A stretch of DNA of 64,000 nucleotides from a bacterium. Lineage in GTDB: Bacteria > Vulcanimicrobiota > Xenobia > Xenobiales > JADMJV01. The stretch spans positions 9,019 to 73,018 of the forward strand of contig JASBRJ010000049.1 of assembly GCA_030149525.1 (NCBI GenBank), in the 5' to 3' direction. Positions within the stretch are counted from its first letter, which is position 1. Each line of letters opens with the position of its first letter. Of the stretch, positions 1 through 64,000 are shown in pieces. The notes beneath the pieces were generated by a model, which worked only from the letters and a program-made list of their open reading frames with translations, did not search any database and was not told the origin of the DNA. A program made the translations under genes and the position numbers.

Positions 1-1968
1 GCAACGACTATCACCATAACCGGTGTACCCACCAGTACTCAGTCGTTCCGCATCATCGCCACCAACGCCAACGGCGCGACCCTGGCCACCATTACCGGAA
101 ATGTCACTGTAACTCTTAACGGCACCACCGTGGTGGACCTGAGCGGCGTGACGGTCACCGTGCCCCAGCCTTCGGCGTCGGCCATCAATGTTCTGGTCTC
201 CAACAACGGAACCGGGAATGCCGGAGACCTCGACCTGTTCGATCGCATCAACAATCTGGTGCGAACCATCACGTCCGGGTCCAATCAGGGAATTACCCTC
301 GATAAACTGAGTACCGGATACCACAACGGCAATACCGATGTGCGAATCCTCAACAAAGCGACCACTCGCACCGGGGCCTTCAATACTAACATGGACCGTC
401 TATACAACGTTCCCAGTTCCAGCGCGATTAAAGGTTCCGACTACATTCAAAGTCGCGGGCTTATGATATTGGCGGACTTCGGTGCCAGCAATCTCTACCT
501 CGTTAGTTCTGCCGGGACTTCCGGAGAGTTCTTCCAAGCTCTGCCTGCTGGTGGGAAACCCTGGGACGTCCTCTATGACGACACCAACGATAGACTTTTT
601 GTGGCCTTCTCTGAGGGAAGCGTATCCGTCTACGACAACTTCGTGGGCGGAAACTTCAATCAAACTCCCAGTCGTACTTTTACTTCACAAGGTCTAGACA
701 ATGCTCACGGGATTGCTTACGACCTGGCCACCGATACTCTCTTTATTTCCGATGTCGGCGCCGTTACCACGGGAGCTAATAGCGATGGCGAAATTTTCAT
801 TTTCTCCAACGCCTCCACCGCCACCGGTTCGGTCATTCCTAAAGCGATCATCGGTGGCTCCAATACCATGCTGGGCAACCCCGTCGACATCGACTTTGCC
901 AATGGAGATCTTCGCGTTGCTGAAAAGACTAACGACAAGCTCTTGATTTTCGCCAACATTCTGCAGTCCACCGGAGGGAACATTGCACCCACCGTAGCGA
1001 CGACGGAAACCAAGCCGGAATCGCTGACCTCTCAAGCAGCCGTCACGGTTGCTTCAGACAACTCCGATATTGACGGCGGCGCGACCGTTCAAAACATCCT
1101 TGTTTCTACAAATCCTAGCTCGGCAACTCCGCCTACCGGTTCGTTCATCAGAATGTCTCCGACTTTGACGGGTAATAGCCAATTCGACCCCGGACTAGGT
1201 TTCGCCACCGAAAGCATCAAAGTCGATACCGTAGGCGACGTCTTTATGACCGGTGACAATCTCCTGGGTCAATTCAATCGTGTCGCAAGCGGTGTTCGAG
1301 ACACAAGCAACTCGAGAGTCCTGAACCAAGACCGCGTAGCCACCGCTACCGGCAGCTTCAAAGGTCTCGACGTGGTCGACTCCCGCGGCGTCATCATCGT
1401 AGCCGACGTGAGCGGTAGCGTTAAGGTCTTCGGCAAATACGGCGAGCTAACAACCCCTATCACCACCACCACGACTCCTGGTAACCCCTGGGATGTGGAC
1501 TACGATGTGGCCAACGATCGCCTGTACGTGGCGCTAACCAACGGCTCTGTAGCGGTCTATGACAACTACTTCGCTAATAACCCCGCCACTGCAACTCGCA
1601 CCATCACCTTCGGTGCAACCAACGCTCACGGTATCGTTCACGATGCGGCCAACAACGTACTGCTGGTCTCCGACGTAGGCGCCACAACCGGCGGCACCAA
1701 CACCGACGGACGACTGTTTGTTATTGCCAACGCCTCCACGGCATCCGGCGCGGTCACCCCCAGCGTCACCATCAGCGGTGCAGCCACCAATCTCGGTGAC
1801 CCCGTTGACGTAGCCTATGACGGCACCAACCTCTACGTTGCAGAGAAGTCTCTGAACTTCGTGCACCGTTTCGACAACATCCGTGCTTCCAACGGCGGCA
1901 ATGTTGCTCCAAGCATCAGCAGAGCCATTACCAAGCCTGAATCTGTGAGCCTCATTACCGGCCTCTAA
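1..1968 (+). CDS. Surface/secreted NHL-like beta-propeller repeat protein, 5'-truncated by the window edge
   Basis: Frame 1 is open from base 1 (ATTITITGVPTSTQSF...) to TAA at 1966-1968. It has two homologous modules (PWDVxYDxxNDRLxVA...AHGI...SDVGA...NASTAxG...LGxPVD...KPES) at about 553-1030 and 1480-1950, and is S/T/N/G rich. Confidence 0.8.
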   Translation, partial: ATTITITGVPTSTQSFRIIATNANGATLATITGNVTVTLNGTTVVDLSGVTVTVPQPSASAINVLVSNNGTGNAGDLDLFDRINNLVRTITSGSNQGITLDKLSTGYHNGNTDVRILNKATTRTGAFNTNMDRLYNVPSSSAIKGSDYIQSRGLMILADFGASNLYLVSSAGTSGEFFQALPAGGKPWDVLYDDTNDRLFVAFSEGSVSVYDNFVGGNFNQTPSRTFTSQGLDNAHGIAYDLATDTLFISDVGAVTTGANSDGEIFIFSNASTATGSVIPKAIIGGSNTMLGNPVDIDFANGDLRVAEKTNDKLLIFANILQSTGGNIAPTVATTETKPESLTSQAAVTVASDNSDIDGGATVQNILVSTNPSSATPPTGSFIRMSPTLTGNSQFDPGLGFATESIKVDTVGDVFMTGDNLLGQFNRVASGVRDTSNSRVLNQDRVATATGSFKGLDVVDSRGVIIVADVSGSVKVFGKYGELTTPITTTTTPGNPWDVDYDVANDRLYVALTNGSVAVYDNYFANNPATATRTITFGATNAHGIVHDAANNVLLVSDVGATTGGTNTDGRLFVIANASTASGAVTPSVTISGAATNLGDPVDVAYDGTNLYVAEKSLNFVHRFDNIRASNGGNVAPSISRAITKPESVSLITGL

Positions 1969-1990
1969 GTTTCAAAGCTTACCAGAAAAG

Positions 1991-2019
1991 AAGACCTCGC
2001 CTCGGCGGGGTCTTTTTTT
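1991..2019 (+). terminator. Rho-independent terminator
   Basis: AAGACCTCGC-CTCG-GCGGGGTCTT hairpin followed by a T-run, about 20 bp after the stop codon. Confidence 0.85.
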
Positions 2020-2043
2020 CTGTCACCGAAGCGATAGATCGAC

Positions 2044-3504
2044 ATGAACGCTGAAGACCGATACGAGAGACGAGGTTGGGAACTTCTCAGAGAGCTTTTG
2101 CTGCTGCGAGATTCCGGCGACGAAGAATGCTCACTCCTTACTGAATCAAACCTGTTCTATGAACTTCTCCATCAGTCACCGAACCAACAAAGTCGCTTCG
2201 ACGAGAGATTTCTGCGAATGGCCCACCTGGTGAGAGGGTTTCTACACGCTAACGGGATCGAAAGGCCTCAACTCCGGAAGCTAGTCGACCAAATCCGAGA
2301 ATATGGCGCATTTCTCAGGCTGATAGACCGGGTGGACAAACTCCAGACCCAGCTGTTCTGCTCCCAAGCTGTTGCACTAGCCTATGCAATAGAATTTCAA
2401 GAGAAAATCGGTGGCCGCTGCTCAGGTGGGCTCTCTCTCCTCCGAGGTATTCTCTCCTTGGGAGACTGTGAAGCCACAAAATTTCTCCAGAAACAAGGCC
2501 TTGATGTGGAGAAACTGGCCTATCGCCTGGAAGACTTCGAAGACGAGACCGAACCACTCGCGACGGAGTTAATTTTTCGAGCCGCCTGTCAACAACGAAG
2601 CGAACTCCAGTCCACTCAGCTCCTCCACTACTTGATCTCAAGAGGAGACCTCAGGGCTGGTCAGGTCCTCAAAAAATTGGGACTGGACGGTGAAGAAAGT
2701 CAGCGTCGTCTGGTCTCGCTTTTCAAAAACTTCGATGAGCCTGTTATCATAAAGAAAGAATCACAGTTTGTCCCAGAAAACCTCTGGTGGAGCGAGTATA
2801 TCTCACCGAACCAAAGTGAAGAAACCAGATTCATGATACACTGCAAAAAGGGCTGGTTTCTCATGGGAGAGCTGCTGCGTCACGCTGACTCAGACACGGA
2901 GGATTGGCCAATTTTTAACGCTATCCTGACAGGTTCGGCTCATCCCTACTGGGCCCGTTTCTGCTCTCACTCTGCTTGGGAGAGAAAGTTCATTTTGCTC
3001 GCCCGAGAGTGCAATAAAAAGCTCCCGACCTGCCGGAGAACTCTTCATCTAGCAAAAGAAATTAATGAGTCCTGGAATCCTTTCGCCTATTTTGGCAGCT
3101 TCCCAAGCATGACTTTGAGAGACGTTCTTTGCCAACCAGGTCTCACGGATCTCGACTTTCTTGAAAGAGCCCTCGCTTCTCATCAAAGCAACACTCGGCA
3201 GGCCCTCCTGACAGGTGAGCTACTGGACAAACAGAGAGTCCTTCAGATTATCACCCTGACTCGAAGACGAGGGAATGAATTCAGAGTTCAGGGAGAGACT
3301 CTAAGAGCCGCCTCAAAATTTGCCAACCGCAACTTTCATAACGGAACTGACAATCCTCAGCCGAATCGAGCGAGCACGCTACACTACCTCATCGTCACCA
3401 TGGAACTGCTGCCTGACTCCGGGCCCACAAAGGTGCTCACATCCCTGGGAGTTACTCCCCAGAAACTACTCACCCACCTGAATGCGCTGGACCCGGAACC
3501 CTAG
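2044..3504 (+). CDS. Clp N-terminal (Clp-R) repeat-containing protein without AAA+ domain
   Basis: Three Clp-repeat-like segments (SLLRGILSLGDCEATKFLQKQGLD; STQLLHYLISRGDLRAGQVLKKLGLD; STLHYLIV...PTKVLTSLGVT). No Walker motifs. Confidence 0.6.
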   Translation: MNAEDRYERRGWELLRELLLLRDSGDEECSLLTESNLFYELLHQSPNQQSRFDERFLRMAHLVRGFLHANGIERPQLRKLVDQIREYGAFLRLIDRVDKLQTQLFCSQAVALAYAIEFQEKIGGRCSGGLSLLRGILSLGDCEATKFLQKQGLDVEKLAYRLEDFEDETEPLATELIFRAACQQRSELQSTQLLHYLISRGDLRAGQVLKKLGLDGEESQRRLVSLFKNFDEPVIIKKESQFVPENLWWSEYISPNQSEETRFMIHCKKGWFLMGELLRHADSDTEDWPIFNAILTGSAHPYWARFCSHSAWERKFILLARECNKKLPTCRRTLHLAKEINESWNPFAYFGSFPSMTLRDVLCQPGLTDLDFLERALASHQSNTRQALLTGELLDKQRVLQIITLTRRRGNEFRVQGETLRAASKFANRNFHNGTDNPQPNRASTLHYLIVTMELLPDSGPTKVLTSLGVTPQKLLTHLNALDPEP

Positions 3505-4013
3505 AAGCCCGTCCGAAGCGCCTGCTCCACCACAACCTCACTCCAGTCTCGGGAAGCAGGCAAAGTGAGAAATAGTTGAGAGCCATGATCGCAAAGAGCG
3601 CTCCGTTCGACTTTTTCCGCGTCGGGACTGAAGAATACTGTCAGCTTGAAGCGGTCCTTGTTCTCTACATTCCTCTGTATCAAGTGGGCAAGTCGTTCGA
3701 GGCCGGCAACGGTGTACTTTCGACTTCGTTTATCGGGGACAAATTGAAAGCCTAAATGCAGCTGGAGCTTGCCTTTCCAGCTTTCCAAAACAGCGTGTCG
3801 GCGACCGGTATGGTAGTCCGACACTCCGCCCTTGTCGCCTGTTTCGCCGGAAGCCGCAAATGCGGTAAGAAGCTCGGCCAGAGCTTTCCGTTCCTCTTTA
3901 TTCAGGGGATCTCGAAAAATTTTTGACCATTGAGGAGAAAGCTTGAGTTCCACCAATCGCTCCAGAGTCTCAGCAGCGACGGCGTAACCCTCTACGCGAA
4001 GTAAGTAGCTCAA
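3501..4013 (-). CDS. Hypothetical protein
   Basis: 170-aa ORF whose stop overlaps the neighbour's stop in CTAG (3501-3504). No recognisable motif; start uncertain. Confidence 0.55.
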   Translation of the reverse strand: MSYLLRVEGYAVAAETLERLVELKLSPQWSKIFRDPLNKEERKALAELLTAFAASGETGDKGGVSDYHTGRRHAVLESWKGKLQLHLGFQFVPDKRSRKYTVAGLERLAHLIQRNVENKDRFKLTVFFSPDAEKVERSALCDHGSQLFLTLPASRDWSEVVVEQALRTGF

Positions 4014-4226
4014 ACTGTTCTGAGCGCCTGCCCCAGAAACGAGAAGCAGTTGTCAAAGGACTATGAATAGAAGGTTTTTTCTCATGCCGGGCCGTTCGCC
4101 GAATCTCGGCTCCAAACATTCTGCGGGCAGCACGGGGATTATACAAAAGTATAAGGGTCAAGAATTCCCCCGGGCGCTTTCCTGCCGTTCGAGAGAGTCT
4201 ACACTTGAGATGATTGGAGAGCGATC

Positions 4227-5207
4227 ATGGAAAACCGCAGCCCGAATTTTTATAAGAAAATCCTAGTGCCTTTAGATGGAACCAGGTTTGCCGAGAGTCT
4301 GATATCACACGCCGTCTCTCTGGCCTCAGCCTTCTCGGCCGATGTGCATCTCCTGCGAGCCGTTCCTTTCCCCTCCTACATCTTCACGCCGCCCGGAGTG
4401 ATCTATGCCGGAGCGATGCCGATCTACCGTCCCGCCGTCATCGAGAATGAGGATGCTTGGGAAGAGGACAAGAAAAGCGCCCAGAGCTATCTTGATACCG
4501 TGGAGGCTAGATTTCGTGAAGAGGGCCTCGGCGTGTCGTCCAACGTGAGATTCGGGGCAGCTCATGAGATTATTCTGGAAGAGGCTCAGGCGCGACACTG
4601 TGACCTTATTCTCGTGGCCAGTCATCAAAGGCAAGGGCTTTCTAGATGGCTCGCACCAAGCACTTCGACCACTCTTTGTCTTCAGGCAAAGTGTCCGGTC
4701 ATGGTGGTGCCGGGAGACGAGAGTGAAGGGCGCTTCGGCGAAAAGCAACTCTTTCAGGAGCTTCACGAACAGGTTCTGTCCCACCTCGAGGAGTTGTCAA
4801 AGGAGACTGAAATCGAGCCCGAGACGCTCAAGAAAGCGATTCCTAGTGCTCTGACGATGATTCTGGCTGCCCTGGCTGAGGAGCGTCGACGCGGCCCCGA
4901 CCTTGTAGAAATACTGACCGAACACGAATCGCCTTCCGACGGTCGACCAGACCTGAAGCTCGTCTCTCTTATCTTCAATCGTCGCGGAGTTCTGGCAACC
5001 GCGAACCTTAAGGAAGAGATTGAAGAACTGGAATCCGATCAGAGCTTAGAGCTCTTAGCACGACTGTCGCCATTCGTCCTGGCATACTTGAGAGCGACAG
5101 CCCACGACGAATCGGACGTGCGAACCTTCATCGACAGGCAGCTCGCCAACTCGCCGGAAACCGTCCGGGAGACGGCCAAGAAGACATCGGAACTCGTTCA
5201 TGTTTGA
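4227..5207 (+). CDS. Universal stress protein (UspA domain) fused to a DUF937-like C-terminal domain
   Basis: YKKILVPLDGTRFAE...CDLILVASHQRQG...CPVMVV is a USP domain. The C-terminal KKAIPSALTMILAAL helical region resembles DUF937/YidB. Confidence 0.8.
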   Translation: MENRSPNFYKKILVPLDGTRFAESLISHAVSLASAFSADVHLLRAVPFPSYIFTPPGVIYAGAMPIYRPAVIENEDAWEEDKKSAQSYLDTVEARFREEGLGVSSNVRFGAAHEIILEEAQARHCDLILVASHQRQGLSRWLAPSTSTTLCLQAKCPVMVVPGDESEGRFGEKQLFQELHEQVLSHLEELSKETEIEPETLKKAIPSALTMILAALAEERRRGPDLVEILTEHESPSDGRPDLKLVSLIFNRRGVLATANLKEEIEELESDQSLELLARLSPFVLAYLRATAHDESDVRTFIDRQLANSPETVRETAKKTSELVHV

Positions 5208-6310
5208 GGCGAGTGACGACTTCCACAATGAGGGCCCACAAAGGCGTGGCAATCGTGAGACAGGGCAACCTTAGAAAGGTCGTTCAGTAAGTATTGGTGA
5301 GCAGCCTCGTCCTGTTTTAAGGTAGAATCCAAGAAGGCCATTGAGGTGCTGTTGGCCACCGCAGCCGTGATCCCGATCAATCCGAAAACCTGACCGAACG
5401 AAGCGTGCATCGTGTTGTCGATCACAACATGATACTTGTGTTCGCTGGAGGCTCCGTTGAAGGTATCCAGATGAACATTAGGGCCCTCCGTGCCGGTGAA
5501 AATCCGGTCGTGGTCACCGCTCAGCGTTAGGAGCGGTTTTTCAATCTTTTTGTAACTCTTCGGGTCCATCCCCAGGAGATGAGTCGGCAGAGAGTCTCCG
5601 TAGGGGCTCATTCCGATGAAAGCATCAATTCTCTCGTCCTCCACGGCCGCCTCGGTGCCATCTTTGTCGACAACATCCACCCCCGCCATGGCCTGAGCTG
5701 TGAGGGCACCGAAGGAGTGCCCCGCTAGGGCAACGTTTTCCATATCTGCCTGGGCAGTGATTCGCTCAGGCAGTACTTTGTGGTCCACTAAGTCAAGAAC
5801 GTTGGAAACGTCTCTCGTCCGCTCCACAAGCTCTTTCTGACTGAAAATCTTCAAGGACGGACGGCGAATAAAAGAAGTCGTATCACTTCCCAGATGAGTC
5901 GGCTGAAGCACCGTGTATCCGTGGCTTGCCAGATGTTTCCCAAAATAGCGGTAGGTCAATTCGTTACCGGCCAGGCCGTGAGAAAAGACCACAACGGGAG
6001 ATTTTTCGCCCGGGCCCAGATTTTTAGGATGATAGACGGTGAGAGGAACTTTACGACCTCGATCTTCGTCTTGGAAACTGAAACGCTCTATGGCGACATC
6101 GTACGTCCCGGCCGCTTCTTTATAGAGAGGTAACTTCGGCCTTCGCAAGCCTTCCACGGCTTTCTGAGCCAGGTCCTTGATTTCCTGAAAAAAACCCTCA
6201 CCCTCGTCCTGAGCCGTGAAAGACTCTCTGGGCTCCGGGTCTAGACCTTTGCTACCAGGCCTTCGGAGAGGCTTGGAAAGAAGTTTGTCACGAACGGCTC
6301 CAATGAGCAT
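5198..6310 (-). CDS. Alpha/beta hydrolase (PAF-acetylhydrolase/dienelactone hydrolase-like)
   Basis: PVVVFSHGLAG, nucleophile elbow GHSFG, GDHD and H(ASF) as candidate triad residues. Confidence 0.85.
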   Translation of the reverse strand: MLIGAVRDKLLSKPLRRPGSKGLDPEPRESFTAQDEGEGFFQEIKDLAQKAVEGLRRPKLPLYKEAAGTYDVAIERFSFQDEDRGRKVPLTVYHPKNLGPGEKSPVVVFSHGLAGNELTYRYFGKHLASHGYTVLQPTHLGSDTTSFIRRPSLKIFSQKELVERTRDVSNVLDLVDHKVLPERITAQADMENVALAGHSFGALTAQAMAGVDVVDKDGTEAAVEDERIDAFIGMSPYGDSLPTHLLGMDPKSYKKIEKPLLTLSGDHDRIFTGTEGPNVHLDTFNGASSEHKYHVVIDNTMHASFGQVFGLIGITAAVANSTSMAFLDSTLKQDEAAHQYLLNDLSKVALSHDCHAFVGPHCGSRHSPQT

Positions 6311-6425
6311 AGTTATCTCCTAAGTCTGACAACAGTCTAGGAGAAGTCACTGGAACTCGGGTGGAATGGATGCCGGTGGAAGTAAAGAATAGGTTAAAGC
6401 CTAGTGCAGTTTCAGTATGCTGTAC

Positions 6426-7046
6426 TTAGTAAGGCGTATCAATAACCACGGTCTGGCCGGGTTCATCCATACGAACGTCCCGGAACGTTTCGGTTCCATC
6501 TTCCCATTCAACTTTGACCTGGTAGTAAGAGCCCACTTTGGCGTTTTCAAACTTACTCTCGTGCTTGTTATAGTCGGCACGGTTTTCATCCCACTGACGC
6601 GTGCTCCACTTGCGATGCTCGTGAATGGTGACTTTCTTGGCCTTCACGCCGTCGTTTCGGTTTCCGGCGACCACGTTCAGATCGCCCTTTTGCGCCGAAG
6701 CGTTATCTTTCTTGTCGGTATTGACACCCTTGGCGGCTTCCAGAGCTTTCAGTAGAGCAATCTGCTGAAGAAGTTGATCATAATAGCTCATCTGCTCGTC
6801 TAAGCGGCGGTTCATGAGCGCATAAGGGTCATTGAGAGGCACACCCGGCATGCTCGTTGCCTTCAGAGGACTGGGGATCAAGCCCAAGTCGGGAAGTCCA
6901 CCACCGAGCGACACAGTGTCCTGGGGCATGGAGATGGTGGGAAGGGGCAGACCGCCACTGAACCGTTGCTGAGAAAGCGTGGCTATCTGCGCCGTCTGGG
7001 CGCGTTGGAGGCGGTTCATGGCTTGAAAAATGGCTGCGTCGTACAT
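6426..7046 (-). CDS. Hypothetical protein
   Basis: 206-aa ORF with a low-complexity N-terminus and a beta-rich C-terminal domain (YYQVKVEWEDG). Start uncertain because AGGAG abuts the ATG. Confidence 0.65.
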   Translation of the reverse strand: MYDAAIFQAMNRLQRAQTAQIATLSQQRFSGGLPLPTISMPQDTVSLGGGLPDLGLIPSPLKATSMPGVPLNDPYALMNRRLDEQMSYYDQLLQQIALLKALEAAKGVNTDKKDNASAQKGDLNVVAGNRNDGVKAKKVTIHEHRKWSTRQWDENRADYNKHESKFENAKVGSYYQVKVEWEDGTETFRDVRMDEPGQTVVIDTPY

Positions 7047-7169
7047 CTCCTGAGTATTTTCTCAGAGAATCCCAAAAAAATTCTTAAATTTTGCGGAACT
7101 CCTGGTCAAAAAGCGAGTTTGATCCCATGTCAAAACCCCTCTAAAAACGAGACAATCTCAAAACCTCCC

Positions 7170-7195
7170 GCCGAGGACCTTTCCTCGGCCTTTTT
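7170..7195. terminator. Hairpin / possible terminator
   Basis: GCCGAGG-ACCTTT-CCTCGGC directly downstream of the acetyltransferase stop. The T-run is on the + strand. Confidence 0.45.
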
Positions 7196-7835
7196 ATTGA
7201 CCGAGCTTTGCCCTGGCCGGAACTCCAACGGCAACCACATCTCCCGGAAGATCGTCCACCACGACCCCACCCGCCCCCACAACGCTTCCGCTACCAACGC
7301 TCTTTCCGGGAATCACACAGGCGTTGGTTCCTATCATAACCCTCGGGCCCAGTGTCACGTTACCGGTCAGTCGGGCACCGGGACAAAGGAAGCTGAAGTC
7401 GCCCACTCGACAGTCATGACTGATACTGCTGTGGACTCCAAGAATCACATGGGCTCCCACCACCACATTCGTACTCACCGTGACTCTGGGAAAGATCATG
7501 GCTCCAGGACCGATCTGGCAGGCGGGGGAGAAGTGAGCCAGAGGAGACACGGCAGAACCGAAGGTTGCCCCCAACTCCAAGGCTCGGTCCGCTATCCTTT
7601 GGCGAACGGAATTATCACCGATAGCCACGATGAGATCGAACTCACTCAGATGCTCTTCAAGCCAAGAGAAGCCACCCAGCACCTCGTACCCAAGCACCCG
7701 CTCCCCCTTCCGCTCGGAGCGATCGTCTAAGAAGCCCAAAAGACTCGGGCGTCCCTGCTCCTGATGCGCGTGCATTACGATCTCAGCGACTTCCCGAGCA
7801 TGACCACCACTTCCGTAAATAACAATAGGCTTCAT
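7194..7835 (-). CDS. NeuD/PglD-family sugar O/N-acetyltransferase (hexapeptide repeat)
   Basis: MKPIVIYGSGGHAREV, IAIGDNSVR, left-handed beta-helix repeats, GVPAR. Start moved to ATG at 7835. Confidence 0.9.
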   Translation of the reverse strand: MKPIVIYGSGGHAREVAEIVMHAHQEQGRPSLLGFLDDRSERKGERVLGYEVLGGFSWLEEHLSEFDLIVAIGDNSVRQRIADRALELGATFGSAVSPLAHFSPACQIGPGAMIFPRVTVSTNVVVGAHVILGVHSSISHDCRVGDFSFLCPGARLTGNVTLGPRVMIGTNACVIPGKSVGSGSVVGAGGVVVDDLPGDVVAVGVPARAKLGQ

Positions 7836-7927
7836 GCAAAACTCCCGAACATAGGTCTCTATGCTCGGGAGTTTTGTTTCGAGAATTGCACTAACCTGCA
7901 AGTCCTATCTTGGCAGGGAGAAAGATA

Positions 7928-8275
7928 TTACCAGCGTCCGCGATTCATCTTCTTTCGCTGCCCCGGCGGCATTCCGTGAGGGTGGCGAGGGTGATTTCGA
8001 CGCTCCCACTGATAAGGGTCCTGGACATAACGGATTCGATTCTGTTGGGGAACATAGTAATTGATGCTTTGACCGGGCTGCAGGTCTGACCAGGAAACGC
8101 GGAGTCCTCCAAGTTGAAAAGTCGCCTGCTGCTGCGGTACGAGATAGGCTGCTCCCCCTCGTTGAATCAGTACCCCTTCCGGATAAACTCCATAGACGGT
8201 ACCACTCTGATAGGGCTGGGCCCACAGTCCGCCGCTCAAATATAAGAAACATCCTAATGTTAGTAACTTCTTCAT
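7928..8275 (-). CDS. Small secreted protein
   Basis: Sec signal (MKKLLTLGCFLYLSGGLWA), beta-rich core, C-terminal HPRHPHGMPPGQRKK. Confidence 0.7.
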   Translation of the reverse strand: MKKLLTLGCFLYLSGGLWAQPYQSGTVYGVYPEGVLIQRGGAAYLVPQQQATFQLGGLRVSWSDLQPGQSINYYVPQQNRIRYVQDPYQWERRNHPRHPHGMPPGQRKKMNRGRW

Positions 8276-8340
8276 CGGTCAAGTCCTTTCACGACTCCCC
8301 CAGTCTCCATATTGCGGACAGCGAAGGATTCGACCAACCT

Positions 8341-9639
8341 TCAGGAGCTTACAGTAGCCTTATCCTTTTGGGGTAAGACACCGGGTGCCAGAAACCGCTT
8401 ATCCTCTGCCGTTGCTCCCCAGGACTCAACCCAGACAGGAGCGAGTTCACTGAGACAACTTAACAACCCCGCGGCGCCGGCAACCTCACGATAGATTGGG
8501 GTCACGCTCTCTAGCTGATGAGTGAGGTGGGCCTGGTAATCCAGATCCCTGAACCGACCTGGCGCGACCTCCTCTAGCTCTCGATAGCGTTCAGCCACCT
8601 TCCAGCCATCGGAGATCCGATCCAGGTGAGTCACGGCCAGTCCGTCCAATCCACCGCACACCCGCTTGGCGTAGCGCAAGAGGGGCAGATCCAACCAACC
8701 GTTACGAAAACCTTCCTGCCAGGGTCCCCATCGGTTGTGGAGTTCCGGAAGTAGAAGCTGTTTCTGTTCGGTGGGAAAAGGACCGGCCCCATGGCGAGTA
8801 GCGTAACTCCTCACCACACCTAAACGATGAGCCTCACCACCCCATTCGCGCACTAGCTCCAAAGCGTTGTCGAAGGTGCAGGTGGACCAGGTTGTGTAGG
8901 GGTGAAACCCGCGCCACTCATCGAGCAAAACCCCCTGAGCGCCCTCGAAAACAACCGATCCATCAGTGGGACCTTGCAACCCCACGCGACTCGAGACGAT
9001 CTGAGCCTCCATAAGAAACCGCTCAAGAGCCTCCTCGCCTTCCAGGAGCGCCAGTTCTTGAGTCGCCAACGGCTCATTTTCCAGCTCTCTCCTTCGAGCT
9101 CGAAACTCACTGTAGTACCTTTGCTGGATACGACAAAGTTTTCGGAACAAACGTTCCTGGTGAGACAGATCGTCTGCAACGACACCTTCCTCAGGAAACT
9201 CCAAAGAGTGATGCATGGTCTCTCCCACACCTAGTCCACAGGAACCGTGGCGCTCGTCTCCTCTCAGGATCTCCCGCAGACGATTGGCCGCCTGGTGGAA
9301 TGGAGTGCTCACTCTGGCCCGGGGGTCGATGACAACCCTGGACAGCGCATTCTCGACGCCTTTCCCCTCTAGAACCTCAGCCTCCCTTAGCAACCCTCCG
9401 GGATGGAGAACCATGAAGCGCGACAGATAGGTCCTCACTCCTGGAACGAACGTTCCCGCTCCGAACTGACTGAAGATATGCTCTCTGCCGTCCTCGGTGA
9501 CCACCGCGTGGCCCGCCTGGGCGCCGCCGTTGAAGCGAACAACCCAGGCGGCATCGGTTTGCCGCACCAGAGCATCGGTGATGGTACCTTTACCCGAGTC
9601 ACCGAACCCGAGGTCGACTACGATGATAGCCTTTACCAT
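8341..9639 (-). CDS. Adenylosuccinate synthetase paralog (PurA-like, non-canonical)
   Basis: GFGDSGKG, RFNGGAQAGH, FEGAQGVLLD, HPYTTWS, YATRHGAGPFPTE, GWLD. The GxTTGRxR aspartate loop is absent. Confidence 0.85.
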   Translation of the reverse strand: MVKAIIVVDLGFGDSGKGTITDALVRQTDAAWVVRFNGGAQAGHAVVTEDGREHIFSQFGAGTFVPGVRTYLSRFMVLHPGGLLREAEVLEGKGVENALSRVVIDPRARVSTPFHQAANRLREILRGDERHGSCGLGVGETMHHSLEFPEEGVVADDLSHQERLFRKLCRIQQRYYSEFRARRRELENEPLATQELALLEGEEALERFLMEAQIVSSRVGLQGPTDGSVVFEGAQGVLLDEWRGFHPYTTWSTCTFDNALELVREWGGEAHRLGVVRSYATRHGAGPFPTEQKQLLLPELHNRWGPWQEGFRNGWLDLPLLRYAKRVCGGLDGLAVTHLDRISDGWKVAERYRELEEVAPGRFRDLDYQAHLTHQLESVTPIYREVAGAAGLLSCLSELAPVWVESWGATAEDKRFLAPGVLPQKDKATVSS

Positions 9640-10571
9640 GCGGCCACCGGCTCCACTGGAACAGGGCCTGAACCATCCTTGTCGAGAGTAGCGGCAAACG
9701 GGCTGATGGCCCGGACCACACTACCAACCTGTTGTCGAGTGAGACCTTCTTTGCTCATCTTAACAGCCAGCATATCAAGATCAGTTACCAATCCCTCGCA
9801 GAGCGCCACCAGTCCGGCCGCCACATGACAGGTGTCTTGAGGCTGGTCCAGCACCAGAACATGATCCCCTAAATATTGGCGCCACACATTCTCCACTCGT
9901 CGCCGACCCTGGTCGGGTATCAGGAAGAAAGGATGATAGCTGCAGCTCAACTCATCGACGACTTGCTGTAACGGGATATCTCTCTCGATATCCGCGTCGA
10001 TAAGCGATTTTACCACCGACTTGGAGGTGGTCTTAAACGGCGGCTCGTCACCGGTCATAAAGAAGTAGCCTCGTTTGTTACGTCGCTCCATGCTGTCGGT
10101 GATGGTGTGTCGGGCGGCAAAATACATGGCAAGGTCGTAAGACTCTCCGCCGTTTCCTCCGCCTCGACCCTCCAACCAACTCCAGGTCAACCAGCGGTCA
10201 ATATCCTCCGCCGTGGACTCAAATTGCCCTACCTGTAGCGGACCACTGTCACAGAAGGCATCTCCGAAGGCGAGAAACATCACCTGAGGGTCGGTCACAC
10301 CCGAGGCAAGAAGGCCCTGCATGAAGTGGGGCAACTCGGTCTTGGCCAGAAGCTCGGGGATGGTTCCCATGGAGCCGGTAACATCCAGAGCGAAGACAAT
10401 GGGTAAAGAGTTCGGGTGATCCGCGCTGTCCCGGCTCTCTCTGAACTTCACACCATGCGGATTCATCAGGGGATGAACCTTTCGCTGGCGAAAGACCTCT
10501 TCCCGGCTCTTTGTGCTCCTGGTGGAAACAATCTCCTGATGCGCCTTGTAGCTGTAATCTCCGTATCCCAT
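9633..10571 (-). CDS. von Willebrand factor A (MIDAS) domain protein
   Basis: IVFALDVTGSM (DxTxS MIDAS), GGGNGGESY, FMTGDE. ATG at 10571 has a GAGG RBS; 7-bp overlap with the PurA-like start. Confidence 0.85.
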   Translation of the reverse strand: MGYGDYSYKAHQEIVSTRSTKSREEVFRQRKVHPLMNPHGVKFRESRDSADHPNSLPIVFALDVTGSMGTIPELLAKTELPHFMQGLLASGVTDPQVMFLAFGDAFCDSGPLQVGQFESTAEDIDRWLTWSWLEGRGGGNGGESYDLAMYFAARHTITDSMERRNKRGYFFMTGDEPPFKTTSKSVVKSLIDADIERDIPLQQVVDELSCSYHPFFLIPDQGRRRVENVWRQYLGDHVLVLDQPQDTCHVAAGLVALCEGLVTDLDMLAVKMSKEGLTRQQVGSVVRAISPFAATLDKDGSGPVPVEPVAAW

Positions 10572-10600
10572 ATGGGTTTCCTCACTTTCTTGTTCACGCA

Positions 10601-11425
10601 CTAGAGCGCGAACGGTACGAACCGAGGCGGACCAAATTCCGCCCTGGCAACTTTTTTAAGCTCCGACTGCAAATGATGGGGACGATCAAATTGGTAGGCC
10701 GACTCGGCCAGTTCACGGAGCGCCCTGGGAGCGCCGCTCCCCATCAACTCGGTCAGACAGCGACCACTGTCGGCAAGATCCTGGTGCGCTCCCATCACCG
10801 CCTCTCCCCAGCCACAAAAGGCCACTCCGTGGTCTCTCGGGTGAACCAGGAGATGTTCAGGCCGCAGTGCCCGATGGCTGTATCCCAAATCTCTCAAAAC
10901 TGTTATCTGGTCGAGAACCCGGCTCCAAATCCATACCAGCGCTGCAGGGTCAAGGCCGGTGGGTCTGCGCTTGCGAGCATAGGCAAGAGTATGGACAAAC
11001 CCGCTTCTCCATCCCGTTACCAGGACGGCTTTTCCACGCCAGGAGCCGAGCTTGAGCGGCTGGGGAAGCAATCTGTCTAAGTAGGAATTCCGGTGTTGAA
11101 GATGACGCAGGCTCGACCACTCAGACTCCAGTCGCTCGACATCCTCTGCCACCTTGAGAACGACTTGCCGGGTGGCCGCACAGGCTGTTCGCGCCAGCAG
11201 CACTTCAGAATGCCCACCAACAGCGATTCTGCCCCGAACTCGATAGCGCGCCGAACCCAACTCCACTTCAAAAAGTCCGGCTGGAACAAGCTCAGGCCGC
11301 GGCTCAGGAATTCGATATCCAAGGTCTACTGCAGGTTTATATTCGGTATCGCAATACAGACACAGATAGCCCGAAAGGGGGGCTCCGCAGTTGGAACAGG
11401 TCTTGGACAAAACATTTATGCTCAT
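10601..11425 (-). CDS. Zn-ribbon + protein kinase-like (probable pseudokinase)
   Basis: CSNCG...CLYCD zinc ribbon, IAVGGHSEV Gly-loop remnant, VVLK lysine, HRALRPEH in place of HRD, FCGW in place of DFG. Start is ATG 11425 or TTG 11410. Confidence 0.75.
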   Translation of the reverse strand: MSINVLSKTCSNCGAPLSGYLCLYCDTEYKPAVDLGYRIPEPRPELVPAGLFEVELGSARYRVRGRIAVGGHSEVLLARTACAATRQVVLKVAEDVERLESEWSSLRHLQHRNSYLDRLLPQPLKLGSWRGKAVLVTGWRSGFVHTLAYARKRRPTGLDPAALVWIWSRVLDQITVLRDLGYSHRALRPEHLLVHPRDHGVAFCGWGEAVMGAHQDLADSGRCLTELMGSGAPRALRELAESAYQFDRPHHLQSELKKVARAEFGPPRFVPFAL

Positions 11426-11434
11426 AATGAGCAT
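11418..11434. promoter_or_regulatory. Perfect 8-1-8 palindrome, candidate operator in a divergent region
   Basis: ATGCTCAT-A-ATGAGCAT lies at the 5' end of the kinase/vWA/PurA operon, about 100 bp upstream of the divergent HK/RR operon. Confidence 0.5.
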
Positions 11435-11535
11435 TATGCACAATTCGCCAAGACTTGTCAATTCTTCTCAAAAAGAGCATAAATATCTTAAAAGACGGCT
11501 CAAGGGACCCAATACTCTCCTCCGAATCCTTGGGT

Positions 11536-12735
11536 ATGAACTCCCGGAGAGCAAAAAATTGGCGAGAGCAACTCCGGGCGACGTTAGTCCAGGAGCCCTC
11601 GCTCATCAGTCTGACGTTGCGTTGGTTCGGTTGGTTCGTGGCTCTAGCTATCTACTTCCTCAACGCCGCGCCGACGGTGAACCTTGAAAACACCCCACCC
11701 GTCCTGGTCGTGACGTCCATCCATCTCTTTCTCATGAGCCTGTACCCGCGCCACATTAGAGGCCGACTCTCAAAGAAGCTCTCTCAGAAGGTCCCCGCCC
11801 TTTGGCCCGCCCTCGATGGAGTCATCGCCATCTGGTCTATCTACCAGACAGGAGGTTGGGACAGTCCTTTCTATCACTACGGAGTGACCGTAGTGCTCGC
11901 CCCTTCCCTTCAGTTCGGGCTTCTAGGCGCTCTTCTGTCCTCCACGGCCTTCTCCATAGCTTTCATGATCGTAGTGAAAATGACCGAGCAAGGCTTCAGT
12001 CCCGCCTACGCGGGCAACCAGGCTGAGCCGGATCTGGTAAGCAGCCCTCTCAACCCACTCATGATAGCCCTCTACGCCGCCTTCCTGGGAGAGGTTCTCA
12101 AGAAACTTCGCCGAGAGATGGAACGCTCAAAAATTCTTGCTGCTGAAAACGAGCGAGCCAGAATGGCAGCCGACATCCACGACGGCGTCTCTCAAACACT
12201 CTTCATGCTCAGCATGTCGTTGGAGACGGGCAAAGTTCTGGCTCAAAAAGAAAAGGCCGACAAAACCGCGGTTCACCTGGAGAAATTGGTCCCGGTAGCT
12301 CAGAAGGCTCTAGTGGAGCTGCGCAACGCCATGTATAGCGTGGAGCCCTTGGCCGAGGGAAAACAGACTTTAGCCGAAGCGGTGACTCAGCTGGCCCGCG
12401 ACTATCGATCGGCCACGGGTAAAGACGTTGAATGCTGCTCAGAAGACGGTTTTAGCTGCTCGACGCAACTCTCATCCGAGCTCTTCAGAATGACCCAGGA
12501 GGCTCTCTCCAATGCCTGTCAGCATAGCGGCGGAGACAAGATCAAAGTGTTGCTCTCGAACCGTTCCATCCAGGTTGTCGACAACGGCAAAGGGTTCGAC
12601 CGGGCCTCCATCAAGCCAGGTCGGGGGCTGGGGAACCTCGAAAAGCGTGCCCACGAGCGAGGAATTGCGCTGGAGCTTTCAAGCGGCGACGAGGGCACAA
12701 CCGTGACCTTCACATGGAATGAGGACGAACCGTGA
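11536..12735 (+). CDS. Membrane sensor histidine kinase (HisKA_3, NarX/LiaS type)
   Basis: Several TM helices, ERARMAADIHDGVSQ H-box, QEALSNACQHS N-box, DNGKGFD, GRGLGNL. Likely start ATG 11536. Confidence 0.92.
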   Translation: MNSRRAKNWREQLRATLVQEPSLISLTLRWFGWFVALAIYFLNAAPTVNLENTPPVLVVTSIHLFLMSLYPRHIRGRLSKKLSQKVPALWPALDGVIAIWSIYQTGGWDSPFYHYGVTVVLAPSLQFGLLGALLSSTAFSIAFMIVVKMTEQGFSPAYAGNQAEPDLVSSPLNPLMIALYAAFLGEVLKKLRREMERSKILAAENERARMAADIHDGVSQTLFMLSMSLETGKVLAQKEKADKTAVHLEKLVPVAQKALVELRNAMYSVEPLAEGKQTLAEAVTQLARDYRSATGKDVECCSEDGFSCSTQLSSELFRMTQEALSNACQHSGGDKIKVLLSNRSIQVVDNGKGFDRASIKPGRGLGNLEKRAHERGIALELSSGDEGTTVTFTWNEDEP

Positions 12736-13400
12736 TAAGGATCATGTTGGTCGACGACCACGATATGGTGAGAGCCGGTTTAAGAACGGCTATCGAGATT
12801 GAAGACGACATGGAGGTCGTGGCAGAGGCCTCCAGCGGCGAAGAGTGTCTGGACCAACTGCCGTCGGTTGCCGTCGATGTCATTCTCATGGATGTGATGA
12901 TGGAAGGCCTGGGAGGTGTGGAAGCCTGCCGCCTGGTCAAAGAACGAGGTCAGCGACCGAGAGTTCTCATGCTCACCTCCTCTTCGGACGAACAGGCGGT
13001 TCTCTCCTCATTAGTGGCCGGGGCCAACGGCTATCTCCTTAAAAATGTTGGTCGAGACGAGCTGTTACGCAGTATCCGGGCTGCCAACGACGGTCAGACA
13101 ACTCTAGATCAGAACGTCACAGCCCTGGTCACCAAGCAGCTCATGAGCCTCTCTCAAGGGCAGGGTGAGTCCGGTTTGAGTGGGCAACTGGAAGAGAACC
13201 CCCTTTCCGAGCGAGAGATGGATGTTATCGGCCTCATCGCTCAGGGGAAAACCAACAAGGAGATCGCAGCGGAGTTGATCATCGCCGAAAAAACGGCTCG
13301 AAATCATGTCAGCCGGATCCTCACTAAACTTGGTCTCACTCGCCGAAGTCAGGCCGCCGCCTGGGCCATCAAGGCCGGTCTCTACGATGAAGAGGTCTAA
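12732..13400 (+). CDS. NarL/LuxR-family response regulator
   Basis: IMLVDDH, DVILMD, MLTS, GYLLK receiver; LSEREMDV...NKEIA...TARNHVSRILTKLG HTH. GTGA overlap with the HK. Confidence 0.95.
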   Translation: MIRIMLVDDHDMVRAGLRTAIEIEDDMEVVAEASSGEECLDQLPSVAVDVILMDVMMEGLGGVEACRLVKERGQRPRVLMLTSSSDEQAVLSSLVAGANGYLLKNVGRDELLRSIRAANDGQTTLDQNVTALVTKQLMSLSQGQGESGLSGQLEENPLSEREMDVIGLIAQGKTNKEIAAELIIAEKTARNHVSRILTKLGLTRRSQAAAWAIKAGLYDEEV

Positions 13401-13403
13401 GTC

Positions 13404-14336
13404 ATGAGTGTTCAACCACGAGTTTCGGTGGTCGTACCCGCCTTTAACGAGGCGAACTCTCTTCCCACCCTTTGCCGAAGAATCGATCAGATTCTCACCC
13501 AAGAATTGGGTGAGACCTACGAACTGATTCTGGTCGACGACGGCTCCATCGATAACACCTGGGACTCCATCCAGCGGCTCACCGAGCAATTCCCCGTTCA
13601 CGGACTCAGACTGAGCCGCAACTTCGGCAAGGAGTCGGCTCTCTGTGCCGGCATCGAAATGGCGCAAGGAGAGGTGGTCGTTTCCATGGACGGCGACCTG
13701 CAGCACCCTCCGGAACTCCTGGCTTTGATGATTGAGAAATGGAGAGAAACGGGCTGCGATCTCGTTGAGGCTGTGAAAACGAGGGCGCAGAACGAAGGGA
13801 CAGTTTCAAGACTTCGCGCCAAGATTTTCTACAAGGTCTTCTCCGTTCTCTGCGGCTTCGACCTGAGCGGCATGACCGATTACAAGCTACTGACTCGCTC
13901 GGCCCGAGAAGCCTGGCTGAATATGCCGGAAAGAACTCTCTTCTTTCGAGGAATGACCAACTGGATCGGCTTCCACCGTGAAACCGTTCAGTTTCAGGTT
14001 CCCGATATTGAGGATCGGCACAGCCGGTGGTCTTTCACCGGACTCCTGCGCTACGCTCTCCGCAACATCACCGCGTTCACCGCCGTTCCGCTCTACCTCT
14101 TCGCTTTTCTTGGCCTTTTCTTTCTCTTTCCAGCCGCCATACTCGCACTCGACACTCTTCGTCGTTGGTTTCAGGGAGTGGCGGTGGAAGGCTTTACTAC
14201 GGTCATCATTCTGGTTCTGCTGGTGGGAGGTCTGAACTTCATCGGCTTGTCCGTGCTTGGCCTTTATCTGGGAAGGGTCTATGAAGAGGTCAAACAACGG
14301 CCGCGATACATCATCAGGGCTCGCACCGACCGGTGA
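13404..14336 (+). CDS. Glycosyltransferase family 2 (GtrB/ArnC-like, two C-terminal TMs)
   Basis: VVVPAFNE, LVDDGSxD, RNFGKESA, MDGDLQHPP, EVKQRPRYI. Confidence 0.92.
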   Translation: MSVQPRVSVVVPAFNEANSLPTLCRRIDQILTQELGETYELILVDDGSIDNTWDSIQRLTEQFPVHGLRLSRNFGKESALCAGIEMAQGEVVVSMDGDLQHPPELLALMIEKWRETGCDLVEAVKTRAQNEGTVSRLRAKIFYKVFSVLCGFDLSGMTDYKLLTRSAREAWLNMPERTLFFRGMTNWIGFHRETVQFQVPDIEDRHSRWSFTGLLRYALRNITAFTAVPLYLFAFLGLFFLFPAAILALDTLRRWFQGVAVEGFTTVIILVLLVGGLNFIGLSVLGLYLGRVYEEVKQRPRYIIRARTDR

Positions 14337-15205
14337 GACTGAGAGTTCACGCCGACGACCTGGGAGTCTGTCCAGCAGTTACCGACTCTATTCTTCAAGC
14401 TCACGCAGACGGTGTTCTCCAAAGTTGCAGTCTGTTGGTGAATACGGTTGGAACTCACGACGCCCTGGAGAAGATAAGAGGCTTTCCCAAACTCCAACTG
14501 GCTCTGCATTTAAACCTGATCGAGGGGGCTCCCCTTTGCCTTCCTTCCCAGGTGCCGGATCTGGTGAACCGGAACGGGCTGTTCAAAGGAACTCTAAGCT
14601 CACTTGTGAGCCACGGAATCCGCCCTTTTGGCAAGAATATCGAAGAACAGCTCAGGAGAGAGCTACGAGCTCAGTTCCTATTTTTCACCGATCACCTGGG
14701 GCCGCCCCAATGGGTTGATAGCCACCTTCACCTCCACGCTTTGCCCTGGGTTTACCCCATCGTACAGAGCCTCTGCCTGGAGTTCGGTGTAGGACAGATC
14801 CGAATGCCTCGACGCTTCGTTTTCCTGGACGGATTCGGCACGGAGAAACGCCCTGTTCAGACCCTGAAATCCGTGATTCTCAGCGGGCTCTCTCAGTGGT
14901 TTCGCATGCGAGGAGCCGCGGCCAAAGACGATTATGTCTTTACCGGAGTTCTCTCAACCCAAGCCGTGAACCAAGCCCTGACAAAAATCCCGCCGAGTTC
15001 CAGTGTGGAGCTTCTCTTCCATCCCGGTGCGCCCCCCGAAAACGAAAACCAACTCGCCCACCACCCTGCCTATCTACGAGAGGTCCACTTTCGACCCGCC
15101 CGGGCTTTGGAACGTGAGGTCTTGTCGTCCACTCAGTTCCGCGACGTTCTGCAAAGCTGGGGCCACCAAGGTGAGTCATCCCAAGAGAAGAAGCAAACCT
15201 TATGA
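14333..15205 (+). CDS. ChbG/HpnK/YdjC-family carbohydrate deacetylase
   Basis: HADDLG, LHLNL, DSHLHLH, ELLFHPG, E at the RALERE motif. Confidence 0.88.
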   Translation: MRLRVHADDLGVCPAVTDSILQAHADGVLQSCSLLVNTVGTHDALEKIRGFPKLQLALHLNLIEGAPLCLPSQVPDLVNRNGLFKGTLSSLVSHGIRPFGKNIEEQLRRELRAQFLFFTDHLGPPQWVDSHLHLHALPWVYPIVQSLCLEFGVGQIRMPRRFVFLDGFGTEKRPVQTLKSVILSGLSQWFRMRGAAAKDDYVFTGVLSTQAVNQALTKIPPSSSVELLFHPGAPPENENQLAHHPAYLREVHFRPARALEREVLSSTQFRDVLQSWGHQGESSQEKKQTL

Positions 15206-16182
15206 CCCGACGCAGAGAAGAACTTGTATCGGCCCCAAACCTGGACTACCCCACTTTCACCAAGGTCCAGTACCAGGTCTTTCATGAGTTGGTCAAAGCC
15301 CAGGGCGCCGACCTCTCCTATATCACGGAAGAGTTCTATCGCTGGAAATACAACCCGCCCGCAGGCTCCGGCAAGACCGCCGTCATTTATCTGGACGACG
15401 AGATGAGCGCCGTCAACTCCATGTATCCCTTTCAGATCCGCTCACCCTTCGGTCTACACAAAGGTTGGCAATCCTGTGATACGGCCACCATGCCTCAAGC
15501 ACGAGGCCAGGGGTGTTTTTTCAGTTGCATCAGTCAGCTCAAGAGTTCTTTAGCTCAGGAAGCCTTGTTTTTCGGTTTTCCCAATCAGAATTCCAAGAGG
15601 GGATTCGAGAAGCTGGGATGGAGTGTATGGCGGGAAGTCGACACCTGGGTCTTTCCTCTCGTCCTGGCCCGGAACCCTCAGCCGACAAGTCTTCAGGAGT
15701 TTGAGAAATTCGGAGAAGCTGTCGATCATCTCAATTTGCAGATTGCTTCTCAAGGATTAACTTATCTGGATCGCAACGCTGCCTATCTCAACTGGCGCTA
15801 TCTCCAGCATCCCCAAGTGAAGTACCGAATCTTGGCCTGGGTGGAGAACGAGCAATGGCTCGGCTTCGTGGTCACACGTGAAGCCCAGGTGAAAGGGCGA
15901 CGCTTTTTGTTCATCATGGAACTCTGGTCACTCACTCCAGAGTTGGAGAGAGCCTTGCTCTCTGCTTGCGTCAGCGTGGCGGCCCAGCAAAAACTCCGCC
16001 ATGTGCTGCTTTTTGACAGCGGTCATAACGACTGGGCCAAGTGGAGCAGTGGTTTTCTCCGCATACCTCGCCGCTTTCTCCCCAAGCGCCAACTCCTCAT
16101 GGGAGAAGTGGTGGGCTATTCCAATGCGCCGCTTCAGCACATGAATTGGCGCACTCAACTTGGAGATTGGGACGCCTTCTAA
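15202..16182 (+). CDS. GNAT-family N-acetyltransferase
   Basis: WKYNPP, DTATMPQARGQG, FGFPNQNSKRGFEKLGW, YLNWRY, LGDWD. Confidence 0.8.
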   Translation: MTRRREELVSAPNLDYPTFTKVQYQVFHELVKAQGADLSYITEEFYRWKYNPPAGSGKTAVIYLDDEMSAVNSMYPFQIRSPFGLHKGWQSCDTATMPQARGQGCFFSCISQLKSSLAQEALFFGFPNQNSKRGFEKLGWSVWREVDTWVFPLVLARNPQPTSLQEFEKFGEAVDHLNLQIASQGLTYLDRNAAYLNWRYLQHPQVKYRILAWVENEQWLGFVVTREAQVKGRRFLFIMELWSLTPELERALLSACVSVAAQQKLRHVLLFDSGHNDWAKWSSGFLRIPRRFLPKRQLLMGEVVGYSNAPLQHMNWRTQLGDWDAF

Positions 16183-16264
16183 TAAGAATAGTCCAGGAGA
16201 AACCAAGCAGTAGCTCCTATAGCACGTTAAAAGGTGAATAGGCGATAGAGTCAAACTCAGTTCG

Positions 16265-18436
16265 GTGTCTGAACAACGCGGTCGTTTCGGTACGTTTGAA
16301 GGAGTCTTCACTCCCAACGTGCTCACAATTCTGGGCCTCATCCTCTTCTTACGCACAGGATGGGTGGTAGGCCAGGCTGGTCTTTACAGTGCCCTGGCCA
16401 TTGTTCTTCTGTCGGCCAGCATCACCCTGATCACGGGGCTTTCCCTTTCGGTTATCGCCACCAGCCTGAGAGTCGGTGCCGGAGGCACGTATTATGTCAT
16501 TTCTCGAACCCTGGGAGCCGAAGCAGGGGGTGCCATCGGGATCCCTCTCTACCTGTCGCAGGCGGTTTCAGTAGCTTTCTACATCATCGGTTTTACCGAC
16601 GGACTAACAGCCACATTTCCAGACCTGGATGCACGGCTCACCTCCACGGCGGTCGCTCTGACCTTCGCGGCGTTGGCTTGGATCGGAGCCGACTTCGCCT
16701 TTAAGATCCAAAATCTCATTCTGGTGGTGCTTGGTGCCTCGATCGTCTCATTCTTCGCGGGCGGATGGTCCACAATCCAATCTCCCCTGCTCACCCCTGC
16801 CTACACGGTAGGCAACAACTTCTGGACGGTTTTCGCCGTTTTCTTCCCCGCCGTCACCGGTATCGCCGTGGGCGCCAGCATGTCGGGGGATTTAAAAAAT
16901 CCCGCCGAGAGTATTCCCAAAGGCACCCTTTACTCCATCGCCGTCTCTACTGTCATCTACGTGCTGACCGTCGTCTGGCTGGCCTTTCATGGGCCTCGTG
17001 AGAATCTGCTCGCCAACACGATGGTGATCAAAGACATCGCCTATTGGCCGACTCTCATACTGGCCGGAATCTACGCAGCCACCCTGAGCAGTGCCCTGGG
17101 GAGCATCCTGGCTGCGCCCCGAACTCTGGAAGCCCTATCTAACGACGAGGTCTTGCCGGAGACCTTCAAATCCAGACTCGGTAGCAAAACCGAGCCCCGT
17201 ATGGGTGTTCTCATCACCACCGTCATCACACTCGTTACGATCTGGGCAGGCGATCTCGACTTGGTTGCCCCTGTGATTACCATGTTCTTCCTCAACACCT
17301 ACGGCATGACGAATCTTGCTGCAGGCGTTCAGCTTCTAGTCGACAATCCGAGTTTTCGACCCAGCTTCAAGATTCCGTGGTGGCTGGCTTTCGTCGGCGT
17401 GTTCGGCTGCTACGGAACCATGTTTTTGATCAACACCCCGGCCACCATCGTTGCCATCATCATCAGTGCGGCTATCTATCTTCAATTGGAGCGACGCTCC
17501 CTCACCAAGACATGGGGGGACGTTCGAAGCGGCTTCTGGTTCGCCGTAGCCAGGCGAGCCCTGGTACAGCTAGAGACGGTCACCTGGCATGTCAAGAACT
17601 GGCGCCCCAGTATTCTGGTCTTCACAGGTCAGCCTCACAACCGAGAGCACCTGGTTGAAATGGCCGAGTGGCTCAGCACGGGAAAAGGGATCGTCACGTT
17701 CGTACAGCTCGTGCCGGGCAACCCCGAAAACCTCATGAGATCCGGTCAGATCGATAAGGCCCGAGAGGAGATTCAAGCCTACATCAAAGATCGAGGTTTG
17801 CAGGCCTTCGGTGCCAGTGTGGCTGCCGAGAGCTTCAAATCCGGTGCCGATGTCATTATGCAGAGTCACGGGGTGGGAGGCTTGAGTTCGAACTCTATCC
17901 TTATGGGAATGGGCGGAGAAGCCAAGGGGCTGACAGTGCAGATGCACAAGGTTCGCCGCGCTGCTCTTTTCGGCAAATCCGTTCTTATGCTCCGATACCA
18001 CGAAGAGCGGGGCTGGGGCTCCTACAGCACCATCGACGTATGGTGGGGTGGAATGGGCTCTAACGCGCCTCTCATGCTGCTTCTTGCTCACCTGATTCAA
18101 ACCCACCCGGACTGGAGGGACGCCACGATCCGTCTGCTCCAAGTGGTCCAACACGCTGACCAGAAAGAGGCCGCACTGGTGGAGCTTAACCGTCTTTTGG
18201 AAGATGTCCGAGTCCAGGCGGAGCCCACTGTCATTGTGAAAGAAGACGGGCAGACCGTGGGCGAGATCATTCGCCGGCAAAGTACACCCACCGATCTCGT
18301 CTTTCTCGGTCTGCAAGCTGTGGAGGAAGATGAGGCGGAAGACTATGCTAAGTCTCTCATCGAACTAACCAAAGATGTCGGCTCCAGCCTAATTGTGCAT
18401 AGCCTTGCCGGGGGTGAGATTCTCCAGACCTCTTAG
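16265..18436 (+). CDS. Amino-acid permease / SLC12 cation-chloride cotransporter family
   Basis: FGTFEGVFTP, LFLRTGWVVG, GGTYYVISRTLG, FFPAVTG, NWRPSILV, IDVWWGG. Confidence 0.92.
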   Translation: MSEQRGRFGTFEGVFTPNVLTILGLILFLRTGWVVGQAGLYSALAIVLLSASITLITGLSLSVIATSLRVGAGGTYYVISRTLGAEAGGAIGIPLYLSQAVSVAFYIIGFTDGLTATFPDLDARLTSTAVALTFAALAWIGADFAFKIQNLILVVLGASIVSFFAGGWSTIQSPLLTPAYTVGNNFWTVFAVFFPAVTGIAVGASMSGDLKNPAESIPKGTLYSIAVSTVIYVLTVVWLAFHGPRENLLANTMVIKDIAYWPTLILAGIYAATLSSALGSILAAPRTLEALSNDEVLPETFKSRLGSKTEPRMGVLITTVITLVTIWAGDLDLVAPVITMFFLNTYGMTNLAAGVQLLVDNPSFRPSFKIPWWLAFVGVFGCYGTMFLINTPATIVAIIISAAIYLQLERRSLTKTWGDVRSGFWFAVARRALVQLETVTWHVKNWRPSILVFTGQPHNREHLVEMAEWLSTGKGIVTFVQLVPGNPENLMRSGQIDKAREEIQAYIKDRGLQAFGASVAAESFKSGADVIMQSHGVGGLSSNSILMGMGGEAKGLTVQMHKVRRAALFGKSVLMLRYHEERGWGSYSTIDVWWGGMGSNAPLMLLLAHLIQTHPDWRDATIRLLQVVQHADQKEAALVELNRLLEDVRVQAEPTVIVKEDGQTVGEIIRRQSTPTDLVFLGLQAVEEDEAEDYAKSLIELTKDVGSSLIVHSLAGGEILQTS

Positions 18437-18546
18437 GATGGTTTTTACATTTTGTTAACCTGAAATGTGACAAATACGACATTCGTAGCGATAGAAAAAT
18501 CGGAAAATAAGGTCAAGAAACCACGAAAGCTCACCGAGGTAAAACC

Positions 18547-18882
18547 ATGACCGAACATCTCACTGATACCCGACCGAAACTCCCCCAAATCAACTCTCTT
18601 GATAGAAGAAGCCGCCCGCGTAAATCGCTGAAAGCTGAAATCCTGACCTTCTGGAACGATGCCCGTTTTCGGCGCTCTCCGGTTATCGACTGCACCCCCG
18701 ACGGGGCCCGAGTGATTCTCAACCACCCGGTAGAGAAAAATGAAACGATCGGTGTGATCATCGAAACCTCGGGGCAGCGAGTTCGAACTTTTGCCCGAGT
18801 TGCTTGGGTCAAACAGTGGAACAGCACCAGCCAGATCGCAGGCCTTGAATTTATGAAACTCGATTATACCCTGGCCTGCTAA
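18547..18882 (+). CDS. Stand-alone PilZ domain protein (c-di-GMP receptor)
   Basis: DRRSRPR (RxxxR) and IDCTPDGA (DxSxxG-like). GAGG RBS upstream. Confidence 0.8.
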   Translation: MTEHLTDTRPKLPQINSLDRRSRPRKSLKAEILTFWNDARFRRSPVIDCTPDGARVILNHPVEKNETIGVIIETSGQRVRTFARVAWVKQWNSTSQIAGLEFMKLDYTLAC

Positions 18883-19099
18883 AGCGCTGTGCAGGTTCAA
18901 ACCTCCGGCCTCATCAGAAGCCGTTGGAGTGTGCCGAAAGCCGCCCTGGGGCGAAAACTTGTGCGAGAAGTTATATGCGGGGGTATAATGTTCACTTTCT
19001 AGAAACCTCTCAGCCCGACTCTGCAAGTAAGTTAGGATTCGCCGTACCATCCACTCACTAACTTCGGATGATGCTCAACATAGACCCAAGGAGACTCCC

Positions 19100-21322
19100 A
19101 TGCTTGCCATCGGTACCTTCGGTCCAACTGCTGCCCGCTCACTCGGCGCCGATAGATACACTCCGGCCGCCCCCAAAACAGATTTTCATAGCTCCACTAT
19201 TGAAGACAGAGTCGAAATCACTTCGGCCCGCGCTCAAGAAATCGAGGCCAATCTAGGACCTCGCGAAGAGGGCCAATTGCTGGTGAAAGTGTCTGCCTCT
19301 TTGACCAGTGAACAGCTCAAAGATTTGGCGGCAGACCACGGTGCCACCCTCAAACAAGAGTTGAAGATCCCCGCTGTGATGCAAGAAGCCTTCGGGGGCA
19401 AGCTTGTCGTTCTAGAGACCGGCTCGGGACTCTCCGAAGCTCAAACCATGGCGCTTCTGGAGCAGGATGAGCGAATTCTCAGCAGCGGAACCAACGACCG
19501 ACTGGAACTGATCGACGGACGCCGTGGTCAACATAGGCTGGAAGACGACGGCTCTCAACAGCCCCAACCGCCCTCTGACGATAAACCGAAAGAAAAGCTC
19601 CCCAACGACGTTCATCCCGAACAGTGGAACATCCGCAACCGCAACTTTCCAGGCGGAGTGGATGGAGCCGATATTCAAGCCGGTCAGGCCTGGACCATCA
19701 CTACCGGCAAGAGCGCCAAAGAGGGCGGACCGGTGGTGGCGGTTATCGATAGCGGTATCGATGCTTTCCACGAAGATCTCAAAGACAACATGTGGAACAA
19801 CCCACGAGAGATCAAGAACGGCGAAGACGACGACTGGGACGGGTTCGTCGACGATATCCACGGAATCGACGGACATAACGGCTCCGGCAATATCTACGAT
19901 GAGATCGGCCACGGAACGCATGTGGCGGGGGTCATTGGAGCTGTGAGCAACAACGGCAAGGGGGTCGCGGGGATCAACTGGGACACCCAGCTTCTGGGCG
20001 TCAAGATCACCGACGGTGACCGCCTAAGCTTACTGGCTGCCATCACCGGGATTCTCTACGCCGCAGAACATGGTGCCCGGGTAGCCAATCATAGCTGGGG
20101 TGGTCTCATCGACAATCCTATCCTCAAAGACGTCATGGCTAGCTCCCCCACCCTCCATGTATGCGCCGCCGGTAACCGAGAACAAAACAGTGACACTACT
20201 CCGAGCTATCCCGCCGCTTACGATCTCCCCAACGTGATCTCGGTAGCCGCCTCAACGCGGAAAGACTCTCACGTCTTCTTTAGCAACTGGGGAACCGAGT
20301 CGGTGGACCTTCACGCTCCCGGGGCAATCGTTTACTCAACAACCCCTATCAACACCTACCAGGAGATGAGCGGCACCTCGATGGCAGCACCTCATGTCTC
20401 CGGAGTGGCAGCACTCATCGCAAGCAAGTATCCGGAGGCCTCCAACCAGGAGATCAAAGATCGCATCATCTACAGCGCCGACAAAGTCGAGTCATTTAGA
20501 GACAAGAGCGTCTCGGGCGGCCGTCTCAACGCCTTCCGAGCGCTGGAAGACGACACCACGGCGCCGGCTCCGGTGACCGATCTGAAACTGACCGACCTGA
20601 CCGCCGACGGCTTCCATCTGACCTGGACCGGCGTGGGCGACGACGGCATGGAGGGCGTTCTTTCCCAATACGATGTATGGGCTCACTACGGCGACAAGAA
20701 AACTCGCCTGGTCCCAGAGTTTCCCAAAGGCCCGGGAGCCAAAGAGTCCGCCTCTTTTCGCACCGAACCGATCTCCACAGATAGGCCGTTGAGAGTCACC
20801 TTGCAACCGGTCGACAACGTGGGCAACCGACCCCAGGCCTCGGTTATCGAAACCGTGCTGCCGAAGGCCGCTGTACCGTTCAGCGACGGTTTCGACTCAG
20901 AAACCAGTGACTGGGTCACTGAGGGCGAGTGGGGTCGAGTAGAGGAAAAGGGACGGGGGATGGTCTTCACCGACAGTCCCAACGGCGACTACAAGGATAG
21001 CACCGACACCGGAATTCTCTCCCCGGTGTTCGATTTGAGCAACATGCGAAGCTCCACCCTCACCTTCGACGCCAAACTGAAGGCTGAAAAATGGGACTTC
21101 ATCTGGGTGGAAGCCAGCAATAACGGCGGAGAAGACTTTGAGCATCTTGGGGTTATTCGCCCCAACGACGACCGAGACTGGCAGAAGCACAAGTTCGATC
21201 TGTCGGCCCTGGACGGCAACCCCCAGGTCCAACTGCGTTTACGTTTCCGAACCAGCAACAAAGGAACCGATGACGGAGCCTATATCGACAACGTGAAAGT
21301 GGAAGCCGCCCAACTGAAATAG
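19100..21322 (+). CDS. Subtilisin-like S8 serine peptidase with FN3 and C-terminal beta-sandwich domains
   Basis: Catalytic triad VIDSG, GHGTHVAG, GTSMAAPHVSG; AAGN oxyanion motif; FN3 (APVTDLK...LTWT). No Sec signal evident. Confidence 0.95.
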   Translation: MLAIGTFGPTAARSLGADRYTPAAPKTDFHSSTIEDRVEITSARAQEIEANLGPREEGQLLVKVSASLTSEQLKDLAADHGATLKQELKIPAVMQEAFGGKLVVLETGSGLSEAQTMALLEQDERILSSGTNDRLELIDGRRGQHRLEDDGSQQPQPPSDDKPKEKLPNDVHPEQWNIRNRNFPGGVDGADIQAGQAWTITTGKSAKEGGPVVAVIDSGIDAFHEDLKDNMWNNPREIKNGEDDDWDGFVDDIHGIDGHNGSGNIYDEIGHGTHVAGVIGAVSNNGKGVAGINWDTQLLGVKITDGDRLSLLAAITGILYAAEHGARVANHSWGGLIDNPILKDVMASSPTLHVCAAGNREQNSDTTPSYPAAYDLPNVISVAASTRKDSHVFFSNWGTESVDLHAPGAIVYSTTPINTYQEMSGTSMAAPHVSGVAALIASKYPEASNQEIKDRIIYSADKVESFRDKSVSGGRLNAFRALEDDTTAPAPVTDLKLTDLTADGFHLTWTGVGDDGMEGVLSQYDVWAHYGDKKTRLVPEFPKGPGAKESASFRTEPISTDRPLRVTLQPVDNVGNRPQASVIETVLPKAAVPFSDGFDSETSDWVTEGEWGRVEEKGRGMVFTDSPNGDYKDSTDTGILSPVFDLSNMRSSTLTFDAKLKAEKWDFIWVEASNNGGEDFEHLGVIRPNDDRDWQKHKFDLSALDGNPQVQLRLRFRTSNKGTDDGAYIDNVKVEAAQLK

Positions 21323-21332
21323 AGCCAACCCG

Positions 21333-21513
21333 AGGCCCGGGTTTCGCACTTCTCTCGGAAGATGGCTGATTGAGGTGCTGATATGGGGTTAAAACGTCGG
21401 GCGCGGTGTACCATTGTACATAAGGGAGGCGGTTTGACCCAAGATTAGTGCATTGATCGGCCAGCTTTCGGGACATTGTGCCCTTTACGGGTAGAAGTGC
21501 GGAATCCGGGCCT
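21333..21513. mobile_element. MITE-like non-coding element with 21-bp terminal inverted repeats
   Basis: AGGCCCGGGTTTCGCACTTCT (21333-21353) and AGAAGTGCGGAATCCGGGCCT (21493-21513) are inverted repeats with 19/21 identity. No credible ORF lies inside. Confidence 0.55.
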
Positions 21514-21542
21514 AGGCCCGGCTCCGGAATCGTTGAAAATGG

Positions 21543-21580
21543 AAACTCGCGTCCATCTTGGATGGATGCGAGTTTTTTTT
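21543..21580. terminator. Bidirectional rho-independent terminator
   Basis: 15-bp stem AAACTCGCGTCCATC-TTG-GATGGATGCGAGTTT with T8 on the + strand and TTTCCATTTT on the - strand. Confidence 0.85.
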
Positions 21581-21800
21581 ATGAGGCGTAGCGAGCGGCC
21601 AACTTGACTCTTCTGGCTTTCACCAGCGCTATGGCTGCATCTTTGGCCTTCTCATAGAACTCACCGTTGGAAGATTGCCAACCGATGCGCTTTTCTGAAG
21701 CAGAGAACTCGTGTCTGATTCGGCCGAGAACGGTGCCGTCTTCGTCTCTTATCTCATAAAGTTTGGGGCGGATTGATTTGTATTCGTAATTGTATTTCAT
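21579..21800 (-). CDS. Small hypothetical protein (73 aa, phage/MGE-like)
   Basis: MKYNYEYKSIRPKLYEIRDEDG...; AAGGA RBS before ATG 21800; followed by the terminator. Confidence 0.65.
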   Translation of the reverse strand: MKYNYEYKSIRPKLYEIRDEDGTVLGRIRHEFSASEKRIGWQSSNGEFYEKAKDAAIALVKARRVKLAARYAS

Positions 21801-21825
21801 AATTTTCCTTCCCAAAGATCATAAC

Positions 21826-21878
21826 ACACCATATATATGTTGTAAAAAACTTTTGACACCATAAATATATTGTGTCAA
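21826..21878. promoter_or_regulatory. AT-rich divergent control region with direct and inverted repeats
   Basis: ACACCATATATATGTTGT (21826-21843) and ACACCATAAATATATTGT (21856-21873) match at 16/18 and are 30 bp apart. TTGACAC-N12-GTGTCAA inverted repeat at 21853-21878. Confidence 0.6.
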
Positions 21879-21916
21879 TATGTTCACATTCTTGAAACAC
21901 GGGAAGAGAGGTTCTT

Positions 21917-22318
21917 ATGTCTACCAAAGGGGTCTTTGTGAGTCTGCCTGAGGATGTCATCAAAGACATTGACGATATCTGCGGTGGCCCCAGTCTTCCT
22001 GAGGAGAAGAAGAGAGCCGGAACCGCCGGTGGGCGTGCAGCCTGGGTCAGGGAGTTGATCTACAACGCCTTAGGACGAACTCCACCGGAGGATGTTCATG
22101 AGCTACGAAAGCGACGTTTCCAAGAATTGGTCGAGCAAAAAATAGACTCGGCTGAACAAGACGATTGGCCGGGCACCCTCACTAGACTGAGGAAACTGAA
22201 ACAGGATGGGCTCTCCCTGAGACAGATAGCCAAAGTTGTCTCCCAGGAGGGGCGAAAGACGCGTCGAGGTGGCAAATGGTCGGCTCAAACCGTGCGGCAC
22301 GCCCTTCTAAAGTCGTAA
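21917..22318 (+). CDS. RHH-like DNA-binding domain fused to a serine-recombinase DNA-binding (Recombinase-like) domain
   Basis: VFVSLPEDVIKDID...RAAWVRELI (RHH-like); GLSLRQIAKVVSQEGRKTRRGGKWSAQTV (recombinase HTH motif). No catalytic resolvase domain. Confidence 0.7.
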   Translation: MSTKGVFVSLPEDVIKDIDDICGGPSLPEEKKRAGTAGGRAAWVRELIYNALGRTPPEDVHELRKRRFQELVEQKIDSAEQDDWPGTLTRLRKLKQDGLSLRQIAKVVSQEGRKTRRGGKWSAQTVRHALLKS

Positions 22319-22327
22319 AATGCCGGT

Positions 22328-23611
22328 TCAGCGATTTGCGAAATAACGGATAGTGCGTAGAGCAAGAGTGAGTCCATCCTCTAAGCCATAGCGGGCCGCC
22401 AGCATAACCACATCTTCATCCTGTCCAAACCCGGCGGCGAAAGCGTTGATCTTGGTGGCCAAATAACTGCTACTCAGATCGATCTTTTGCAAAGTCCGAA
22501 CCAGGAGTGGAATTTTCCGAAGGGCTTGCTTCTGCTCATCCTTCTTGGCAGCCTCGAACCAGTTGCAGGGCTTGAGAAAGAGTTCATCACTCACCACCCA
22601 GTCCGGCTGGGAGGCTTTGAAATCTTGCCAGGCCTGATAGCAACGCCTCTCTTGCTCCGGCGTGGTGTAGAAGAGGAGATCGCCTTGAGAGGAATAGACT
22701 TCCCAGAACCTGTGGAGAATCGATTCAAGATCGGTCCCATCCGGCTCGTAAGTGATCTCGACCGCCTCGAACCATTCCGGCAAATCATCCCCTGCGAACT
22801 GACGGTGAACATGACCTATGCGAGTCAGCGTCACTCCCGGCAATCCGCCCAAAAGACTCTCCAGCTTCCAGATAACAGGCGATCTCAGCCCTCGAGTGGC
22901 GGTGAGAGAACCGAAGACAAGTTGTTCGCCCGTCGGGCGCGAGCGATACTCCTCGAGCGGAGAAAACGGCCCGAAAAGTTCGAAGGCATCGCTGCGGGAG
23001 AACGGCTGCACCAATGGCAGAATACTTTTGCCCGTCCGATACGTCACCTGTCCCCGGGTCCAAAAGTTCAGCCCGAAGGAAGCGAACGACCAACCGAGCT
23101 CCGTGAGGTGCTCCAGTTGAGAAGAGGGCTCTTTCGACCAATGCGTTTGTAGCCAGTGACCGATGAGATAGGCCCATACCTCCGTGCGACTCTCACCCTG
23201 ACCGGAAATTTTTCGCAACCGATCTCGAAGCTCGAAAATCCCAGGGCGATTCCGGTCAGGTTTGAGAGTTTGCAAGAAATTCGCCACCTCAGATATCTCC
23301 GTGTGCAGAGCATTCTTGTGAAACGTCTCGATCTCCCAAAAGTCGAGAGCGCTCCAGGTCGAAGCAAACGCCGCTTCCGCTAGAACCGGTAAGAAGAAAT
23401 CGGGCATCTGAGGAGTTCGGGCAAGTTGGGCGTGAAGCAGGCAATCCAGCCAGAGAAGGCGGCTGCGCTCTAGATCTTGGTAGCGAGCGGCCGAACCGGG
23501 CCGCCCGTCGACGATCACAACACCGTTATCCAGGCCGGGAGCCTCTCGGGCTTTCATCTCCGCCAGCATGGCCAAGCTTATTACGGCTCCTAGAGCCTGG
23601 AACACCCACAT
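22328..23611 (-). CDS. Hypothetical protein with a C-terminal degenerate MsrA domain
   Basis: WKLESLLGGLPGVTLTRIG, EAVEITYEP, RFWE, FYTTPEQ, FEAAxxDEQKQALRKIP and ATKINAF align by eye to MsrA. The GCFW motif reads PVIW. Confidence 0.7.
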   Translation of the reverse strand: MWVFQALGAVISLAMLAEMKAREAPGLDNGVVIVDGRPGSAARYQDLERSRLLWLDCLLHAQLARTPQMPDFFLPVLAEAAFASTWSALDFWEIETFHKNALHTEISEVANFLQTLKPDRNRPGIFELRDRLRKISGQGESRTEVWAYLIGHWLQTHWSKEPSSQLEHLTELGWSFASFGLNFWTRGQVTYRTGKSILPLVQPFSRSDAFELFGPFSPLEEYRSRPTGEQLVFGSLTATRGLRSPVIWKLESLLGGLPGVTLTRIGHVHRQFAGDDLPEWFEAVEITYEPDGTDLESILHRFWEVYSSQGDLLFYTTPEQERRCYQAWQDFKASQPDWVVSDELFLKPCNWFEAAKKDEQKQALRKIPLLVRTLQKIDLSSSYLATKINAFAAGFGQDEDVVMLAARYGLEDGLTLALRTIRYFANR

Positions 23612-23666
23612 ACGAAGATTGTACCACTATCAAAGGAAGTGAGGGCGTTGTTGGAAACTTCCAGAG

Positions 23667-24149
23667 ATGCAAATTTACCACAATCCGAGATGCGCTAACA
23701 GGCTGATGCAGAACTCGGACCGAGCCAGGAAATGGGCATTTTTGTCGTGCGGAATCGCAATTTTTGAGGCATATGTGGACATACGGTGAAAAAATTTCGA
23801 TTTCGTACGGCAAATAATGAACTTTTCTGGCGACGGGAGAGTTTTGCATCAGCCTGCTAAATCCCGACAGGCTCTGGCCCAACTCCAGGAGGCCGGCGTG
23901 GAACCCAAGGTCGTCGAGTACCTCAAGACACCTCCGACTCTTTCCCAACTTCAAGACATCCTGGAGGGACTCAACGGTGATTTGAGTCTCATGATTCGCG
24001 AGAAGGACTTGAAGAAAGACGGTTTAGAGCCCAGTCTGGAACTGCTGGCAGAGCAACCCAAATATTTGCAAAGACCGATCCTAATTCGGAATAAGCGGGT
24101 TTCAGTTTGTCGAACTCCGGAGGAAGTGGAAGCTTTCCTGAACTGCTAA
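23667..24149 (+). pseudogene. arsC: ArsC/Spx-family arsenate reductase interrupted by a MITE
   Basis: Removing the 158-bp insert and one CTAA copy restores MQIYHNPRCAKSRQALAQL...YLKTPP...QRPIL (106 aa). As present, the frame stops at TGA 23787-23789. Confidence 0.9.
23699..23856. mobile_element. MITE, 158 bp, 18-bp TIRs, 4-bp TSD CTAA
   Basis: CAGGCTGATGCAGAACTC ... GAGTTTTGCATCAGCCTG (one mismatch), with CTAA at 23695-23698 and 23857-23860. Confidence 0.92.
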
Positions 24150-24802
24150 AGACCGCCTCCAAAGACCTGAGTCACAACAATGATTCGACCTTCTTTTGCG
24201 TATCCAATCCCCACATGGGTGGCCTGCGGGTCCAGGATGTTTTGGCGATGACCGGGAGAATCCATCCATTCCTGCACTGTCAGCTTAGCAGCCCCTGTCG
24301 GATCGTGTCCTGTACACTGGAAAATATTCTCCGAGACCATAAGCGGATCGGCACCGGCCAGGCGGACTCTGTCGCCGGGTTGACTTCGACCCTTAACCGG
24401 TGAGGTATGGGAAAAATAGCCAAGCTTCAGCATCTCCTGTGAATGACCCTCGGCCGCTTGCTGCAGCGATCCGTGAACGGCCACGTCCTCCAAGCCCCTT
24501 CGCCTTCGATTCTCATTGGTAAGCCTCAAGACTTCCGCCTCGAAAATCTGAGCTTCGGTCAGGGTGGGAGAGGGAGCTGTGTCGGCGGGAGTGACCCGAG
24601 AATCGCCCACCTTATAGGTCTGCAGACGCACCTGACTGCTGGGGACAGTGTAGACCTCGTAGTTCCCGTTGGCGTCGGGGCTTGAAGTCACTTTCATCAT
24701 TCCGTTTTCGAAAGTCACCTTGTAGGTAACCTCGGCTAGAGTCGGAGCAGACATTGTGAGCAGACAGAGCAAGGAGAAGAGGCGGATTTTCAGGCAGTTC
24801 AT
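24146..24802 (-). CDS. CAP (SCP-like) domain secreted protein
   Basis: Signal peptide; LTNENRRRRGL, AEGHSQEM, YFSHTS, ENI, WMDSPGHRQNIL, GIG. Confidence 0.9.
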   Translation of the reverse strand: MNCLKIRLFSLLCLLTMSAPTLAEVTYKVTFENGMMKVTSSPDANGNYEVYTVPSSQVRLQTYKVGDSRVTPADTAPSPTLTEAQIFEAEVLRLTNENRRRRGLEDVAVHGSLQQAAEGHSQEMLKLGYFSHTSPVKGRSQPGDRVRLAGADPLMVSENIFQCTGHDPTGAAKLTVQEWMDSPGHRQNILDPQATHVGIGYAKEGRIIVVTQVFGGGL

Positions 24803-24856
24803 GGCAAAGTTATACCTCAATCTTTCAAATTTGTCTCTGAACCGTTGGCACAATCA

Positions 24857-26242
24857 TCAATTCCAATGAAAAACCGACACGGGCAGCACTAGCAGCACAC
24901 ACGAGATCAAGGAGAGAATAACCACCAGGGGCATACAGAACTTGAACCATCGATCATAAGGAATCCCCGCAATCTGAAGCACGCCCATACAGACTCCACT
25001 GGTGGGGATCACCATGTTGGAGATCCCGTCGCCGAACTGGAAGGCCAAAACCGCCACCTGCCGCTCCAGGCCTAGAAGATCGCTCAAAGGCGCCATCAGC
25101 GGCATGGTAAGAGCCGCCTGCCCTGATCCTGAAGGGACAAAGAAGTTGAGAAAACTCTGAAAGAAGAACATGACGATGGCCGACAAGGCGGGGGCCAGTC
25201 CGTCTGCCAATCCCGCCAGATTATTGAGAATGGTGTCGATGATGAAACCCTTTTCCGCAATGACCAGCAAGCCTCGACTGAAGCCGATTATGAGCGCCGC
25301 CACGACCACCTCCGCGGCACCTTCGGAGAACGCCTTAACGGTGTCTTCAGCTGTCAGCTTCCCAAAGATGGCCGACAGAATGCCCATCCCCACAAAAAGA
25401 CCGGCAATCTCTTTGATATACCAATCCCATACCTTCACGCCGTAGACCAGCAACACCAGTGTCAGAGCAAGAGAAACCAGGACAAAGACTCTTGAGGTTG
25501 TCATATCGGCTTGCTCGTTTAACGACTCTCCTCGGTCCCACTTGGTTTCGATACCAAAGGTGACGCTCAACCGAGGGTCTTTCTCCACTTTCAAGGCGTA
25601 ACGACAGATAAAAAAGATTCCGGCAAGAGTATAGACCACCCAACAGAACAGGCGATAGTTGAAACCACTCCCTGGCGCAAGCCCGGCGATACCCTGAGCT
25701 ATTCCCACCGTGAATGGATTGATAAATGCGCCCGCAAAACCTACGGCAGCCCCCACGAACGGTACCGCCACACCCACCACGATGTCATAGCCCAGGGCGA
25801 GAGCCATAGGAATAGTGAGCATCACGAAGACCAGCACTTCCTCGGTCATGCCAAAGGTGGCACCACCGAGAGAAAACAGAATGATGATGACTGGTAAGAT
25901 CAGCAGTTTGTGGCGAGGGCTTGCCACTCCGAAGGCGATGACTTTCTCCAGAAAGGCCTGGATGGCTCCCGTCTTCTGAACAATGCCGAACGCACCGGCC
26001 ACCAGAAAAACGAATCCGATGATATCGGCGGCAGCCTCAAAGCCTGCAATCGGGGCGGTGAGAAAATCCATGATCCCCTGACCGTTCTGTTCCACCTGAT
26101 GATAGGTGCCGGGCACAACGACCATCTTATTCTTGTACTGTTGCCGCTCAAACTCACCAGCCGGAATGATCCAGGTGAGAAGGGTGAACAGGACCATAAA
26201 GACCGTCAAAAGAGTCAGAACGTCGGGGAATTTTCTCTTCAT
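24857..26242 (-). CDS. yfcC: YfcC-family (DcuC/TRAP-like) transporter
   Basis: LTWIIPAGEFER, NPFTVGIAQGIAGL, PSGSGQA, AFQFGDG, IPTSG, GIPYDRW. Confidence 0.9.
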   Translation of the reverse strand: MKRKFPDVLTLLTVFMVLFTLLTWIIPAGEFERQQYKNKMVVVPGTYHQVEQNGQGIMDFLTAPIAGFEAAADIIGFVFLVAGAFGIVQKTGAIQAFLEKVIAFGVASPRHKLLILPVIIILFSLGGATFGMTEEVLVFVMLTIPMALALGYDIVVGVAVPFVGAAVGFAGAFINPFTVGIAQGIAGLAPGSGFNYRLFCWVVYTLAGIFFICRYALKVEKDPRLSVTFGIETKWDRGESLNEQADMTTSRVFVLVSLALTLVLLVYGVKVWDWYIKEIAGLFVGMGILSAIFGKLTAEDTVKAFSEGAAEVVVAALIIGFSRGLLVIAEKGFIIDTILNNLAGLADGLAPALSAIVMFFFQSFLNFFVPSGSGQAALTMPLMAPLSDLLGLERQVAVLAFQFGDGISNMVIPTSGVCMGVLQIAGIPYDRWFKFCMPLVVILSLISCVLLVLPVSVFHWN

Positions 26243-26278
26243 GAGCCACGGAATTAGCCGCGGCCGGGATAAACCCCG

Positions 26279-26383
26279 TTAAGCCGACTCCTCGACTTCC
26301 ACATCCGCCACAGAAATAACGGACCTTGTGGCCACCACTGCAACCAATCCCACGTCCACAAAGACTGTCTGGAAACTTTTCAT
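26279..26383 (-). CDS. Putative 34-aa Val-rich small protein (below the ORF-track cutoff)
   Basis: AGGAGAGAGGTG RBS, then ATG 26383: MKSFQTVFVDVGLVAVVATRSVISVADVEVEESA, TAA at 26279-26281. Confidence 0.4.
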   Translation of the reverse strand: MKSFQTVFVDVGLVAVVATRSVISVADVEVEESA

Positions 26384-26474
26384 AGAGACACCTCTCTCCT
26401 ATCACAGTATCGGTGTCCGTCAAGAGACGATAAAGGAGGGAAAATCCCCCAATCAGATGGGATTTCGCCCATAG

Positions 26475-26499
26475 AAAAAGCGGACCCAAGCGAGCCCGC
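26475..26499 (-). terminator. Rho-independent terminator of the Gly/Cys-rich peptide gene
   Basis: On the - strand, GCGGGCTC-GCTT-GGGTCCGC followed by TTTTT. Confidence 0.7.
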
Positions 26500-26523
26500 C
26501 TCTTGTTCAATATCGTTAGGAGA

Positions 26524-26772
26524 TTAGAATCCCACGGACTTTGCTCGCTGACAACAACGGCCACCACAACCGGAACAACCGCCGCCTGAGCATCCACCGC
26601 TCTGACATTGACCGCCCTGACAGCCGGAACACCCTCCGCCGCCTCCCTGTCCTCCGGAAAGCAAGCGCTTGATCAGTTCGATGATACTGCCGCCACCAGC
26701 GCCGTTCGCTTTGCGTCCGCCAAAAAGTTGCCCGATTCCTCCGGCTGCTCCGTTGAGTAATTGTCCTATCAT
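26524..26772 (-). CDS. 82-aa Gly/Cys-rich peptide (8 Cys)
   Basis: AAGGAG RBS before ATG 26772. Sequence MIGQLLNGAAGG...LLSGGQGGGGGCSGCQGGQCQSGGCSGGGCSGCGGRCCQRAKSVGF, with its own terminator. Confidence 0.75.
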   Translation of the reverse strand: MIGQLLNGAAGGIGQLFGGRKANGAGGGSIIELIKRLLSGGQGGGGGCSGCQGGQCQSGGCSGGGCSGCGGRCCQRAKSVGF

Positions 26773-27073
26773 AGTTGCACACTCCTTTGTGTTTCCACGG
26801 CCCTGCCTGAACCGGCGCGGCCGTTCTTGATTTCGTGTAACTCCATTGTAAGAGGCAACCGCAGTCCAAAGAGGGCCGATTCTGTTGAAAAAATATGAAC
26901 TTCTATTTCCAACCTTGAACCGGATATTGCCAGAACGTAAAGTCCGGTCTTGAAACCTTCTCGATACGACGATTGTCACAAAGTGTCATGCGGCGCTAGT
27001 ACAGATCCCCTAAGCTCACATTGTCCCACAAAAGCTGGAATCGACTCACCGGTCGCTCCGGGTTTTCGGACAA

Positions 27074-27111
27074 CGGTGCGTCGCGCACCGCGCGGTGCGT
27101 CGCGCACCGCG
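27074..27111. repeat. Perfect tandem duplication of a 19-bp hairpin unit
   Basis: CGGTGCGTCGCGCACCGCG occurs twice. Each unit folds as CGGTGCG-TCG-CGCACCG. Confidence 0.9.
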
Positions 27112-27151
27112 CGATTCATCGAAAAACCAAATCAACAACGGAGGCAATAAC

Positions 27152-27517
27152 GTGTTTCGTTATTCCATGATACTTCTCACAACTATGTTGGCCATTTCCA
27201 CGGCCGCTTCAGCTCAAATCACCTTTACCATCGGTGGCGGCAATAACAATTGTGGCCAGCGCCCCTACTACACCAACAACGGATACGGTGTCCCCCCGGG
27301 GCACTACTACTGCAACGCCCATCAAAGCTATTGTAACCACCCTGCCAACAACGGCAACCGATACGGAAACCGTTACGGCTACGGCGACGATCACCGTCAT
27401 CGCAACAACAAACGACGATTCCGCAACAGAGGTCGAAACAACTGGCGCAACGGTAACGGCAACTGTCCACCCGGTCACTACTACTGTAACGCTCATCGAA
27501 GCTACTGCAGTCACTAG
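27152..27517 (+). CDS. Secreted N/G/R-rich protein with two PPGHYYCNAHxSYCxH repeats
   Basis: GGAGG RBS before GTG 27152; Sec signal ending ASA-Q; duplicated 16-aa His/Cys motif. Confidence 0.8.
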   Translation: MFRYSMILLTTMLAISTAASAQITFTIGGGNNNCGQRPYYTNNGYGVPPGHYYCNAHQSYCNHPANNGNRYGNRYGYGDDHRHRNNKRRFRNRGRNNWRNGNGNCPPGHYYCNAHRSYCSH

Positions 27518-27518
27518 T

Positions 27519-27558
27519 GAGTTTGTCGGCTTGGACGGGAGGCCAAGTCGGTAAACTC
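27519..27558. terminator. 16-bp stem hairpin immediately after the stop codon
   Basis: GAGTTTGTCGGCTTGG / CCAAGTCGGTAAACTC pair with G-U wobbles. There is no T-tract. Confidence 0.35.
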
Positions 27559-27604
27559 CATAAACTCAGGAGAGAGATTTCGAAGTGAGGAGTTCCAGGG
27601 CGGG

Positions 27605-29245
27605 GTGAAACGTTTCACATTGATAGCGGTCGACCCGGAAGGCACGAGACGAGAATGGCCTCTGGAGAGACCTGCTTATATCGTGGGCCGGGAACCTCAA
27701 ACCGCTGACGGTTCAGGCATCCCTGTTCCCGGTGATCGCCATCTCTCCCGACAGCACTTCTCTCTCCAGGTCAGTCCCAAGAAGGTCGTTGTAGAACGCT
27801 CCCCCAGCGGTCGGAACCCACTCTTTTTTAACGGGGAACAGGTCGACCGTTTCTCCCTGGAGCCGGGACAAGTTTTCTATACCGGAAAGACTCAGTTCGG
27901 AATTGTTCTAAGCCAAGGCGTCGCCACTACCACCCGCTACACGTTAGCCAGAAACGCCAAGGAAGAAGCCCGTCTTCGCCGTTTGGAAGACTGCTTCAGT
28001 GCCGTGCTCGACTTACTCCGCGCTCTCAGAGAGCAGTCTCAGGTGGCGGCCTGGCAGGTCGCCTTCCCGGTGGTTCGCTCCATGCTGCCCGAGGTCGAGC
28101 AGGTCGCCTTCCTCCAAGTCCATCGAGACTCGTCGGTGAACAGAGTCATCGATCAGGATCCGGTTGAGACGCAACTCCAGGTCGACCCCGAACTTGTGGC
28201 ACAAGCTCTTCAAACTCGCCAAACTGTGACGGCGGTCTCAGAGGACTACGACCTCACCACCCCATCTCAAGAAACTCTCAACGTCCGCTATAAGTGGTCG
28301 GTGGCAACACCCGTGCACGGCTTGGAACAGGCCACCTTTGTTCTCTGGGTGTCCGGAACCGGCGCTCTCAATAAAGAGACTCTGGAAGAACGTGCCACTC
28401 TGGTCGATTTAGTGGCCGAGTTGGTTGGCCATCACATCGTAGTACGCCAGGGGAGTGAGTACTCCAGCTTGCTGGGTGTCTTCGGTCACCATGTGGGCAC
28501 GCTCTTCAAGACCTCCGGCGCTCTTCAACTCTGGTCCAACGCCGACCCGGACTCGGAGATCAAGAGCGTTCTCAACCGCTTGCTCCCTATCTGGGGCATC
28601 TCTCAGGCCATCTCGCTCCACAAGAAACGTGGAGAGAAGGCGGAGAAAGCCCTCTTAGAGAGCTGGATCAAAGAACCGGTCGTAGAACCGCAAGCGCTCA
28701 CTCGGGCGCTGAGTTCCATCGTTTCTCATGTCTACTTCTCTCCTCAGGATGAACCGTTTCTGAGTTGGAAGCTCAACGGAGAAGAGATTTCACGCTCCCC
28801 AGGGCTCATATCTCTGCCTCCTTTAGACGACGTCCCTCAGCTTTTTGACAAAACACTGGCCCTGACCATCGGTTTACTCGAAATGCTGAACAACGTGAGA
28901 AAATACCCGTCCAACCGCGGAAGCGGCCGAGAAGACCGCCTTGATTTGGGCGAGCTTGAGGCGCAGGAAAGGGAGGTTCTCGTCACAGTCACGGTGGACG
29001 AAAAAGAAGCTGCCGTGGAAGTGATTCAACCTGTGGTCACCGCCTCCGGTGGACAGATCCCCAAATCCCGCAGTCTGGAGAGAATTCGAGCTTTAGAGCA
29101 AAGTCTTCTGGGTGCCATTGTGGGCACGGAGGCGGAGACGGTGTGCGGAACGACCAGTTCGGAGTATGTGGTTCGGATTCGCCACCGCTGGGTTTACCGA
29201 TACGGACAACTGTTGAAAGACTGGAGAGATCACTTCGATGCGTAA
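27605..29245 (+). CDS. FHA + GAF-like + degenerate histidine kinase-like protein
   Basis: FHA (IVGR, LSRQH, GRNPLFFNG); FGHHVGTLF H-box-like; LLEMLNNVRKY N-box. No DxGxG or GxGL boxes. Confidence 0.75.
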   Translation: MKRFTLIAVDPEGTRREWPLERPAYIVGREPQTADGSGIPVPGDRHLSRQHFSLQVSPKKVVVERSPSGRNPLFFNGEQVDRFSLEPGQVFYTGKTQFGIVLSQGVATTTRYTLARNAKEEARLRRLEDCFSAVLDLLRALREQSQVAAWQVAFPVVRSMLPEVEQVAFLQVHRDSSVNRVIDQDPVETQLQVDPELVAQALQTRQTVTAVSEDYDLTTPSQETLNVRYKWSVATPVHGLEQATFVLWVSGTGALNKETLEERATLVDLVAELVGHHIVVRQGSEYSSLLGVFGHHVGTLFKTSGALQLWSNADPDSEIKSVLNRLLPIWGISQAISLHKKRGEKAEKALLESWIKEPVVEPQALTRALSSIVSHVYFSPQDEPFLSWKLNGEEISRSPGLISLPPLDDVPQLFDKTLALTIGLLEMLNNVRKYPSNRGSGREDRLDLGELEAQEREVLVTVTVDEKEAAVEVIQPVVTASGGQIPKSRSLERIRALEQSLLGAIVGTEAETVCGTTSSEYVVRIRHRWVYRYGQLLKDWRDHFDA

Positions 29246-30458
29246 TCTGCGCTTAATGTTGGTGGACGACAACCCCGTCACGGAGCTGGAAACGGTTTTT
29301 TTGGAGTTGCAACCGGTTCCGTACGACGAGAATGAATTCGATCCGTCACTGGGAACCTGGGCTCAACATCTGAAGCTTTGGAGCGACGGGCTCTTCCCCG
29401 CCAACGATCCCGACCTGGTGCTGGTGGATTGCCGTTTCGAAGAGGACAATAAGTACGCCCCCACCTCGCCCAACCTCAACGGCTTCGACCCGAGAGGTCT
29501 TATGCACGGGGCCATCTTCGTTTCTCGCTTATTCGGGCGTGACCGATTCCACCCGTTTGGCTTTTCCGTCTACAGCATGGACGCCTCGGCTTTTCATCAA
29601 GATCCGTATGCCCAAACCTTCATGGGCTTTTTGCTGGCCATGCGGGACTCGACTCTTGCCCCCGGAGAGAAAGGAACCATACGTGGGGCTAGAGCCCGAG
29701 AGCTGGCCCAGGTTTGCGGCGACGTTCTGGCCCAAACCGTCAAGCAGACGCCGGCCACAGCCTGGGGTCCGGCTCTGGAGATGTATCGCCAGAGGCTTCT
29801 AGAAGTGGCCGATCTGCAGGCCATCGTGGTGGAAGGCCAGAGCTTTCTCCAACTCACCGACACACTCCAACGCCAAGATCTCGAGGCCCTCAACACAGGA
29901 GTGGGGCTGACCTGGCGGCGATTCAACGGGGAAACCGACACGGTTGATGCCCGCTCTCTTTTCGCGGATCATCTCGAAGGCGACAAATGGACCGAAGAAA
30001 CGACCAAAGTGGCGCTTCCATGGCTTGAAAGGCTCCTGGTTTTGGGTGATTATCTGGCCGAAGCGGTGGACTACTCCCGAACCATCATCGTGGAAGGCAA
30101 GGAACCCGAGGAATCGAGTATCATTCGCGGCCGGGATATTCACGGGAAGAAATTGACCCGATTCTTTCACGCCTGTCTGGGAGTGATCGGTTGGTATGAA
30201 AATAGGGTCCGGGCCGACATTTCCCTGACAAGTAGCGCCATTATTCTTGAGCTCGGTCTTTCCGACAAACAGATCAACAGATATTTCAAGCCGCTTTTGA
30301 GCCTGCCCTGGGGTCGCGTGGTGGACAAACTGGACGAGGGCCTACGAGACGGCGTGTGGCCGTTGCCGGGTCAGTGGGAGCTTCACACGGTTCTCAAGGA
30401 CTGGTGCAAAAGGGTGCGCGGGGAAGACTGTCAACTGGCGGGTCCCTGGGAGCGATGA
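29238..30458 (+). CDS. Atypical receiver-domain protein with a C-terminal HTH
   Basis: LMLVDDNP, DLVLVD, FSVYS; C-terminal ELGLSDKQINRYFK resembles an AraC-type HTH. Overlaps both neighbours. Confidence 0.65.
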   Translation: MRNLRLMLVDDNPVTELETVFLELQPVPYDENEFDPSLGTWAQHLKLWSDGLFPANDPDLVLVDCRFEEDNKYAPTSPNLNGFDPRGLMHGAIFVSRLFGRDRFHPFGFSVYSMDASAFHQDPYAQTFMGFLLAMRDSTLAPGEKGTIRGARARELAQVCGDVLAQTVKQTPATAWGPALEMYRQRLLEVADLQAIVVEGQSFLQLTDTLQRQDLEALNTGVGLTWRRFNGETDTVDARSLFADHLEGDKWTEETTKVALPWLERLLVLGDYLAEAVDYSRTIIVEGKEPEESSIIRGRDIHGKKLTRFFHACLGVIGWYENRVRADISLTSSAIILELGLSDKQINRYFKPLLSLPWGRVVDKLDEGLRDGVWPLPGQWELHTVLKDWCKRVRGEDCQLAGPWER

Positions 30459-33268
30459 GAGACGACCAGGCGGTTCCTGAAACCATCGGTGTCTCCATGG
30501 ACACCAGGGAATCGTTGCGCCTGGCTTCCCAGAGTCTTACTCTCATCGAACTCCCCGACTACAAGCTCGACCGAGAGTTGGGGCGCGGAAGCTTCGGTAC
30601 CGTATGGTCGGCCACTCGAATCAAGACCGGTCAGCAAGTGGCCATCAAGATCGTGGAGAACGGGGCCCAACTGAATTGGGACTTTTTTCGCCGCGAACTG
30701 GGCTTTTTGAGAGAACTGGAGGAACACCCCTATACTCTCACCTTGCTCGACGCCCAGCTCGATCACGACCCGCCGTTCATCGTCATGCCGCTGGCCGATG
30801 GCGGCTCCTTGGAAGAAGCTTCCAGAGAAGAGATGCCCAGTGTGGAGCAGGTGGAAAAGTGGATGCGTCAGATGGCCGAGGGGCTCGTTTTTATCCATCG
30901 AAAGGGTGTCATTCACTGCGACTTCAAACCCTCCAACGTCCTACTCTCATCGGACAAGAATATTCGGATCGCCGATCTGGGCCAGGCCCGACGCACAGGC
31001 CACGGCCAGGCGTTGGGAACCATCGGGTTCATGGCACCGGAGCAGTGCCTGGAGGAGAGTAAAACCACCCCCTCCGTGAGCTGGGACGTCCATGGGTTCG
31101 GGGCCACAGCCTACTGGCTTCTCACCGGAAAGATTCCCCGTCTGGCGAATCTCCAAGAGCCTACCCTGACGGCCTATATCGAAGTCTTCGAAAAAGGTGG
31201 TGAACTGGTCCCGGTTCGAGAGCTCAACCCGAAAGTCGACAAAGAGTTAGCTGCTATCGTGGAAGGCTGTCTGCAGGTCGACCCCAATAAACGAGTTCTC
31301 AACATGGACGCCGTTCTAGAAGATCTGGAAAGGCGGAAGAATAAGGAGCCCCTCAACTGCAAACGCCCATGGAAACTCAGCTATATCCTAGCCATGGCTC
31401 TGCAACGACGGACCGTTCAAGCCGTGCTTCTCATGGTTCTTTTGGCTCTCGTCGCCTCCGTCTACGGCTGGCATCAACGTAACGAGAATCTTTATCAATC
31501 TCACCTGGTGGGCGGATTCCATGCCCAGGAATCGGGTCGACTGGAGGAAGCCTACTTAGAATGGCTGGAAGCGTTGAGCTACCGACCGAATAGCCTTCCT
31601 TTGAAAGAAAGATTGCACTTCATGCAGTTAGACTTCGTCCTCCCCCATCAAGCCAAGGTCACCGACATGAGACTCTTCGACGAGGGCTCTCGCCTTTTGA
31701 CCAGCAGTGCCGATGGAGAGCTTGCCGCCTGGCAACTTGAGACGGGCGATAAGATCTTTTCCCTCAAGCACCCGGATCAGATCAGCGCCCTTGCCGTGAA
31801 TCCCGACGAAACCTTGATGGCCACAGCTTCCTGGGATGGTTTCGCCCGCATTTTCGATGTCAAGACTCAGACCTTGAAGGCTAAACTGGCCCACTCAACC
31901 GACGGCTTCAAAGCGACCGTTGAGGAATTACTCTTTTGCGGTCAGGGGCGGTATCTCGCCACCGCCGATATTTATGGCTATCTGAGAGTGTGGACAACCG
32001 AAGGCGAAAAGCGACAACTAGCCGGCTTGCCGGAGAGCCCGGAATTCGAGCAAGTCCTGGCAGCCCATCCCACAAAACCTTGGCTTGCCGCCCTTTCCGA
32101 CCTCGATCAGATCGCCTTATGGGATCTCGATGAGGGGAAAATGCTCGGGTTGGGATACAAGCACCGGGATCTCGTCAACGAGCTACAATTTAGTGCCGAC
32201 GGTCGCTTTTTGGTTTCGGCCTCCGACGACACCACCGCCGTGGTCTGGGATTTGGAAAAGGGTCAGGTCGTCAGAGAACTCGATCATGACAGCAAGGTGA
32301 TCACTCTCCTGATGCTGGATTCACAACGTCTGGCCGCCGGTTGTGAAGACGGCACCGTGGTCATTTGGAACCTTCAGGAAAAGACACCTGTCCACCGCCT
32401 CTATCATCGACGGCCCGTTCGCTCTCTGGATCTGGATAAGCAGGGTCAACTTCTGGCGGTGGGCACCGGAGAAACAGAGATCTTATGGTCGGACACCGAA
32501 GCCAACGGAACCGTCAACGTCTGGAACGTGGAGGGTGGATATCGTCTGGGCGACCCCTGGCCCCACGATGGTCCTATTGAAAAGGTTCTTTTCAGTCCGC
32601 AAGACTCTCTCGTATTGAGCGCCTCGGGTAGTGCTCGTCAGAACACCGCAGTCCATCCCGGCTCGGTTCGAGCCTGGCGCTTCTTTCTCCCAACAGAGGA
32701 CAAAGAACTCATAGCCAAGCGGATCGTACCCCCGGCAACAGAAGTTGTGACTCTGGCTAACGGAGTGAAAATCAGCCACGGAGAAAAAGTCGAAATCAAT
32801 CAGTCGGACACATTTTCCCCCGCCAATCTCATCGCCACAGCCTCCCAAGACCGAACTGTCAGACTGTGGGACACCACCGATGGAGGAACGGCCCTGGAAC
32901 CTCTCCTTCTTGCCGGTTCGGCCGAAGCGGTGAAGTTCAGTCCCAACGGGAACGTTCTGGCTACCGCCTCCTGGAACTCTCAGTTCGACAATTCGGAAGT
33001 TCGTTTGTGGGAAGTAGAGAACGGTTACCCCATTACCCCTCCCCTGTCTTGTCCCGGGAGAGTCGTGAGCTTAGAGTTCTCCTCCGATGGTCGCACTCTC
33101 ACGGCCGGCACGGAAAAGGCCAACTACAGTTGGCAACTCACGGAAGCCAACGATCAGAACTGGAAAGACCTTTTAAGGAGGAAACTCCACTCCCAACTGG
33201 ATAAACGGGGTTCAGTGGTCTCCATTCCGGAAATGTCACAAACCGTCATGACTCAGAAAGTGCCTTGA
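30455..33268 (+). CDS. Ser/Thr protein kinase - TM - WD40 repeat protein
   Basis: LGRGSFGTV, VAIK, HCDFKPSN, DLG, APE, DV; hydrophobic segment; multiple WD repeats. ATGA coupling at 30455. Confidence 0.92.
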   Translation: MRDDQAVPETIGVSMDTRESLRLASQSLTLIELPDYKLDRELGRGSFGTVWSATRIKTGQQVAIKIVENGAQLNWDFFRRELGFLRELEEHPYTLTLLDAQLDHDPPFIVMPLADGGSLEEASREEMPSVEQVEKWMRQMAEGLVFIHRKGVIHCDFKPSNVLLSSDKNIRIADLGQARRTGHGQALGTIGFMAPEQCLEESKTTPSVSWDVHGFGATAYWLLTGKIPRLANLQEPTLTAYIEVFEKGGELVPVRELNPKVDKELAAIVEGCLQVDPNKRVLNMDAVLEDLERRKNKEPLNCKRPWKLSYILAMALQRRTVQAVLLMVLLALVASVYGWHQRNENLYQSHLVGGFHAQESGRLEEAYLEWLEALSYRPNSLPLKERLHFMQLDFVLPHQAKVTDMRLFDEGSRLLTSSADGELAAWQLETGDKIFSLKHPDQISALAVNPDETLMATASWDGFARIFDVKTQTLKAKLAHSTDGFKATVEELLFCGQGRYLATADIYGYLRVWTTEGEKRQLAGLPESPEFEQVLAAHPTKPWLAALSDLDQIALWDLDEGKMLGLGYKHRDLVNELQFSADGRFLVSASDDTTAVVWDLEKGQVVRELDHDSKVITLLMLDSQRLAAGCEDGTVVIWNLQEKTPVHRLYHRRPVRSLDLDKQGQLLAVGTGETEILWSDTEANGTVNVWNVEGGYRLGDPWPHDGPIEKVLFSPQDSLVLSASGSARQNTAVHPGSVRAWRFFLPTEDKELIAKRIVPPATEVVTLANGVKISHGEKVEINQSDTFSPANLIATASQDRTVRLWDTTDGGTALEPLLLAGSAEAVKFSPNGNVLATASWNSQFDNSEVRLWEVENGYPITPPLSCPGRVVSLEFSSDGRTLTAGTEKANYSWQLTEANDQNWKDLLRRKLHSQLDKRGSVVSIPEMSQTVMTQKVP

Positions 33269-33293
33269 GTTATACTGCGAACAGGAGAAAGAT

Positions 33294-33563
33294 ATGAATG
33301 CACTTCTAGCCACCATAACCGCTCTTTCCCTCTTCGGGTCAGCACCCCAAGCCCCCGAGGCTGGTTGCCCGCAAGGTCATGATCACAGTCATCGGCACCA
33401 GATTGTGGTGAGCGACTCCTATATGGCACGCGCTGCCAGCTACCGAGCCGTCTGCTCTCGGGGCGACCTCAACAGCGTCTTCCCCAACCGAGGAGCCGCA
33501 CTCAAAGCTGCCGCCGATCACCAACGCTCTACCGGACATCGCACCAGCGTGCAAAAGCAGTGA
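33294..33563 (+). CDS. Small secreted His-rich protein
   Basis: Signal-like N-terminus, CPQGHDHSHRH, and a C...HxxxTGH C-terminus. Confidence 0.65.
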   Translation: MNALLATITALSLFGSAPQAPEAGCPQGHDHSHRHQIVVSDSYMARAASYRAVCSRGDLNSVFPNRGAALKAAADHQRSTGHRTSVQKQ

Positions 33564-33614
33564 GACAAGTTTAGCCCCACCAAAGCTAGGGGTGCCTGTG
33601 CCTGCTTCGAGGAT

Positions 33615-36056
33615 TTAGTGTCGGCGAACCTGGAGCGTGAGCAGGCTTGCCTGCCCAACGTCGTACTTGCGCGTTTGTCCCGAACACCAAAGATGAAACT
33701 GGTCCATGTAGTTACGGCTGCCCGGATGTCCCGATTGTCCGGTAGGCAAGACGGAACGATATTCTTGAGGGTCGGTCATTTCCACCACTTGACGGAAAGA
33801 CGGGCACCAGGCGTTGGCCTCAAAGGGTAGAGCCGGATTCACGATGGTTTGGAAAACTGTATCTGCGTCTCCTCCTGCCGACCCCGTGGGGCTGTTGAGG
33901 AGCATTGCCAGCAGGGGCTGACTTCCCAGGGCGTGCTTGAACTGGATGCGGTGTAACTTACCCCACTCCCAGTATTTGGGATTGCGACCGTAAGCCTTGG
34001 AGAGTTGATTGAAGGCCTCTCCCAGGTGTTCTTCCAGAATCTCGGCACGATCTCTCAGACTCGGGACCAGTTGCTGAAGCCTGGTGTAGGCGGCGTCATT
34101 CTCAAAAAGCTGGAGAACCCAGACCGTGTATCGTCCGCCATGTCCTCCCAGAGTGCTGAACGGGTTTCTACTACCACCCAGCAGACTGCTCCCCAAACGC
34201 TCCCCCAGGACGGTGTGGGCAACTTCTTTTGCGACCCCGAGGAGAGCCACCTGATAGAGAGCCATACCGCCACTTTCAGGATGTCCGCTTCCATCCCACT
34301 CCGAAAGCCAGATCTTTCCCTTTTCCGCGTCTTCTCGCGAAAACTTGTGGTGGGCACACAGCCGACCAAATCGGAGCCCCGTAGCGCAGTGTACATCCAC
34401 CTGCATGGAGACAAAATCTTCCACTTCGAACTTCGGCTGAGAAAGGAGAAGCTCTTCTATCCTTTCCGCTCTGGTGGAACTCATCCAATCCCAGGTGAGA
34501 TGGTAGGGGTATTCTGGACCCACCACGGGGTTGTTGGCCGTAACGATATAGCCACAGGCTGGATTGTCTGCCTGGGGAAGCTCTTCAAACGGTATGACGC
34601 CGTCCCATTCATACTCACCGTTCCAACCAGGGACCGGAGTAAGACCCGTCCCCTTCTTCCGCATGGGAACCTGACCGGCCATGATGTAGCCGATATTGCC
34701 GTCCGCGTCGGCGAAGACAAAGTTGGAAGAGGGAGCCTGCCATGTGCGAAGCGCTTCCTTGAATTGCGAACAGTTCGTGGCAGAATTCATTTGGTAAAGA
34801 GTCTGTACCGGGTGAGAGGGCTCGAAGTTCATCCAGCGCAGGGCGAGCCCCAGGCTTTTTGAGCGAAACAAGATGGGTCCGTGCCGGGTGCACTCAACCT
34901 CCTCCACATGATCCTCTGCCCCTCGTACAACGATACGCTCTCTGCGAACCGTAACTCTCTCCCAACCGTCTTCCGTCTCGTAAAGGGCTGGGTCATCGGG
35001 AGAAAACCGCTCCATGTAGAGGTCCTGAGTGTCGGCATAGGAGTTCGTGACTCCCCAACCCACCTTGGGGGAGCTACCGATGACAATGAAAGGCACACCG
35101 GGGAAAGAGGCCCCTCTCACGTCCAGTTCGGGCGAGACCAGGCGACTCTCATACCAGATACTGGGGACCCGCCCTACTAGATGAGGATCACTTGCCAACA
35201 AAGGCTTACCGGAACGTGTTCGACTTCCCGAAACCACCCAGGCGTTGCTACCACCGGGAAGACCACTGTTAGGAAGAAATCCCCGGGCCTCTTGGAAAAG
35301 CTCTCGAAGCCCGTCCAGAACCAGTTTGCTGGACTCCCCGGGGGGGACCGTACAGGCTCCCTCCCGCTGGTAAAGGTGGAGAAGCTCAGCCACCTCCGGA
35401 CTGACCTTTTCCAACATCTCGCCTCGAGTGAGTTCTTGCTCCCAATTGGCACACAGATCCATGGACATCACCTGAATCCAGGCCAAGGTGTCTTCCGGTG
35501 TCCACGGTTGGGGAGAAAACTTGAGAAGTTGGAACTCTACGGGCAAAACCTTCAGGGAGTTAATACCGGCGTTCACTCCAGCGCAGAAAGCGTCCAGATG
35601 CTCTCTCTCCTTCTCGGTGAGAGCCTCAAGATCCGAACGTGCCGCCGTTCGCAGACCCAGCTTACGGAGAAAGATATCGGCCCTCAGAGCTTCCTTGCCC
35701 ACGATCTCCGCCAATCGTCCCTCACCCAGTCGACGATTGAGTTCCATCTGCCATAATCGATCTTGGGCCTGAGCGAACCCTTGACCGAAGAGAACGTCGA
35801 CCAGAGAAGACCCTTCTATGGTCGGCACGCCGTAGTCGTCGCGACGGATGGTCACCTGACTGTGAATTCCATCGACCGCAACGGTTCCTCTCCGTCTGGG
35901 CAAGGAGCGTCTTAGCCAGAGACGCAAGACTAACCAGAACATAAGCCCCAGAAAGATCAGTCCGGCCATAACTTGTAGCACAGGGTGATTGACGTACCAA
36001 TCTAATTCGAGGAGTCGAAAGAAACCATCCCTGAGGAGAAAGGCCGTAATGCTCAT
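33615..36056 (-). CDS. Penicillin acylase family (S45 Ntn-hydrolase)
   Basis: RDDYGVPTI, AQDRLWQM, GGSNAWVV nucleophile, DPHL, TANN, GQSGHPGS; N-terminal TM. Confidence 0.95.
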   Translation of the reverse strand: MSITAFLLRDGFFRLLELDWYVNHPVLQVMAGLIFLGLMFWLVLRLWLRRSLPRRRGTVAVDGIHSQVTIRRDDYGVPTIEGSSLVDVLFGQGFAQAQDRLWQMELNRRLGEGRLAEIVGKEALRADIFLRKLGLRTAARSDLEALTEKEREHLDAFCAGVNAGINSLKVLPVEFQLLKFSPQPWTPEDTLAWIQVMSMDLCANWEQELTRGEMLEKVSPEVAELLHLYQREGACTVPPGESSKLVLDGLRELFQEARGFLPNSGLPGGSNAWVVSGSRTRSGKPLLASDPHLVGRVPSIWYESRLVSPELDVRGASFPGVPFIVIGSSPKVGWGVTNSYADTQDLYMERFSPDDPALYETEDGWERVTVRRERIVVRGAEDHVEEVECTRHGPILFRSKSLGLALRWMNFEPSHPVQTLYQMNSATNCSQFKEALRTWQAPSSNFVFADADGNIGYIMAGQVPMRKKGTGLTPVPGWNGEYEWDGVIPFEELPQADNPACGYIVTANNPVVGPEYPYHLTWDWMSSTRAERIEELLLSQPKFEVEDFVSMQVDVHCATGLRFGRLCAHHKFSREDAEKGKIWLSEWDGSGHPESGGMALYQVALLGVAKEVAHTVLGERLGSSLLGGSRNPFSTLGGHGGRYTVWVLQLFENDAAYTRLQQLVPSLRDRAEILEEHLGEAFNQLSKAYGRNPKYWEWGKLHRIQFKHALGSQPLLAMLLNSPTGSAGGDADTVFQTIVNPALPFEANAWCPSFRQVVEMTDPQEYRSVLPTGQSGHPGSRNYMDQFHLWCSGQTRKYDVGQASLLTLQVRRH

Positions 36057-36106
36057 GACCGCAAGTTTGGGGAGGTACCGGTCGGGGCCTGCCGCAATTT
36101 CAAGCT

Positions 36107-36754
36107 ATGGAAGAAACCTTGCACGAAGCCTGGGAGAGTAACGCTCTAGAATGGACGAGAGCGGTTCGTGAGAATGTCATCCCCAGCCGAAATCGAGTGA
36201 CCAACGCCGCTATTCTTGAGGCGATCAAGAGGTGCCGGGGAGAGTGTGTCTTGGACCTCGGCTGCGGGGAGGGCTGGCTATGTCGAGAACTCCTTCGGCT
36301 GGGCTGGAAGACCTGGGGAGTGGACTCGTCGCCAACTCTCATAAAGCTTGCCGAAGAGAACGGCCCCGGCCGCTATCACTGCGGCAGCTACCTGGAACTG
36401 GACACACTTTTTCAAGCGAACTCCTTTGATCTGGTGGTGGCAAACTTTTCCCTGCTGGGCGAGCAATCTGCCGAGACCGCCCTGACAAAGGCTCGGGCGC
36501 TTCTCAAACCGGAAGGAGTCTTCCTGATACAAACTCTCAACCCTAAAACACTCAACCACACTGGATGGCAAACGGAAACCTGGGAGAGCTTGGGGACGTT
36601 ACGATGCTCACCCAGCCCTTGGTACTCGAGGACCCTGCAAGGCTGGACCGAGTTGTTCGACTCCTGTCAGTGGAAGATGGAGGAAGCTCTCTGGCCCAGG
36701 CACCCGGCGGACCCCGAGCCAAGCTCCGTCATCTTTAGACTGAGCGTAAGTTGA
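36107..36754 (+). CDS. Class I SAM-dependent methyltransferase
   Basis: VLDLGCGEG, GVDSS, FDLVVANF. Confidence 0.9.
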   Translation: MEETLHEAWESNALEWTRAVRENVIPSRNRVTNAAILEAIKRCRGECVLDLGCGEGWLCRELLRLGWKTWGVDSSPTLIKLAEENGPGRYHCGSYLELDTLFQANSFDLVVANFSLLGEQSAETALTKARALLKPEGVFLIQTLNPKTLNHTGWQTETWESLGTLRCSPSPWYSRTLQGWTELFDSCQWKMEEALWPRHPADPEPSSVIFRLSVS

Positions 36755-37244
36755 AGAGCATCCCGCTCTTTTGGTCTTTATCCAGGTCATCAAGATTGTC
36801 CAGGATGACGGCTGAGGAGGAACAGACTCCTCGAAAGAAACCCACTAGATTCTCCTCGGCCCGCTCGAAATCGTCGGACTCACCGGCCAGGATAGCCTCT
36901 ACCCACTCCACTCCCTGGAACGCCATCTGAATCGCCTTATCCAATTGCCGGAAATACTTGGCGAATTTTTCACTCAGTGCCGGAGACAGTCGTTCGGTGA
37001 AGAGAGACTCCTTTAACTGCCACTTTTGCACGAATTGCTCCAATTGCTCTACGAATCCATAGAACAACCCTTCAAACTCCTCAACATCCATCTCGTCCTC
37101 AGCCAGCATGTCGAGAGCGGAGAGGAGTTGACTCACATGATTGATTCCCACAACCGGAGGACGGCTTTCATGCACGAAACCACACTCGGGACACTCCAGC
37201 GGAGGCCCGCCTTCCAAGTCGGTTCGACAGATGAGGCAAATCAC
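36735..37244 (-). CDS. Zn-ribbon hypothetical protein
   Basis: CLIC...CPECG followed by an acidic helical region. GTGA coupling with the upstream small gene. Confidence 0.7.
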   Translation of the reverse strand: MICLICRTDLEGGPPLECPECGFVHESRPPVVGINHVSQLLSALDMLAEDEMDVEEFEGLFYGFVEQLEQFVQKWQLKESLFTERLSPALSEKFAKYFRQLDKAIQMAFQGVEWVEAILAGESDDFERAEENLVGFFRGVCSSSAVILDNLDDLDKDQKSGMLFNLRSV

Positions 37245-37450
37245 AGGCCGCGCACCGTCAGCCCGAAGATATCCACCAGAAGATCCCGACACACCTCGCG
37301 AATTTGGTCGGGAGACTCAAGCTTCTGCCTCTCCTCCGAAGTGCTGCCCCAAAAATTTCCGTTCATACCCAAAAGACTGTCGAGGTCGTCCATCAGGGTC
37401 CTGATCTTTTCGGTTCTGTCCAGATGAGATACATCTATAGGCTGGCTCAT
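37241..37450 (-). CDS. Small hypothetical protein (69 aa)
   Basis: MSQPIDVSHLDRTEKIR...; translationally coupled to the next gene. Confidence 0.6.
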   Translation of the reverse strand: MSQPIDVSHLDRTEKIRTLMDDLDSLLGMNGNFWGSTSEERQKLESPDQIREVCRDLLVDIFGLTVRGL

Positions 37451-37514
37451 TGACCTAGCCTTCGTTGAGAACACTCATTCCCCTCGGCTCAAAGCCCGGT
37501 AAGGCGTAGAAATG

Positions 37515-37535
37515 AAAAAAGCAGGCGAGCCTGCT
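37515..37535 (-). terminator. Rho-independent terminator
   Basis: On the - strand, AGCAGG-CTCG-CCTGCT followed by a T-run. Confidence 0.7.
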
Positions 37536-37560
37536 GTTTCTCGAGACATGCTAGCGGGGA

Positions 37561-38250
37561 CTAGCCGAATACGCTCTTCAAACCGTTTCTGGCTGCATTC
37601 CAAAGACCCTTAGCCGCATCCAGTTTTTGTTGGCGATACTGGTTGGCAGTACCGGCTCTTTGGGAAGATGTATCGGCAAACTGCTTTAGTGCGCCCCCGA
37701 AGGTTTGGGTCTCCCGTTTAGAGGGGTCGTTGGCAGCCTCCGGAGTTTGGAAGTCTGGAGAGAGAGCGGCCTGAAACTGCTCGGTCATGGGCTGTTCGAA
37801 GGTAGCCATAAAGAGGGTTCCGGTACCGCGATTCTCCTTGATGACTGCGTAGCCGTCGGGGGTGGGTCCGTGATAGACCTCGTTGCCGTCATGCAATTTG
37901 GCGTACTGGAAGGTTTCCTCTTTGTCACCCTTAGTCGTCATGAACATAGCGTCGGTGACTTCGCCCTTTTCATTGGCCTGAGTCATTCCGAAGGTGGAGG
38001 CCTTGGCGACATCAATGCCCATTTTCTCGGCGATCTGCTCTTTGGGGGTGAGGGGTAGAGCGGCGGGCTTTTCGGGAGAAATCGTAACCACTGAGTCGGT
38101 AGGGTCGGTGTCGACGTTCTCTACATTGTCAAGTTTCTGAAATCGCGCAGCCGTTTCCTTAACGTTGTTCATAGTGCTGGTGGCTTTGCTATGAATGGCC
38201 ATCTGGTCTTTGTTCATGACGGCGTGAGTATTTAAGCTGATTGAAGTCAC
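37561..38250 (-). CDS. Hypothetical protein
   Basis: AGGAG RBS before GTG 38250. 229 aa, T/E/K rich, no Sec signal. Confidence 0.75.
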   Translation of the reverse strand: MTSISLNTHAVMNKDQMAIHSKATSTMNNVKETAARFQKLDNVENVDTDPTDSVVTISPEKPAALPLTPKEQIAEKMGIDVAKASTFGMTQANEKGEVTDAMFMTTKGDKEETFQYAKLHDGNEVYHGPTPDGYAVIKENRGTGTLFMATFEQPMTEQFQAALSPDFQTPEAANDPSKRETQTFGGALKQFADTSSQRAGTANQYRQQKLDAAKGLWNAARNGLKSVFG

Positions 38251-38316
38251 TGCGATCTCCTGCATGTTTTGGTATTGCCTTTAGAATAGCGCACAGATGT
38301 TAAAAACATGTGAATT

Positions 38317-39045
38317 TCAGGTTAAGCTTTGCGGTCGGAGCCAGCCGTCCGATTGTTGACAGACCACCACCGGACACACGTTTTCCTGTGCCGCGTACTT
38401 CACATCGGCTTCCATTCCGATACGAACAAGTTTCTCTCCGTGAGGGCACTTGAGGAGGAAGGCAGTCACGTCGTCTTTTCCTTCCAGGTAGAGATCTACG
38501 GCCGTCTCGGCTCGCTTGGAGAGACGGTAAGCGTTGCTCTCGTGCTGAGAAAGAGCCAAGGCCACTGCGCCGGCTAGAAAAGTATCCTCTCTCGACTCAC
38601 TGCCGGAATTCCCCGAGCACACCAGAAGAACGGGCTTTCCTCGGCGCACCAGACAGCTCACTGTGCTCTCCAGATTCAGCATCGACACCACCAACGGCAA
38701 ACCATAGCGTCGCGAGGCTGCAAGAGCCCGGGTGCCGTTGCTGGTGGTGAACCAGAGTCTTCGCCCTTGCACCCCCTTTTCGATCATCTCAAGCGGCGAG
38801 TTACCGAAATGAAAACCCTCCGGCGGTAGGCCTCCTCTTTCCCCGGCCAGCAAACCGTCTTGCTCTACCTCCTGTCGAGCCTGCTCTATGGTTGTTACAG
38901 GAAATATTCCCGCAGCACCGTGATAGAGGGCGGTCACAATCGTGGTGGTCGCGCGCAGCAGGTCGATGACCACCGGGCTCCACTCCAGATTTTGTGGCGG
39001 AGTCTCGTTAGGTAGAGGCAAGACATCTACCAAAAGCCGCTTCAT
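38317..39045 (-). CDS. comB: 2-phosphosulfolactate phosphatase family
   Basis: VVIDLLRATTTI, LAGERGG, GNSP, TTSNGT, REDTFLAG. Confidence 0.92.
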   Translation of the reverse strand: MKRLLVDVLPLPNETPPQNLEWSPVVIDLLRATTTIVTALYHGAAGIFPVTTIEQARQEVEQDGLLAGERGGLPPEGFHFGNSPLEMIEKGVQGRRLWFTTSNGTRALAASRRYGLPLVVSMLNLESTVSCLVRRGKPVLLVCSGNSGSESREDTFLAGAVALALSQHESNAYRLSKRAETAVDLYLEGKDDVTAFLLKCPHGEKLVRIGMEADVKYAAQENVCPVVVCQQSDGWLRPQSLT

Positions 39046-39773
39046 TCCGCTCGCCAGGCTTGCGGCAACGAGTTCTCGGAAAAACCGTGTCGTCGGAGAT
39101 ATACCTCGGTGAGCAGAACGTCTTCCGGACTATGAATATCGAGGCCGCCGTCGTTTTCCACAAAGAGAGTGTGCTCCCCCAGGTAAGGGAACGGCTGAGG
39201 TCCGCGAAGGGGAAAGCAGGACGACACTCGCATCGCTCTGGCCGCTCCGTCAAGCAAAAAGCAGGGAGTCATAGTCTGTCGATTGCTGGACGTTGTCTGA
39301 GGAATATCAGACCAGGGGAGCAAGCGCCCGTCTTCAGTGACCTGGCGGGTTCGGTAAGGATGAACCGATTTGTCGACAAGCCCCGTAACACAAGCGTCGG
39401 CTTCGGGATTGTGTTCCAGGGTCTCAAGACAGGCGTCGATCAGGCCCGGTCGGTGGGTGCCGCAGTTACAGTGCAAAGAGACGAGATACTCCACCTCGGT
39501 GCCGATGGTCTTTAGGGCGTGCTCCAAAGCGTGAGCCAGTTCCGAACGGTCTCCGGAAATCTCCTCTGGCCGTTCAATCACCGTGACGCCATACTCTTGG
39601 GCCAGAGCTTTCAGGTCGTTGCAATCGGTGGAAATATAAACCTTATCGATCTTTGTAGCGTTGAGAGCCGACAGAATAGGGTATGTTGCCAACGGACGCC
39701 CAAGAACAGGCATCACGTTTTTCTTCGTGATAGATTTGCTTCCGCCACGACCGGTAAGAAGGGCAATATTCAC
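39042..39773 (-). CDS. Acylneuraminate (CMP-sialic acid type) cytidylyltransferase
   Basis: LTGRGGSKSITKKNV..LGRPL, YISTD, LDGA, DIHSPED. ATGA coupling to comB. Confidence 0.85.
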   Translation of the reverse strand: MNIALLTGRGGSKSITKKNVMPVLGRPLATYPILSALNATKIDKVYISTDCNDLKALAQEYGVTVIERPEEISGDRSELAHALEHALKTIGTEVEYLVSLHCNCGTHRPGLIDACLETLEHNPEADACVTGLVDKSVHPYRTRQVTEDGRLLPWSDIPQTTSSNRQTMTPCFLLDGAARAMRVSSCFPLRGPQPFPYLGEHTLFVENDGGLDIHSPEDVLLTEVYLRRHGFSENSLPQAWRAE

Positions 39774-39810
39774 GGGTTCATAAGAGCCTTTCAGATAGGA
39801 TTTTGAGACT

Positions 39811-40758
39811 ATGAAGTTAGACTACCGCAGAGACAGTCGTCGAGACCTGGAGTTTCTGGGCCTTCCGGGCACCGACCATTCTATGCCAGAAGACTCCAAT
39901 AAAACCTTTTCCGACGGAAGCCATTTCGGAATCGAGGTCTCCAGTTGCAATACGCCGGAGACCCTCTCCGCCATGCTCGATTTCGCAGCTGAGCGGCAAC
40001 TGCGAATCGACAGATTCATGGAGTGCCGAGGGATCTCAAGACTCACCGACTCCGACATCAAATCCATGGCTACTCTCTGCCACCAGGCCGGTGCAGGACT
40101 GTACCTCTCCATCGGTGCCAGAGCGATCTATGCCACCGGCGCCTTCGTCCGCTCCAAGAACGGAGTCCGCCAAGGCTATCGAATGGTGGGAAGCGAGCAA
40201 CTGTGTCACGGGCTGGAAGAGATTCGTCGAGCCTACGACCTGGGAGTTCGAGGCTTTCTTGTCTACGACGAGGGCTTTCTCGACGTGGTAGGTCGACTCC
40301 GGTCCGACGGTCGACTGCCCGCCGATATTCAGTTAAAATTCTCGGTTCACTCCGGTTGCTCCAACCCGGCCTCGGCTTCTCTTCTCAGGCGTCTGGGAGC
40401 GGACTGCATCAATCCTGTGCCTGACCTTTCCATCTCGGCCCTGGCAGGATTGAGAAACGTCGTGGATTGCCCCTTGGATGTATTTAGCGATACGGCAGGC
40501 GATGCCGGTGGCTTGGTCCGAACCCACGAGGTCACCGATTTCATTGAGAAGGCTTCTCCCGTCTATCTTAAGTGTGGGCCCGTCTCCCAGCCCCATCAGA
40601 ATCACCTTCCCGACCAGCGCGAATTGAAAGAGAGAATTCGACAAACCGCCTGTGTGGTGGAAGAGATTCAGAGAAACGGCTCTCACCTGAAGAGAGTCAC
40701 AAAAGAGGAGCCCACACTCGCCCTGACGAGAGCGGAAGAGCCCGCCCCGGTGTCATGA
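39811..40758 (+). CDS. U32-like TIM-barrel protein, function unknown
   Basis: FLGLPGxD...FSDGSHFGIE, GVRGFLVYDEG, KFSVH, ADCINP, PLDVFSD, PVYLKCG. The family call is from memory. The typical U32 Fe-S Cys motif is not evident. Confidence 0.55.
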   Translation: MKLDYRRDSRRDLEFLGLPGTDHSMPEDSNKTFSDGSHFGIEVSSCNTPETLSAMLDFAAERQLRIDRFMECRGISRLTDSDIKSMATLCHQAGAGLYLSIGARAIYATGAFVRSKNGVRQGYRMVGSEQLCHGLEEIRRAYDLGVRGFLVYDEGFLDVVGRLRSDGRLPADIQLKFSVHSGCSNPASASLLRRLGADCINPVPDLSISALAGLRNVVDCPLDVFSDTAGDAGGLVRTHEVTDFIEKASPVYLKCGPVSQPHQNHLPDQRELKERIRQTACVVEEIQRNGSHLKRVTKEEPTLALTRAEEPAPVS

Positions 40759-41456
40759 GTCTGCTGGAACAACTGGTTGAAGGCAAAGACATCGCCGTCA
40801 TTGCCAAAAATCCGAAGTGCGCCGGTCTCGACTTCCACAACAAGGTGGTGGTCCGCTTTAACAATGACAGCGGCCGTGCGGATATCTGGTGTACTGCCCT
40901 CCACCGCGGTCGCAACGAGGAACTCCTGGACAGCTGCAGCCTGGTCGTGGTCCCTCATCCTTTGGAAGATGAAACCGTGCGGGGTCATTTCGCGGCCTCC
41001 TCAGAGTGGCTGGACAAACCTGTCGAATTTTGCGATCCCCAACCCTACTCCGAGTTGCGAAATAAGTTGAACGCCACCCCCCTCAGCGGAACAGCCTTCC
41101 TTCACATGCTGCGAGGCCTGAACAACTTTAAAAGTTGTACCCTCTATGGCTTCGACGCTCACCTCACCCCCGGAGCCCAGGTCACCTCTTTTAGCGTCTA
41201 CTACAACCACAAACCTCTCATGGATCATCGTTACATCCGATATCTTGTTCTCTTCGACTCCCGATTTCGCGCCGGAGAACATACTCGTCTTTTTTGGCCG
41301 GAAATCTGGTGGAACATCCGTCGACCGAAATATTTCCTGGACAAGCACGCGCCGGTGTTCTTGGAACACCTCAAAAAGGGCAGGCTGCTCCAAGCCTTCA
41401 GCCGTCTTGTAGAGGCGCTCAGAAGCAAAACCGGAGACCAGTCTTCAGAGAAATAA
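40755..41456 (+). CDS. Glycosyltransferase family 29 (sialyltransferase)-like protein
   Basis: IAVIAKN...VVVRFNN (L-motif-like), ATPLSG (S-motif-like), LYGFD, HxxxxDH (VS-like). ATGA coupling at 40755. Confidence 0.6.
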   Translation: MSLLEQLVEGKDIAVIAKNPKCAGLDFHNKVVVRFNNDSGRADIWCTALHRGRNEELLDSCSLVVVPHPLEDETVRGHFAASSEWLDKPVEFCDPQPYSELRNKLNATPLSGTAFLHMLRGLNNFKSCTLYGFDAHLTPGAQVTSFSVYYNHKPLMDHRYIRYLVLFDSRFRAGEHTRLFWPEIWWNIRRPKYFLDKHAPVFLEHLKKGRLLQAFSRLVEALRSKTGDQSSEK

Positions 41457-41506
41457 CGCATCGGTTTGATGTTTTTTTGACATCAGCTTAATACGTTTCA
41501 GAGACT

Positions 41507-42025
41507 ATGAACGTCTCATCATCACTCAAACCGGCTGCCGCGCCGAAACTGTCTCCATTCAAAGCCAACAAGCCCCAAACCAAACCCGAGAAACCTCTGG
41601 ACACCTATCAAAGACTCACAGAAGAGTCGGACCGGTGGTCGACCCTGAGATGGGCGGGGACTGTGGCTCTAGGCACCGCAAGCTCCGCTCTGGCAGGAAC
41701 GTTTCTGGGCGCGCTGAGCGGACCCGCAGGCCGGGCGGCCGGAGCCGTCATGGGGGGAGCGTTAGGCTTTCTGGCCGGAAGCGCTGTGGGCTCCATGGGC
41801 ACCTTGGGTCTGGGATCTGCCGACACTCAGTACAAGGTCATGCAGTATGGAGCCGTGGCCGGTTGCGCCCTAGGAACCCTGATTGGAGTGGCCAACGGAG
41901 CCGGATTTTCACCGGCCGGTGGCGCCGCAGCAGCGGGATTCACCGGCTTTATGGCGAGTAACCTTGTGTCTTTCTATATGGACGAAAAGCTCGACGAAGC
42001 CAATCGAAAGAAAGCCGGGCTCTAA
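41507..42025 (+). CDS. Glycine-zipper membrane-associated hypothetical protein
   Basis: P/K/S-rich N-terminus, then GxxxG-rich hydrophobic helices. Confidence 0.75.
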   Translation: MNVSSSLKPAAAPKLSPFKANKPQTKPEKPLDTYQRLTEESDRWSTLRWAGTVALGTASSALAGTFLGALSGPAGRAAGAVMGGALGFLAGSAVGSMGTLGLGSADTQYKVMQYGAVAGCALGTLIGVANGAGFSPAGGAAAAGFTGFMASNLVSFYMDEKLDEANRKKAGL

Positions 42026-43173
42026 GCGATCTGATTGGCTTTGAGATGCCCGCTCAAAGCGTCTTCCAACAATTGCCGATGGGCCACATCATCGAGTGGC
42101 ACAGGATTGGTCCCGGCACTGGGATCGGCTGTGGCTGCCGAGGCTAACTCCACGGCGTCTTCCGGCACGCCCAACTCAAGAAGAGTGTTTGGAATAGCCA
42201 GCTTTTGCCGAATCTTGAGCACCCATCTCAGGGGGTCTTCCCCAAGGGCGTGGGCCATCTCTTCCCATTTGCCCTTGAGGGCTTTCCTGTTGAACTCAAG
42301 AACATACGGCATCAGTACGGCGTTGAGCATGCCGTGGTGGAGATCGTACTTTCCGCCCAGGGGATGACTCAAGGAGTGGATGGCCCCTAGACCCTTCTGA
42401 AAGGCGGTCGATCCCATAATGGAGGCGGCCAGCATCTTGGAGCGAGCTTCCAGGTTCGCTCCGTCGTTGTAAGCCGTTTCCAGGGCTTCAGAAATGAGAC
42501 GCATCCCCTGAAGCGCGATGCCCGCCGCCATGGGATGGAAAACCGGGCTGCAGTAGGCTTCCAGGTTGTGGGCCAGAGCATCCATGCCGGTGGCCGCCGT
42601 GAGTTTCTTGGGCATCCCCACAGTCAGAGCCGGGTCGGCGATGACTCTGGAGGGGAGCATCCTAGGATGAAAGATGATCTTTTTTAGCTTGCTGTTGCTA
42701 TCGGTGATGATAGACGCTCGACCGACCTCGGAGCCTGTTCCGGCCGTGGTGGGGACGGCGATAATGGGTGCTACGGCCTCTGCCTTGACCCTTTTGTAGT
42801 TGTCCCCCTCATCCACGAAATCAAAAAGAGGGCGACCCTGGCCAACCATAAGGGCCACAGCCTTGCCGGCATCCAGAGGGCTTCCACCACCCAGGGCTAC
42901 CACACCATCACACTGACCTCGTCGATAGGCCTCGACTCCTGCCATGACATTGCCCTCGTGAGGATTCGCCTTCACCTCGGAGAAGACTGCGAAGGGCAAC
43001 CCTGCCAATCGCAGAGCACTCTCCGCCTCCTCCACGGGAGGGAGCGCCACGAGGTCTGGGTCGGTCACAAGCAGGGGGCGTCTGATGTTCAATTCGGCGC
43101 ACGCCTCGGCCAGTTCGCTAATACGCCCTGCTCCGAAACGAATGGGTGTGGGATAATTCCAATTTCCGGTCAT
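42022..43173 (-). CDS. Iron-containing alcohol dehydrogenase
   Basis: GGGSPLD, PTTAGTGSE, TGMDALAH, HSLSH, HHG. Confidence 0.95.
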   Translation of the reverse strand: MTGNWNYPTPIRFGAGRISELAEACAELNIRRPLLVTDPDLVALPPVEEAESALRLAGLPFAVFSEVKANPHEGNVMAGVEAYRRGQCDGVVALGGGSPLDAGKAVALMVGQGRPLFDFVDEGDNYKRVKAEAVAPIIAVPTTAGTGSEVGRASIITDSNSKLKKIIFHPRMLPSRVIADPALTVGMPKKLTAATGMDALAHNLEAYCSPVFHPMAAGIALQGMRLISEALETAYNDGANLEARSKMLAASIMGSTAFQKGLGAIHSLSHPLGGKYDLHHGMLNAVLMPYVLEFNRKALKGKWEEMAHALGEDPLRWVLKIRQKLAIPNTLLELGVPEDAVELASAATADPSAGTNPVPLDDVAHRQLLEDALSGHLKANQIA

Positions 43174-44552
43174 CGGGGAACCTTTCTAAGATGAAAAGAT
43201 TTGGGTCGGGTGAGTTGTTCGTAGCCCACCACCGAGAGGGTGCAACCACGACCGGAGTCCTTCACGCCGGTCCAGGCAAGCGACGGGTCCAGGTAGTCAC
43301 AACGATTGGCAAAAATTGTGCCTGCGTGGACTTGACGGGCCAGGCGATCGGCTCGATGAAGATCCTCCGTCCAGATGGAGGCCGTCAGACCGTAACGACT
43401 ATCGTTCATCAGTAAGATTGCCTCCTCGTCAGACTCCACCGCCATGACACCCACCACAGGCCCGAAGGTTTCCTCGGTCATCAAAGGCATCCCGTGATGA
43501 ACATCGATGAACACCTCGGGAGGAAGAAAAGCCCCCTCCCCCAGGCCTTTCCTCAAGATCGCCTGGGCACCCATATCTTCGGCCTGTTTCATTTGCCGTC
43601 GGACAAAGTCGGCGGCCCTAGGGCGAACGAGCGGCCCCAAGGTCGTAGCGTCATCCAGCGGGTCCCCCAGTTTCAATTTGCGGGTGTGTTCTACCAAAAG
43701 GTCTACAAATTCATCGAAGCGTTTGGCGTGAACATAAATCCTCTCAATACCGCAACACGATTGACCGCTGTTGAAGAAAGCTCCGTCAGCGAGGTTTTCG
43801 GCCGAAAATTCCAGATTTGCGTCCTCGCGAACATAGGCCGGGTCCTTGCCCCCTAGCTCCAGACCCATCGGAGTGAACGTTCCTCCGGCGGCTTTATGAA
43901 GGGTCCTTCCCCCCTCCACAGATCCTGTAAAACTGACCATGTCGCAGGCTCCTCCAGCCACCAGATCTTCGGTCGCCTGGTGGGTCAGATGAAGCACCTG
44001 AAAGACGCCTTCCGGAAGCCCCGCCTCCTGAAAAGCCTTCGCGAAACGCTCTGCACAAGCGATGGTCTGGGAAGAATGCTTAAGAATCACCACGTTGCCC
44101 GCAGCCAGGGCCGGAACAATAGAGTTTACTGCAATCAAATAGGGATAGTTCCAGGCCGCGACGACGAAGACAAGCCCTTGAGGCAAGCGCTCAATTCGTC
44201 TACCTTCGCCCACCTCAATCGATTTGAGAGCTTCCGGAGCCAACTCGATCATCTTGCGGGCTCGCTCTTCGAAACCGCGGATTTCTCCCGGCGTGTAGCG
44301 GATGGGGCGACCCATCATCAAAGAAATCTCGCGAGCGATCTCATCGGTCTTCGCCACCATGGCGTCGGTAAATCGTGTGAGAATATCGAGTCGCTCCTCA
44401 AGAGGCAAGCCCGACCAGCGCGATTGGGCCTCCCGCGCCTTATCCAAGGCCCTCTCTACCTCTCGGGCGGTGGCCGCCGGGCGTTCGAAAACGACGCTTC
44501 CGTCGACCGGAGAAAAGACCTGAATGATTTCGGTTGAATTAGATGATTTCAA
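43170..44552 (-). CDS. NAD(P)-dependent aldehyde dehydrogenase
   Basis: AWNYP, FTGS, ELGGKDP, GQSCC, EETFGP. Likely TTG start at 44552 with a GGAG RBS, overlapping the GS stop. Confidence 0.95.
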   Translation of the reverse strand: MKSSNSTEIIQVFSPVDGSVVFERPAATAREVERALDKAREAQSRWSGLPLEERLDILTRFTDAMVAKTDEIAREISLMMGRPIRYTPGEIRGFEERARKMIELAPEALKSIEVGEGRRIERLPQGLVFVVAAWNYPYLIAVNSIVPALAAGNVVILKHSSQTIACAERFAKAFQEAGLPEGVFQVLHLTHQATEDLVAGGACDMVSFTGSVEGGRTLHKAAGGTFTPMGLELGGKDPAYVREDANLEFSAENLADGAFFNSGQSCCGIERIYVHAKRFDEFVDLLVEHTRKLKLGDPLDDATTLGPLVRPRAADFVRRQMKQAEDMGAQAILRKGLGEGAFLPPEVFIDVHHGMPLMTEETFGPVVGVMAVESDEEAILLMNDSRYGLTASIWTEDLHRADRLARQVHAGTIFANRCDYLDPSLAWTGVKDSGRGCTLSVVGYEQLTRPKSFHLRKVPR

Positions 44553-45906
44553 AATAACGCTCCATCTCCCAATCGGTAATGGCTCTGCGAAACTCTCGCT
44601 CTTCCCATTCTCGACTGGCCGCAAAGTGATCGACAAAAGCGTCTCCAAAACCTTGTCTCGCCGCCTCGCAGGCTTTGAGTCGCTGGGCCGCTTCCCACAG
44701 GGTTTGGGGAAGGGCAGTGGCCGGATCTGGAGTCACATCGTAGGCGTTGCCTTGAATCGGCTCATCGGGCTCCAGTTCGTTTTCGATTCCGTAGAGACCG
44801 GAATAAAGCGCCGCAGCCAAAGCCAAATAGGGATTTGCGTCGGCGGCCGCGATCCGATACTCCAGCCGTTGAGCCTTAGGGCTGCCTCCGATAGCGCGCA
44901 GAGCACAGGTTCGATTCTCAATCCCCCAGGTCGGATTGGTGGGGGCCCAAAACCCGGGGATCAGGCGGGTATAAGAGTTGATGGTTGGAGACACCATAGC
45001 CAGGACTCTTGGCATGAGGGCCTGACATCCGGCGATGAAGTGCCGCTGAAGCTTGCTGATCCCTCCCTCGGCGTCTCCATCAAAAAAGACGTTGTTGCCG
45101 TCGAGATCCAGAAGACTCATATGGATATGCCCGCTCTGCCCGGGATAATGGGGCGACCACTTGGCCATGAACGTCGCCATAAGATCATGGCGTTGAGCCA
45201 GCACCTTGGTGAAGGTTTTGAACAGCGCGGCCTTATCTGCCGACGCCATGCTTTCATCCACTGTGATGGCGGCCTCAAGCACTCCCGGACCCGTCTCGGT
45301 ATGAAGGCCCTCCAACTCAAAATTCATCTCCTGGCACATATCCAGGAGATCATGGTAGAAGCCGGCGTGGACTGAGTTTCTCAGGACCGAATAGCCGAAG
45401 TTACCCGGCGTCCAGGGAGTGAGATTGCGGTAACCTTTTTGGCGAACGGAATCGGGAGTTTCCTTGAAAAGAAAAAACTCGTATTCAAATGCTGAGTAGG
45501 GCTCAAAACCCATGTCCTTGGCTTTCTCGACGATTCTTCGAAGACACCCGCGGGGACAAACTTCTTCCGCCCGCCCGATGAATTCGCCCAGAAAGAAAAA
45601 TCCGCCGTCTTCCAGTGGGAGCACTCGAGCCGTCTCCGGGAGGACCCTCACCTCGGCGTCGGGATATCCCGTATGCCACCCGGTCATAGTCACATTGTCG
45701 TAAAGCTGGTCGTTGCTATCCCAGCCCAAAACCACATCGCAAAAACCGAACCCCTTGTCCAAAGCGGATAGGAATTTGGATTTGGACATATACTTGCCAC
45801 GAAGAACACCGTCGAGATCGAAGACCCCGACCTTGACCGAATGAAAAGGCGAGTTCTGGACCAGGTCTCTGGCCTCGTCGACGGTGCTGATCTGAAACGG
45901 CTGCAT
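44539..45906 (-). CDS. Glutamine synthetase family (gamma-glutamyl-amine ligase, PuuA-like)
   Basis: DLDGVLRGK, EYEFF, HTETGPG, GHIHMS, WGIENR, RLEYR, ANPYL. Confidence 0.93.
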   Translation of the reverse strand: MQPFQISTVDEARDLVQNSPFHSVKVGVFDLDGVLRGKYMSKSKFLSALDKGFGFCDVVLGWDSNDQLYDNVTMTGWHTGYPDAEVRVLPETARVLPLEDGGFFFLGEFIGRAEEVCPRGCLRRIVEKAKDMGFEPYSAFEYEFFLFKETPDSVRQKGYRNLTPWTPGNFGYSVLRNSVHAGFYHDLLDMCQEMNFELEGLHTETGPGVLEAAITVDESMASADKAALFKTFTKVLAQRHDLMATFMAKWSPHYPGQSGHIHMSLLDLDGNNVFFDGDAEGGISKLQRHFIAGCQALMPRVLAMVSPTINSYTRLIPGFWAPTNPTWGIENRTCALRAIGGSPKAQRLEYRIAAADANPYLALAAALYSGLYGIENELEPDEPIQGNAYDVTPDPATALPQTLWEAAQRLKACEAARQGFGDAFVDHFAASREWEEREFRRAITDWEMERYFEII

Positions 45907-46001
45907 GAAACACTCCCCTGATTTGGTTTCGGGAAGCTTTCTGAACCTGTCGAGGGCCGACCTTCCCAGGTCGAATCACCTCTCAAGTCGAACCTTTAAG
46001 T

Positions 46002-46610
46002 ATGAATCGAGTCACACTGTTCATTCTTGTTGTCGCGACCCTTCTCTTCTCCCCGGGATGCGCCGCGGCGAAGCTGGCAAGCGTTGCCGGCAAAGCTGCT
46101 AAAGTCGGGTCGGTGGCCGCAAAGACAACAAGCACGGCCGCCAAAGCCGGCTCAGCCGCCTCCAAGGCAGGTGCTGCCGGCAAAGCCATCGGTAAAGGCG
46201 TTACGGTGGTGGCTCTGACTCAGGCCGACGACCTGGCCCGAATGGGGCGCCTGGCTCAACACGCCGACTCGGTCGTTCTCGTGGGCACCGAGCTTCCCAA
46301 GGCCGGGAAAGCCGTTTCCCGCCTAGAGCCGGAAATCATCGACAGCTTCCTCACCGGATTGGATGTGGCGGATCTTTTTTTCGGTGAAGGGGAGACCGAG
46401 GGAAGCGAGTTTCACCTGGGTGACGGCGGACCGACGGGGATGAGAGACGCTTTTATGGCTTTTCCTTCAACCATAGCTATCTCTCCCACCATGCAGATCG
46501 AGAATCGGTTCTGGGCCCAGTGGCTCCGCCGCCCCGAGGGTGACCGGCTTGGTGTTTACGATGCCGAAAGCGACAAGGTCGCCCTTCTGAAGCCGGAGCT
46601 CAAAAAATAG
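46002..46610 (+). CDS. Putative lipoprotein
   Basis: Signal peptide ending FSPG-C (lipobox-like), followed by an A/K-rich low-complexity stretch. Confidence 0.65.
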   Translation: MNRVTLFILVVATLLFSPGCAAAKLASVAGKAAKVGSVAAKTTSTAAKAGSAASKAGAAGKAIGKGVTVVALTQADDLARMGRLAQHADSVVLVGTELPKAGKAVSRLEPEIIDSFLTGLDVADLFFGEGETEGSEFHLGDGGPTGMRDAFMAFPSTIAISPTMQIENRFWAQWLRRPEGDRLGVYDAESDKVALLKPELKK

Positions 46611-46646
46611 TGAAGGTTGGTGGAAGGGCCCTGCGAAAGCTTTGGC

Positions 46647-47792
46647 ATGGACTTTTCCCTTTCCGAAGAACAGACACAAATCCAGCAAGTCGCCCGTGAC
46701 TTCGCCCGTAATGAGATTCTCCCCCGAGCGGCCCACTACGATGAGACCGCCGAGTTTCCAACGCCCATCGTGAATCAAGCGCGGGAACTGGGATTCACCG
46801 CTCTCAACGTCCCGGTAGAATTCGGTGGAGCCGGGCTGGGAGCCCTGGAGATCGCCATCGTGGCGGAGGAACTTGCCTATGCCTGCGCCGGAATTTGTAC
46901 CTGCATCACTCTTAACAGCCTCATAGCCGACGCCGTCGATCTTGGCTGCAACGAGAACCAGAAGAAACGCGCTTATGAGATCCTGAGCAAAGGCTTCGGT
47001 GCGTACTGTTTAACAGAACCAGGTGCAGGCTCAGATGCCGCCGCCTTGGCCACCCGAGCCGAGCGCACCGAGCGCGGTTATCGCCTCAACGGGAGCAAAA
47101 CCTGGATAAGCCATGCCCCTCAAGCCGAGATTATGGTCGTTTTTGCCAAGACAGATACCGACAAAGCTCACCAGGGGATCAGTGCTTTTTTAGTCGACCC
47201 CAAAGCCCCCGGAGTTAACGTGGGGAAACCGCTCCCTAAGATGGGCCAGAAAGCGTCTCCTTGCGCGGAGGTCACCTTCGACAACGTAGAACTCGAGAAA
47301 GAGGCTCTCATGGGTGCCGAAGGAGAAGGCTTTAAACTCGCCATGAAGGTCTTCGACCGCTCTCGACCGATGGTCGCTTCGGTGGGCGTGGGAGTCTCTC
47401 GCCGTTGCTTGGAGGAGGCCACTCGGTACGCCACTCAGAGAAAGACCATGGGAGTGCCCATCGCCTCTCACCAAGCCGTGGGCTTCAAGCTTGCCGAAAT
47501 GGGCATGAAAACGGAGGCTGCCCGACAACTGGTAAGGCTCGCCGCCTGGAAACTTGAATCCGGCAAGAACTGCACCTTGGAGGCCGCCTATGCCAAAGCG
47601 TTCGCCGCCGACACCGCCATGGAAAGCGCAATCGAAGCCGTCCAGGTGTTCGGAGGCTACGGCTACAGCAAGGAGTATCCGGCAGAAAAATTGATGCGAG
47701 ACGCTAAAGTTCTTCAAATCTACGAAGGCACCAGCGAGATCCAAAGAGCCATCATGACTCGGGAACTCACCAAACTTTACGGGGCACGATAA
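46647..47792 (+). CDS. Acyl-CoA dehydrogenase
   Basis: LTEPGAGSD, NGSKTWIS, KMGQKAS, GGYGY, IYEGTSEIQR. Confidence 0.96.
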   Translation: MDFSLSEEQTQIQQVARDFARNEILPRAAHYDETAEFPTPIVNQARELGFTALNVPVEFGGAGLGALEIAIVAEELAYACAGICTCITLNSLIADAVDLGCNENQKKRAYEILSKGFGAYCLTEPGAGSDAAALATRAERTERGYRLNGSKTWISHAPQAEIMVVFAKTDTDKAHQGISAFLVDPKAPGVNVGKPLPKMGQKASPCAEVTFDNVELEKEALMGAEGEGFKLAMKVFDRSRPMVASVGVGVSRRCLEEATRYATQRKTMGVPIASHQAVGFKLAEMGMKTEAARQLVRLAAWKLESGKNCTLEAAYAKAFAADTAMESAIEAVQVFGGYGYSKEYPAEKLMRDAKVLQIYEGTSEIQRAIMTRELTKLYGAR

Positions 47793-47808
47793 AGAAAGCT
47801 TTCTCGAG

Positions 47809-47877
47809 CAGGCTGATGCAGAACTTTTCCGGCGACCGGACGTGATGCTCGAACAGTAGAGTTTTGCATCAGCCCTG
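47809..47877. mobile_element. 69-bp short member of the arsC MITE family
   Basis: CAGGCTGATGCAGAAC...GTTTTGCATCAGCCCTG. Internal GAACTTTTCCGGCGACCGG matches GAACTTTTCTGGCGACGGG of the 23699 element. Flanks are CGAG / CTAG. Confidence 0.8.
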
Positions 47878-48465
47878 CTAGACTGCGAACGCCTCTCGAA
47901 ACTTCTTCCACAGGTCAGCGTCGCCCAGGACCGTCGGTTCCGAGGTGCTGTTTCGAAGAATAAAAAAGCTGAAAAACTCTTCTTCAGTCAAGGTTACCAG
48001 CAGTTCCGGTGCTGCCGCCCGGCCGATCGTCACGTCGAGTTTCTCGGGACAGCAGTTCAAAGTGTAGAGCTTGTTCTCCACCCTGATTTCCACGCAGCAG
48101 TTCAGAGACCGGTCGTATCGCCGTTTCAATGAGATCATGGCCCAATCCACATTCCTGCGGTGGCCTTTCTTGCGAGTCGAAAGAAGAGGTTGCCCCCAGG
48201 CTCCTAATGCCAGAACCACCGCCTCCAACTCTCGACCCCGGTCGGTGAGACGATAGGCTTGCTCGCTCTTCTCGATCAATCCGTCGTCCCGCATGGCTTT
48301 GAGTCTGGAGGCCAAAAGGTTGGTGGTCATTCCGTGAAGATTCTCCAGCAACTCGCTGTATCGCCGTGGCCCCAACAACAGTTCCCGAACGATGAGCAAG
48401 GTCCATCGACCTCCCACCACGTCCAGGGCCCGAGCCAGTCCACAATGTTGTTGATAAGATTTCAT
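47878..48465 (-). CDS. HxlR-family winged-helix regulator with an SCP2-like C-terminal domain
   Basis: CGLARALDVVGGRWTLLIVRELL, RYSEL, YRLTDRG. Confidence 0.9.
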   Translation of the reverse strand: MKSYQQHCGLARALDVVGGRWTLLIVRELLLGPRRYSELLENLHGMTTNLLASRLKAMRDDGLIEKSEQAYRLTDRGRELEAVVLALGAWGQPLLSTRKKGHRRNVDWAMISLKRRYDRSLNCCVEIRVENKLYTLNCCPEKLDVTIGRAAAPELLVTLTEEEFFSFFILRNSTSEPTVLGDADLWKKFREAFAV

Positions 48466-48514
48466 GAATAGCTTTACTTTTTGTTAGTCCTAAGGTAGAT
48501 TTTCTATTAACACT

Positions 48515-49210
48515 ATGATGCCAGAAGTCCCCCTTTGGATACCAACCTTTTTTGCTGTTCTAGCCGTTTGCCTGTCCCTGGTTCTGCCCTGGGCTTTGCG
48601 GCGGACTTCCCCCGGAGCCTCCGCTGCGGCCGCTTCCCTTTTGTCTTTGGGATGGCTCGGCTTCACCGGCCTTTTGGCCTACACCGGACGCCTCCACGAC
48701 TTCCGGTCCTTACCGCCCCCCATGGCGTTGCTGCTTGCCGCCATGGCCGTGGGCAGCGTTCTTCTGTGCCTATCTCCTTGGGGGAAACAACTGGCCGACC
48801 GATGCACCTTTGCGGGTCTGGTGGGGCTGCAAACCTTCCGTCTCCCCCTGGAATTGGTGATGCATCAGGCCGCCGTTCATCACCTCATGCCCCCGCAGAT
48901 GAGCTATACGGGCAGAAATTTCGATATTGTGACTGGAATCACGGCGCTCTGTCTTGGCATCGCATTAAAAAAGAATGCCAATCTCTCGAGAAAGCTTATC
49001 TGGCTCTGGAACATCCTTGGAACGGCTCTGCTTTTCAACATCGTCACTATCGCCATTCTTTCTCTGCCCATGCCGTTCAGAGTTTTCACCAACGAACCCG
49101 CCAACGTTTGGGTCACCTATTTCCCTTACGTCTGGCTCCCGTGTGTGATGGTCGCCGCAGCTTTCATAGGCCATCTGCTAATTTTCCGCAAACTCTTGAC
49201 CTCACAATAG
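48515..49210 (+). CDS. Multi-pass membrane protein, divergent from the HxlR regulator
   Basis: About 7 TM helices; LQTFR, GRNFDIVTG, WNILG, FPYVWLP. Confidence 0.8.
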   Translation: MMPEVPLWIPTFFAVLAVCLSLVLPWALRRTSPGASAAAASLLSLGWLGFTGLLAYTGRLHDFRSLPPPMALLLAAMAVGSVLLCLSPWGKQLADRCTFAGLVGLQTFRLPLELVMHQAAVHHLMPPQMSYTGRNFDIVTGITALCLGIALKKNANLSRKLIWLWNILGTALLFNIVTIAILSLPMPFRVFTNEPANVWVTYFPYVWLPCVMVAAAFIGHLLIFRKLLTSQ

Positions 49211-49346
49211 AGTTTGCAAGGACCCGGCAGGGGAGACGCGCTCAGCGCATCTCGTGACCCGTTTAACGTTTCTCGTGACCGGGATTTTACGTCTCTTTGA
49301 CAGTGTCTCGATAATCTGGTCTCAGATAATCGAAGAGGAACCGGAC

Positions 49347-49655
49347 ATGCTGTCAATCATCTGCAATCTCAAATTCTGCTACAAGTTTTTCCAAGAGGAG
49401 AACTTCGCCGCCCTTTCCGACAGCCAGTTCGAGCGCTTCGAGCGAAGCCTTGAGTCCACCGAGAAGATGATTGAGCGCCAACGCAAGGCCATCATGCTGA
49501 CTCTGCTTAGCCAGCCAGGCCAAAGCCACGACACTCTCCACCAAGCCATGGACAGCCTGGAGAAGCTCTCGAAATTGGCCGGTCAATTCTGGAGTCAGGA
49601 ACTGGAGGCCAACTTTCTGGCCCAACTGGAAGACGCTGCGCTAAGCCTCGCCTAG
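49347..49655 (+). CDS. Small helical hypothetical protein
   Basis: GAGGA RBS before ATG 49347; coiled-coil-like sequence. Confidence 0.55.
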   Translation: MLSIICNLKFCYKFFQEENFAALSDSQFERFERSLESTEKMIERQRKAIMLTLLSQPGQSHDTLHQAMDSLEKLSKLAGQFWSQELEANFLAQLEDAALSLA

Positions 49656-50987
49656 GCGCTCTTGGTGAGCTTTACGCTGCCAGGCTTCGGTGCCGCCGGC
49701 CTCTCGAAGAGCCTCTCTGAGTTCTGTCAATTTTTCCCTATCGCGGGGATGGGTCAGGATCTCCAGGCTGCTTTCGATCAACCGTTGGGTGGCGTAGTAG
49801 ACCGAGAGAGCGCGCTTCGGCGGCAGTGCATCCATCATTGAGAGAGCACTTTCGAGCATGTGGAAAGTAACGTTCCGGTCTTTTGAGACATAGGGCCGGA
49901 GCTTATCCCAGCAATCGAAAAGGAGTGTCTCGAAGTCGCTGCGGGGAGCCATCAAAACGATTTTGCCGTCTTGATCGGATCTGTATATCGAGGGGGCAGA
50001 GCGCTTGCCGATTCGCAGAAAAACCGCACTCAGCCAATCGATACAAGACATAGCCGTAAAAGGGTCGTTCACACCTGGGGAGAGGGCGCGTGCAGCGATA
50101 TCGATCAGCTTGTTGATCAAAAAACGGATATCCTGGGTGGGCGAGCGCTCTCTTCCGATGAGAAAGGTTGCCTCGAAGTTCCGGTCCTGAGAATCCTCTC
50201 CACCATAGACCTGACCCAAGATCATGGACTTCGCCACAAAAGCGCCCGGCTCCACGTCCAATTTCACAAGAGCGTTGTCTTGAGAAGCTCGAGAGACCAG
50301 GGTGCCGTACTCGATACTCTGGATGTATCCGGAGGTAGGCGCACGGAGAATATATGTCGGCTTGTCCAGAGACGGCAAGTCGATAACCGTTCCTTCCTCC
50401 GGTGGCTCTTCAGAAAAAAGACGGTCCGCCTGCTGTTCCAACTGATTCCCGATGTCGGCCACCACATGATAAACATGGATCGACTCCGGAATGTGGTGAA
50501 TAAAATAGATCAGAACTCCGAGGCTGGCCAGGGCCAGGCCTACCGCAAGGGCCATAGAGCCGTAGGGAACAAATCCCACCCCCTCGTCAGAACCTCTCAC
50601 CGTTCTTAAGACCAGCAGACAATACAAAAGTGTGGAAATGAAGGTCCCGAGGGTGATCTGATTGCCCTGGTCCTCCATAAAATTATCGATGATTCGAGGG
50701 CCAAACTGTCCTGAGGCGTAGGCTACCGCGGCAATGGTGATGGAGAAAGTGACACCCGCCACTCCAATCATAGAGCCCGCAATGGTAAAAAGGATGGCCC
50801 GCGCGCCGTCTGAGCGAGTGGCGAAGAGAAACTCCCAGTAGTCGATCCAGTCGCTCCCTATGCTTCGGTCCATGTAGAGGGTCAATTGAGAGAGTAGAAG
50901 TGCGGCAACCGCCATGAAACTGGGGATAAACCAATAGCTGCCGCGAATCTGGCGCCATGTCTCCCTGAGCCATCCCTTGAAAACCAT
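49641..50987 (-). CDS. DUF2254 family membrane protein
   Basis: SYWFIP, AGSMIGVAGVTFS, SGQFGPR, LGTF, DIAARALSPGVNDPFTA. Confidence 0.9.
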   Translation of the reverse strand: MVFKGWLRETWRQIRGSYWFIPSFMAVAALLLSQLTLYMDRSIGSDWIDYWEFLFATRSDGARAILFTIAGSMIGVAGVTFSITIAAVAYASGQFGPRIIDNFMEDQGNQITLGTFISTLLYCLLVLRTVRGSDEGVGFVPYGSMALAVGLALASLGVLIYFIHHIPESIHVYHVVADIGNQLEQQADRLFSEEPPEEGTVIDLPSLDKPTYILRAPTSGYIQSIEYGTLVSRASQDNALVKLDVEPGAFVAKSMILGQVYGGEDSQDRNFEATFLIGRERSPTQDIRFLINKLIDIAARALSPGVNDPFTAMSCIDWLSAVFLRIGKRSAPSIYRSDQDGKIVLMAPRSDFETLLFDCWDKLRPYVSKDRNVTFHMLESALSMMDALPPKRALSVYYATQRLIESSLEILTHPRDREKLTELREALREAGGTEAWQRKAHQERLGEA

Positions 50988-51064
50988 ACCCCTATCTTGG
51001 GACTTGGGCCGGAGGGGAAACACGACCCATGGCCGACTCCGACGCTATACCAAGGGATACAATC

Positions 51065-53353
51065 TTAAGCCATTTCTGCCAGAAAGAAAGAGCCGCCTTT
51101 CGGACTGGCTAACACCGCACACGACTTGGTGCACCGTGTCAGGCCCACATGGAGAATTCTTCTCTCCTCTTCTTCGTCTTCGGCCAGTCGGTGCGGGAAC
51201 AGGCCGTTATCCACCCCGTAGATGAGAACTCGCGGCCATTCCAAGCCTTTCACCCGATGAATACTTGAAAGACGTATCCCGGACTCAGCGCCCTGAGGAC
51301 GCTCGAGATGCTGGTAGAGCCACTCCTCAAAATCGTCTTCACGGCAAAGATGAGCCAACTGTTCCAGGGCGATGAGATCGTCTTGATGACTCGCCCCTGC
51401 CGACCCCAAGCCCACCGAATCCAGCTGATCCAGGGCGCCGGAAAACTCCGTCTCTTGCCTGAGAGCTCGAAAAAAGGCGGCATCGCTCTTTTCCAAGCGA
51501 CGATTGAGGAAGGTGAGATCAGCCAGGAACTCTTCGAGCTGAGATGAGGCCCACTCATCCTTGAGCCTTGTCATGTAGCGCCGAAGAGCTTTCCGAGAGC
51601 CACACTCACTGGCTTGCTCGATGTACTCACGACGAAGCTTGCGGTTGGGTCGCTTCAGGGCATCGGCCAGATCATCGGCCGACATGTCGTGGGGATGAAG
51701 ACAGAGTCTGCGATAAGCCAACGCCGATCTCACACCGGTTCGATAGAGGATAGAGGTGTCTACCACTTTATTATGAGGAATCTTGTTCTCCGCCAGAGCG
51801 ACTTGGAGGGGAAGCAAGAGAGCGTTCACCCTGGACAGAACGGCAATCTCCGTGGGCTCATGATGTTGCAGCCAGCCTTGAATGACTTCTAAAGCCTTAT
51901 TGCTCCAATTCTGTTGATCGGCTGCCACCAGCAAAGGGGGCTCCCCCTGTCGTTGATGGGCAGTGATGTCTTTGTCCACTCTTTTTTTATTTTCGCTCAG
52001 AAGCCGAGCCGCCGCTCTCACCACACCCTTGGGACACCTGTAGTTTGTCTCCAGGGCATAGGTGGATGAGCCGGGGAAGTATTCTGCGAACTTGATCAGA
52101 TATTCGGGGGTGGCACCTGCATAACCGTAGATAACCTGATCGTCGTCGCCGACTCCGAACACCTGATAAGCGGGGGCCGATAGGAGCCGGATAAGCAGCA
52201 AGAAGGCCGGAGTAAGATCTTGAAACTCGTCCACCAACATATGGCTGCAAAAGCTCTGAGCTGTTTTGCGAACGGCGGGTTCGCTGAGGAGCAACTCGAT
52301 AGCCCCGTAGATCTGCTCGTCATGATCGACCAGGTTGAGCTGCTTGAGCTTGTTCCGATAGCGACCGAAGGCCGCGGCAAATCCGGGAACGTCGTCTCTG
52401 CGAGCCTCCACTTCAGCAGGTTCCAGCAAACCCAGTCGCACCTCCTGAAGGGCGTCCAGATAGGGCTGATAGGGGTCGGTGTTGAGTTGGGGGGAAACCT
52501 GAATGAGGCTTTTTAGAATTCCTCTCACCTGTTGGGGGGAAGCCAATTTTACCCCCCATGCCTTTCTTTGCAGCCCGTACCCCAAAGAGTGGAGAGTGCG
52601 AATGGAAAGCCTGCCGTGTCCCAACCTTTCTTGCATTTCTGCGGCCGCTCGTTTGTTGTAGGCCACAGCGGTGATCGACTCCGGCTCAACGCCTCGTTTC
52701 AGGAGATGGCGAAATCGATGAGTGAGAACTCTCGTTTTCCCCGAACCGGCAGGCGCAAGAATGCGGGCTCCTCCCCCCTTGTGAACCACCGCCTTGGACT
52801 GGTCTTCGGCCAAATCGAGAGTCGATTGCGTATCGGGCATGGTCAGGGTGAGTCTGCCTTTCAGCAAAGACTCCCGATGGATAACGGGAAAAGGCAGGTC
52901 CGTCCGTGGCCCTCCGTCACACCACCGGGCACCTTCAAGCTCAACATCGGCAACTGGGCACTCTTGCGCTCCCAGCCGAAGAGCCAGGCGCTTGTACCAC
53001 CATATCGGTTCACCGCTTGTGGCATCGTAATTATTGGCCCAAACCAGAAACTGGAGGCGCTCCTGACTGAATTCGAAGGTTGGATCCAGTGTGTGGGGCT
53101 CCACCTTCAGGGCTTCGGGTGTCTTGAGGCGCTCTTTGTCAACGGCCAGGCGAATAATGACAGTCTGTCGGGCCAGCCAATGCCCGTGGAGACGTTGAAT
53201 AAGGTCGTGGGGATGAAGAAGCGTCCGTTCCTCCACTAGAAACATAGGAAGACCGCGAAACGGCTCCGGAATGTCCGCCTCGGGTGGCAAAACCATGCCT
53301 CTCCCAAGCGCTTTGGGGACAGCTAAGCCCGCTATGTTGACACACTCCAGCAC
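51065..53353 (-). CDS. UvrD/PcrA-like SF1 DNA helicase with an N-terminal extension
   Basis: APAGSGKT, YNKRAA, VDEFQD, GDDDQVIY, NYRC, SIHRVKGLEW, EERRILHVGLTR. Start uncertain. Confidence 0.93.
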   Translation of the reverse strand: MLECVNIAGLAVPKALGRGMVLPPEADIPEPFRGLPMFLVEERTLLHPHDLIQRLHGHWLARQTVIIRLAVDKERLKTPEALKVEPHTLDPTFEFSQERLQFLVWANNYDATSGEPIWWYKRLALRLGAQECPVADVELEGARWCDGGPRTDLPFPVIHRESLLKGRLTLTMPDTQSTLDLAEDQSKAVVHKGGGARILAPAGSGKTRVLTHRFRHLLKRGVEPESITAVAYNKRAAAEMQERLGHGRLSIRTLHSLGYGLQRKAWGVKLASPQQVRGILKSLIQVSPQLNTDPYQPYLDALQEVRLGLLEPAEVEARRDDVPGFAAAFGRYRNKLKQLNLVDHDEQIYGAIELLLSEPAVRKTAQSFCSHMLVDEFQDLTPAFLLLIRLLSAPAYQVFGVGDDDQVIYGYAGATPEYLIKFAEYFPGSSTYALETNYRCPKGVVRAAARLLSENKKRVDKDITAHQRQGEPPLLVAADQQNWSNKALEVIQGWLQHHEPTEIAVLSRVNALLLPLQVALAENKIPHNKVVDTSILYRTGVRSALAYRRLCLHPHDMSADDLADALKRPNRKLRREYIEQASECGSRKALRRYMTRLKDEWASSQLEEFLADLTFLNRRLEKSDAAFFRALRQETEFSGALDQLDSVGLGSAGASHQDDLIALEQLAHLCREDDFEEWLYQHLERPQGAESGIRLSSIHRVKGLEWPRVLIYGVDNGLFPHRLAEDEEEERRILHVGLTRCTKSCAVLASPKGGSFFLAEMA

Positions 53354-53403
53354 GCCGGTGTTTTCTTTTGCTCGATCGAGAAACCTCTGCTATCCTTTAC
53401 CCT

Positions 53404-55311
53404 ATGAAGGTCTCACTCGGAAAGAGGATACGTGGAATCTCCCTAATGTCCACTCTCTTACTGGTGACCATCGTGCTCTTGGTGGCCGCCACCATGGCCG
53501 GCGTCTTCACCTTGAATATGAATATTACCCAGCGAGTGTCCAACGGAACCGTCGCGCTCAATGAAGCTGAAGCGGGTATTGCCGAGGTTCTTTATCAGAT
53601 CAGTCGCGACGAGAATGTCAGCAAGACGGAAAACGCTCAACAGCAACCGATCATCGACTGGGGCAAGAACAACGAGACCCTCCGAAGCACCATCACACCC
53701 GGCTATTCCGACGAAGAGGCTTTTCATATCGTCACCTTCGACCCCAGCTCGGAGTTCCCACACTCCACCAACAACACGAGTCTTGACCGCAATAGCGGTT
53801 CATTGGGTCGAACCGTACCGGACGGGCGTCTTCATCTGGTCAGCACGGGCTACTGCTAGGGGCAGTACCGGACGGTAGAATGCGTTGTGGAACGCCCCCC
53901 GTTTCCTTTCGGATTGGCCACCTCCGGGCCCATCAACTCCGAGGATCCCATCGTGGTGAAAGGGGTTAGTAGCATCGCTGAACTCCAATCGGCAAACGAG
54001 GATAGACCCGGTCACCTGGTTTGCAACTCTCCACAGGGAATCACCATCAAAGCCGCCCCCCACGGCTCCGTCACAACTGAGATCTCAGGCTTTGTCAAAT
54101 CCACCGGCCCCGTCAACATTGAGCAACCGGCAGTGGTGCGGGGCGGAATCCGAAGCTTTTCCGACGACAGCACCCTGGCCAATCTGGATGTGACCAAGTT
54201 TAAAAACCAGGGAGAGCCCGGGGTCATCACCTTGATGGACTCAAGCTACGACAAAGAGCAAGAGCTCGACGTAATGTACTACCGCTCGGGCGATCTTCGT
54301 TATCAGCGTTCGGTCCAGCTCAAGAACGCCATGATCTACGTGGATGGTAATCTCACCGTAGACGGCCCGCTCTCGGGTGAAGGCCTGATCGTGGTTAACG
54401 GCAACGCCACCTTCAACTCCGGCACCGCTCTCAGCGGCTCCAATCGAATGGCTGTTCTAGCTAGCGGTGACATCAAGATAGTCGGTAACAACAATTACTT
54501 CACCGGCTTGGTTTACGCCGAAGGAAACTTCAGTGCCAAAGACATCACCATCGTAGGCAACACCATCGTGAATTCGGAGAATCCAGCCAAAGGTCGGGCG
54601 GAGCTTTCCAACGTGACCATCGTCTCCAACGAAGAGACAGGCGATATGACGGTGACCATCACGTCCAGTACGAAGGCCGATGAAGGCTATAGCGGCGGAG
54701 AACTGGAGAACTTCCCGCCCAGCGGTGCGATGAACTTCGACACGGGAGCGACCACGGTAGGAGACTTCGGTGCCAACGATCGAGGGTATGTCGGCCCCGA
54801 GGACGTCGGCAAGAAAGACTCTTTGAAAGGGAATATGAAAACTGCGGTCTGGGACAGAGCAGCTGCGGGCGGGGGCTTCCCTCAGCTTGTCCGACCTATG
54901 GGCCTCGACCCGAGGGTCGCCGGTCTTTGGGATAAGTTGGCCGATATTCTCTCCATCGCAGAAAACTATCACGACGCGGTGAAAGCTGTTGCCGATCAAC
55001 AGGCCAAGGTCGACGGGATGGATAGCCAAGACCCGGACTACCAAGCCGAGAAAGACAAACTTGAGACTCTGAAGACCGCCCTCAATGCAGCCGAGGCCAA
55101 GCAGGGAGAAATGAATGGCAAAATCGACGATTATGTTGAAAGCATCTTCGATGTTATGGGCTCGCGAACCAACAAGAACGGCACCTTCGAAGACGGTATC
55201 CACCCCATGGACATCAGCAAAGATATCCGATTCAACCTGAACGAATACTTGCCTGAGAGCGAAAAGCTCAAAGTCTCTTTCTATCGAGTCTACAACCGCC
55301 GCATGAAGTAG
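53404..55311 (+). pseudogene. PilX/type IV pilus assembly-like protein split by one in-frame TAG (53857-53859)
   Basis: PilX-type N-terminus (RGISLMSTLLLVTIVLL...ALNEAEAGI). Frame reads ...VSTGYC-TAG-GQYRTVECVVERPPFPFG... and stays open to 55311. Confidence 0.7.
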
Positions 55312-55442
55312 TAGCCTGTTCTCAGCCGGCCTCTACTCCCCAAAACTTCGTCAAGAGAAGTTAGGCCGCCACTCACACTGTCTATGTTTCCTCAAGGAGC
55401 CTAAAATCCCGGGTTGAAGTGAAGAGCAAGGAGTTTTCTACC

Positions 55443-56402
55443 ATGAAAAAAGTCGCCGCTCTTTCCGGCCTGTTCGCGCTCTCGGTTCTGTTTCACCCCC
55501 AACCCAGTGAAGGGTGCATCGCCATTCCCGTCCGGCCGGATGACAGCCAACTGGAGATCGCGCTTCCCGAACAACGGGCCTTTCTCTACCGCCAGGGCGA
55601 CACCGAACATATGATTCTTTCCGTTCAGTATAACGGGGCCACAGAAGAGTTTGCCTGGGTCATTCCCACAGAGACGGCGGCCAAGGTCGATGTTCAATCA
55701 GGAGCACCGTTCCACGAGCTCTGGAAAGCCACCAAGCTCAGACCACAGCAAGTCGTGCGAGCCTCACAAGGTGAAGGAGCGGGAGTCAGAGCACCTGCGG
55801 GCGCCGCGGTGGAGGTCATCGAGAGAAAGACGGCCGGACCCTACGATATCGCCGTTCTCAAAGCCAGTTCGGGCGGGGGACTCTACAAATGGCTGAAAGA
55901 CAACGGATTCGGCTTGAACCAGAACACTCGAAACGCCCTCGATGACTACGTTCGTAAGAACTGGTATTTCGTGGCGGCCAGAATCCGCTCCGACAAGACC
56001 TCATCCAGTCGCGAAGCACTCCAGAACGGGACTATTGCTCCCATCCACATAGCCTACAAGGCCAAGAAACTTTCCTACCCTCTCCGTGTCACCCAGGGTA
56101 ACCCTGGAACCTCTGAGATCGAGTTGTTCGTGGTCACCGAGGAGCCGCCTCAACACGCAGGATTGAACGCAACTACATTTCGACTCACCCCGTCCGGCCA
56201 GGGGGAGTTCAAAATCGATGGACCTCCCAATCGAATGTACACTAGCGGAAAGTTTCCCACTCTGAGCAAGCTGATTCCCAAAGGGGGAACTCTCACCAAA
56301 TACAAGGGCCGAATGGGCACCGCTCAACGTCAGCGAGATCTCATCTTCGACTCCGAGGTTACCATGAAGAAACAGGGAGACTGGACGGTTCCCGAGATGT
56401 GA
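55443..56402 (+). CDS. DUF2330 domain secreted protein
   Basis: Signal peptide followed by C; EQRAFL, FAWVIP, GPYDIAVL, WL.DNGF, WYFVAARI, YPLR. Confidence 0.85.
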   Translation: MKKVAALSGLFALSVLFHPQPSEGCIAIPVRPDDSQLEIALPEQRAFLYRQGDTEHMILSVQYNGATEEFAWVIPTETAAKVDVQSGAPFHELWKATKLRPQQVVRASQGEGAGVRAPAGAAVEVIERKTAGPYDIAVLKASSGGGLYKWLKDNGFGLNQNTRNALDDYVRKNWYFVAARIRSDKTSSSREALQNGTIAPIHIAYKAKKLSYPLRVTQGNPGTSEIELFVVTEEPPQHAGLNATTFRLTPSGQGEFKIDGPPNRMYTSGKFPTLSKLIPKGGTLTKYKGRMGTAQRQRDLIFDSEVTMKKQGDWTVPEM

Positions 56403-57963
56403 GGTGGCCTGCCAGTCTTAAGGCCAACGCCGCCACAGTCAAGGTCGGCGGCGCTGTTCCGCTGGTAGGAAAGACATGGCTTCCTACCAGATAGAGATTG
56501 CTATGCTCATGACTCTGAAGATTGCTGTCCACCACCGATGTCCTGGAATCGTGGCCCATTCGAGTGGTCCCCAGGTTGTAGGCGGGGTCGGCGGCCAGAG
56601 AGTGGGTCACAAGCTCTGCTTTGACGGCCTCCAACACTGTCTGGTGGAATCGCCCGGACTCTTCAACCCCACGGCGACTGTAAGGGCCTTCTTCAAAACG
56701 CACCGCCGGCCGTGGTAACCCCGCACTGTCCAACCATTTCCCTGCCAGGACAACACGGTTGGCCGGATGGGGAAGTTGCTCGCAGGTGCTTACCAGAGCC
56801 ACCTGTCGACTCACATGATCGACTACCGCCTCTTTCAGTTTCTTGCCTCGGAGCCCTTGGCGTATAAAGCTCGAAGCCACCTTCTCAGGACCGTACTGAG
56901 GCCATCCGTCGGTGGAAATCGTGGTCAGAAATCCTGCTCGTTCCCTGCGCGAATCTCCACTGCGATACTTCATACAGCCGGAGGTGGCCTGGGGTGCCCT
57001 GTAAGGGTAGACAGCCTTGGGCGACAGCCCCCAACTCAACTGAGCGGAGGCGCCCATAAGGTTTCTGCCCACCTGGTCCGATGAGTTCGAAAGCCCGGAG
57101 CGAAGCAAAAGACAAGCCGACTCCACGGCGTGGGCGGCCACCACGAACAGATTTGCCGAGTCCACGCCGGTCGCGCCATCCCCTGTCAGAAAGTGTAGTC
57201 GCTCGATGTTACCCGAGGGCCCTTTCTCCAGTCGAGTCACCAGAGTGCCGGCTCGAAGAGTCGCTCCTGCAGCAACGGCCATCTCCACATGAACTGAAGC
57301 ATCATATTTAGCTCCGATAGGACAGATGGGAATACAACTGGCGCTGCCACAACAACGAGGCCGTCCCGCGTATGGCACGGAGTTGCGAGCCTGAGGCAAA
57401 TCCACAAAAAGCTCCGAACCTCCGGGAACGGCTTCCTTGAAGAACCGATCCACCAGGGCCGTCTTGATAGCAGGCATGGGATAGTCTTGAGAGCGGGGCG
57501 AACCGAGCTCTCGATTGGAGTCACCGGACACTCCCAATTCTCTCTCAGCTAGACCGTACCAGGGCTCTAGCTCCTCATAGGTTAAGGGCCAATCCACGCC
57601 CACCCCAAATTCTGAACACATTCGAAAGTCCTCGGGCAAAAACCGCAAAGCCGTCCCCAGCCAGTGCCAGGTCGTACCGCCCACAAGCCTCTGGTAGACT
57701 CCCATGAAAAGCTCCGGCCCCTCCTGCCTCAGATGAGACTCCCAGTCGTCGATACGTGGGGCCGGAGCCAGAAGGCTTGGAGGATATGGAGAATCCAACC
57801 CTCGGTCTACGGAGGAACGAAATCTCTCCACGGCACGGGCTCTGTTGACCTGTGGTCCGGCTTCAAAAAGAACCACCTCATATCCGGCCTCCGCCAGTCG
57901 CCAGGCCACAAGAGCGCCGGCCACTCCCGCTCCCACGACAAGAACTTTTATGATGTTCCCCAA
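56359..57963 (-). CDS. GMC-family FAD oxidoreductase (glucose/sorbitol dehydrogenase large subunit-like)
   Basis: VVGAGVAG, VGGTTWHW, CCGSASCIPICP (Fe-S motif), VGRNLM, GTTRMG, PTLTVAALALR. Confidence 0.92.
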   Translation of the reverse strand: MGNIIKVLVVGAGVAGALVAWRLAEAGYEVVLFEAGPQVNRARAVERFRSSVDRGLDSPYPPSLLAPAPRIDDWESHLRQEGPELFMGVYQRLVGGTTWHWLGTALRFLPEDFRMCSEFGVGVDWPLTYEELEPWYGLAERELGVSGDSNRELGSPRSQDYPMPAIKTALVDRFFKEAVPGGSELFVDLPQARNSVPYAGRPRCCGSASCIPICPIGAKYDASVHVEMAVAAGATLRAGTLVTRLEKGPSGNIERLHFLTGDGATGVDSANLFVVAAHAVESACLLLRSGLSNSSDQVGRNLMGASAQLSWGLSPKAVYPYRAPQATSGCMKYRSGDSRRERAGFLTTISTDGWPQYGPEKVASSFIRQGLRGKKLKEAVVDHVSRQVALVSTCEQLPHPANRVVLAGKWLDSAGLPRPAVRFEEGPYSRRGVEESGRFHQTVLEAVKAELVTHSLAADPAYNLGTTRMGHDSRTSVVDSNLQSHEHSNLYLVGSHVFPTSGTAPPTLTVAALALRLAGHLTSREPSSLPVSSW

Positions 57964-58313
57964 TCGTTTCCGCAGTAGCTTGGCGGGCGAGTAAACCGGA
58001 GAGACTCCCAGGCTAAAGAAGTCTTAAAGGCCGTGCGTTCCGAGCCGGTGGTCGTCCCCCGCAGGCCCGTATACCACATCTCGGCGATCCGATTATGCCT
58101 CTCCTCCCTGTCGGCGGGCTCTACATCTTTTAGTGAGGCAAGGTAGCGCTGGGCAAGCTGTCTGTCTAGAGATTCTTTGGGAAATCCCGTAAGCTCGGCC
58201 GAGAGAGTTAAAAAAGACTCGATTTCAGGATCGTTCGGCACGGCTCGGGCCTGAGACAGACAGAATGCAACGGCTGCGAAACCGAGGAGGAGAAAATCAC
58301 GACGTGTGGTCAT
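57948..58313 (-). CDS. Tat-signal small subunit of the GMC dehydrogenase
   Basis: TTRRDFLLLG twin-arginine motif; FLTLSAELTG, WYTG, PPSYC. Confidence 0.85.
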   Translation of the reverse strand: MTTRRDFLLLGFAAVAFCLSQARAVPNDPEIESFLTLSAELTGFPKESLDRQLAQRYLASLKDVEPADREERHNRIAEMWYTGLRGTTTGSERTAFKTSLAWESLRFTRPPSYCGNDWGTS

Positions 58314-59455
58314 AGCATCGGCTTGATGGAGAATGCCTTGATAGGATCAGCGGGGCTTTCAGTGTCCACATCCACTCTCAAATCTACCGACATCCTGTAG
58401 GGCACCCAACGAAAAAACCAGCCTCTATCGAAGTCGTTGGGAATATCACCCGCTGTGGCCACGGGTTCTCCCTCCACTTCCAATGTGCTTCCGGTGACCA
58501 CGATGGTTCTATTGAAGCTGTCGAACTGAACTAGCGTGTCGCCGTACTTGAAAGCGTCCCCCTCCACCTTACCATCCCCTAAAACAAGCTTAGGCACCCC
58601 CACGGCGATCCCGTCTACACTCACAATACTCGGATTGTAAATGAAAGCAGAACCCGGCTTAGAGATGGCGACACCCGAGAGTTCCAACCCCTTAACCAGG
58701 AATTCAAAGGTGACGTCGTCTCGAGTGAATCGGCGCTTCGGGTCCATCTCGAAAGATGAGGTGTAGAAGACATGACTTATCCGCTTGCGCGGGTGACCTG
58801 CCTCTGCCAAAACCTTCCCTTGCTGTGTGAGACTCTGTCCTTGAACTCGCACTATCTGATCAGCCGACACTGTCACGAGAGTCCCCTGGGGAGAGGTATA
58901 GGTCTTACTGGCGGCAGTTAGAAGGTATGGGTAGGGTACCTCCGTCAGTTCACCCAGCTTCGCTCGAGCCTCTTCCAACGACTGTCCCAGGAGAACTCCG
59001 TCGACCTCGCACGCGCCCTTCTGGTAACGGGGAACCGCAGGCACCTCACTCTCTCGAACCGGGTCTCCGAAGCTCCAGAGATAGGAAGCAACAAAAACGC
59101 CAATCGCGAGCGAGATGTAGGCAAGGCACCCAAGGCAACAGCCGCCGTTCTTGAGGCGCAGAGAGGGAAGGAATTGCGCTGTTATGGGCAGACCGAGCGC
59201 TCCTACAGCAAGAAGTGACCCACTTATGGCACTCAACTGAAAAAAACCCACCCAGGCCAGGAACCCGAACAATCCTACAGCCAGCGGACACATGAGCAAA
59301 ATGAGAGCCCAGGACCGTTTGGAGGTGGGCATATCTAAATTCGTGAGTCCGGCTGTCCAACCAAATCCCATTTCGGGGAATCGGTATCCACACGAACAGT
59401 GGAGGGCGTAGACATCATGACTGCGAGTGCACTCGGGGCAAACCTTTTCATCCAT
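58310..59455 (-). CDS. Zn-ribbon membrane-anchored hypothetical protein
   Basis: CPEC...CSCG, three hydrophobic segments and a soluble C-terminus. Confidence 0.7.
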   Translation of the reverse strand: MDEKVCPECTRSHDVYALHCSCGYRFPEMGFGWTAGLTNLDMPTSKRSWALILLMCPLAVGLFGFLAWVGFFQLSAISGSLLAVGALGLPITAQFLPSLRLKNGGCCLGCLAYISLAIGVFVASYLWSFGDPVRESEVPAVPRYQKGACEVDGVLLGQSLEEARAKLGELTEVPYPYLLTAASKTYTSPQGTLVTVSADQIVRVQGQSLTQQGKVLAEAGHPRKRISHVFYTSSFEMDPKRRFTRDDVTFEFLVKGLELSGVAISKPGSAFIYNPSIVSVDGIAVGVPKLVLGDGKVEGDAFKYGDTLVQFDSFNRTIVVTGSTLEVEGEPVATAGDIPNDFDRGWFFRWVPYRMSVDLRVDVDTESPADPIKAFSIKPML

Positions 59456-59555
59456 CCATGATCTTTTCGCCCCTCAAACGAGTTTCCCCACGAAGACTTT
59501 TTGAGGTGCCGACCACCAGGGTGGAAGGCTCCTGTTATCGTACCCTGGTGGAACC

Positions 59556-60677
59556 GTGAGGACATCCTACCAATTGTGGCGCCAAGACGACAATGGCAAC
59601 GAATTTATGATTGAAACCTTTCTCTCCGAGAATGAAGCTGAAGAAGCCAAAAAAGAGTTCGAAGCTAGGGGCCATAAGCAGATGTATTGGGTCCGAGAAA
59701 AATCAGAATCTATCACTAGAGAGCGAGTGAGAGAGGGCCCCCAAGTCTTTCTCGGCGGACGCGATGAAGAAGCCCTCAGTCAACTGGTTTGTGAGGTTAT
59801 CTCCAACTCTATCGACGTCTTCTTGAGAGGGGAAGCCACCGAACTCGCTGTGGAGGTGGAGGGAGCCTGGTTTCGAGTCGTCGACAACGGCACCCACTTC
59901 TCTCGGACCCAGGCCAAAAAGTTTCTCACCACCTATCATCAGACGGCTGCCACCGATGCTCATAACCCGCACATTCGTATAGGCCAGGCTGGGGTTGGCC
60001 TTTTCCCGGTCAATTGTTGCTGCTCGCGTTTCGAGATCGAGAGTGAAGACGACGAGGGCGGGTGGCGACTCGTCTTTCGAGAGGGGATTCTGGAGTCGGA
60101 AGAGAGCATCGAACCGCCTGATCAGACCACCGTGACCGGTGTGGCCGACACCAAGCTCTTTGAGGCCTATGAGATCCCCGAATACCGACTCCGTCGTCTG
60201 CTCTTCGAGGGCGTTCATCTCTTTCCGGGTCTAAGTGTCACCTTCCAGGAAGAAAAATTCTATTCCGAAAACGGTCTTTCCGACTTAGCCGCCTTCGAAG
60301 CACAGTCCGACCTCACGTCTCTCAACCGTGATCTTTCCAAGAGACACTTCGGCTACAGCTACGCCGACGAGCATCTAAGTTTCACCTTCGCCTGCCGCGG
60401 TTCTGCAAGAGAAGAGACTCGCTTCATATCCTGGGTAAACGGTGGCTTGACCGGCATGGGCGGAAGCCATGTCGAAGGAGTCAAAGATGCGATCTACGGC
60501 TTGGAGTGGAAGCCTGCGGTCGCTTTGATCCATGTGGTTATGAGGGAACCTCTGTTCTGTGGCCCTGTCAAAGACGCCCTCAGCGTCCCTGGTCTTCAAG
60601 AAACGGTCCGGGACGCGCTCCTGGAACCGATTCAAGATTATATTTTGGAACAAGAAGACTCTGACTTGAAGGTTTGA
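59556..60677 (+). CDS. Small N-terminal domain fused to a GyrB/ParE ATPase-transducer fragment (no TOPRIM)
   Basis: EVISNSID, VVDNG, GQAGVGLFPVN, SWVNG..T..GGSH, PLFCGPVK. The protein ends after the transducer domain. Confidence 0.8.
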   Translation: MRTSYQLWRQDDNGNEFMIETFLSENEAEEAKKEFEARGHKQMYWVREKSESITRERVREGPQVFLGGRDEEALSQLVCEVISNSIDVFLRGEATELAVEVEGAWFRVVDNGTHFSRTQAKKFLTTYHQTAATDAHNPHIRIGQAGVGLFPVNCCCSRFEIESEDDEGGWRLVFREGILESEESIEPPDQTTVTGVADTKLFEAYEIPEYRLRRLLFEGVHLFPGLSVTFQEEKFYSENGLSDLAAFEAQSDLTSLNRDLSKRHFGYSYADEHLSFTFACRGSAREETRFISWVNGGLTGMGGSHVEGVKDAIYGLEWKPAVALIHVVMREPLFCGPVKDALSVPGLQETVRDALLEPIQDYILEQEDSDLKV

Positions 60678-60703
60678 GGCCGCTCGAACAAAACTAACAT
60701 GCA

Positions 60704-61588
60704 ATGAGAAACGACAAGACTATTGAGTTTCAAGGCCCTCGAGAAACGGATTCCGGGGACGGCCCTTCCGTCCTATGCCTCATGGTTTTGTCCGGGCCGG
60801 AGCAGGGGGCTGTCTATCAACTGGAAGAGGGTGAGATCATCGCCGGTCGCTCTCAGGAAGCCAAAATGCTCTTCTCTGAAGCCGGCGTAAGTCGCAAACA
60901 CGCTCGCTTCACCCTCAGCAACGGAGCTGTCACGGTGGAGGATCTCGGATCCACCAACGGCACCTTCGTCAACGGAACCAAAATCGTATCAGCCCAAGTC
61001 CAACCCGGCGACACCCTTGGGTTGGGCGGTCGTACCAGCATCCGTCTAAGCCTCATGGAAGAAAAAATGAGTCAGATCTTCGCGGAACTATATCGCGAAG
61101 CCGCCCTGGACCCGTCGGGTGTTCTCAACCTAAAAACTCTGAAACCGCGCCTGAAAGCCAGTCCGGATCATTCACTGGCCGTTGTAGAGATCGATCAGAG
61201 TGAACAGACTCGAGACCGGTTTGGTCATTCCACCGAGGAAGAGTTGGCCACCCATATCGCGAGTATTCTCAAAAACGACCTGGCCGACAAGGCCGTGGTG
61301 GGGCGACTGAGCGGCGAGAGCTTCCTGCTGAATCTTGAGTGTCGCGCCCTGGATACGGTGGATGTGCTGGACAGGGTTCGTCGAGCCATTGAGTTCAATC
61401 ATTTTCGTATCGATACGGCCAACGGCCCCGAATTCATCCGTATCACCATCAGTTGCGGAATCGCTGCCTTCGTTGAAAAAGAAGAGTACGAGGAGACCCT
61501 CAAGGCCGCCGAGGACGCACTCATGATGGCCAAGCAAATGGGTCGGAATCGAGTCCACCTCAGTGAACGACGAAAATTCGGACGGTAG
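60704..61588 (+). CDS. FHA + degenerate GGDEF domain protein
   Basis: IIAGRS, VSRKHA, DLGSTNGTFVNG (FHA); GRLSGESF in place of GG(D/E)EF; AKQMGRNRV. Confidence 0.85.
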   Translation: MRNDKTIEFQGPRETDSGDGPSVLCLMVLSGPEQGAVYQLEEGEIIAGRSQEAKMLFSEAGVSRKHARFTLSNGAVTVEDLGSTNGTFVNGTKIVSAQVQPGDTLGLGGRTSIRLSLMEEKMSQIFAELYREAALDPSGVLNLKTLKPRLKASPDHSLAVVEIDQSEQTRDRFGHSTEEELATHIASILKNDLADKAVVGRLSGESFLLNLECRALDTVDVLDRVRRAIEFNHFRIDTANGPEFIRITISCGIAAFVEKEEYEETLKAAEDALMMAKQMGRNRVHLSERRKFGR

Positions 61589-62186
61589 AAGTCGCTGCTG
61601 GTGGTGCTCCCAGTCTGAAGACTACCGAAATTACCACGATACCGAGTGGGGCTACCCTGTTACCGACGATCGGCGCCTCTTTGAAAAAATCTGTTTGGAA
61701 GGTTTTCAATCCGGACTCTCCTGGCTCACCATCCTCAGAAAGAGAGAGAACTTCCGAAAAGCTTTCTGTGATTTCGATTTTCATAAGGTAGCCCGGTTCG
61801 ACCAAGAAGACGTAGAGCGTCTGGTCCTCGACGCTGGGATAGTAAGGCACCGCAAAAAGATCGAGTCCACCATCAATAACGCTCAGCGGGCCCTGGAACT
61901 GCAGAAAGAGTTCGGCAGCCTGAGCAAATTTTTCTGGCAATTTGAACCCCCTGCCCGTGAGCGACCCGAAAAGGTTTCCAAATCTAGCATTCCCGCTCAA
62001 ACCCCAACTTCCAAGCGTCTGAGCCAGGAACTCAAAAAACGAGGCTGGAGCTTCGTGGGTCCTACCACGGCTTACGCCTTCATGCAAGCCATGGGATTGG
62101 TCAACGATCATGTGGAGGAGTGTTGCATCAGAATTCCGTGCATAGACGCTCGAAGTCGTCTTGCAGCTGAAACTCCCGGCGCTTAA
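61563..62186 (+). CDS. tag: DNA-3-methyladenine glycosylase I
   Basis: RCWW, YHDTEWG, LEGFQSGLSW, IVRHRKKI, FVGPTT, GLVNDH. Confidence 0.96.
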   Translation: MNDENSDGRSRCWWCSQSEDYRNYHDTEWGYPVTDDRRLFEKICLEGFQSGLSWLTILRKRENFRKAFCDFDFHKVARFDQEDVERLVLDAGIVRHRKKIESTINNAQRALELQKEFGSLSKFFWQFEPPARERPEKVSKSSIPAQTPTSKRLSQELKKRGWSFVGPTTAYAFMQAMGLVNDHVEECCIRIPCIDARSRLAAETPGA

Positions 62187-63405
62187 GACGCAATTTATCG
62201 GAGGCGTACTGAGCAGCCGCCACCCCGGCAAGACCCAGGAAAAGCGGATTGACCAGACTTAACCCCGTAAAGGTAAGCAAAGCCACCTTTTGAGGTGTCC
62301 CCTTCATCCCCAGGGTCAATCTCCTTCCCGTATCCTTGTCGGCCAAGGCAAAAAGTTTCTCCCGAATTCTTGCCCGAGCGTGCCGCTTCCGCTCTTCGTA
62401 TAGATTGCTGAGAGACAGATTCAAGCCGCTGAGATCTGTTCGTAAGCCCTCGGCACTGATAAGGAGAGTCAACCCGATAGAACCTCGAGACTCCAATTTC
62501 TCGGCACGGATAATGACGCCGTCTTTCACCCACTTGAGGTAGCTGGGCTGAGCGCAAAAGCCGGGCGACTCCACGGTCTCCTGGACGTTAGCGGTGAAGC
62601 AAGCCAGAGCTCCGCAAACCATGGCCTCGCCGAACACTGTCATCAACTCCCCGTCCAGGCGAGCCGACAACTCATCCTTCTCAGGCCTCCAATCCCGGTC
62701 TCTCAAGAAACGAAACTCTGGAAGATGAAGGGTCGGGTTCACCGGCAAAAGAGCGACGGGTGCAGTGTGAGAGGTGGCACCCCCGTTAGGATCGTTGGAA
62801 AAGCCGTTGATGGGGCGGCCGTCCAGAGTGATGGGAATGGGACAGGGATAAGCCAGGTTGCTCAACACTTTTCCGATCATGGCCGAGTCGATGAGACCGG
62901 AAGCCCCCAACGACCAGAAACTCCCGGACTTCCTGGCCGAGAACACTGTCAGTTCGAAACAGTCCACCGGGTAAGGAGAGGTCTCCGAATGAAAAGCCTC
63001 CCCGTCCCAAACCTGGGTGGTGCCGTCCGGATAGCGCAAAGCGAGAAGCTTATCGGCACTCCTGGCCAGGTATCGAACAGCTGCCGCCAGCGGCACCAGG
63101 GCCATATCTTGAGCCGAATCGGCCGAAAAAAGCGCGGCTGTTACCAGATCTTGCGTCCATCGCGATTGGCCCACGAAACGAAACGAACTCTCACTACCGG
63201 TGAGTTTGACCTGGAGAGACTCGCAGGCCGCCAGTACCGCAGCCTGAACAAGCTTGAGGACCCAGGCGTGCTCGAAAGGAAGTTGATAGGTGCTGAGCTT
63301 CTCCCAGGCTTTATCCCTATCTAACGTAAAGCGCCCTTCGGACTCCCAGGTGCCCTGATTGGCCAGGTTTTCGACCCATTGATAAATTTTAGACTGTTTG
63401 TGCAA
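62128..63405 (-). CDS. Hypothetical protein with a degenerate GHKL-like N-terminal region
   Basis: GRFTLDRDKA..KLSTYQL..WVLKLVQAAV (ELVQNA-like); C-terminal hydrophobic segment. Confidence 0.65.
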   Translation of the reverse strand: MHKQSKIYQWVENLANQGTWESEGRFTLDRDKAWEKLSTYQLPFEHAWVLKLVQAAVLAACESLQVKLTGSESSFRFVGQSRWTQDLVTAALFSADSAQDMALVPLAAAVRYLARSADKLLALRYPDGTTQVWDGEAFHSETSPYPVDCFELTVFSARKSGSFWSLGASGLIDSAMIGKVLSNLAYPCPIPITLDGRPINGFSNDPNGGATSHTAPVALLPVNPTLHLPEFRFLRDRDWRPEKDELSARLDGELMTVFGEAMVCGALACFTANVQETVESPGFCAQPSYLKWVKDGVIIRAEKLESRGSIGLTLLISAEGLRTDLSGLNLSLSNLYEERKRHARARIREKLFALADKDTGRRLTLGMKGTPQKVALLTFTGLSLVNPLFLGLAGVAAAQYASDKLRLKRREFQLQDDFERLCTEF

Positions 63406-63558
63406 TGCCCAAGAGATTTAAAGGTAGGCCGCTCCACAACCTGTCTGGCCTTTGCTCCAAGCAGCTCACCTTTTCAGGGTTTTTTCCATACCACTTGCTA
63501 GAGTCCGGGGTAAGACAACTATGCTCACCTTAATCCAAGAAAACATGGGATACAGGTC

Positions 63559-64000
63559 ATGCAAGTCACTCGCAAAACAAACACCACAGCAAGCTTCTTA
63601 GGGAAAGCGGCCACTCACAGCACCCCTCAAGACGCCTCTGCCTCAACGGCTCCCGTTGACACGGCAGAAATCGGTAGCTCAACCAAGGGCTTTTTCCGTC
63701 AAGGAGCCGAGATCATCGGCGGTGTGGCCAATGCAGCCCTGAACATTCCCAAAGCGGTCTTACCTGCGGTCGTGCTCGGCGGACTCAAAGGCTTGGACGA
63801 ACTCACTCCCGACAAAGAGTCTTTCAGCAACGAAACCATCGGTAAGTTCTATGCCTATGCGGGAGCGGCACAATCGGTTGCTATGGCAGGAGCTATGGGC
63901 ATCGTCGGGGGCCCCGTTGCCGCCGCCGGCATGGTGGTCATGGAAGCCCCCCGCGAAGCGGCCGGTCTTGCCACCTTCGTCAAAGGCGGTGGTGCCGAGC
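63559..64000 (+). CDS. Hypothetical protein, 3'-truncated by the window edge (absent from the ORF track)
   Basis: ATG 63559, MQVTRKTNTTASFLGKAATHSTPQDASASTAPVDTAEIGS..., open to the end of the window. Confidence 0.75.
   Translation, partial: MQVTRKTNTTASFLGKAATHSTPQDASASTAPVDTAEIGSSTKGFFRQGAEIIGGVANAALNIPKAVLPAVVLGGLKGLDELTPDKESFSNETIGKFYAYAGAAQSVAMAGAMGIVGGPVAAAGMVVMEAPREAAGLATFVKGGGAE

Follow-up and report, generated by a model that had tools for sequence, protein, structure and literature searches.

A Conserved Two-Component-like Protein Pair and a Receptor-Type Ser/Thr Kinase in a Putative Signalling Operon of Four Genes from a Marine Eremiobacterota Bacterium

In the mycobacterial pairs PknH-EmbR and PknB-GarA, a membrane receptor kinase acts on a cytoplasmic FHA protein that controls transcription or metabolism, and Ser/Thr kinases with beta-propeller sensor regions include PknD of M. 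tuberculosis and WD40 kinases such as PkwA. Among histidine kinase (HK) proteins, EspA of Myxococcus xanthus bears an N-terminal FHA domain, and DivL has no phosphorylatable His. EspA acts together with PktA5, a Ser/Thr kinase (PMC4320627). The phosphotransferase ChpT is HK-like and its Bergerat domain lacks the lid (PMC3433190), and pseudo-HKs and pseudo-receivers have been reviewed (10.1101/2025.06.23.661182; PMC12189002).

The locus described here comes from a marine Eremiobacterota (Vulcanimicrobiota) bacterium and lies in a 64,000-nucleotide stretch of DNA, which we call the window. Gene 1 (27605..29245, + strand, like all features below) starts with GTG and encodes, by its ORF and translation, a 546-aa protein with the order FHA, helix, GAF-like domain and histidine-kinase-like transmitter. 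The ORF of gene 2 (29238..30458) encodes a 406-aa cytoplasmic partner that is always found 3' of gene 1. Gene 3 (30455..33268; 937 aa from the ATG in an ATGA overlap) encodes a receptor-type Hanks Ser/Thr kinase followed by a TM helix and a WD40 beta-propeller region, and gene 4 (33294..33563) is an ORF for a small protein of 89 aa with an apparent N-terminal signal peptide. The three overlapping genes of the original prediction were found in the ORFs, with an 8-bp overlap between genes 1 and 2 and the gene 2 stop and gene 3 start sharing the ATGA. The operon has a DcuC transporter and a penicillin amidase as neighbours; its sequence was not found in the RNA runs searched. We assign a probability of roughly 55% to the reading that the locus as a whole is a four-gene signalling operon, in which an ancient two-component-like pair has been brought under Ser/Thr-kinase control via an FHA domain. 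The wiring seems to be a novel variation within bacterial signalling and not a new kind of system.

In the case of EspA and PktA5/PktB8, an HK-type protein is functionally coupled to Hanks-type Ser/Thr kinases encoded nearby (PMC4320627), and a similar coupling is proposed here. In EspA, a canonical hybrid HK that is active, the CA domain is of the standard type and a receiver domain is present; the gene 1 transmitter has no ATP lid, a second protein provides the receiver-like domain, and the kinase, a receptor with TM helix and WD40 region, is tied to the pair by translational coupling within a single operon. Compared with the histidine phosphotransferases ChpT (Caulobacter) and Spo0B (Bacillus), to which sequence homology is undetectable, gene 1 retains the invariant N-box Glu and Asn, carries FHA and GAF-like sensor domains and has a Lys-less receiver-like domain as its partner, while an upstream hybrid kinase is not evident. 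Pseudo-HKs such as DivL and pseudo-receivers are likewise two-component folds that miss catalytic features yet are integrated in signalling, and by the published definitions gene 2 (no Lys) would be a pseudo-receiver and gene 1 (no G1/G2) a pseudo-HK (PMC12189002; 10.1101/2025.06.23.661182). The known examples, however, are still caught by the HisKA, HATPase_c or PF00072 profiles, whereas genes 1 and 2 are not, and gene 1, unlike DivL, retains an invariant His. In contrast to PknH-EmbR and PknB-GarA, the FHA domain of gene 1 is fused to a GAF-like domain and an HK-like transmitter and not to a module that binds DNA or inhibits an enzyme; DNA binding is the putative role of a separate partner, gene 2. 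Gene 3 shares with PknD and PkwA the combination of Hanks kinase domain, TM helix and C-terminal beta-propeller, but it is a non-RD kinase (HCD) and sits in one operon with genes 1 and 2 and the gene for a small secreted protein rich in His.

The transmitter of gene 1 combines a DHp-like helical region (aa 257-354; 28373..28666; AF2 helices 257-354, pLDDT 57-71), which contains the H-box-like LLGVFGHHVGTLFKTSG, with a CA-like alpha/beta domain directly behind it (aa 362-546; 28688..29242; AF2 topology and family-wide invariants), which contains the N-box GLLEMLNNVRKY. The two His residues of the H-box-like FGHH are H295 and H296, and His295 (codon 28487-28489) lies in the long helical region and is invariant throughout the gene 1 family (alignments A1, A3 and A8). 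In the N-box LEMLNNVRKY, which corresponds to a GL.E...N(A/V).(K/R)Y motif on a conserved helix of the alpha/beta domain, E426 and N430 (codon 28892-28894) are invariant; H295, G423, E426 and N430 are all invariant in 28 diverse gene 1 sequences. The ATP-lid segment has shrunk to ~10 residues ahead of helix 489-501, and the ATP lid and the G1/G2 boxes (DxGxG, GxGxG) are absent from all family members, which makes canonical ATP binding by gene 1 unlikely. The original prediction of an H-box-like motif and an N-box without G1/G2 is thus borne out across the family, which comprises 57 gene 1 homologues, those with a named source being Eremiobacterota MAGs. The AF2 model of gene 1 (pLDDT 81.4) has full-length sensor HKs as its best Foldseek matches (6ph4 at 3e-7, 9eut and 4i5s; 490-820 aligned columns), together with FHA and GAF domains; the HK matches could be partly driven by GAF/PAS regions, since the aligned ranges go unreported. 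No sequence profile links gene 1 to HisKA/HATPase_c: the HisKA profile matches no member of the family, and hhalign of the C-terminal module against EnvZ/HK853 aligns the N-box alone, without significance (probability 0.2%). The residue that follows His295 differs from the usual acidic residue, a feature that counts against HK likeness.

Within the FHA domain (aa 1-102; 27605..27910) the pThr-binding residues can be read as G28-R29, S48-R49-Q50-H51 and N70, and the family alignments show almost no variation at R29, S48 and R49. The Pfam scores of gene 1 itself fall just below the cut-offs (Yop-YscD_cpl, 31.5 versus 33.2 bits; FHA, 19 versus 20.7), with Yop-YscD_cpl matched by 46/54 and FHA by 38/54 family members, and the AF2 model agrees with solved FHA domains such as 3gqs, 3po8 and GarA at a TM of ~0.8 (Foldseek), the GarA and FhaA domains being among the best structural matches. 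A GAF-like domain follows (aa 149-253; 28049..28363), defined by AF2 secondary structure and by Foldseek matches to the GAF modules of PDE2A/PDE5A and phytochromes; Pfam scans of the protein and its family members gave no match in this region. Both the FHA domain with its pThr-binding residues and the GAF-like middle had been proposed earlier, and both stand. No TM segment was found in gene 1.

The N-domain of gene 2 (aa 1-137; 29238..29648) is the part kept in distant relatives: a BLASTP alignment with the Ca. Elarobacter partner shows 30% identity, limited to aa 2-135. Comparison by hhalign with six receiver sequences gave probabilities of 49-58% (E ~1e-4) and placed D10/D11 and D64 (codon 29427-29429) on D12/D13 and D57 of CheY, the acidic pocket of receivers. 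D11 and D64 are invariant, S113 is kept in those remote partners whose sequence extends that far, and the conserved receiver Lys is absent across the family. The acidic residues and the Ser of the original prediction are present and conserved, and a conserved Lys is missing as predicted, while the receiver identity itself is weakly backed by the hhalign probabilities. The confident AF2 model (pLDDT 87.7) has about four strands within aa 1-137 and no clear (beta-alpha)5 topology, and against the PDB Foldseek returned nothing better than E = 0.5, neither receiver nor HTH. Gene 2 had no match in Pfam, NCBIfam or PDB sequences, none of its 58 homologues has a Pfam annotation and no family member matches Response_reg. 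A possible single AraC/MarA-type HTH lies at aa 306-371 (30153..30350; ...ELGLSDKQINRYFKPLL...; AF2 helices 306-325, 332-338, 343-354 and 358-371). The AraC-like HTH of the original prediction is hinted at weakly, by an hhalign match of aa 315-362 to the first HTH of MarA/SoxS/Rob (P = 0.006, probability 6%) and by HTH_18, which matches 1/51 family members (E = 0.025). No profile otherwise links gene 2 to HTH families. We regard the N-domain as a remodelled, Lys-less receiver-like domain with a variable output, here possibly one AraC-type HTH.

Gene 3 matches Pkinase (E = 4e-45) and WD40 (E = 1e-41) in Pfam. Its kinase domain (aa 36-285; 30560..31309) carries GRGSFG at 43, K65, HCD at 154-156, DLG at 174 and APE at 194, and by these catalytic motifs is predicted to be an intact non-RD Hanks kinase. 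A single TM helix (aa 320-339; 31412..31471; Kyte-Doolittle maximum 2.1 over 19 residues) separates it from the WD40 region (aa ~390-930; 31622..33244), which is matched by several WD40 and beta-propeller Pfam models, so that the proposed order of Hanks kinase, TM and WD40 is recovered in full at the level of motifs. The kinase side of the TM helix is Lys/Arg-rich, and by the positive-inside rule the WD40 region probably faces the outside of the membrane. Gene 4 is preceded by a good RBS (AGGAGA). Its product contains the His-rich stretch GHDHSHRH and the conserved motif AVCSRGDLN...TGH and has no Pfam match; homologues 52% and 34% identical occupy the same position in loci L001 and L002.

The original prediction was to fall if the three genes were not co-conserved, and their order was found to recur in 13 distinct Eremiobacterota loci (gene 1 identity 43-95%), with gene 3 orthologues 3' of gene 2 and with differing flanks in the three loci inspected. 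Three features are new: the adjacency of the gene 1 C-terminal module and the gene 2 N-domain in 19/19 loci, the co-occurrence of FHA domain and kinase, and the small secreted His-rich fourth gene, matched by its HMM downstream of the kinase in 10/13 trio loci. The pair also occurs in Ca. Elarobacter (L018) and in two metagenome loci (L019 and L020) at 21-33% identity, with no adjacent kinase and with a gene 1 N-terminus and gene 2 C-terminus that differ from those in the window. Such a variable sensor on a conserved transmitter, and a conserved receiver with a variable output, is the modular pattern of two-component systems. An adjacent kinase accompanies 11/12 informative FHA-bearing loci, the exception being L005, versus 0/3 FHA-less loci (L004, L018 and L019). 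In the tree of the gene 1 C-terminal module the trio loci form a polytomy, from which a single gain of the kinase does not follow. At 21-36% identity family-wide, H295, E426 and N430 of gene 1 and D11 and D64 of gene 2 are still invariant. The earlier proposal that Ser/Thr phosphorylation replaces His autophosphorylation is unsupported, because the pair exists without FHA domain and kinase and these His, Glu/Asn and Asp residues stay invariant there; such a pattern is what one would expect of an ancestral core function centred on His/Asp chemistry, or at any rate on these residues, to which the kinase was added as an input. Of the original reading as a whole, the architecture (FHA/HK-like, receiver-like, receptor Ser/Thr kinase) and the pairing of FHA with kinase are retained and the mechanism is not.

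Upon the observed gene structure, domain architecture, co-conservation and invariant residues we place the following scheme, of which we infer every biochemical step, including His295 phosphorylation and the phosphate donor. At the core would be a two-protein module of ancient origin, hitherto without annotation, whose build resembles that of a two-component system, its transmitter comprising His-bearing helices and a Bergerat-type alpha/beta domain that kept the N-box and lost the ATP lid and G1/G2. In the clade of the window, the transmitter would have gained N-terminal FHA and GAF-like domains and the pair would have become linked with a Ser/Thr kinase of receptor type whose propeller probably faces outward. 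The propeller may sense an external cue, possibly with a contribution from the gene 4 protein, whereupon the gene 3 kinase would autophosphorylate on Thr. The FHA domain of gene 1 could then dock on this pThr, or on pThr placed by the kinase on gene 1 or gene 2, and docking would switch how the transmitter acts on gene 2, with His295 and Asp64 at the centre, so that gene 2 alters transcription. A phosphate on His295 might come from an atypical ATP site or a ChpT-like relay; alternatively, His295 may have no donor.

Alternatively, in the sense of the earlier proposal, pseudo-HK and pseudo-receiver could form a dead scaffold devoid of His/Asp phosphorylation. The kinase would mark gene 1, gene 2 or both for reading by the FHA domain, and Ser/Thr phosphorylation alone would drive the output of gene 2. 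The family-wide loss of G1/G2 and ATP lid, the missing receiver Lys and the co-conservation of FHA and kinase all suit this proposal, as does the precedent of DivL and of Ser/Thr-phosphorylation-controlled pseudo-receivers such as GlnR (PMC12189002; 10.1101/2025.06.23.661182). We nevertheless consider it unlikely: the invariance of His295, E426, N430, D11 and D64 in relatives lacking FHA and kinase is hard to square with vestigial residues, and in those lineages the pair plainly works without the kinase. It is also possible, if quite unlikely, that the two-component likeness is superficial and that the gene 1 C-terminal module and gene 2 form a new complex (e.g., enzyme-regulator or sensor-effector) using the conserved His, Asn and acidic residues for other chemistry, with FHA/GAF and kinase as regulatory add-ons. 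Such a complex would fit the failure to find profile-level homology to HK, receiver and HTH families, the lack of a PDB structural neighbour for the gene 2 model, the extra invariant residues of gene 2 that are foreign to receivers (C65, F67, D70 and D84-P-R-G-L) and the tiny size of the family (48 representatives in 1.84 billion proteins). Set against it are the full-length HKs that head the Foldseek list of gene 1, the position of the His helices immediately ahead of an alpha/beta domain that bears an N-box-like motif, the exact placement of gene 2 on the receiver DD and D positions by hhalign, and a sensor/transmitter and receiver/output modularity that suits a two-component system.

We further considered an anti-phage or conflict system, with the kinase-WD40 and FHA proteins as sensor and switch for an effector. 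The kinase domain scores on the PADLOC kinase models mad6 and PD-T4-6, and the pair-only loci L004 and L005 are surrounded by CHAT, TPR and caspase-like genes. This reading is nonetheless very improbable, as the PADLOC matches are generic kinase-domain ones, genes 1 and 2 match nothing in PADLOC and no effector domain such as a nuclease or NTPase is present, and the genes around the operon in the window and around L001, L002, L018 and L019 have ordinary roles in metabolism and transport. In L018, ABC transporter genes overlap the pair, and L019 is flanked by genes for bactofilin, PLP enzymes and an ABC transporter ATPase.

The operon at 27605-33268 (+) brings to light a rare, unannotated family of transmitter-like/receiver-like protein pairs that is older than its link to a Ser/Thr kinase, together with a co-conserved fourth gene. 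Gene 1 (27605-29245, +; 546 aa, GTG start), preceded by a Shine-Dalgarno-like GAGGAG, overlaps gene 2 (29238-30458, +; 406 aa) by 8 bp, and the stop codon of gene 2 overlaps the ATG of gene 3 (30455-33268, +; 937 aa) as ATGA, so both overlaps of the original prediction are present in the ORFs. Gene 4 (33294-33563, +; 89 aa) follows gene 3; it has a strong ribosome-binding site and codes for an apparent signal peptide plus a His-rich stretch. The flanking genes in the window are ordinary: a DcuC-type transporter and a CAP-domain protein upstream and a penicillin amidase downstream, all on the minus strand. The operon sequence was absent from all RNA runs from samples containing its DNA.

The AF2 model of the gene 1 protein, computed with 54 homologues as input (pLDDT 81.4), comprises an FHA sandwich (aa 1-102), then a long helix (aa 108-143) leading to a GAF-like alpha/beta domain (aa 149-253), and after it a helical region (aa 257-354) followed by an alpha/beta domain (aa 362-546). 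The only Pfam match is a near-threshold FHA domain, 1.7 bits below the gathering score, and NCBIfam and PADLOC gave zero matches. Members of the gene 1 family pass FHA profiles, the pThr-binding residues R29, S48, H51 and N70 are present and conserved, and Foldseek against the PDB gave a TM of about 0.8 with dozens of FHA domains; the N terminus belongs to the FHA domain (PF00498 / PF16697). The Foldseek queries for genes 1 and 2 were models of the full-length proteins and the output gives no aligned ranges. For gene 1, the top matches were full-length sensor histidine kinases, namely 6ph4 (Brucella LOV-HK, E = 3e-7), 9eut (Pseudomonas bacteriophytochrome kinase) and 4i5s (VicK), with E values from 3e-7 to 5e-5 over 490-820 columns, to which GAF/PAS parts may contribute; GAF modules of PDE2A/PDE5A and phytochromes were also among the matches.

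The helical region carries the motif LLGVFGHHVGTLFKTSG. His295, located within the predicted helices 257-354 ahead of the alpha/beta domain, is invariant in 28 diverse sequences and is a candidate phospho-acceptor on what is predicted to be a DHp-like helical region. In the alpha/beta domain, an N-box-like GLLEMLNNVRKY lies on helix 422-433, with E426 and N430 invariant within GL.E...N. Across the 28 diverse members (21-56% identity), H295, G423, E426, N430 and W529 are invariant and G298, G331, W354, S488, E498 and T508 near-invariant. With a cut-off as lax as E <= 10, HisKA and HATPase_c profiles matched neither gene 1 nor a single one of 54 family members, and sequence-profile searches of the PDB, run with three alignments, retrieved no histidine kinase or other relevant protein. 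When the C-terminal module was compared by hhalign with EnvZ and HK853, the N-box was the sole aligned segment, at a non-significant probability of 0.2%. The kinase-like fold of gene 1 is thus proposed from predicted structure and motifs, not from sequence homology.

Every aligned member of the family is missing the G1 (DxGxG) and G2 (GxGxG) boxes and the ATP lid. In the model, helix 489-501 begins only some 10 residues after strands 457-464 and 469-478, the gap running from the G1-equivalent strand (Q475-P476) to the helix start at S488-R-S490; a canonical kinase has the G1 box, ATP lid and G2 box between these strands and helix. The retained N-box Glu and Asn argue for some Mg/nucleotide function; with S488 and S490, in the conserved Ser-rich beginning of the helix where G2 would lie, they would also permit an atypical nucleotide site. 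Since the AF2 model, Foldseek matches and conserved residues display each named part, the initial description of gene 1 as an FHA domain, a GAF-like middle, an H-box-like GHH and an N-box with G1 and G2 absent stands.

Gene 2 has 58 homologues, none of them annotated. The Response_reg profile matched 0 of 51 members at E <= 10, NCBIfam also gave nothing and a PDB profile search found no match. Foldseek of the AF2 model (pLDDT 87.7, pTM 0.75) against the PDB gave no hit below E = 0.5, and the highest-placed response regulator ranked 43rd (E = 3.4). An hhalign comparison with six well-known receivers reached a probability of 49% (58% with remote members, E about 1e-4) and placed LRLMLVDD and PDLVLVDCRFE on beta1-DD and beta3-D57 of CheY, with D10/D11 falling on CheY D12/D13 and D64 on CheY D57. 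On this alignment gene 2 appears to possess the acidic pocket of receivers, that is, DD after beta1 and Asp after beta3. S113 is conserved directly after predicted strand 108-112, outside the aligned region. No invariant or near-invariant Lys occurs in aa 1-140, no beta5 strand is predicted, and the model has about four strands where a receiver would have a (beta-alpha)5 fold. Towards the C terminus, HTH_18 matched one of 51 members (E = 0.025), hhalign aligned aa 315-362 (…ELGLSDKQINRYFKPLL…) with the first HTH only of MarA/SoxS/Rob (P = 0.006, probability 6%), and the second HTH of the bipartite AraC/XylS type (PF12833/PF00165) was not seen in gene 2. Because the alignments are weak and neither the Lys nor beta5 is found, gene 2 is at best a Lys-less, strongly remodelled receiver-like domain, followed by a predicted helical region in which one AraC-type HTH may be present. 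The residues originally singled out (DD, D and S, with no conserved Lys) hold up; the receiver and AraC-like domain calls are weak on the profile and hhalign figures. Given that the profiles fail, that gene 1 is without G1, G2 and lid, and that gene 2 is without the Lys and a (beta-alpha)5 model, we did not file either protein under HisKA/HATPase_c, Response_reg or HTH_AraC, and speak of them as similar in action to two-component proteins, or as descendants of them, rather than as family members.

Gene 3 is assigned by its sequence to the Hanks-type Ser/Thr protein kinases (PF00069). Pkinase matches aa 36-285 with E = 4e-45, the catalytic motifs are complete (GRGSFG, K65, HCD 154-156, DLG 174-176, APE 194-196), and the kinase is non-RD, with Cys replacing Arg. 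Many WD40/beta-propeller Pfam models match aa ~390-930, and a single strong hydrophobic segment (aa 320-339) has Lys/Arg on its N-terminal side, so by the positive-inside rule the kinase is predicted to be cytoplasmic and the propeller extracytoplasmic. The proposed Hanks kinase with a TM segment and WD40 repeats is therefore confirmed in all its parts. Several of the homologous loci compared with the window have another, small Hanks kinase, stand-alone and about 295-405 aa long, within a few kb of the trio of genes 1-3 (L002 15378-16346, -; L012 7418-8317, -; L013 12531-13475, -; L003 5150-6394, +; L017 2556-3797, +); none is found in window 20000-40000.

Gene 4 has homologues at L001:13671-13934 and L002:13797-14066, and an HMM scan placed it 3' of the trio in 10 of 13 trio loci. 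It belongs to no Pfam family; an HxHxH-type His cluster follows the signal peptide and C54, H76 and H82 are invariant, and the protein may bind metal in the periplasm.

The loci were collected by look-ups with gene 1 homologues and by an independent gene 2-profile scan of species-representative genomes, and were HMM-analysed by script. Gene 1 has 57 relatives, and those named by source are all Eremiobacterota/Vulcanimicrobiota MAGs; many marine metagenomes carry nearly identical DNA. Because 13 distinct loci share the gene 1-gene 2-gene 3 order (L001, L002/L016, L003, L008-L015, L017 and the window), the objection that the trio might not be co-conserved falls away, and the neighbourhood conservation on which the original prediction depended is borne out. 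The flanks of the trio differ among the three loci inspected (L001-L003). Three of the trio loci (L008, L011 and L017; 59-78% gene 2 identity) come from MAGs titled 'uncultured Burkholderiales bacterium' that carry this otherwise Eremiobacterota-specific cluster, and the labels are probably wrong.

The pair, consisting of the C-terminal module of gene 1 and the N-terminal domain of gene 2, has a wider distribution than the trio. The two adjoin in 19/19 loci, and no fusion of them occurs among all collected sequences. Four loci have the pair with no adjacent kinase: L004, in which gene 1 is without FHA; L005, in which FHA is present; L018 of Ca. Elarobacter, in which a 778-aa gene 1-like protein overlaps upstream ABC-transporter genes; and the metagenome locus L019, amid housekeeping genes. 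In L007 and L020 the contig ends before the kinase position, which makes them uninformative for gene 3. An adjacent kinase accompanies 11 of 12 informative FHA-bearing loci as against 0 of 3 FHA-less loci; as the loci share ancestry, the count is descriptive. In the tree of the gene 1 C-terminal module, which has long branches, the remote clade is cleanly separate and the trio loci, L004/L005 and L007 form a polytomy, which makes one joint gain of FHA and kinase no more than possible.

The family is rare. An exhaustive profile search with the gene 1 C-terminal module found only 48 representative clusters in 1.84 billion proteins, ten remote gene 1-like proteins scanned contained no Pfam domains, a word-index search with the gene 2 N-terminal domain found no relatives outside the known family, and scanning metagenomes for remote relatives produced only two loci. 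In the remote neighbourhoods covered (L018-L020), the gene 2 partners are conserved in the N-terminal domain only (aa 1-135, 30-33% identity) and the remainder differs. D11, D59, D64, C65, F67, D70 and D84-P-R-G-L are invariant even there, and S113 is kept in L018 and L019, the L020 fragment stopping before its position. Since only the gene 1 C-terminal module and the gene 2 N-terminal domain are kept in remote relatives, protein 1 divides into a variable N-terminal region and a conserved transmitter-like module, and protein 2 into a conserved receiver-like domain and a variable C-terminal region. At the sequence level this split follows the modular logic of two-component systems.

We consider it the likeliest reading (roughly 55%) that an old two-component-like pair is now controlled by a receptor Ser/Thr kinase, and infer the following biochemical steps. 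The outward WD40 propeller would sense a cue, possibly with the participation of the co-conserved secreted His-rich protein, and the gene 3 kinase would autophosphorylate. The FHA domain of gene 1 would then dock on the kinase pThr, or on a pThr placed on gene 1 or gene 2, docking would alter the action of the gene 1 transmitter on D64 of gene 2, and gene 2 would change transcription. As for the source of any phosphoryl group on H295, the absence of lid and G boxes is reminiscent of ChpT, and an atypical nucleotide site built on the conserved residues is a further candidate.

The original prediction went further and suggested a rewired scaffold, with Ser/Thr phosphorylation, read by the FHA domain, replacing His autophosphorylation. 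Such a replacement of His chemistry on a dead scaffold we regard as unlikely, as H295, the N-box residues E426/N430 and D64 are invariant in lineages where FHA and kinase are both absent; the wiring of an FHA/HK-like protein, a receiver-like partner and a kinase as a trio survives, the 'replacement' of His chemistry does not. With every homology link below significance at the sequence level, the pair might also have an explanation outside two-component signalling altogether, which we judge improbable. A tentative reading, somewhat unlikely, sees in the pair a previously unrecognised, Eremiobacterota-restricted His-Asp branch, with a transmitter that has shed lid, G1 and G2 and a receiver with no Lys and an incomplete (beta-alpha)5 fold, that would still pass a phosphoryl group via a non-canonical nucleotide site or donor and be FHA/kinase-gated in one clade. 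If true, the FHA-gated branch would be a direct physical junction of the two great bacterial phospho-signalling systems. A defence function for the cluster is very improbable and was set aside: genes 1 and 2 are without any PADLOC match, and the matches of gene 3 (mad6, PD-T4-6) are generic and cover its kinase domain only.

Several known systems resemble parts of the trio. Mycobacteria have receptor-kinase/FHA-regulator pairs analogous to genes 3 and 1, and propeller-bearing receptor kinases such as PknD are analogues of gene 3. ChpT has a histidine kinase architecture, yet neither binds ATP nor autophosphorylates (PMC3433190); ChpT/Spo0B is the closest analogue for the lid-less HK-like module of gene 1, whose predicted architecture is consistent with that type (PMC3433190). 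Genes 1 and 2 also have analogues in the pseudo-histidine kinases and pseudo-receivers for which 10.1101/2025.06.23.661182 and PMC12189002 give definitions. For the coupling of a histidine kinase-like protein with a Ser/Thr kinase in the trio, the analogue is Myxococcus EspA, a histidine kinase coupled to the Ser/Thr kinases PktA5 and PktB8 (PMC4320627).

Both core proteins are hypothetical, the pair has no Pfam, NCBIfam or PDB relative, and the phylum has almost no cultured members; a testable role for the pair would allow annotation of a conserved Eremiobacterota signalling operon. The family is a natural experiment in histidine kinase and receiver erosion, with lid, G boxes and Lys gone and His, N-box and Asp still invariant, and is relevant to how pseudo-histidine kinases and pseudo-receivers are now being discussed. 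In one clade, the addition of FHA and kinase speaks to how Ser/Thr-kinase input is grafted onto a two-component-like core, of which, to our knowledge, there are few examples, e.g., EspA/PktA5. All four proteins suit heterologous expression, since genes 1 and 2 are expected to yield soluble products.

Upstream of gene 1, a small ORF on the same strand (window 27152-27517, +; RBS GGAGG) ends 87 bp before the operon. It encodes an apparent signal peptide MILLTTMLAISTAASA and an Asn-, Gly-, Tyr- and Cys-rich mature part in which PPGHYYCNAH(Q/R)SYC(N/S)H occurs twice, visible as a 48-nt direct repeat whose copies lie 174 nt apart; its product may be a secreted peptide. No counterpart was called 5' of gene 1 in L001 or L002. 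Further 5', in the intergenic region at 27074-27111, a 19-bp GC-rich palindromic unit CGGTGCGTCGCGCACCGCG is present in two copies as a perfect tandem duplication and could be an operator or terminator-like element. A look for repeated operator-like sites 5' of gene 1 turned up this palindrome and the repetitive small ORF, and nothing linkable to gene 2.

Around the pair, the pair-only loci L004 (1381-16616) and L005 (4652-10945) encode large proteins of CHAT-TPR type, caspase-like Peptidase_C14, trypsin-like proteases, thioredoxins and a WD40-like protein; gene surroundings of this kind are typical of conflict or apoptosis-like systems that have been described. At 615-7019 of L018, the remote gene 1-like gene shares 20 bp with the end of a set of ABC-transporter genes (substrate-binding protein, permease and ATPase), itself preceded by a B12-binding radical-SAM gene, which suggests that the pair controls that transporter, or reacts to it, in the Ca. 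Elarobacter lineage.

Follow-up and report, generated by a model that had tools for sequence, protein, structure and literature searches.

The window, the whole 64,000-nucleotide stretch of bacterial DNA analysed here, carries a four-gene cassette that, with a probability of roughly one half, encodes a self-contained pathway for making, dephosphorylating, CMP-activating and transferring a non-canonical 2-oxo/2-hydroxy acid. The conserved core of the cassette consists of a ComB-family phosphatase and the TIM-barrel protein that is its obligate partner, a pair of uncharacterised enzymes that recurs in many bacteria. We see in the cassette the logic of a known pathway, with an uncharacterised enzyme family at its centre.

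The four genes are arranged as two divergent pairs. On the minus strand, the gene of a diverged NeuA/PseF-like cytidylyltransferase (39042–39773, 243 aa, GTG start, PF02348) precedes that of a ComB-family (2-phospho-hydroxy-acid) phosphatase (38317–39045, 242 aa, PF04029), and the stop codon of the former shares the four bases ATGA (39042–39045) with the start codon of the latter. On the plus strand, the gene of an unannotated TIM-barrel enzyme with an aldolase-like fold, a distant relative of U32 (39811–40758, 315 aa), is joined through the same four bases (ATGA, 40755–40758) to the gene of a rare protein (40755–41456, 233 aa) whose predicted structure resembles the sialyltransferase fold (GT29/GT42-like). 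Both couplings and the 37-bp divergent spacer (39774–39810), which had been pointed out in a preliminary description of this DNA, can be read directly in the sequence. Homologues back the start codon of the cytidylyltransferase (MNIALLTGRGGSK) and that of the fourth gene (MS/MT..LLE.LV). A consensus scan of the spacer gave no sigma-70-like promoter, and a promoter/terminator scan together with a repeat search found nothing above chance around the cassette. A further minus-strand gene, 51 bp downstream of that for ComB (37561–38265), encodes a 234-aa protein with no Pfam or NCBIfam match and no homologue at related loci; it is followed by a terminator-like hairpin (37520–37535) and is possibly co-transcribed with ComB.

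Comparison with a genome of the same genus places the cassette in an island of about 6 kb (36057–42021), since in that genome the homologues of the flanking acylase (33615–36056) and Fe-ADH (42022–43173) genes lie only about 150 bp apart. Besides the cassette, the island carries a methyltransferase gene, three unknown genes and a gene for a glycine-zipper protein. The TIM-barrel gene is present in none of 15 genomes of the same genus or family, and the cassette may well have been acquired horizontally; a repeat search revealed no duplicated target site at either end of the island.

The four-gene unit is found elsewhere, as would be expected if the genes work together. In an unrelated metagenome contig (L001) the divergent 2+2 layout with its 4-bp overlaps is repeated, at protein identities of 62% (TIM barrel), 73% (cytidylyltransferase), 42% (ComB) and 43% (transferase), so the arrangement is not due to chance. 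In two Desulfobacteraceae loci (L017/L018) the order is cytidylyltransferase, TIM barrel, ComB and a protein that passes the Pfam model for GT29 (PF00777, E 2e-15), all in one direction. In the tree of the TIM-barrel family the association falls into two distinct sub-branches, with transferases that are not orthologous. The conserved part is the TIM barrel with ComB: ComB is present at 16 of the 17 loci of one TIM-barrel clade, a single branch with support of 100/100, and at none of the 67 loci outside it.

The assignment of the phosphatase, already made in the preliminary description, holds over the full length of the family profile (PF04029, E 1.4e-60; 204.7 bits, with the cut-off at 26.4; positions 4–224 of the 226 in the profile). 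Scores against the NCBIfam ComB models (1e-43, best 146 bits) lie below the equivalog cut-off of 323, and TIGR00298 gives 94.5 bits, short of its cut-off of 175. ComB is single copy in the host genome, which is 97% complete and has no match to ComA (PF02679). Characterised ComB enzymes reportedly hydrolyse 2-phospho-hydroxy acids (phosphosulfolactate, phospholactate and phosphoglycolate), and we know of no ComB enzyme active on distal sugar phosphates. Such a substrate range speaks more for a sulfolactate-like product than for one resembling Kdo.

The TIM-barrel family comprises at least 174 protein clusters from at least 577 species genomes, with hosts in Myxococcota, Chloroflexota, Actinomycetota (including cultured Streptomyces), Acidobacteriota, Bacteroidota and other groups. 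It has no Pfam or NCBIfam model, and the NCBI name, where any is given, is 'peptidase'. The proposed likeness to U32 stands for the family, in that 34 of 37 members give weak but consistent matches to PF01136 (best 9e-6) over barrel strands 4–6, but the window protein itself (E 0.019, 14.7 bits) stays below the Pfam gathering score of 22.4. Its AlphaFold model (pLDDT 90) was compared by Foldseek, and the top matches were class II aldolases, the U32 protein Mk0906 (5D88, third best), IMPDH and PrpB, with TM scores of about 0.45–0.56. The aldolases were YdjI and tagatose- and fructose-bisphosphate aldolases, at a TM score of only 0.47–0.56 and an identity of 12–14%. These structural matches are of a generic kind. 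A DAHP synthase ranked only 48th (TM 0.44). Pfam and NCBIfam searches gave no match to NeuB (PF03102) or to KdsA/DAHP_synth_1 (PF00793). Of the 37 members compared with the ComA profile (PF02679), a single one matched, at E 0.23, and none of the 50 best Foldseek matches was a ComA structure. Single-sequence and profile searches of PDB chains with the TIM barrel and the transferase returned nothing useful.

Conservation of three cysteines, C72, C183 and C255, is limited to the ComB-linked clade. In the remaining 65 sequences, those of the sister clade, these positions are occupied by Thr, His or Gln, and Thr, so a family-wide Fe-S site, such as the conserved cysteines form in UbiU/UbiV-type members of U32, is not evident. 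The neighbours of the clade that lacks ComB include genes for LarA, GlcDF-like proteins, Ldh_2 and aldehyde:ferredoxin oxidoreductase, enzymes whose substrates are 2-hydroxy acids or aldehydes. UbiU/UbiV, RlhA and TrhP are prephenate-dependent hydroxylases of the U32 superfamily. The context of the TIM barrel differs from theirs, being small-acid metabolism and not the hydroxylation of RNA or quinones.

That the cytidylyltransferase is a CMP-sugar synthetase of NeuA type, as first suggested, agrees with its match to CTP_transf_3 above the cut-off (PF02348, E 3.8e-12, 46.9 bits against 22.6) and with its CTP loop. It also matches NeuA structures (4e-14 to 3e-11) and the PseF model (1.1e-18, 67.7 bits, below the cut-off of 205.7), and it aligns over residues 2–220 to the N. 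meningitidis CMP-NeuAc synthetase (1EYR). The loop, GRGGSKS..KKN, is retained and conforms to the N-terminal pattern R..GSK....KN (window protein GRGGSKSITKKN, 1EYR ARQNSKGLPLKN). The protein has diverged in the sugar pocket, where LHCNCGTH replaces the QPTSP motif of NeuA, and in the metal motif, which reads D-I-H in place of D-I-D. Most of its relatives lack an adjoining TIM barrel/ComB pair. One from Mariprofundus (45% identity) lies in a polysaccharide locus, where the genes before it encode an Eda-type KHG/KDPG aldolase and then a protein that has DxDG at its start. A HAD phosphatase identity for the latter was considered; Pfam, NCBIfam and PDB searches gave no confirmation, and this protein is therefore taken as a hint only.

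The fourth protein is very rare. A full HMMER search of 1.84 billion proteins yielded eight representatives, a word-indexed search recovered only a near-identical copy, and a scan of metagenome contigs with a closer alignment of the family found no relative. Its designation as GT29-like is suggested by predicted fold and by motifs aligned by eye, but not by any sequence match to PF00777: none of nine family members gave a Pfam match at E up to 10, GT29, CST-I and MptE included, and no PDB chain matched the sequence. The best PDB match of the AlphaFold model (pLDDT 82) was the Campylobacter GT42 enzyme CstII (2x61), with a probability of 0.98 but E 6e-3 and a TM score of only 0.41; matches among viral models include a phage protein annotated as GT29 (TM 0.51). 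The protein has an N-terminal nucleotide-binding strand, R-F-N, P-L-S-G and an invariant His that succeed one another as sialyl motifs L, S and VS do, and by eye the family-invariant residues R34-F35, P109, G132 and H152 align with these motifs. Although the motifs were aligned, profile comparison with the GT29-like protein of the Desulfobacteraceae loci gave a probability of 2%. One relative (P0124, 35% identity) adjoins genes for NeuB and the ABC exporter Wzm/Wzt, and another (P0123) has no cassette partner nearby.

At other loci the TIM barrel/ComB pair has different partners, all of which use carboxylates or 2-oxo/2-hydroxy acids. In Polyangia it accompanies an accessory set of Mur proteins (MurL-MurD/MurE) together with a flippase and a transferase of PglC type. 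These Mur genes were considered as a housekeeping set, which was rejected because every genome has further copies of MurE elsewhere. Other loci combine the pair with GH3, an enolase-superfamily epimerase-like protein and a TPP enzyme. For the TPP enzyme, hydrolase and enolase-superfamily genes of the gammaproteobacterial loci, a MenD/MenH/MenC-like reading, and with it a role in menaquinone synthesis, was dropped, since NCBIfam placed them near TPP enzymes of the acetolactate-synthase/benzoylformate-decarboxylase type and near L-Ala-D/L-Glu epimerase. At one further locus (L021), genes for a TPP enzyme and an L-2-hydroxyglutarate-oxidase-like protein come after the pair. With Mur ligases, GH3 ligases and TPP/oxidase enzymes as its users in other genomes, the pair points to a smaller 2-oxo/2-hydroxy carboxylic acid. 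The nonulosonate (nine-carbon) product first proposed is not supported, and the unusual sulfonated analogue that was suggested beside it stays a candidate. Literature searches on ComB in combination with cytidylyltransferases, Mur ligases or U32 brought up no relevant work.

From the family assignments, the gene coupling, the co-occurrence and the island status we infer every chemical step of the following scheme. The TIM barrel would be an aldolase-like enzyme that depends on a metal and has an arginine-rich lid; it would combine a C3 unit, either pyruvate or PEP, with a partner to give a phosphorylated 2-oxo/2-hydroxy carboxylic acid. The phosphate would be removed by ComB, and the free acid would be joined to CMP by the NeuA-like cytidylyltransferase with its altered sugar pocket. 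Finally, the sialyltransferase-fold protein may move the acid onto a glycan or protein acceptor. The gene context agrees with this order of synthase, phosphatase, CMP transferase and transferase, which had been suggested at the outset. At the window locus a short 2-keto-3-deoxy (ulosonic-type) acid would be the likeliest product.

A tentative alternative is that the TIM barrel and ComB form an unrecognised two-enzyme route to a small non-ulosonic 2-hydroxy or 2-oxo acid, for example of the sulfolactate or glycerate type, which is CMP-activated here and moved by the sialyltransferase-fold enzyme, and which in Polyangia also feeds a glycopeptide pathway with accessory Mur ligases. In one such scheme, which we consider possible though doubtful, the TIM barrel replaces ComA non-homologously and attaches a nucleophile, sulfite or some other, at C3 of PEP with retention of the 2-phosphate, ComB then releases a 3-substituted lactate (sulfolactate or a glycerate-like acid), and the other two enzymes attach it to a glycan. 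The only characterised chemistry of ComB, on 2-phospho-hydroxy acids, is in accord with this, as are the absence of ComA from the host genome and the strict tie of ComB to one TIM-barrel clade. In L021, moreover, the pair with its TPP enzyme and 2-hydroxy-acid oxidase-like protein mirrors ComA-ComB-ComC-ComDE step for step, and the clade without ComB adjoins Ldh_2, the family that includes ComC. However, the profile and Foldseek comparisons detected no similarity to ComA, and the neighbourhoods examined hold no sulfite-related genes. To our knowledge, enzymes of the NeuA and GT29/GT42 types act only with 2-keto-3-deoxy sugar acids, and we are aware of no precedent for CMP being displaced from a simple hydroxy acid at a secondary carbon.

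The two gene pairs could also be unrelated in function. Another contig of the same genome (C102) carries a complete Pse/Leg-type cluster with NeuB, and the cytidylyltransferase and transferase, as a spare CMP-nonulosonate synthetase and transferase, might use its sugars while the TIM barrel and ComB travel along as a separate small-acid module. The NeuB neighbour of P0124 and the usual absence of the pair beside relatives of the cytidylyltransferase are consistent with this reading, which we nevertheless regard as improbable. The overlaps join the transferase to the TIM barrel and ComB to the cytidylyltransferase, that is, across the supposed division, and the association recurs in two sub-branches with non-orthologous transferases. 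The window cytidylyltransferase has also lost the QPTSP sugar-binding motif. The first remark, that NeuB is missing, applies to the cassette, and the genome does have a canonical one; the C102 cluster includes a cytidylyltransferase and so does not need the cassette enzyme, and cross-supply of substrate from it is not the simplest reading. That CTP reacts with the 2-phospho acid to give a CDP-acid, from which the fourth protein transfers the phospho-acid while ComB trims excess intermediate, is very improbable: CofC/FbiD provide a model in their direct use of 2-phospholactate or PEP, the cytidylyltransferase also matches the MobA-like NTP_transf_3 (E 2.5e-6) and bacterial polysaccharides can carry phosphodiester-linked glycerate-type substituents, but the better match is to CTP_transf_3/NeuA, the makers of CMP-O-C linkages, and the strictness with which ComB is conserved alongside the TIM barrel speaks for ComB as an on-pathway step.

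The proposed make-dephosphorylate-activate-transfer pathway shares its four-step logic with the Kdo route (KdsA-KdsC-KdsB-WaaA) and the animal Neu5Ac-9-P/Kdn-9-P route, and its cytidylyltransferase is a true member of the NeuA/KdsB superfamily. The first two enzymes are non-homologous to theirs, the putative synthase being a U32-related TIM barrel and not DAHP_synth_1 or NeuB, and the phosphatase belonging to the ComB family and not to HAD; the transferase is GT29/GT42-like, unlike the GT30 enzyme of the Kdo route. The routes to coenzyme M and to sulfolactate in Bacillus spores likewise pair a ComB-family phosphatase with a TIM-barrel enzyme, and the additional enzymes of L021 follow the same order of chemistry as ComC and ComDE. 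Unlike the coenzyme M route, the cassette has no ComA and no link to methanogenesis or alkene metabolism, and its output would pass to a cytidylyltransferase and then a sialyltransferase-like protein.

Bacterial ComB homologues have long been orphans except in the synthesis of coenzyme M and of spore sulfolactate, and the strict pairing gives them a defined partner. Should the product be a new CMP-activated acid, it would extend the building blocks of bacterial surface glycans and supply sialyltransferase-like enzymes with a new donor. With a small non-ulosonic acid as the product, a nucleotide-activated hydroxy acid that is not a sugar would for the first time serve enzymes of the sialyltransferase type, and the surface would gain a new kind of anionic decoration. 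The Polyangia version hints at an undescribed peptidoglycan-like polymer based on the same acid.

The island is also present in environmental data. A 33-kb contig from a marine run covers it colinearly at about 98% identity. A 168-nt metatranscriptome contig maps within the TIM-barrel gene (40193–40360), and the best coverage by metatranscriptome contigs is that of the gene for the 234-aa protein (37591–38119).

The four genes form a genuine cassette that is conserved and was acquired, and their products fall in the superfamilies named here. On the minus strand, a cytidylyltransferase with a GTG start (39042–39773, 243 aa) precedes a ComB-family phosphatase (38317–39045, 242 aa), and on the plus strand a TIM-barrel protein (39811–40758, 315 aa) precedes a fourth protein of 233 aa (40755–41456). 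Both pairs overlap by ATGA, at 39042–39045 on the minus strand and at 40755–40758, and 37 bp separate the starts of the cytidylyltransferase and TIM-barrel genes. The preliminary description of the reading frames, coupled pairs and spacer was accurate, matching the ORF coordinates and the sequence read; the start codons of the cytidylyltransferase and the fourth protein are both backed by homologues.

The TIM-barrel protein and ComB keep close company. ComB is nearby at 15 of the 16 loci encoding a TIM-barrel protein at least 47% identical to that of the window (16 of 17 counting the window; locus L012 is the exception) and at 0 of the 67 loci where identity is 44% or lower, and the ComB-linked sequences form one branch of a maximum-likelihood tree with 100/100 support. 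The whole set of four, proposed earlier as a possible nonulosonate-type pathway, was also seen to co-occur elsewhere. The metagenome contig L001 repeats the full cassette in the same divergent 2+2 arrangement with equal 4-bp overlaps, at identities of 62% (TIM barrel), 73% (cytidylyltransferase), 42% (phosphatase) and 43% (fourth protein). A Desulfobacteraceae genome (L018), of which L017 is nearly a copy, has the cytidylyltransferase, the TIM-barrel protein, ComB and, in fourth place, a 257-aa protein of PF00777 type, above the Pfam GT29 threshold (E = 2e-15). The pair therefore has a cytidylyltransferase and a sialyltransferase-type companion in two separate sub-branches, with transferases that are not orthologous.

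Each of the four genes is single copy in the genome, which is 97% complete and in which ComA is absent. A homologue of the TIM-barrel protein was found in 0 of 15 relatives' genomes (7 of the same genus and 8 of the same family). In G007, a genome of the same genus, the acylase and Fe-ADH genes that flank the cassette region in the window are adjacent, and positions 36057–42021 are thus an island of about 6 kb, of which L001 shares the cassette only. The island is present colinearly in marine metagenomes. Small contigs of a marine metatranscriptome, at least 99% identical, lie inside its TIM-barrel, 234-aa, methyltransferase and glycine-zipper genes and are weak evidence of transcription.

The single Pfam signal in the TIM-barrel protein is U32 (E = 0.019), with no family assigned. 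Since a weak U32 match recurs in 34 of 37 relatives (best 9e-6), the distant relationship is real. AlphaFold, given the 37-sequence alignment, predicted a confident (beta/alpha)8 barrel (pLDDT 90), in which an arginine-rich loop, residues 101–126, is strongly conserved and modeled with low confidence. The Foldseek matches of the model, each at TM of about 0.45–0.56, are class II aldolases, U32 protein Mk0906, IMPDH, PrpB-type lyases and a DAHP synthase, so that the protein has no close structural relative among them. Residues E42, E71, D153, K176, H180, D205, D223, D227 and K254, together with lid arginines, are conserved in the ComB-linked clade and in the remaining relatives, and the nine are likely the catalytic set common to both. 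The clades differ at pocket residues, and three cysteines of the ComB-linked clade are not conserved outside it.

The phosphatase is clearly of the ComB family (PF04029, E = 1.4e-60, full length), scoring under every NCBIfam equivalog cut-off. The cytidylyltransferase is assigned to CTP_transf_3, aligns over its full length with the CMP-NeuAc synthetase of N. meningitidis and retains the CTP loop. Compared with NeuA, LHCNCGTH replaces QPTSP and D-I-H replaces D-I-D; because relatives of 45–60% identity at other loci share both changes, the enzyme represents a separate subfamily with an altered sugar pocket. This subfamily comprises about 90 clusters, and the TIM-barrel–ComB pair is absent beside most members.

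Sequence searches of Pfam, NCBIfam and the PDB gave no relative of the fourth protein, and its family comprises only 8 representatives in a search of 1.84 billion proteins. Its model (pLDDT 82) has as best PDB match the sialyltransferase CstII (probability 0.98, TM 0.41), and viral matches include a GT29-annotated phage protein (TM 0.51) and an MptE/Maf-like protein. By eye, the invariant R-F, P109, G132 and H152 are ordered as sialyl motifs L, S and VS. The GT29-like label given earlier would fit the predicted fold and the motif order, and lacks a Pfam sequence match. One relative (35% identity) adjoins NeuB and a Wzm/Wzt exporter, and a second, of 43% identity, lacks such partners.

Elsewhere the pair has other partners. 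At ten Polyangia/Myxococcota loci (L003 3011–12616; also L002, L011–L016, L019 and L020) it immediately precedes a set of Mur genes (a MurL-MurD fusion, a MurE and one further Mur ligase), adjoined by a PglC-like phosphoglycosyl transferase and a MurJ-family flippase, with a gene for an L-2-hydroxyglutarate-oxidase-like flavoprotein nearby. Further MurE copies elsewhere in these genomes mark the Mur genes beside the pair as an accessory set, and the operon may build a second, undescribed glycopeptide. Two gammaproteobacterial loci (L022 8001–16537; L010) have an operon that encodes, in this order, the TIM-barrel protein, a GH3 amido-synthetase, an alpha/beta hydrolase, an enolase-superfamily (L-Ala-D/L-Glu-epimerase-like) protein, a TPP enzyme, ComB and a MatE exporter, a ligase and epimerase pairing that parallels MurD2-MurL. 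A Burkholderiales locus has the TIM-barrel gene, then ComB and then a TPP enzyme, with an L-2-hydroxyglutarate-oxidase-like protein a few genes on. Neighbors of the clade lacking ComB (Chloroflexota, Acidobacteriota and others; loci L024 2160–11809 and L023 2606–6655) include an IclR regulator, Ldh_2, GlcD/GlcF-like, LarA-like, cupin and creatininase-like proteins and aldehyde:ferredoxin oxidoreductase; in Streptomyces the TIM barrel adjoins an NRPS-like A-PCP-beta-lactamase-domain protein. The thread common to these contexts is 2-hydroxy/2-oxo carboxylic acid chemistry together with carboxylate-ligating or -activating enzymes.

We favor, at a probability of roughly 0.5, a pathway that follows the logic of the Kdo route and yields a 2-oxo or 2-hydroxy acid of a non-canonical kind. 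The TIM-barrel protein would act first, followed by ComB, the cytidylyltransferase and the fourth protein. NeuA-type and sialyltransferase-type enzymes handle 2-keto-3-deoxy acids, and because of this and the aldolase-like appearance of the TIM barrel the product would most likely be a short acid of that kind. The pathway logic is known; the TIM-barrel family, the enzymes of the first two steps and their strict pairing are not described in Pfam, NCBIfam or the literature searched. The main alternative, which we regard as rather unlikely, takes the known specificity of ComB literally: the TIM-barrel protein would be an analogue of ComA and yield a sulfolactate-like acid. In its favor, two partners of the pair, the oxidase and the TPP enzyme, mirror ComC and ComDE. 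Speculatively, the two could be reconciled if the TIM-barrel protein condensed PEP with an aldehyde and kept the phosphate on C2, which would yield an alpha-phospho carboxylate suited to ComB. The genome also has a canonical NeuB within a complete Pse/Leg-type cluster (contig C102, about 4100–15600) that has PseB-, PseC- and PseG-like genes; it comprises NeuB+SAF, PseG-like GT28, DegT aminotransferase, PseB-like dehydratase, formyltransferase, aldo-keto reductase, class III aminotransferase, AT3 acyltransferase and PqqD-like genes. That the cytidylyltransferase and fourth protein merely serve this pathway is improbable, given the translational coupling within the cassette, the recurrence of the association and the cluster's own CTP_transf_3 cytidylyltransferase.

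A Mariprofundus sp. KV polysaccharide locus (L109 4496–6729) has three genes in a row, for an Eda-type KHG/KDPG aldolase, for a protein of 269 aa with a DxDG start and for a cytidylyltransferase of the subfamily, 45% identical to that of the cassette. This row would be a second, non-homologous trio of aldolase, putative phosphatase and cytidylyltransferase. Sulfotransferase genes adjoin or lie near relatives of the cytidylyltransferase in 3 of the 6 contexts examined (L107 6858–7673; L108 5213–5845; L109 12669–end). Close relatives are often adjoined by an unannotated protein of about 465–480 aa (L107 4586–6004 and 8998–10440; L110 3071–4498; L111 4552–5949; L112 3008–4432), a family with no match in Pfam or NCBIfam that could be a transferase for the same CMP-linked donor; some of the contigs carrying it are planctomycete-like in appearance.

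Within the island, a 234-aa protein without known family is encoded just downstream of ComB (37561–38265), followed by a terminator-like hairpin. It has the best metatranscriptome contig coverage of the island and might serve the cassette as an acceptor or in an accessory role. Finally, the 21 bases ending with the start codons of the TIM-barrel (39795–39815) and glycine-zipper (41491–41511) genes are 81% alike (..GAGACTATGAA) and may be a shared translation-initiation region.

Follow-up and report, generated by a model that had tools for sequence, protein, structure and literature searches.

The gene at positions 59556 to 60677 of the window (the whole 64,000-nucleotide stretch of DNA that was analysed) encodes a GyrB/ParE-type GHKL ATPase domain and a transducer domain and nothing of the DNA-cleavage half, and it is a member of a separate family that has no annotation so far, with a GHKL and transducer core of about 310-370 aa, for which no database model was found. 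The GyrB ATPase module is among the best-studied molecular switches and is a major antibiotic and toxin target. This family has freed that module from DNA cleavage and has remodelled the very lid loop by which drugs and toxins recognise it, yet it keeps the catalytic residues, and it could show to what other uses the module can be put and how much change the lid tolerates. The reading that we favour, tentatively and with slightly less than even confidence, is that the product is a homodimeric switch or clamp operated by nucleotide, which would work by binding and not by strand passage; this was among the roles proposed in the initial annotation, as a repurposed ATP-dependent clamp.

A GHKL ATPase and transducer without TOPRIM

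The ORF has a GTG start and codes for 373 aa, and the protein consists, in this order, of an N-terminal module of about 48 aa, the GHKL domain and the transducer. The features of the gene and of its immediate surroundings are as follows.

59556..60677, + strand: whole gene (ORF, Pfam/NCBIfam, AF2 model, dN/dS)
59556..59705, + strand: N-terminal module, aa 1-50 (secondary structure from the AF2 model, conservation, free-standing forms, fusions)
59712..60275, + strand: GHKL (Bergerat-fold) ATP-binding domain, aa 53-240 (Pfam/NCBIfam, Foldseek, superposition, hhalign)
59793..59816, + strand: N box with E80 (general base), N84 (Mg2+ ligand) and D87 (family conservation; aligns to YEVVDNSVD of the GyrB of the same genome)
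59883..59900, + strand: G1 box D110-N-G112-T-H114-F, with His in place of the second Gly of DxGxG
59937..59999, + strand: remodelled ATP lid, aa 128-148, H128..D134-A-H136-N-P138-H139-I-R141...G146-V-G148 (column counts; alignment to own GyrB)
60276..60674, + strand: transducer, aa 241-373, with SWVNG..T..GGSH (292-305) and a QTK-like loop EPLFCGPVK339 (Pfam, family alignment, superposition, hhalign)
59513..59551, + strand: 10-bp inverted repeat CCACCAGGGT ... ACCCTGGTGG, which ends 4 nt before the GTG and covers an SD-like GGTGGA
60704..61588, + strand: gene for an FHA domain and a degenerate GGDEF domain (SGESF), 26 nt past the stop

In Pfam the protein matched HATPase_c with 24.7 bits and DNA_gyraseB with 25.1 bits, and in NCBIfam it stayed below the cut-offs of three models, with 56 bits for the gyrB model TIGR01059 (cut-off 882) and 43 and 42 bits for the parE models TIGR01055/8 (cut-offs 723 and 900); in the TIGR01059 match residues 56-313 align to GyrB 13-286. 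The similarity to GHKL and transducer domains is genuine, though far under the family cut-offs. No Pfam match to Toprim or DNA_gyraseB_C was found in the protein, which ends at residue 373 with the stop at 60675-60677, and the next gene is the FHA-GGDEF gene. The AF2 model (pLDDT 93.6, pTM 0.87), which superseded an earlier one from a 6-sequence alignment with a pLDDT of 65.8, superposes on the 43-kDa fragments of ParE and GyrB with a Z of 30.6 and an rmsd of 2.5 A over 294 residues, and the Foldseek E value for these fragments was 8e-29. In the fold ranking the ParE fragment and the Myxococcus GyrB 3CWV, with a Z of 28.1, stood above Topo VI-B, MutL, Hsp90 and MORC, and when the family profile was aligned to the N-terminus of the GyrB of the same genome the hhalign probability was 100% (E 4.7e-45). 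The ORF, the domain matches and the fold match bear out the initial annotation of a stand-alone GyrB ATPase fragment without TOPRIM as a real gene. The motifs that it named are also there: E80, N84 and D87 of the N box, D110-N-G112, the Gly-rich lid hinge GxxGxG of the G2 box as G143-Q-A-G146-V-G148, and K339 in GPVK. The DxGxG consensus of the G1 box is not kept, and DNGTHF stands in its place as had been noted; at position 114 Gly is found in 97 of 104 aligned family sequences and His in just 2.

The closest known counterparts are the 43-kDa fragments of GyrB and ParE (4URL, 1S16, 3ZKB, 1EI1), which share the GHKL and transducer fold (Z 30.6 and 29.6, TM about 0.7), the N box, the adenine-binding Asp, the Gly-rich loop, the GGSH motif and the transducer Lys at 19-23% identity. 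These fragments, however, are laboratory constructs, whereas the window protein is a natural full-length gene product, and it differs from them in that it lacks the second Gly of DxGxG, that a folded module replaces the N-terminal arm, that its predicted dimer uses another surface, and that its lid has H136-x-P-H139-x-(H/R)141 and no equivalents of K103, Y109 and K110. A natural TOPRIM-less GyrB-like protein of 369 aa is 3CWV of Myxococcus xanthus ('DNA gyrase, B subunit, truncated'), which superposes on the AF2 model with an rmsd of 2.7 A over 272 residues and 25% identity but is without the N-terminal module. With the clade profile A1 it scored 62 bits compared to about 127 bits for true GyrBs, and because of this lower score it is probably a separate offshoot; no functional study of this structural-genomics entry was found. 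The N-terminal domain of MutL, MORC and Topo VI-B have the same domain pair and are ATP-driven switches without a cleavage domain of their own, but at Z 12-20 they are far more remote from the window protein than GyrB/ParE, and their C-terminal dimerisation, endonuclease and coiled-coil parts are missing here. A 'GyrB paralog' of Tuwongella is a full-length enzyme and has no bearing on this protein.

As judged by comparison with its relatives, the gene is intact and evolves under purifying selection. The dN/dS relative to an ortholog of 86% identity (L005) was 0.077 for the whole gene and 0.108, 0.088 and 0.059 for the module, the GHKL domain and the transducer, respectively; the neighbouring genes gave similar values. 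The reading frame is unbroken and of the same length in relatives of 98%, 86%, 52% and 41% identity. A truncated, decaying leftover of a gyrB duplication would be in keeping with the four near-invariant family positions that are altered in this copy, but the constraint over all three domains, the unbroken frame and the same short architecture in 138 of the best 150 family matches stand against it, and as far as sequence can refute such a reading it is already refuted, which leaves it scarcely credible.

The genome carries gyrB and gyrA on one contig (C6) and a second B and A pair on another (C284), both complete, so that the full-length gyrB which had been set as a check does exist elsewhere, and the window gene is a third, separate gene. 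There are just two A subunits in the genome, each adjoining a full-length B, and none lies within the window, in agreement with the earlier remark that no gyrA or parC is nearby. With two complete pairs elsewhere, and with neither an orphan GyrB tail nor a further A subunit in the genome, the product is not a topoisomerase subunit. Topo VI (fold match Z 19.8) offers a case of separate B and A proteins, and the gene could on that model supply the ATPase part of a type II topoisomerase or nuclease that is split between genes, with the TOPRIM or cleavage partner encoded elsewhere, but this is very improbable given the lack of such a partner in the genome and of any conserved neighbour across 14 loci, where the neighbourhoods were heterogeneous. 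An all-against-all BLASTP of the ORFs from 11 loci likewise gave no shared neighbour, and a Pfam search with ten flanking proteins turned up unrelated families (VIT-VWA-TPR, ABC transporter, histidine kinase, aminotransferase IV, YchJ). In the window the gene lies among genes for a membrane zinc-ribbon protein, a GMC oxidoreductase, the FHA-GGDEF protein and a Tag glycosylase. The FHA-GGDEF gene is possibly co-transcribed with the window gene; this adjacency is limited to close relatives and is missing beside more distant homologs. The upstream inverted repeat folds into a hairpin of -28.1 kcal/mol (z -2.08) that is conserved only in part in the 86% ortholog, where it shows one wobble, one mismatch and no compensatory change, and it could possibly be a regulatory element, though on weak evidence, and we do not claim it as one. 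A promoter scan, which is uninformative for this organism, gave no sigma-70-like site.

The family and its ATP lid

A profile search over 1.84 billion representatives gave 326 matches at E<=1e-30. The 150 best matches span E values from 1e-143 to 3e-41; 138 of them are 224-387 aa long, and the remaining 12 are longer and bear other extensions; TOPRIM was absent by Pfam in ten long members. A continuation of the homologs into TOPRIM, which had been named as a refutation, is thus not what is found. With the family profile (A2) the window gene scored 352 bits compared to about 200-235 bits for the best true GyrBs in 401 genomes. The catalytic Glu, the Mg-binding Asn, the adenine-binding Asp, the Gly loops and the transducer Lys/Arg are kept across the family; among the 104 aligned sequences the counts were 101 for E80, 103 each for N84, D87, G112 and H305, 100 for D110, 96 for G146, 104 for G148 and 88 for Lys or Arg at 339. 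The ATP lid, in contrast to these, has been rebuilt at the length of the GyrB lid, with LHAGGKF..YK replaced by a His-rich H..DGHxPHxH (H128 .. D134-G-H136-A-P138-H139-V-H141), in which Pro at 138 is found in 103 and His at 141 in 99 of the 104. The window copy retains H128, D134, H136, P138 and H139 of this motif and has Arg at 141, and it deviates at four conserved positions in all (R61G, G114H, H141R, R165D). Because the lid is without equivalents of GyrB Lys103, Tyr109 and Lys110, the ligand could be other than ATP, and because three near-invariant residues are missing besides the second Gly of DxGxG, the window copy may not hydrolyse ATP.

The family is rare and patchy in its distribution, with members in 5 of 401 genomes of one phylum and in 2 of 401 of another, and copies within a genus are just 40-43% identical and lie at different genomic places. 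Three top members and a copy in a same-family genome have an N-terminal SUKH-1 (SMI1_KNR4) domain, one of them together with HEAT repeats, and the genome of the window gene carries a degenerate, catalytically dead paralog. SUKH-1 is typical of polymorphic-toxin immunity proteins. All of these observations would be consistent with a decoy, sponge or immunity protein, that is, a TOPRIM-less GyrB look-alike that captures toxins or antibiotics directed against the GyrB/ParE ATPase and thereby shields the genuine enzymes, as would the location of some members in variable regions, one near Zeta toxin, Macro and antitoxin genes (L084) and one near a TPS exoprotein (L085), which is at most suggestive. 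Interbacterial toxins that attack this ATPase domain do exist (PMC12136450, PMC7479194). What weakens this idea is that none of the lid residues on which FicT, Cpe1 and the aminocoumarins act has been retained: the Cpe1 site LHAGGKF is H-x-T/S-P/A-T/S-A-D in the family, without GG, and YHQTAAT in the window copy; Pro138 stands where FicT would find Tyr109; and Arg136, which contacts aminocoumarins, corresponds to Asp165 in the window copy. Moreover, a passive decoy would not require a general base, an Mg ligand or a transducer Lys/Arg, all of which the family keeps. Beside the window gene there are no toxin, secretion or biosynthetic genes, PADLOC gave no match for the protein, and an immunity-protein layout, directly downstream of a toxin or in an immunity array, was absent at the window, with no conserved toxin neighbour at the other loci. 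A review on proteins that inhibit gyrase includes no GyrB-like decoy. The decoy or sponge put forward in the initial annotation therefore loses ground, and we regard it as unlikely. A pattern scan of viral contigs showed no relative, and literature searches on truncated GyrB, GyrB-like proteins, SUKH with GHKL and the module motif brought up nothing about the family or the module.

The predicted homodimer

When the window protein was modelled as a homodimer the ipSAE was 0.80 compared to 0.00 for the best control; known homodimers reached this mark in 20 of 30 cases and single chains in 1 of 23, in a calibration that was run without ligands and without user-supplied alignments. In three runs at least 94% of the contacts were common and the partner pLDDT was at least 85. 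The predicted interface is formed by residues 210-258 and 289-301, and since it lies away from the N-terminal arm and the lid, the prediction is not mere recall of the GyrB 43-kDa dimers. The interface is less conserved than the remaining protein, with a mean column entropy of 3.09 vs 2.33.

This bears on whether the protein could regulate the gyrase or topo IV of its own cell by pairing with the ATPase gate of full-length GyrB/ParE in a mixed dimer, or by binding it in another way, and thereby modulate supercoiling. The nearest relatives in sequence and fold are GyrB/ParE ATPase regions, the GyrB-like arm motif Y....I..L is kept in most family members, and the two type IIA enzymes of the genome are possible targets. 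The predicted self-interface, however, differs from the ATP gate, the module replaces the arm in the window copy, and the family is absent from about 99% of the sampled genomes, all of which have GyrB, so that it is not a general gyrase regulator. We consider this reading quite unlikely, and the modulator that binds GyrA, as earlier suggested, is also unlikely, as the TOPRIM and tail that contact GyrA are absent.

A self-contained homodimeric switch or clamp run by nucleotide is, in our tentative view, the better explanation. ATP would bind in the Bergerat pocket and be sensed by Lys339 of the transducer, which would lead to a conformational or oligomeric change, and the output would be the binding or release of a partner. 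The window copy, changed at its four positions and still strongly constrained, may bind nucleotide with little turnover.

The N-terminal module

The module, of about 45 aa with the pattern W-R-Q-D-D-N-G-N ... A-R-G-H-K-Q-x-Y-W, is predicted to be strand-strand-helix-strand, and R9, D11 D12 N13 G14 N15, H40 K41 Q42 and Y44 W45 are invariant. It recurs at 50-60% identity in Actinomycetota, Planctomycetota and Polyangia, and 91 clusters of proteins of 43-88 aa consist of it as a free-standing unit, as the initial annotation had stated for the first 48 aa or so. The fusion proves to be neither unique nor central to the gene; the GHKL and transducer core forms a family in its own right, in which the module is present in only 6 of 104 aligned members. 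Elsewhere the module is fused to NUDIX, glyoxalase, LigT-like, PdxK-like and K+/H+ antiporter proteins, and in Kitasatospora a free-standing module gene lies 10 nt upstream of a NUDIX gene, which mirrors the NUDIX fusion (P0283).

Three copies of the module matched no Pfam family at E<=10, SPOR included, and searches of NCBIfam and of PDB sequences gave no match; the best PDB hit by sequence, a tailspike protein at E 0.018, is at chance level, and a structural match to part of Sulfolobus topo III (Z 5.9) is too low to trust, the whole-model search barely probing residues 1-46. SPOR domain is the name that NCBI gives to some of the free-standing Kitasatospora copies. Both are small strand/helix units, and by eye the 'hydrophobic strand - s..eA......l...G....v' pattern resembles half a SPOR repeat, but the module is roughly half the size of SPOR, and the protein that bears it here appears to be cytoplasmic.

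The spacing from Y44 to V58-R59 is that of the arm tyrosine in the GyrB of the same genome, and the module may be a portable adaptor grafted where the N-terminal arm of GyrB sits. Because it is attached to, or encoded beside, other enzymes that handle nucleotides and small molecules, it probably gives a surface for binding a ligand or partner. The joint reading, that these are TOPRIM-less GyrB descendants with a His-rich lid, possibly for a metal or an alternative ligand, which act as autonomous ATP-operated clamps or switches, a gyrase-derived bacterial counterpart of the MORC- and MutL-type GHKL machines, and which share a portable sensor or adaptor of about 45 aa with nucleotide-handling enzymes (NUDIX, GHKL, 2H phosphoesterase, kinase), is doubtful as a whole. 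The module is a separate lead in its own right, being very small, very conserved and widespread without a database entry, and as it is found time and again together with NUDIX and other enzymes that handle nucleotides, its function can be tested directly.

The window gene and the topoisomerase genes of its genome

The GTG-initiated ORF at 59556-60677 (+) gives a 373-aa protein in which all the motifs named in the initial annotation were found. With Pfam this protein gave only sub-threshold matches, to HATPase_c (residues 70-157) and DNA_gyraseB (residues 274-313), and positions 13-286 of the NCBIfam gyrB model aligned to residues 56-313 with 56 bits against a cut-off of 882. Neither Pfam nor NCBIfam showed a TOPRIM domain or a GyrB tail in the protein, and the gene that comes next, 26 nt after the stop codon, encodes FHA and degenerate GGDEF domains; the window gene is thus a GyrB-type ATPase without TOPRIM, as had been proposed. 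Its surroundings are as follows.

56359-59455, minus: three tightly packed genes diverging from the window gene
59513-59551, +: perfect 10-bp inverted repeat, ending 4 nt before the GTG and spanning an SD-like GGTGGA
60704-61588, +: FHA + GGDEF gene, GGDEF signature reading SGESF
61563-62186, +: Tag-type methyladenine glycosylase gene, sharing 26 nt with the 3' end of the FHA-GGDEF gene
62128-63405, minus: conserved 425-aa protein without family assignment, overlapping the glycosylase 3' end on the opposite strand

When the window gene was compared with its 86%-identical ortholog, which lies in the same synteny on marine metagenome contigs (L005), dN/dS was 0.077 (N-terminal module 0.108, GHKL 0.088, transducer 0.059), and the neighbouring genes were in the same range. 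The FHA-GGDEF protein is 96.6% identical in this relative with a dN/dS of 0.024, and given its SGESF signature it is probably not an active cyclase. Of the diverging genes, one encodes a GMC-family FAD oxidoreductase of 534 aa and one a small FAD-SLDH-like subunit of 121 aa; the product of the third, the fastest evolving gene of the region (dN/dS 0.155), has 381 aa, hydrophobic segments and, at its N-terminus, a zinc-ribbon-like motif. The inverted repeat has a fold z of -2.08; only part of it persists in the ortholog, where no compensatory change is seen. Length and architecture of the window protein are the same in relatives at 98, 86, 52 and 41% identity, and by these comparisons it is the product of a real gene. 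The 425-aa protein recurs in a genome of the same genus (G052), at a distance of 3 kb from the GHKL gene. Public taxonomy gives the label 'Phycisphaerales bacterium' to a 98%-identical protein and the labels 'Selenomonadaceae bacterium' and 'Vulcanimicrobiota bacterium' to the close-relative contigs L011/L012; the three labels conflict, and two or more of them must be wrong.

On contig C6 the genome (8.27 Mb, 97% complete) carries gyrB (988 bits) adjoining gyrA, and on contig C284 another B subunit gene (722 bits) adjoining another A subunit gene, so that the full gyrB expected elsewhere is present, in two complete B and A pairs. The GyrB C-terminal tail model matched only these two full-length genes in the genome and there was no orphan GyrB tail. 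Since no orphan cleavage half was found, there is nothing for the window protein to pair with, and it is evidently not part of a topoisomerase. That it is the ATPase part of a split topoisomerase is therefore very improbable and essentially excluded, each A subunit lying beside a full-length B.

Extent and distribution of the family

A search of 1.84 billion representative proteins with a profile built from the six closest sequences yielded 326 matches at E<=1e-30. Among the best 150 matches (E 1e-143 to 3e-41), 138 are 224-387 aa long and the remaining 12 are longer, most of them aligning at their own C-terminal end. TOPRIM was found by Pfam in none of ten long members; three have an N-terminal SUKH-1/SMI1_KNR4 domain, one of them with HEAT repeats and one with a zinc ribbon, and the others have extensions without Pfam assignment. 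The homologs thus do not continue into TOPRIM, as they would around a truncated gene, and a pseudogene is hardly credible and essentially excluded by these lengths and by the dN/dS of 0.077. With a profile of the 104-sequence family alignment the window gene scored 352 bits and the best true GyrB in 401 genomes 200-235 bits, and because of this difference the family is cleanly separable from GyrB/ParE. Pfam and NCBIfam have no model for it, and we found no publication or database model for either the family or the N-terminal module. By these searches the family is sizeable and unannotated. ATPases of the GHKL + transducer kind are well known; the autonomous, His-lid, module-bearing variant is new.

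Of 401 species genomes from the window's phylum, at least 5 contain the family (the window's, three congeneric ones and one more from the same taxonomic family), as do at least 2 of 401 from the phylum of a Pirellulaceae MAG (L014), both counts being lower bounds because up to five candidates were scored per genome. None of the conclusions depends on those sampled genomes that are flagged as unpublished. The same-genus copies share only 40-43% identity with the window protein and their neighbourhoods differ, one copy being near an integrase-like gene. Across 14 loci no conserved neighbour was common, and the 86% relative alone retains the FHA-GGDEF gene. Such a picture is that of a rare, mobile accessory gene working alone. 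A regulator of gyrase acting through a mixed dimer, to which we give little credence, is hard to reconcile with about 99% of the sampled genomes lacking the family. In the same-genus genome G060 a 95-aa ORF (L083:7700-7987, minus) matches the family at its C-terminal end alone (..VMKEPEYAGPT..) and seems to be what is left of a second copy; it is 1.4 kb from the full-length copy, with one 406-aa ORF without assignment between them. The window's genome also has a 419-aa paralog from this TOPRIM-less family on contig C194 (L004:1135-2394, minus; hhalign probability 97.5%, E 5e-12) which has the motifs RHRPELFI, LFPGL, GGVH and AGP in common with the family. Its N box, G1 box and lid are lost, which makes it a catalytically dead sibling.

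Conserved residues, the ATP lid and the predicted dimer

The near-invariant positions of the family are those that equip a type IIA ATPase for catalysis.

Conserved residues in the 104-sequence family alignment (window protein numbering)
R59: 97/104, framework
R61: 95/104, framework
P62: 96/104, framework
E80: 101/104, general base
N84: 103/104, Mg ligand
D87: 103/104, N box
D110: 100/104, adenine contact
G112: 103/104, G1 box
G114: 97/104, G1 box
G146: 96/104, Gly loop
G148: 104/104, Gly loop
N295, G296: 102/104, 103/104, transducer
G303, H305: 103/104, 103/104, transducer
K or R339: 88/104, QTK lysine position

When the family was aligned with the genome's own GyrB (hhalign probability 100%), the ATP lid was equal in length and different in chemistry.

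The ATP lid in the hhalign alignment (E. coli GyrB numbering after PMC12136450)
GyrB L-H-A-G-G-K-F: family x-H128-x-T/S-P/A-T/S-A; window Y-H-Q-T-A-A-T
GyrB Tyr109: family Pro138 (103/104); window Pro138
GyrB Lys110: family His139 (101/104); window His139

H136 (95/104) and H141 (99/104) complete an H-x-P-H-x-H motif. The window copy differs from the family in having G61 for R, H114 for G and R141 for H; G61 and R141 are common to it and the 98% relative, the 86% ortholog keeping R and H, and H114 is common to all three. The window copy is an atypical member; under strong selection nonetheless, it is functional, and it may handle nucleotide differently. Position 165, that of the aminocoumarin contact Arg136 in GyrB, is Arg in 63/104 sequences and Asp in the window copy. 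Tyr109 of GyrB is the target of FicT. The Cpe1 site on GyrB is LHAGGKF (PMC12136450). A decoy or sponge for agents directed at the GyrB ATPase would suit the SUKH fusions, the patchy distribution and the island-like context of some members, but we consider it unlikely, since all the lid sites of the known agents (LHAGGKF, Tyr109, Arg136) are replaced and a passive decoy has no need of the conserved catalytic set.

The AF2 model made with the 104-sequence alignment (pLDDT 93.6, pTM 0.87) had ParE/GyrB 43-kDa fragments as its best structural matches (Z 30.6, rmsd 2.5 A over 294 residues, and Z 29.6), followed by 3CWV, a natural truncated Myxococcus GyrB (28.1), phage and eukaryotic topo II (23-24), Topo VI-B (about 20), MutL (16-19), Hsp90 (about 15) and MORC (11-13). 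With the six-sequence profile 3CWV scored below true GyrBs (62 vs about 127 bits), and it would be a precedent rather than a family member. Two copies predicted with ATP + Mg gave an ipSAE of 0.80, the best control giving 0.00; among proteins of solved structure, 20 of 30 homodimers and 1 of 23 single chains attain that mark. Contact agreement between runs was >=94% and pLDDT >=85. The confident contacts are at residues 71-72, 210-217, 227-236 (strand pairing at 233/234), 243-258, 289-301 and 340, and include neither the N-terminal module nor the lid. The arm and the lid region make the hallmark contacts of the GyrB43 dimer, so the predicted surface is a different one and no mere copy of that known dimer. 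Conservation is lower in the interface columns than in the rest of the protein (entropy 3.09 vs 2.33). The prediction supports self-binding of the window protein, short of showing it. The explanation we favour, though tentatively, is that the protein would be a homodimeric switch or clamp operated by nucleotide, its output being binding and not strand passage, with the N-terminal module as a portable adaptor. The analysis shows the fold, the conservation of the catalytic residues, the selection and the independence from topoisomerase genes; dependence on ATP, dimerisation and the role as adaptor are putative.

The N-terminal module

The first ~48 aa, described in the initial annotation as a free-standing protein of other bacteria, do occur as such in 91 clusters of 43-88 aa, with hosts that include Kitasatospora, Gemmata, Fimbriiglobus and Cryptosporangium; some Kitasatospora copies carry the NCBI name 'SPOR domain-containing'. 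No match to the module was found in Pfam (E<=10), NCBIfam or PDB sequences. In the AF2 model it has strands at 3-10, 16-22 and 43-50 and a helix at 25-37, and R9, D11, D12, N13, G14, N15, H40, K41, Q42, Y44 and W45 are invariant across 58 copies. Among the 104 aligned family members only 6 have it; the fusion is not unique, and it marks one clade. In the fusion it occupies the place of the GyrB N-terminal arm, and Y44 is 14 residues ahead of V58-R59, the same distance that separates the arm Tyr from V-R in the GyrB of this genome; we infer that it substitutes for the arm.

Other proteins bear the module at their N or C terminus, among them K+/H+ antiporters, glyoxalases, a NUDIX hydrolase, a LigT-like 2H phosphoesterase and a PdxK-like kinase; many further partners have no family assignment. 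In Kitasatospora (L090) a free-standing module gene (4001-4165) precedes a NUDIX (MutT-like) gene (4175-4621) by 10 nt, an arrangement that mirrors the module-NUDIX fusion protein P0283, and this Rosetta-stone pair could reveal the function of the module. In Fimbriiglobus ruber (L091:1862-4192) a free-standing module gene follows McrBC and HNH genes with a transposase alongside, a restriction or mobile-element context.
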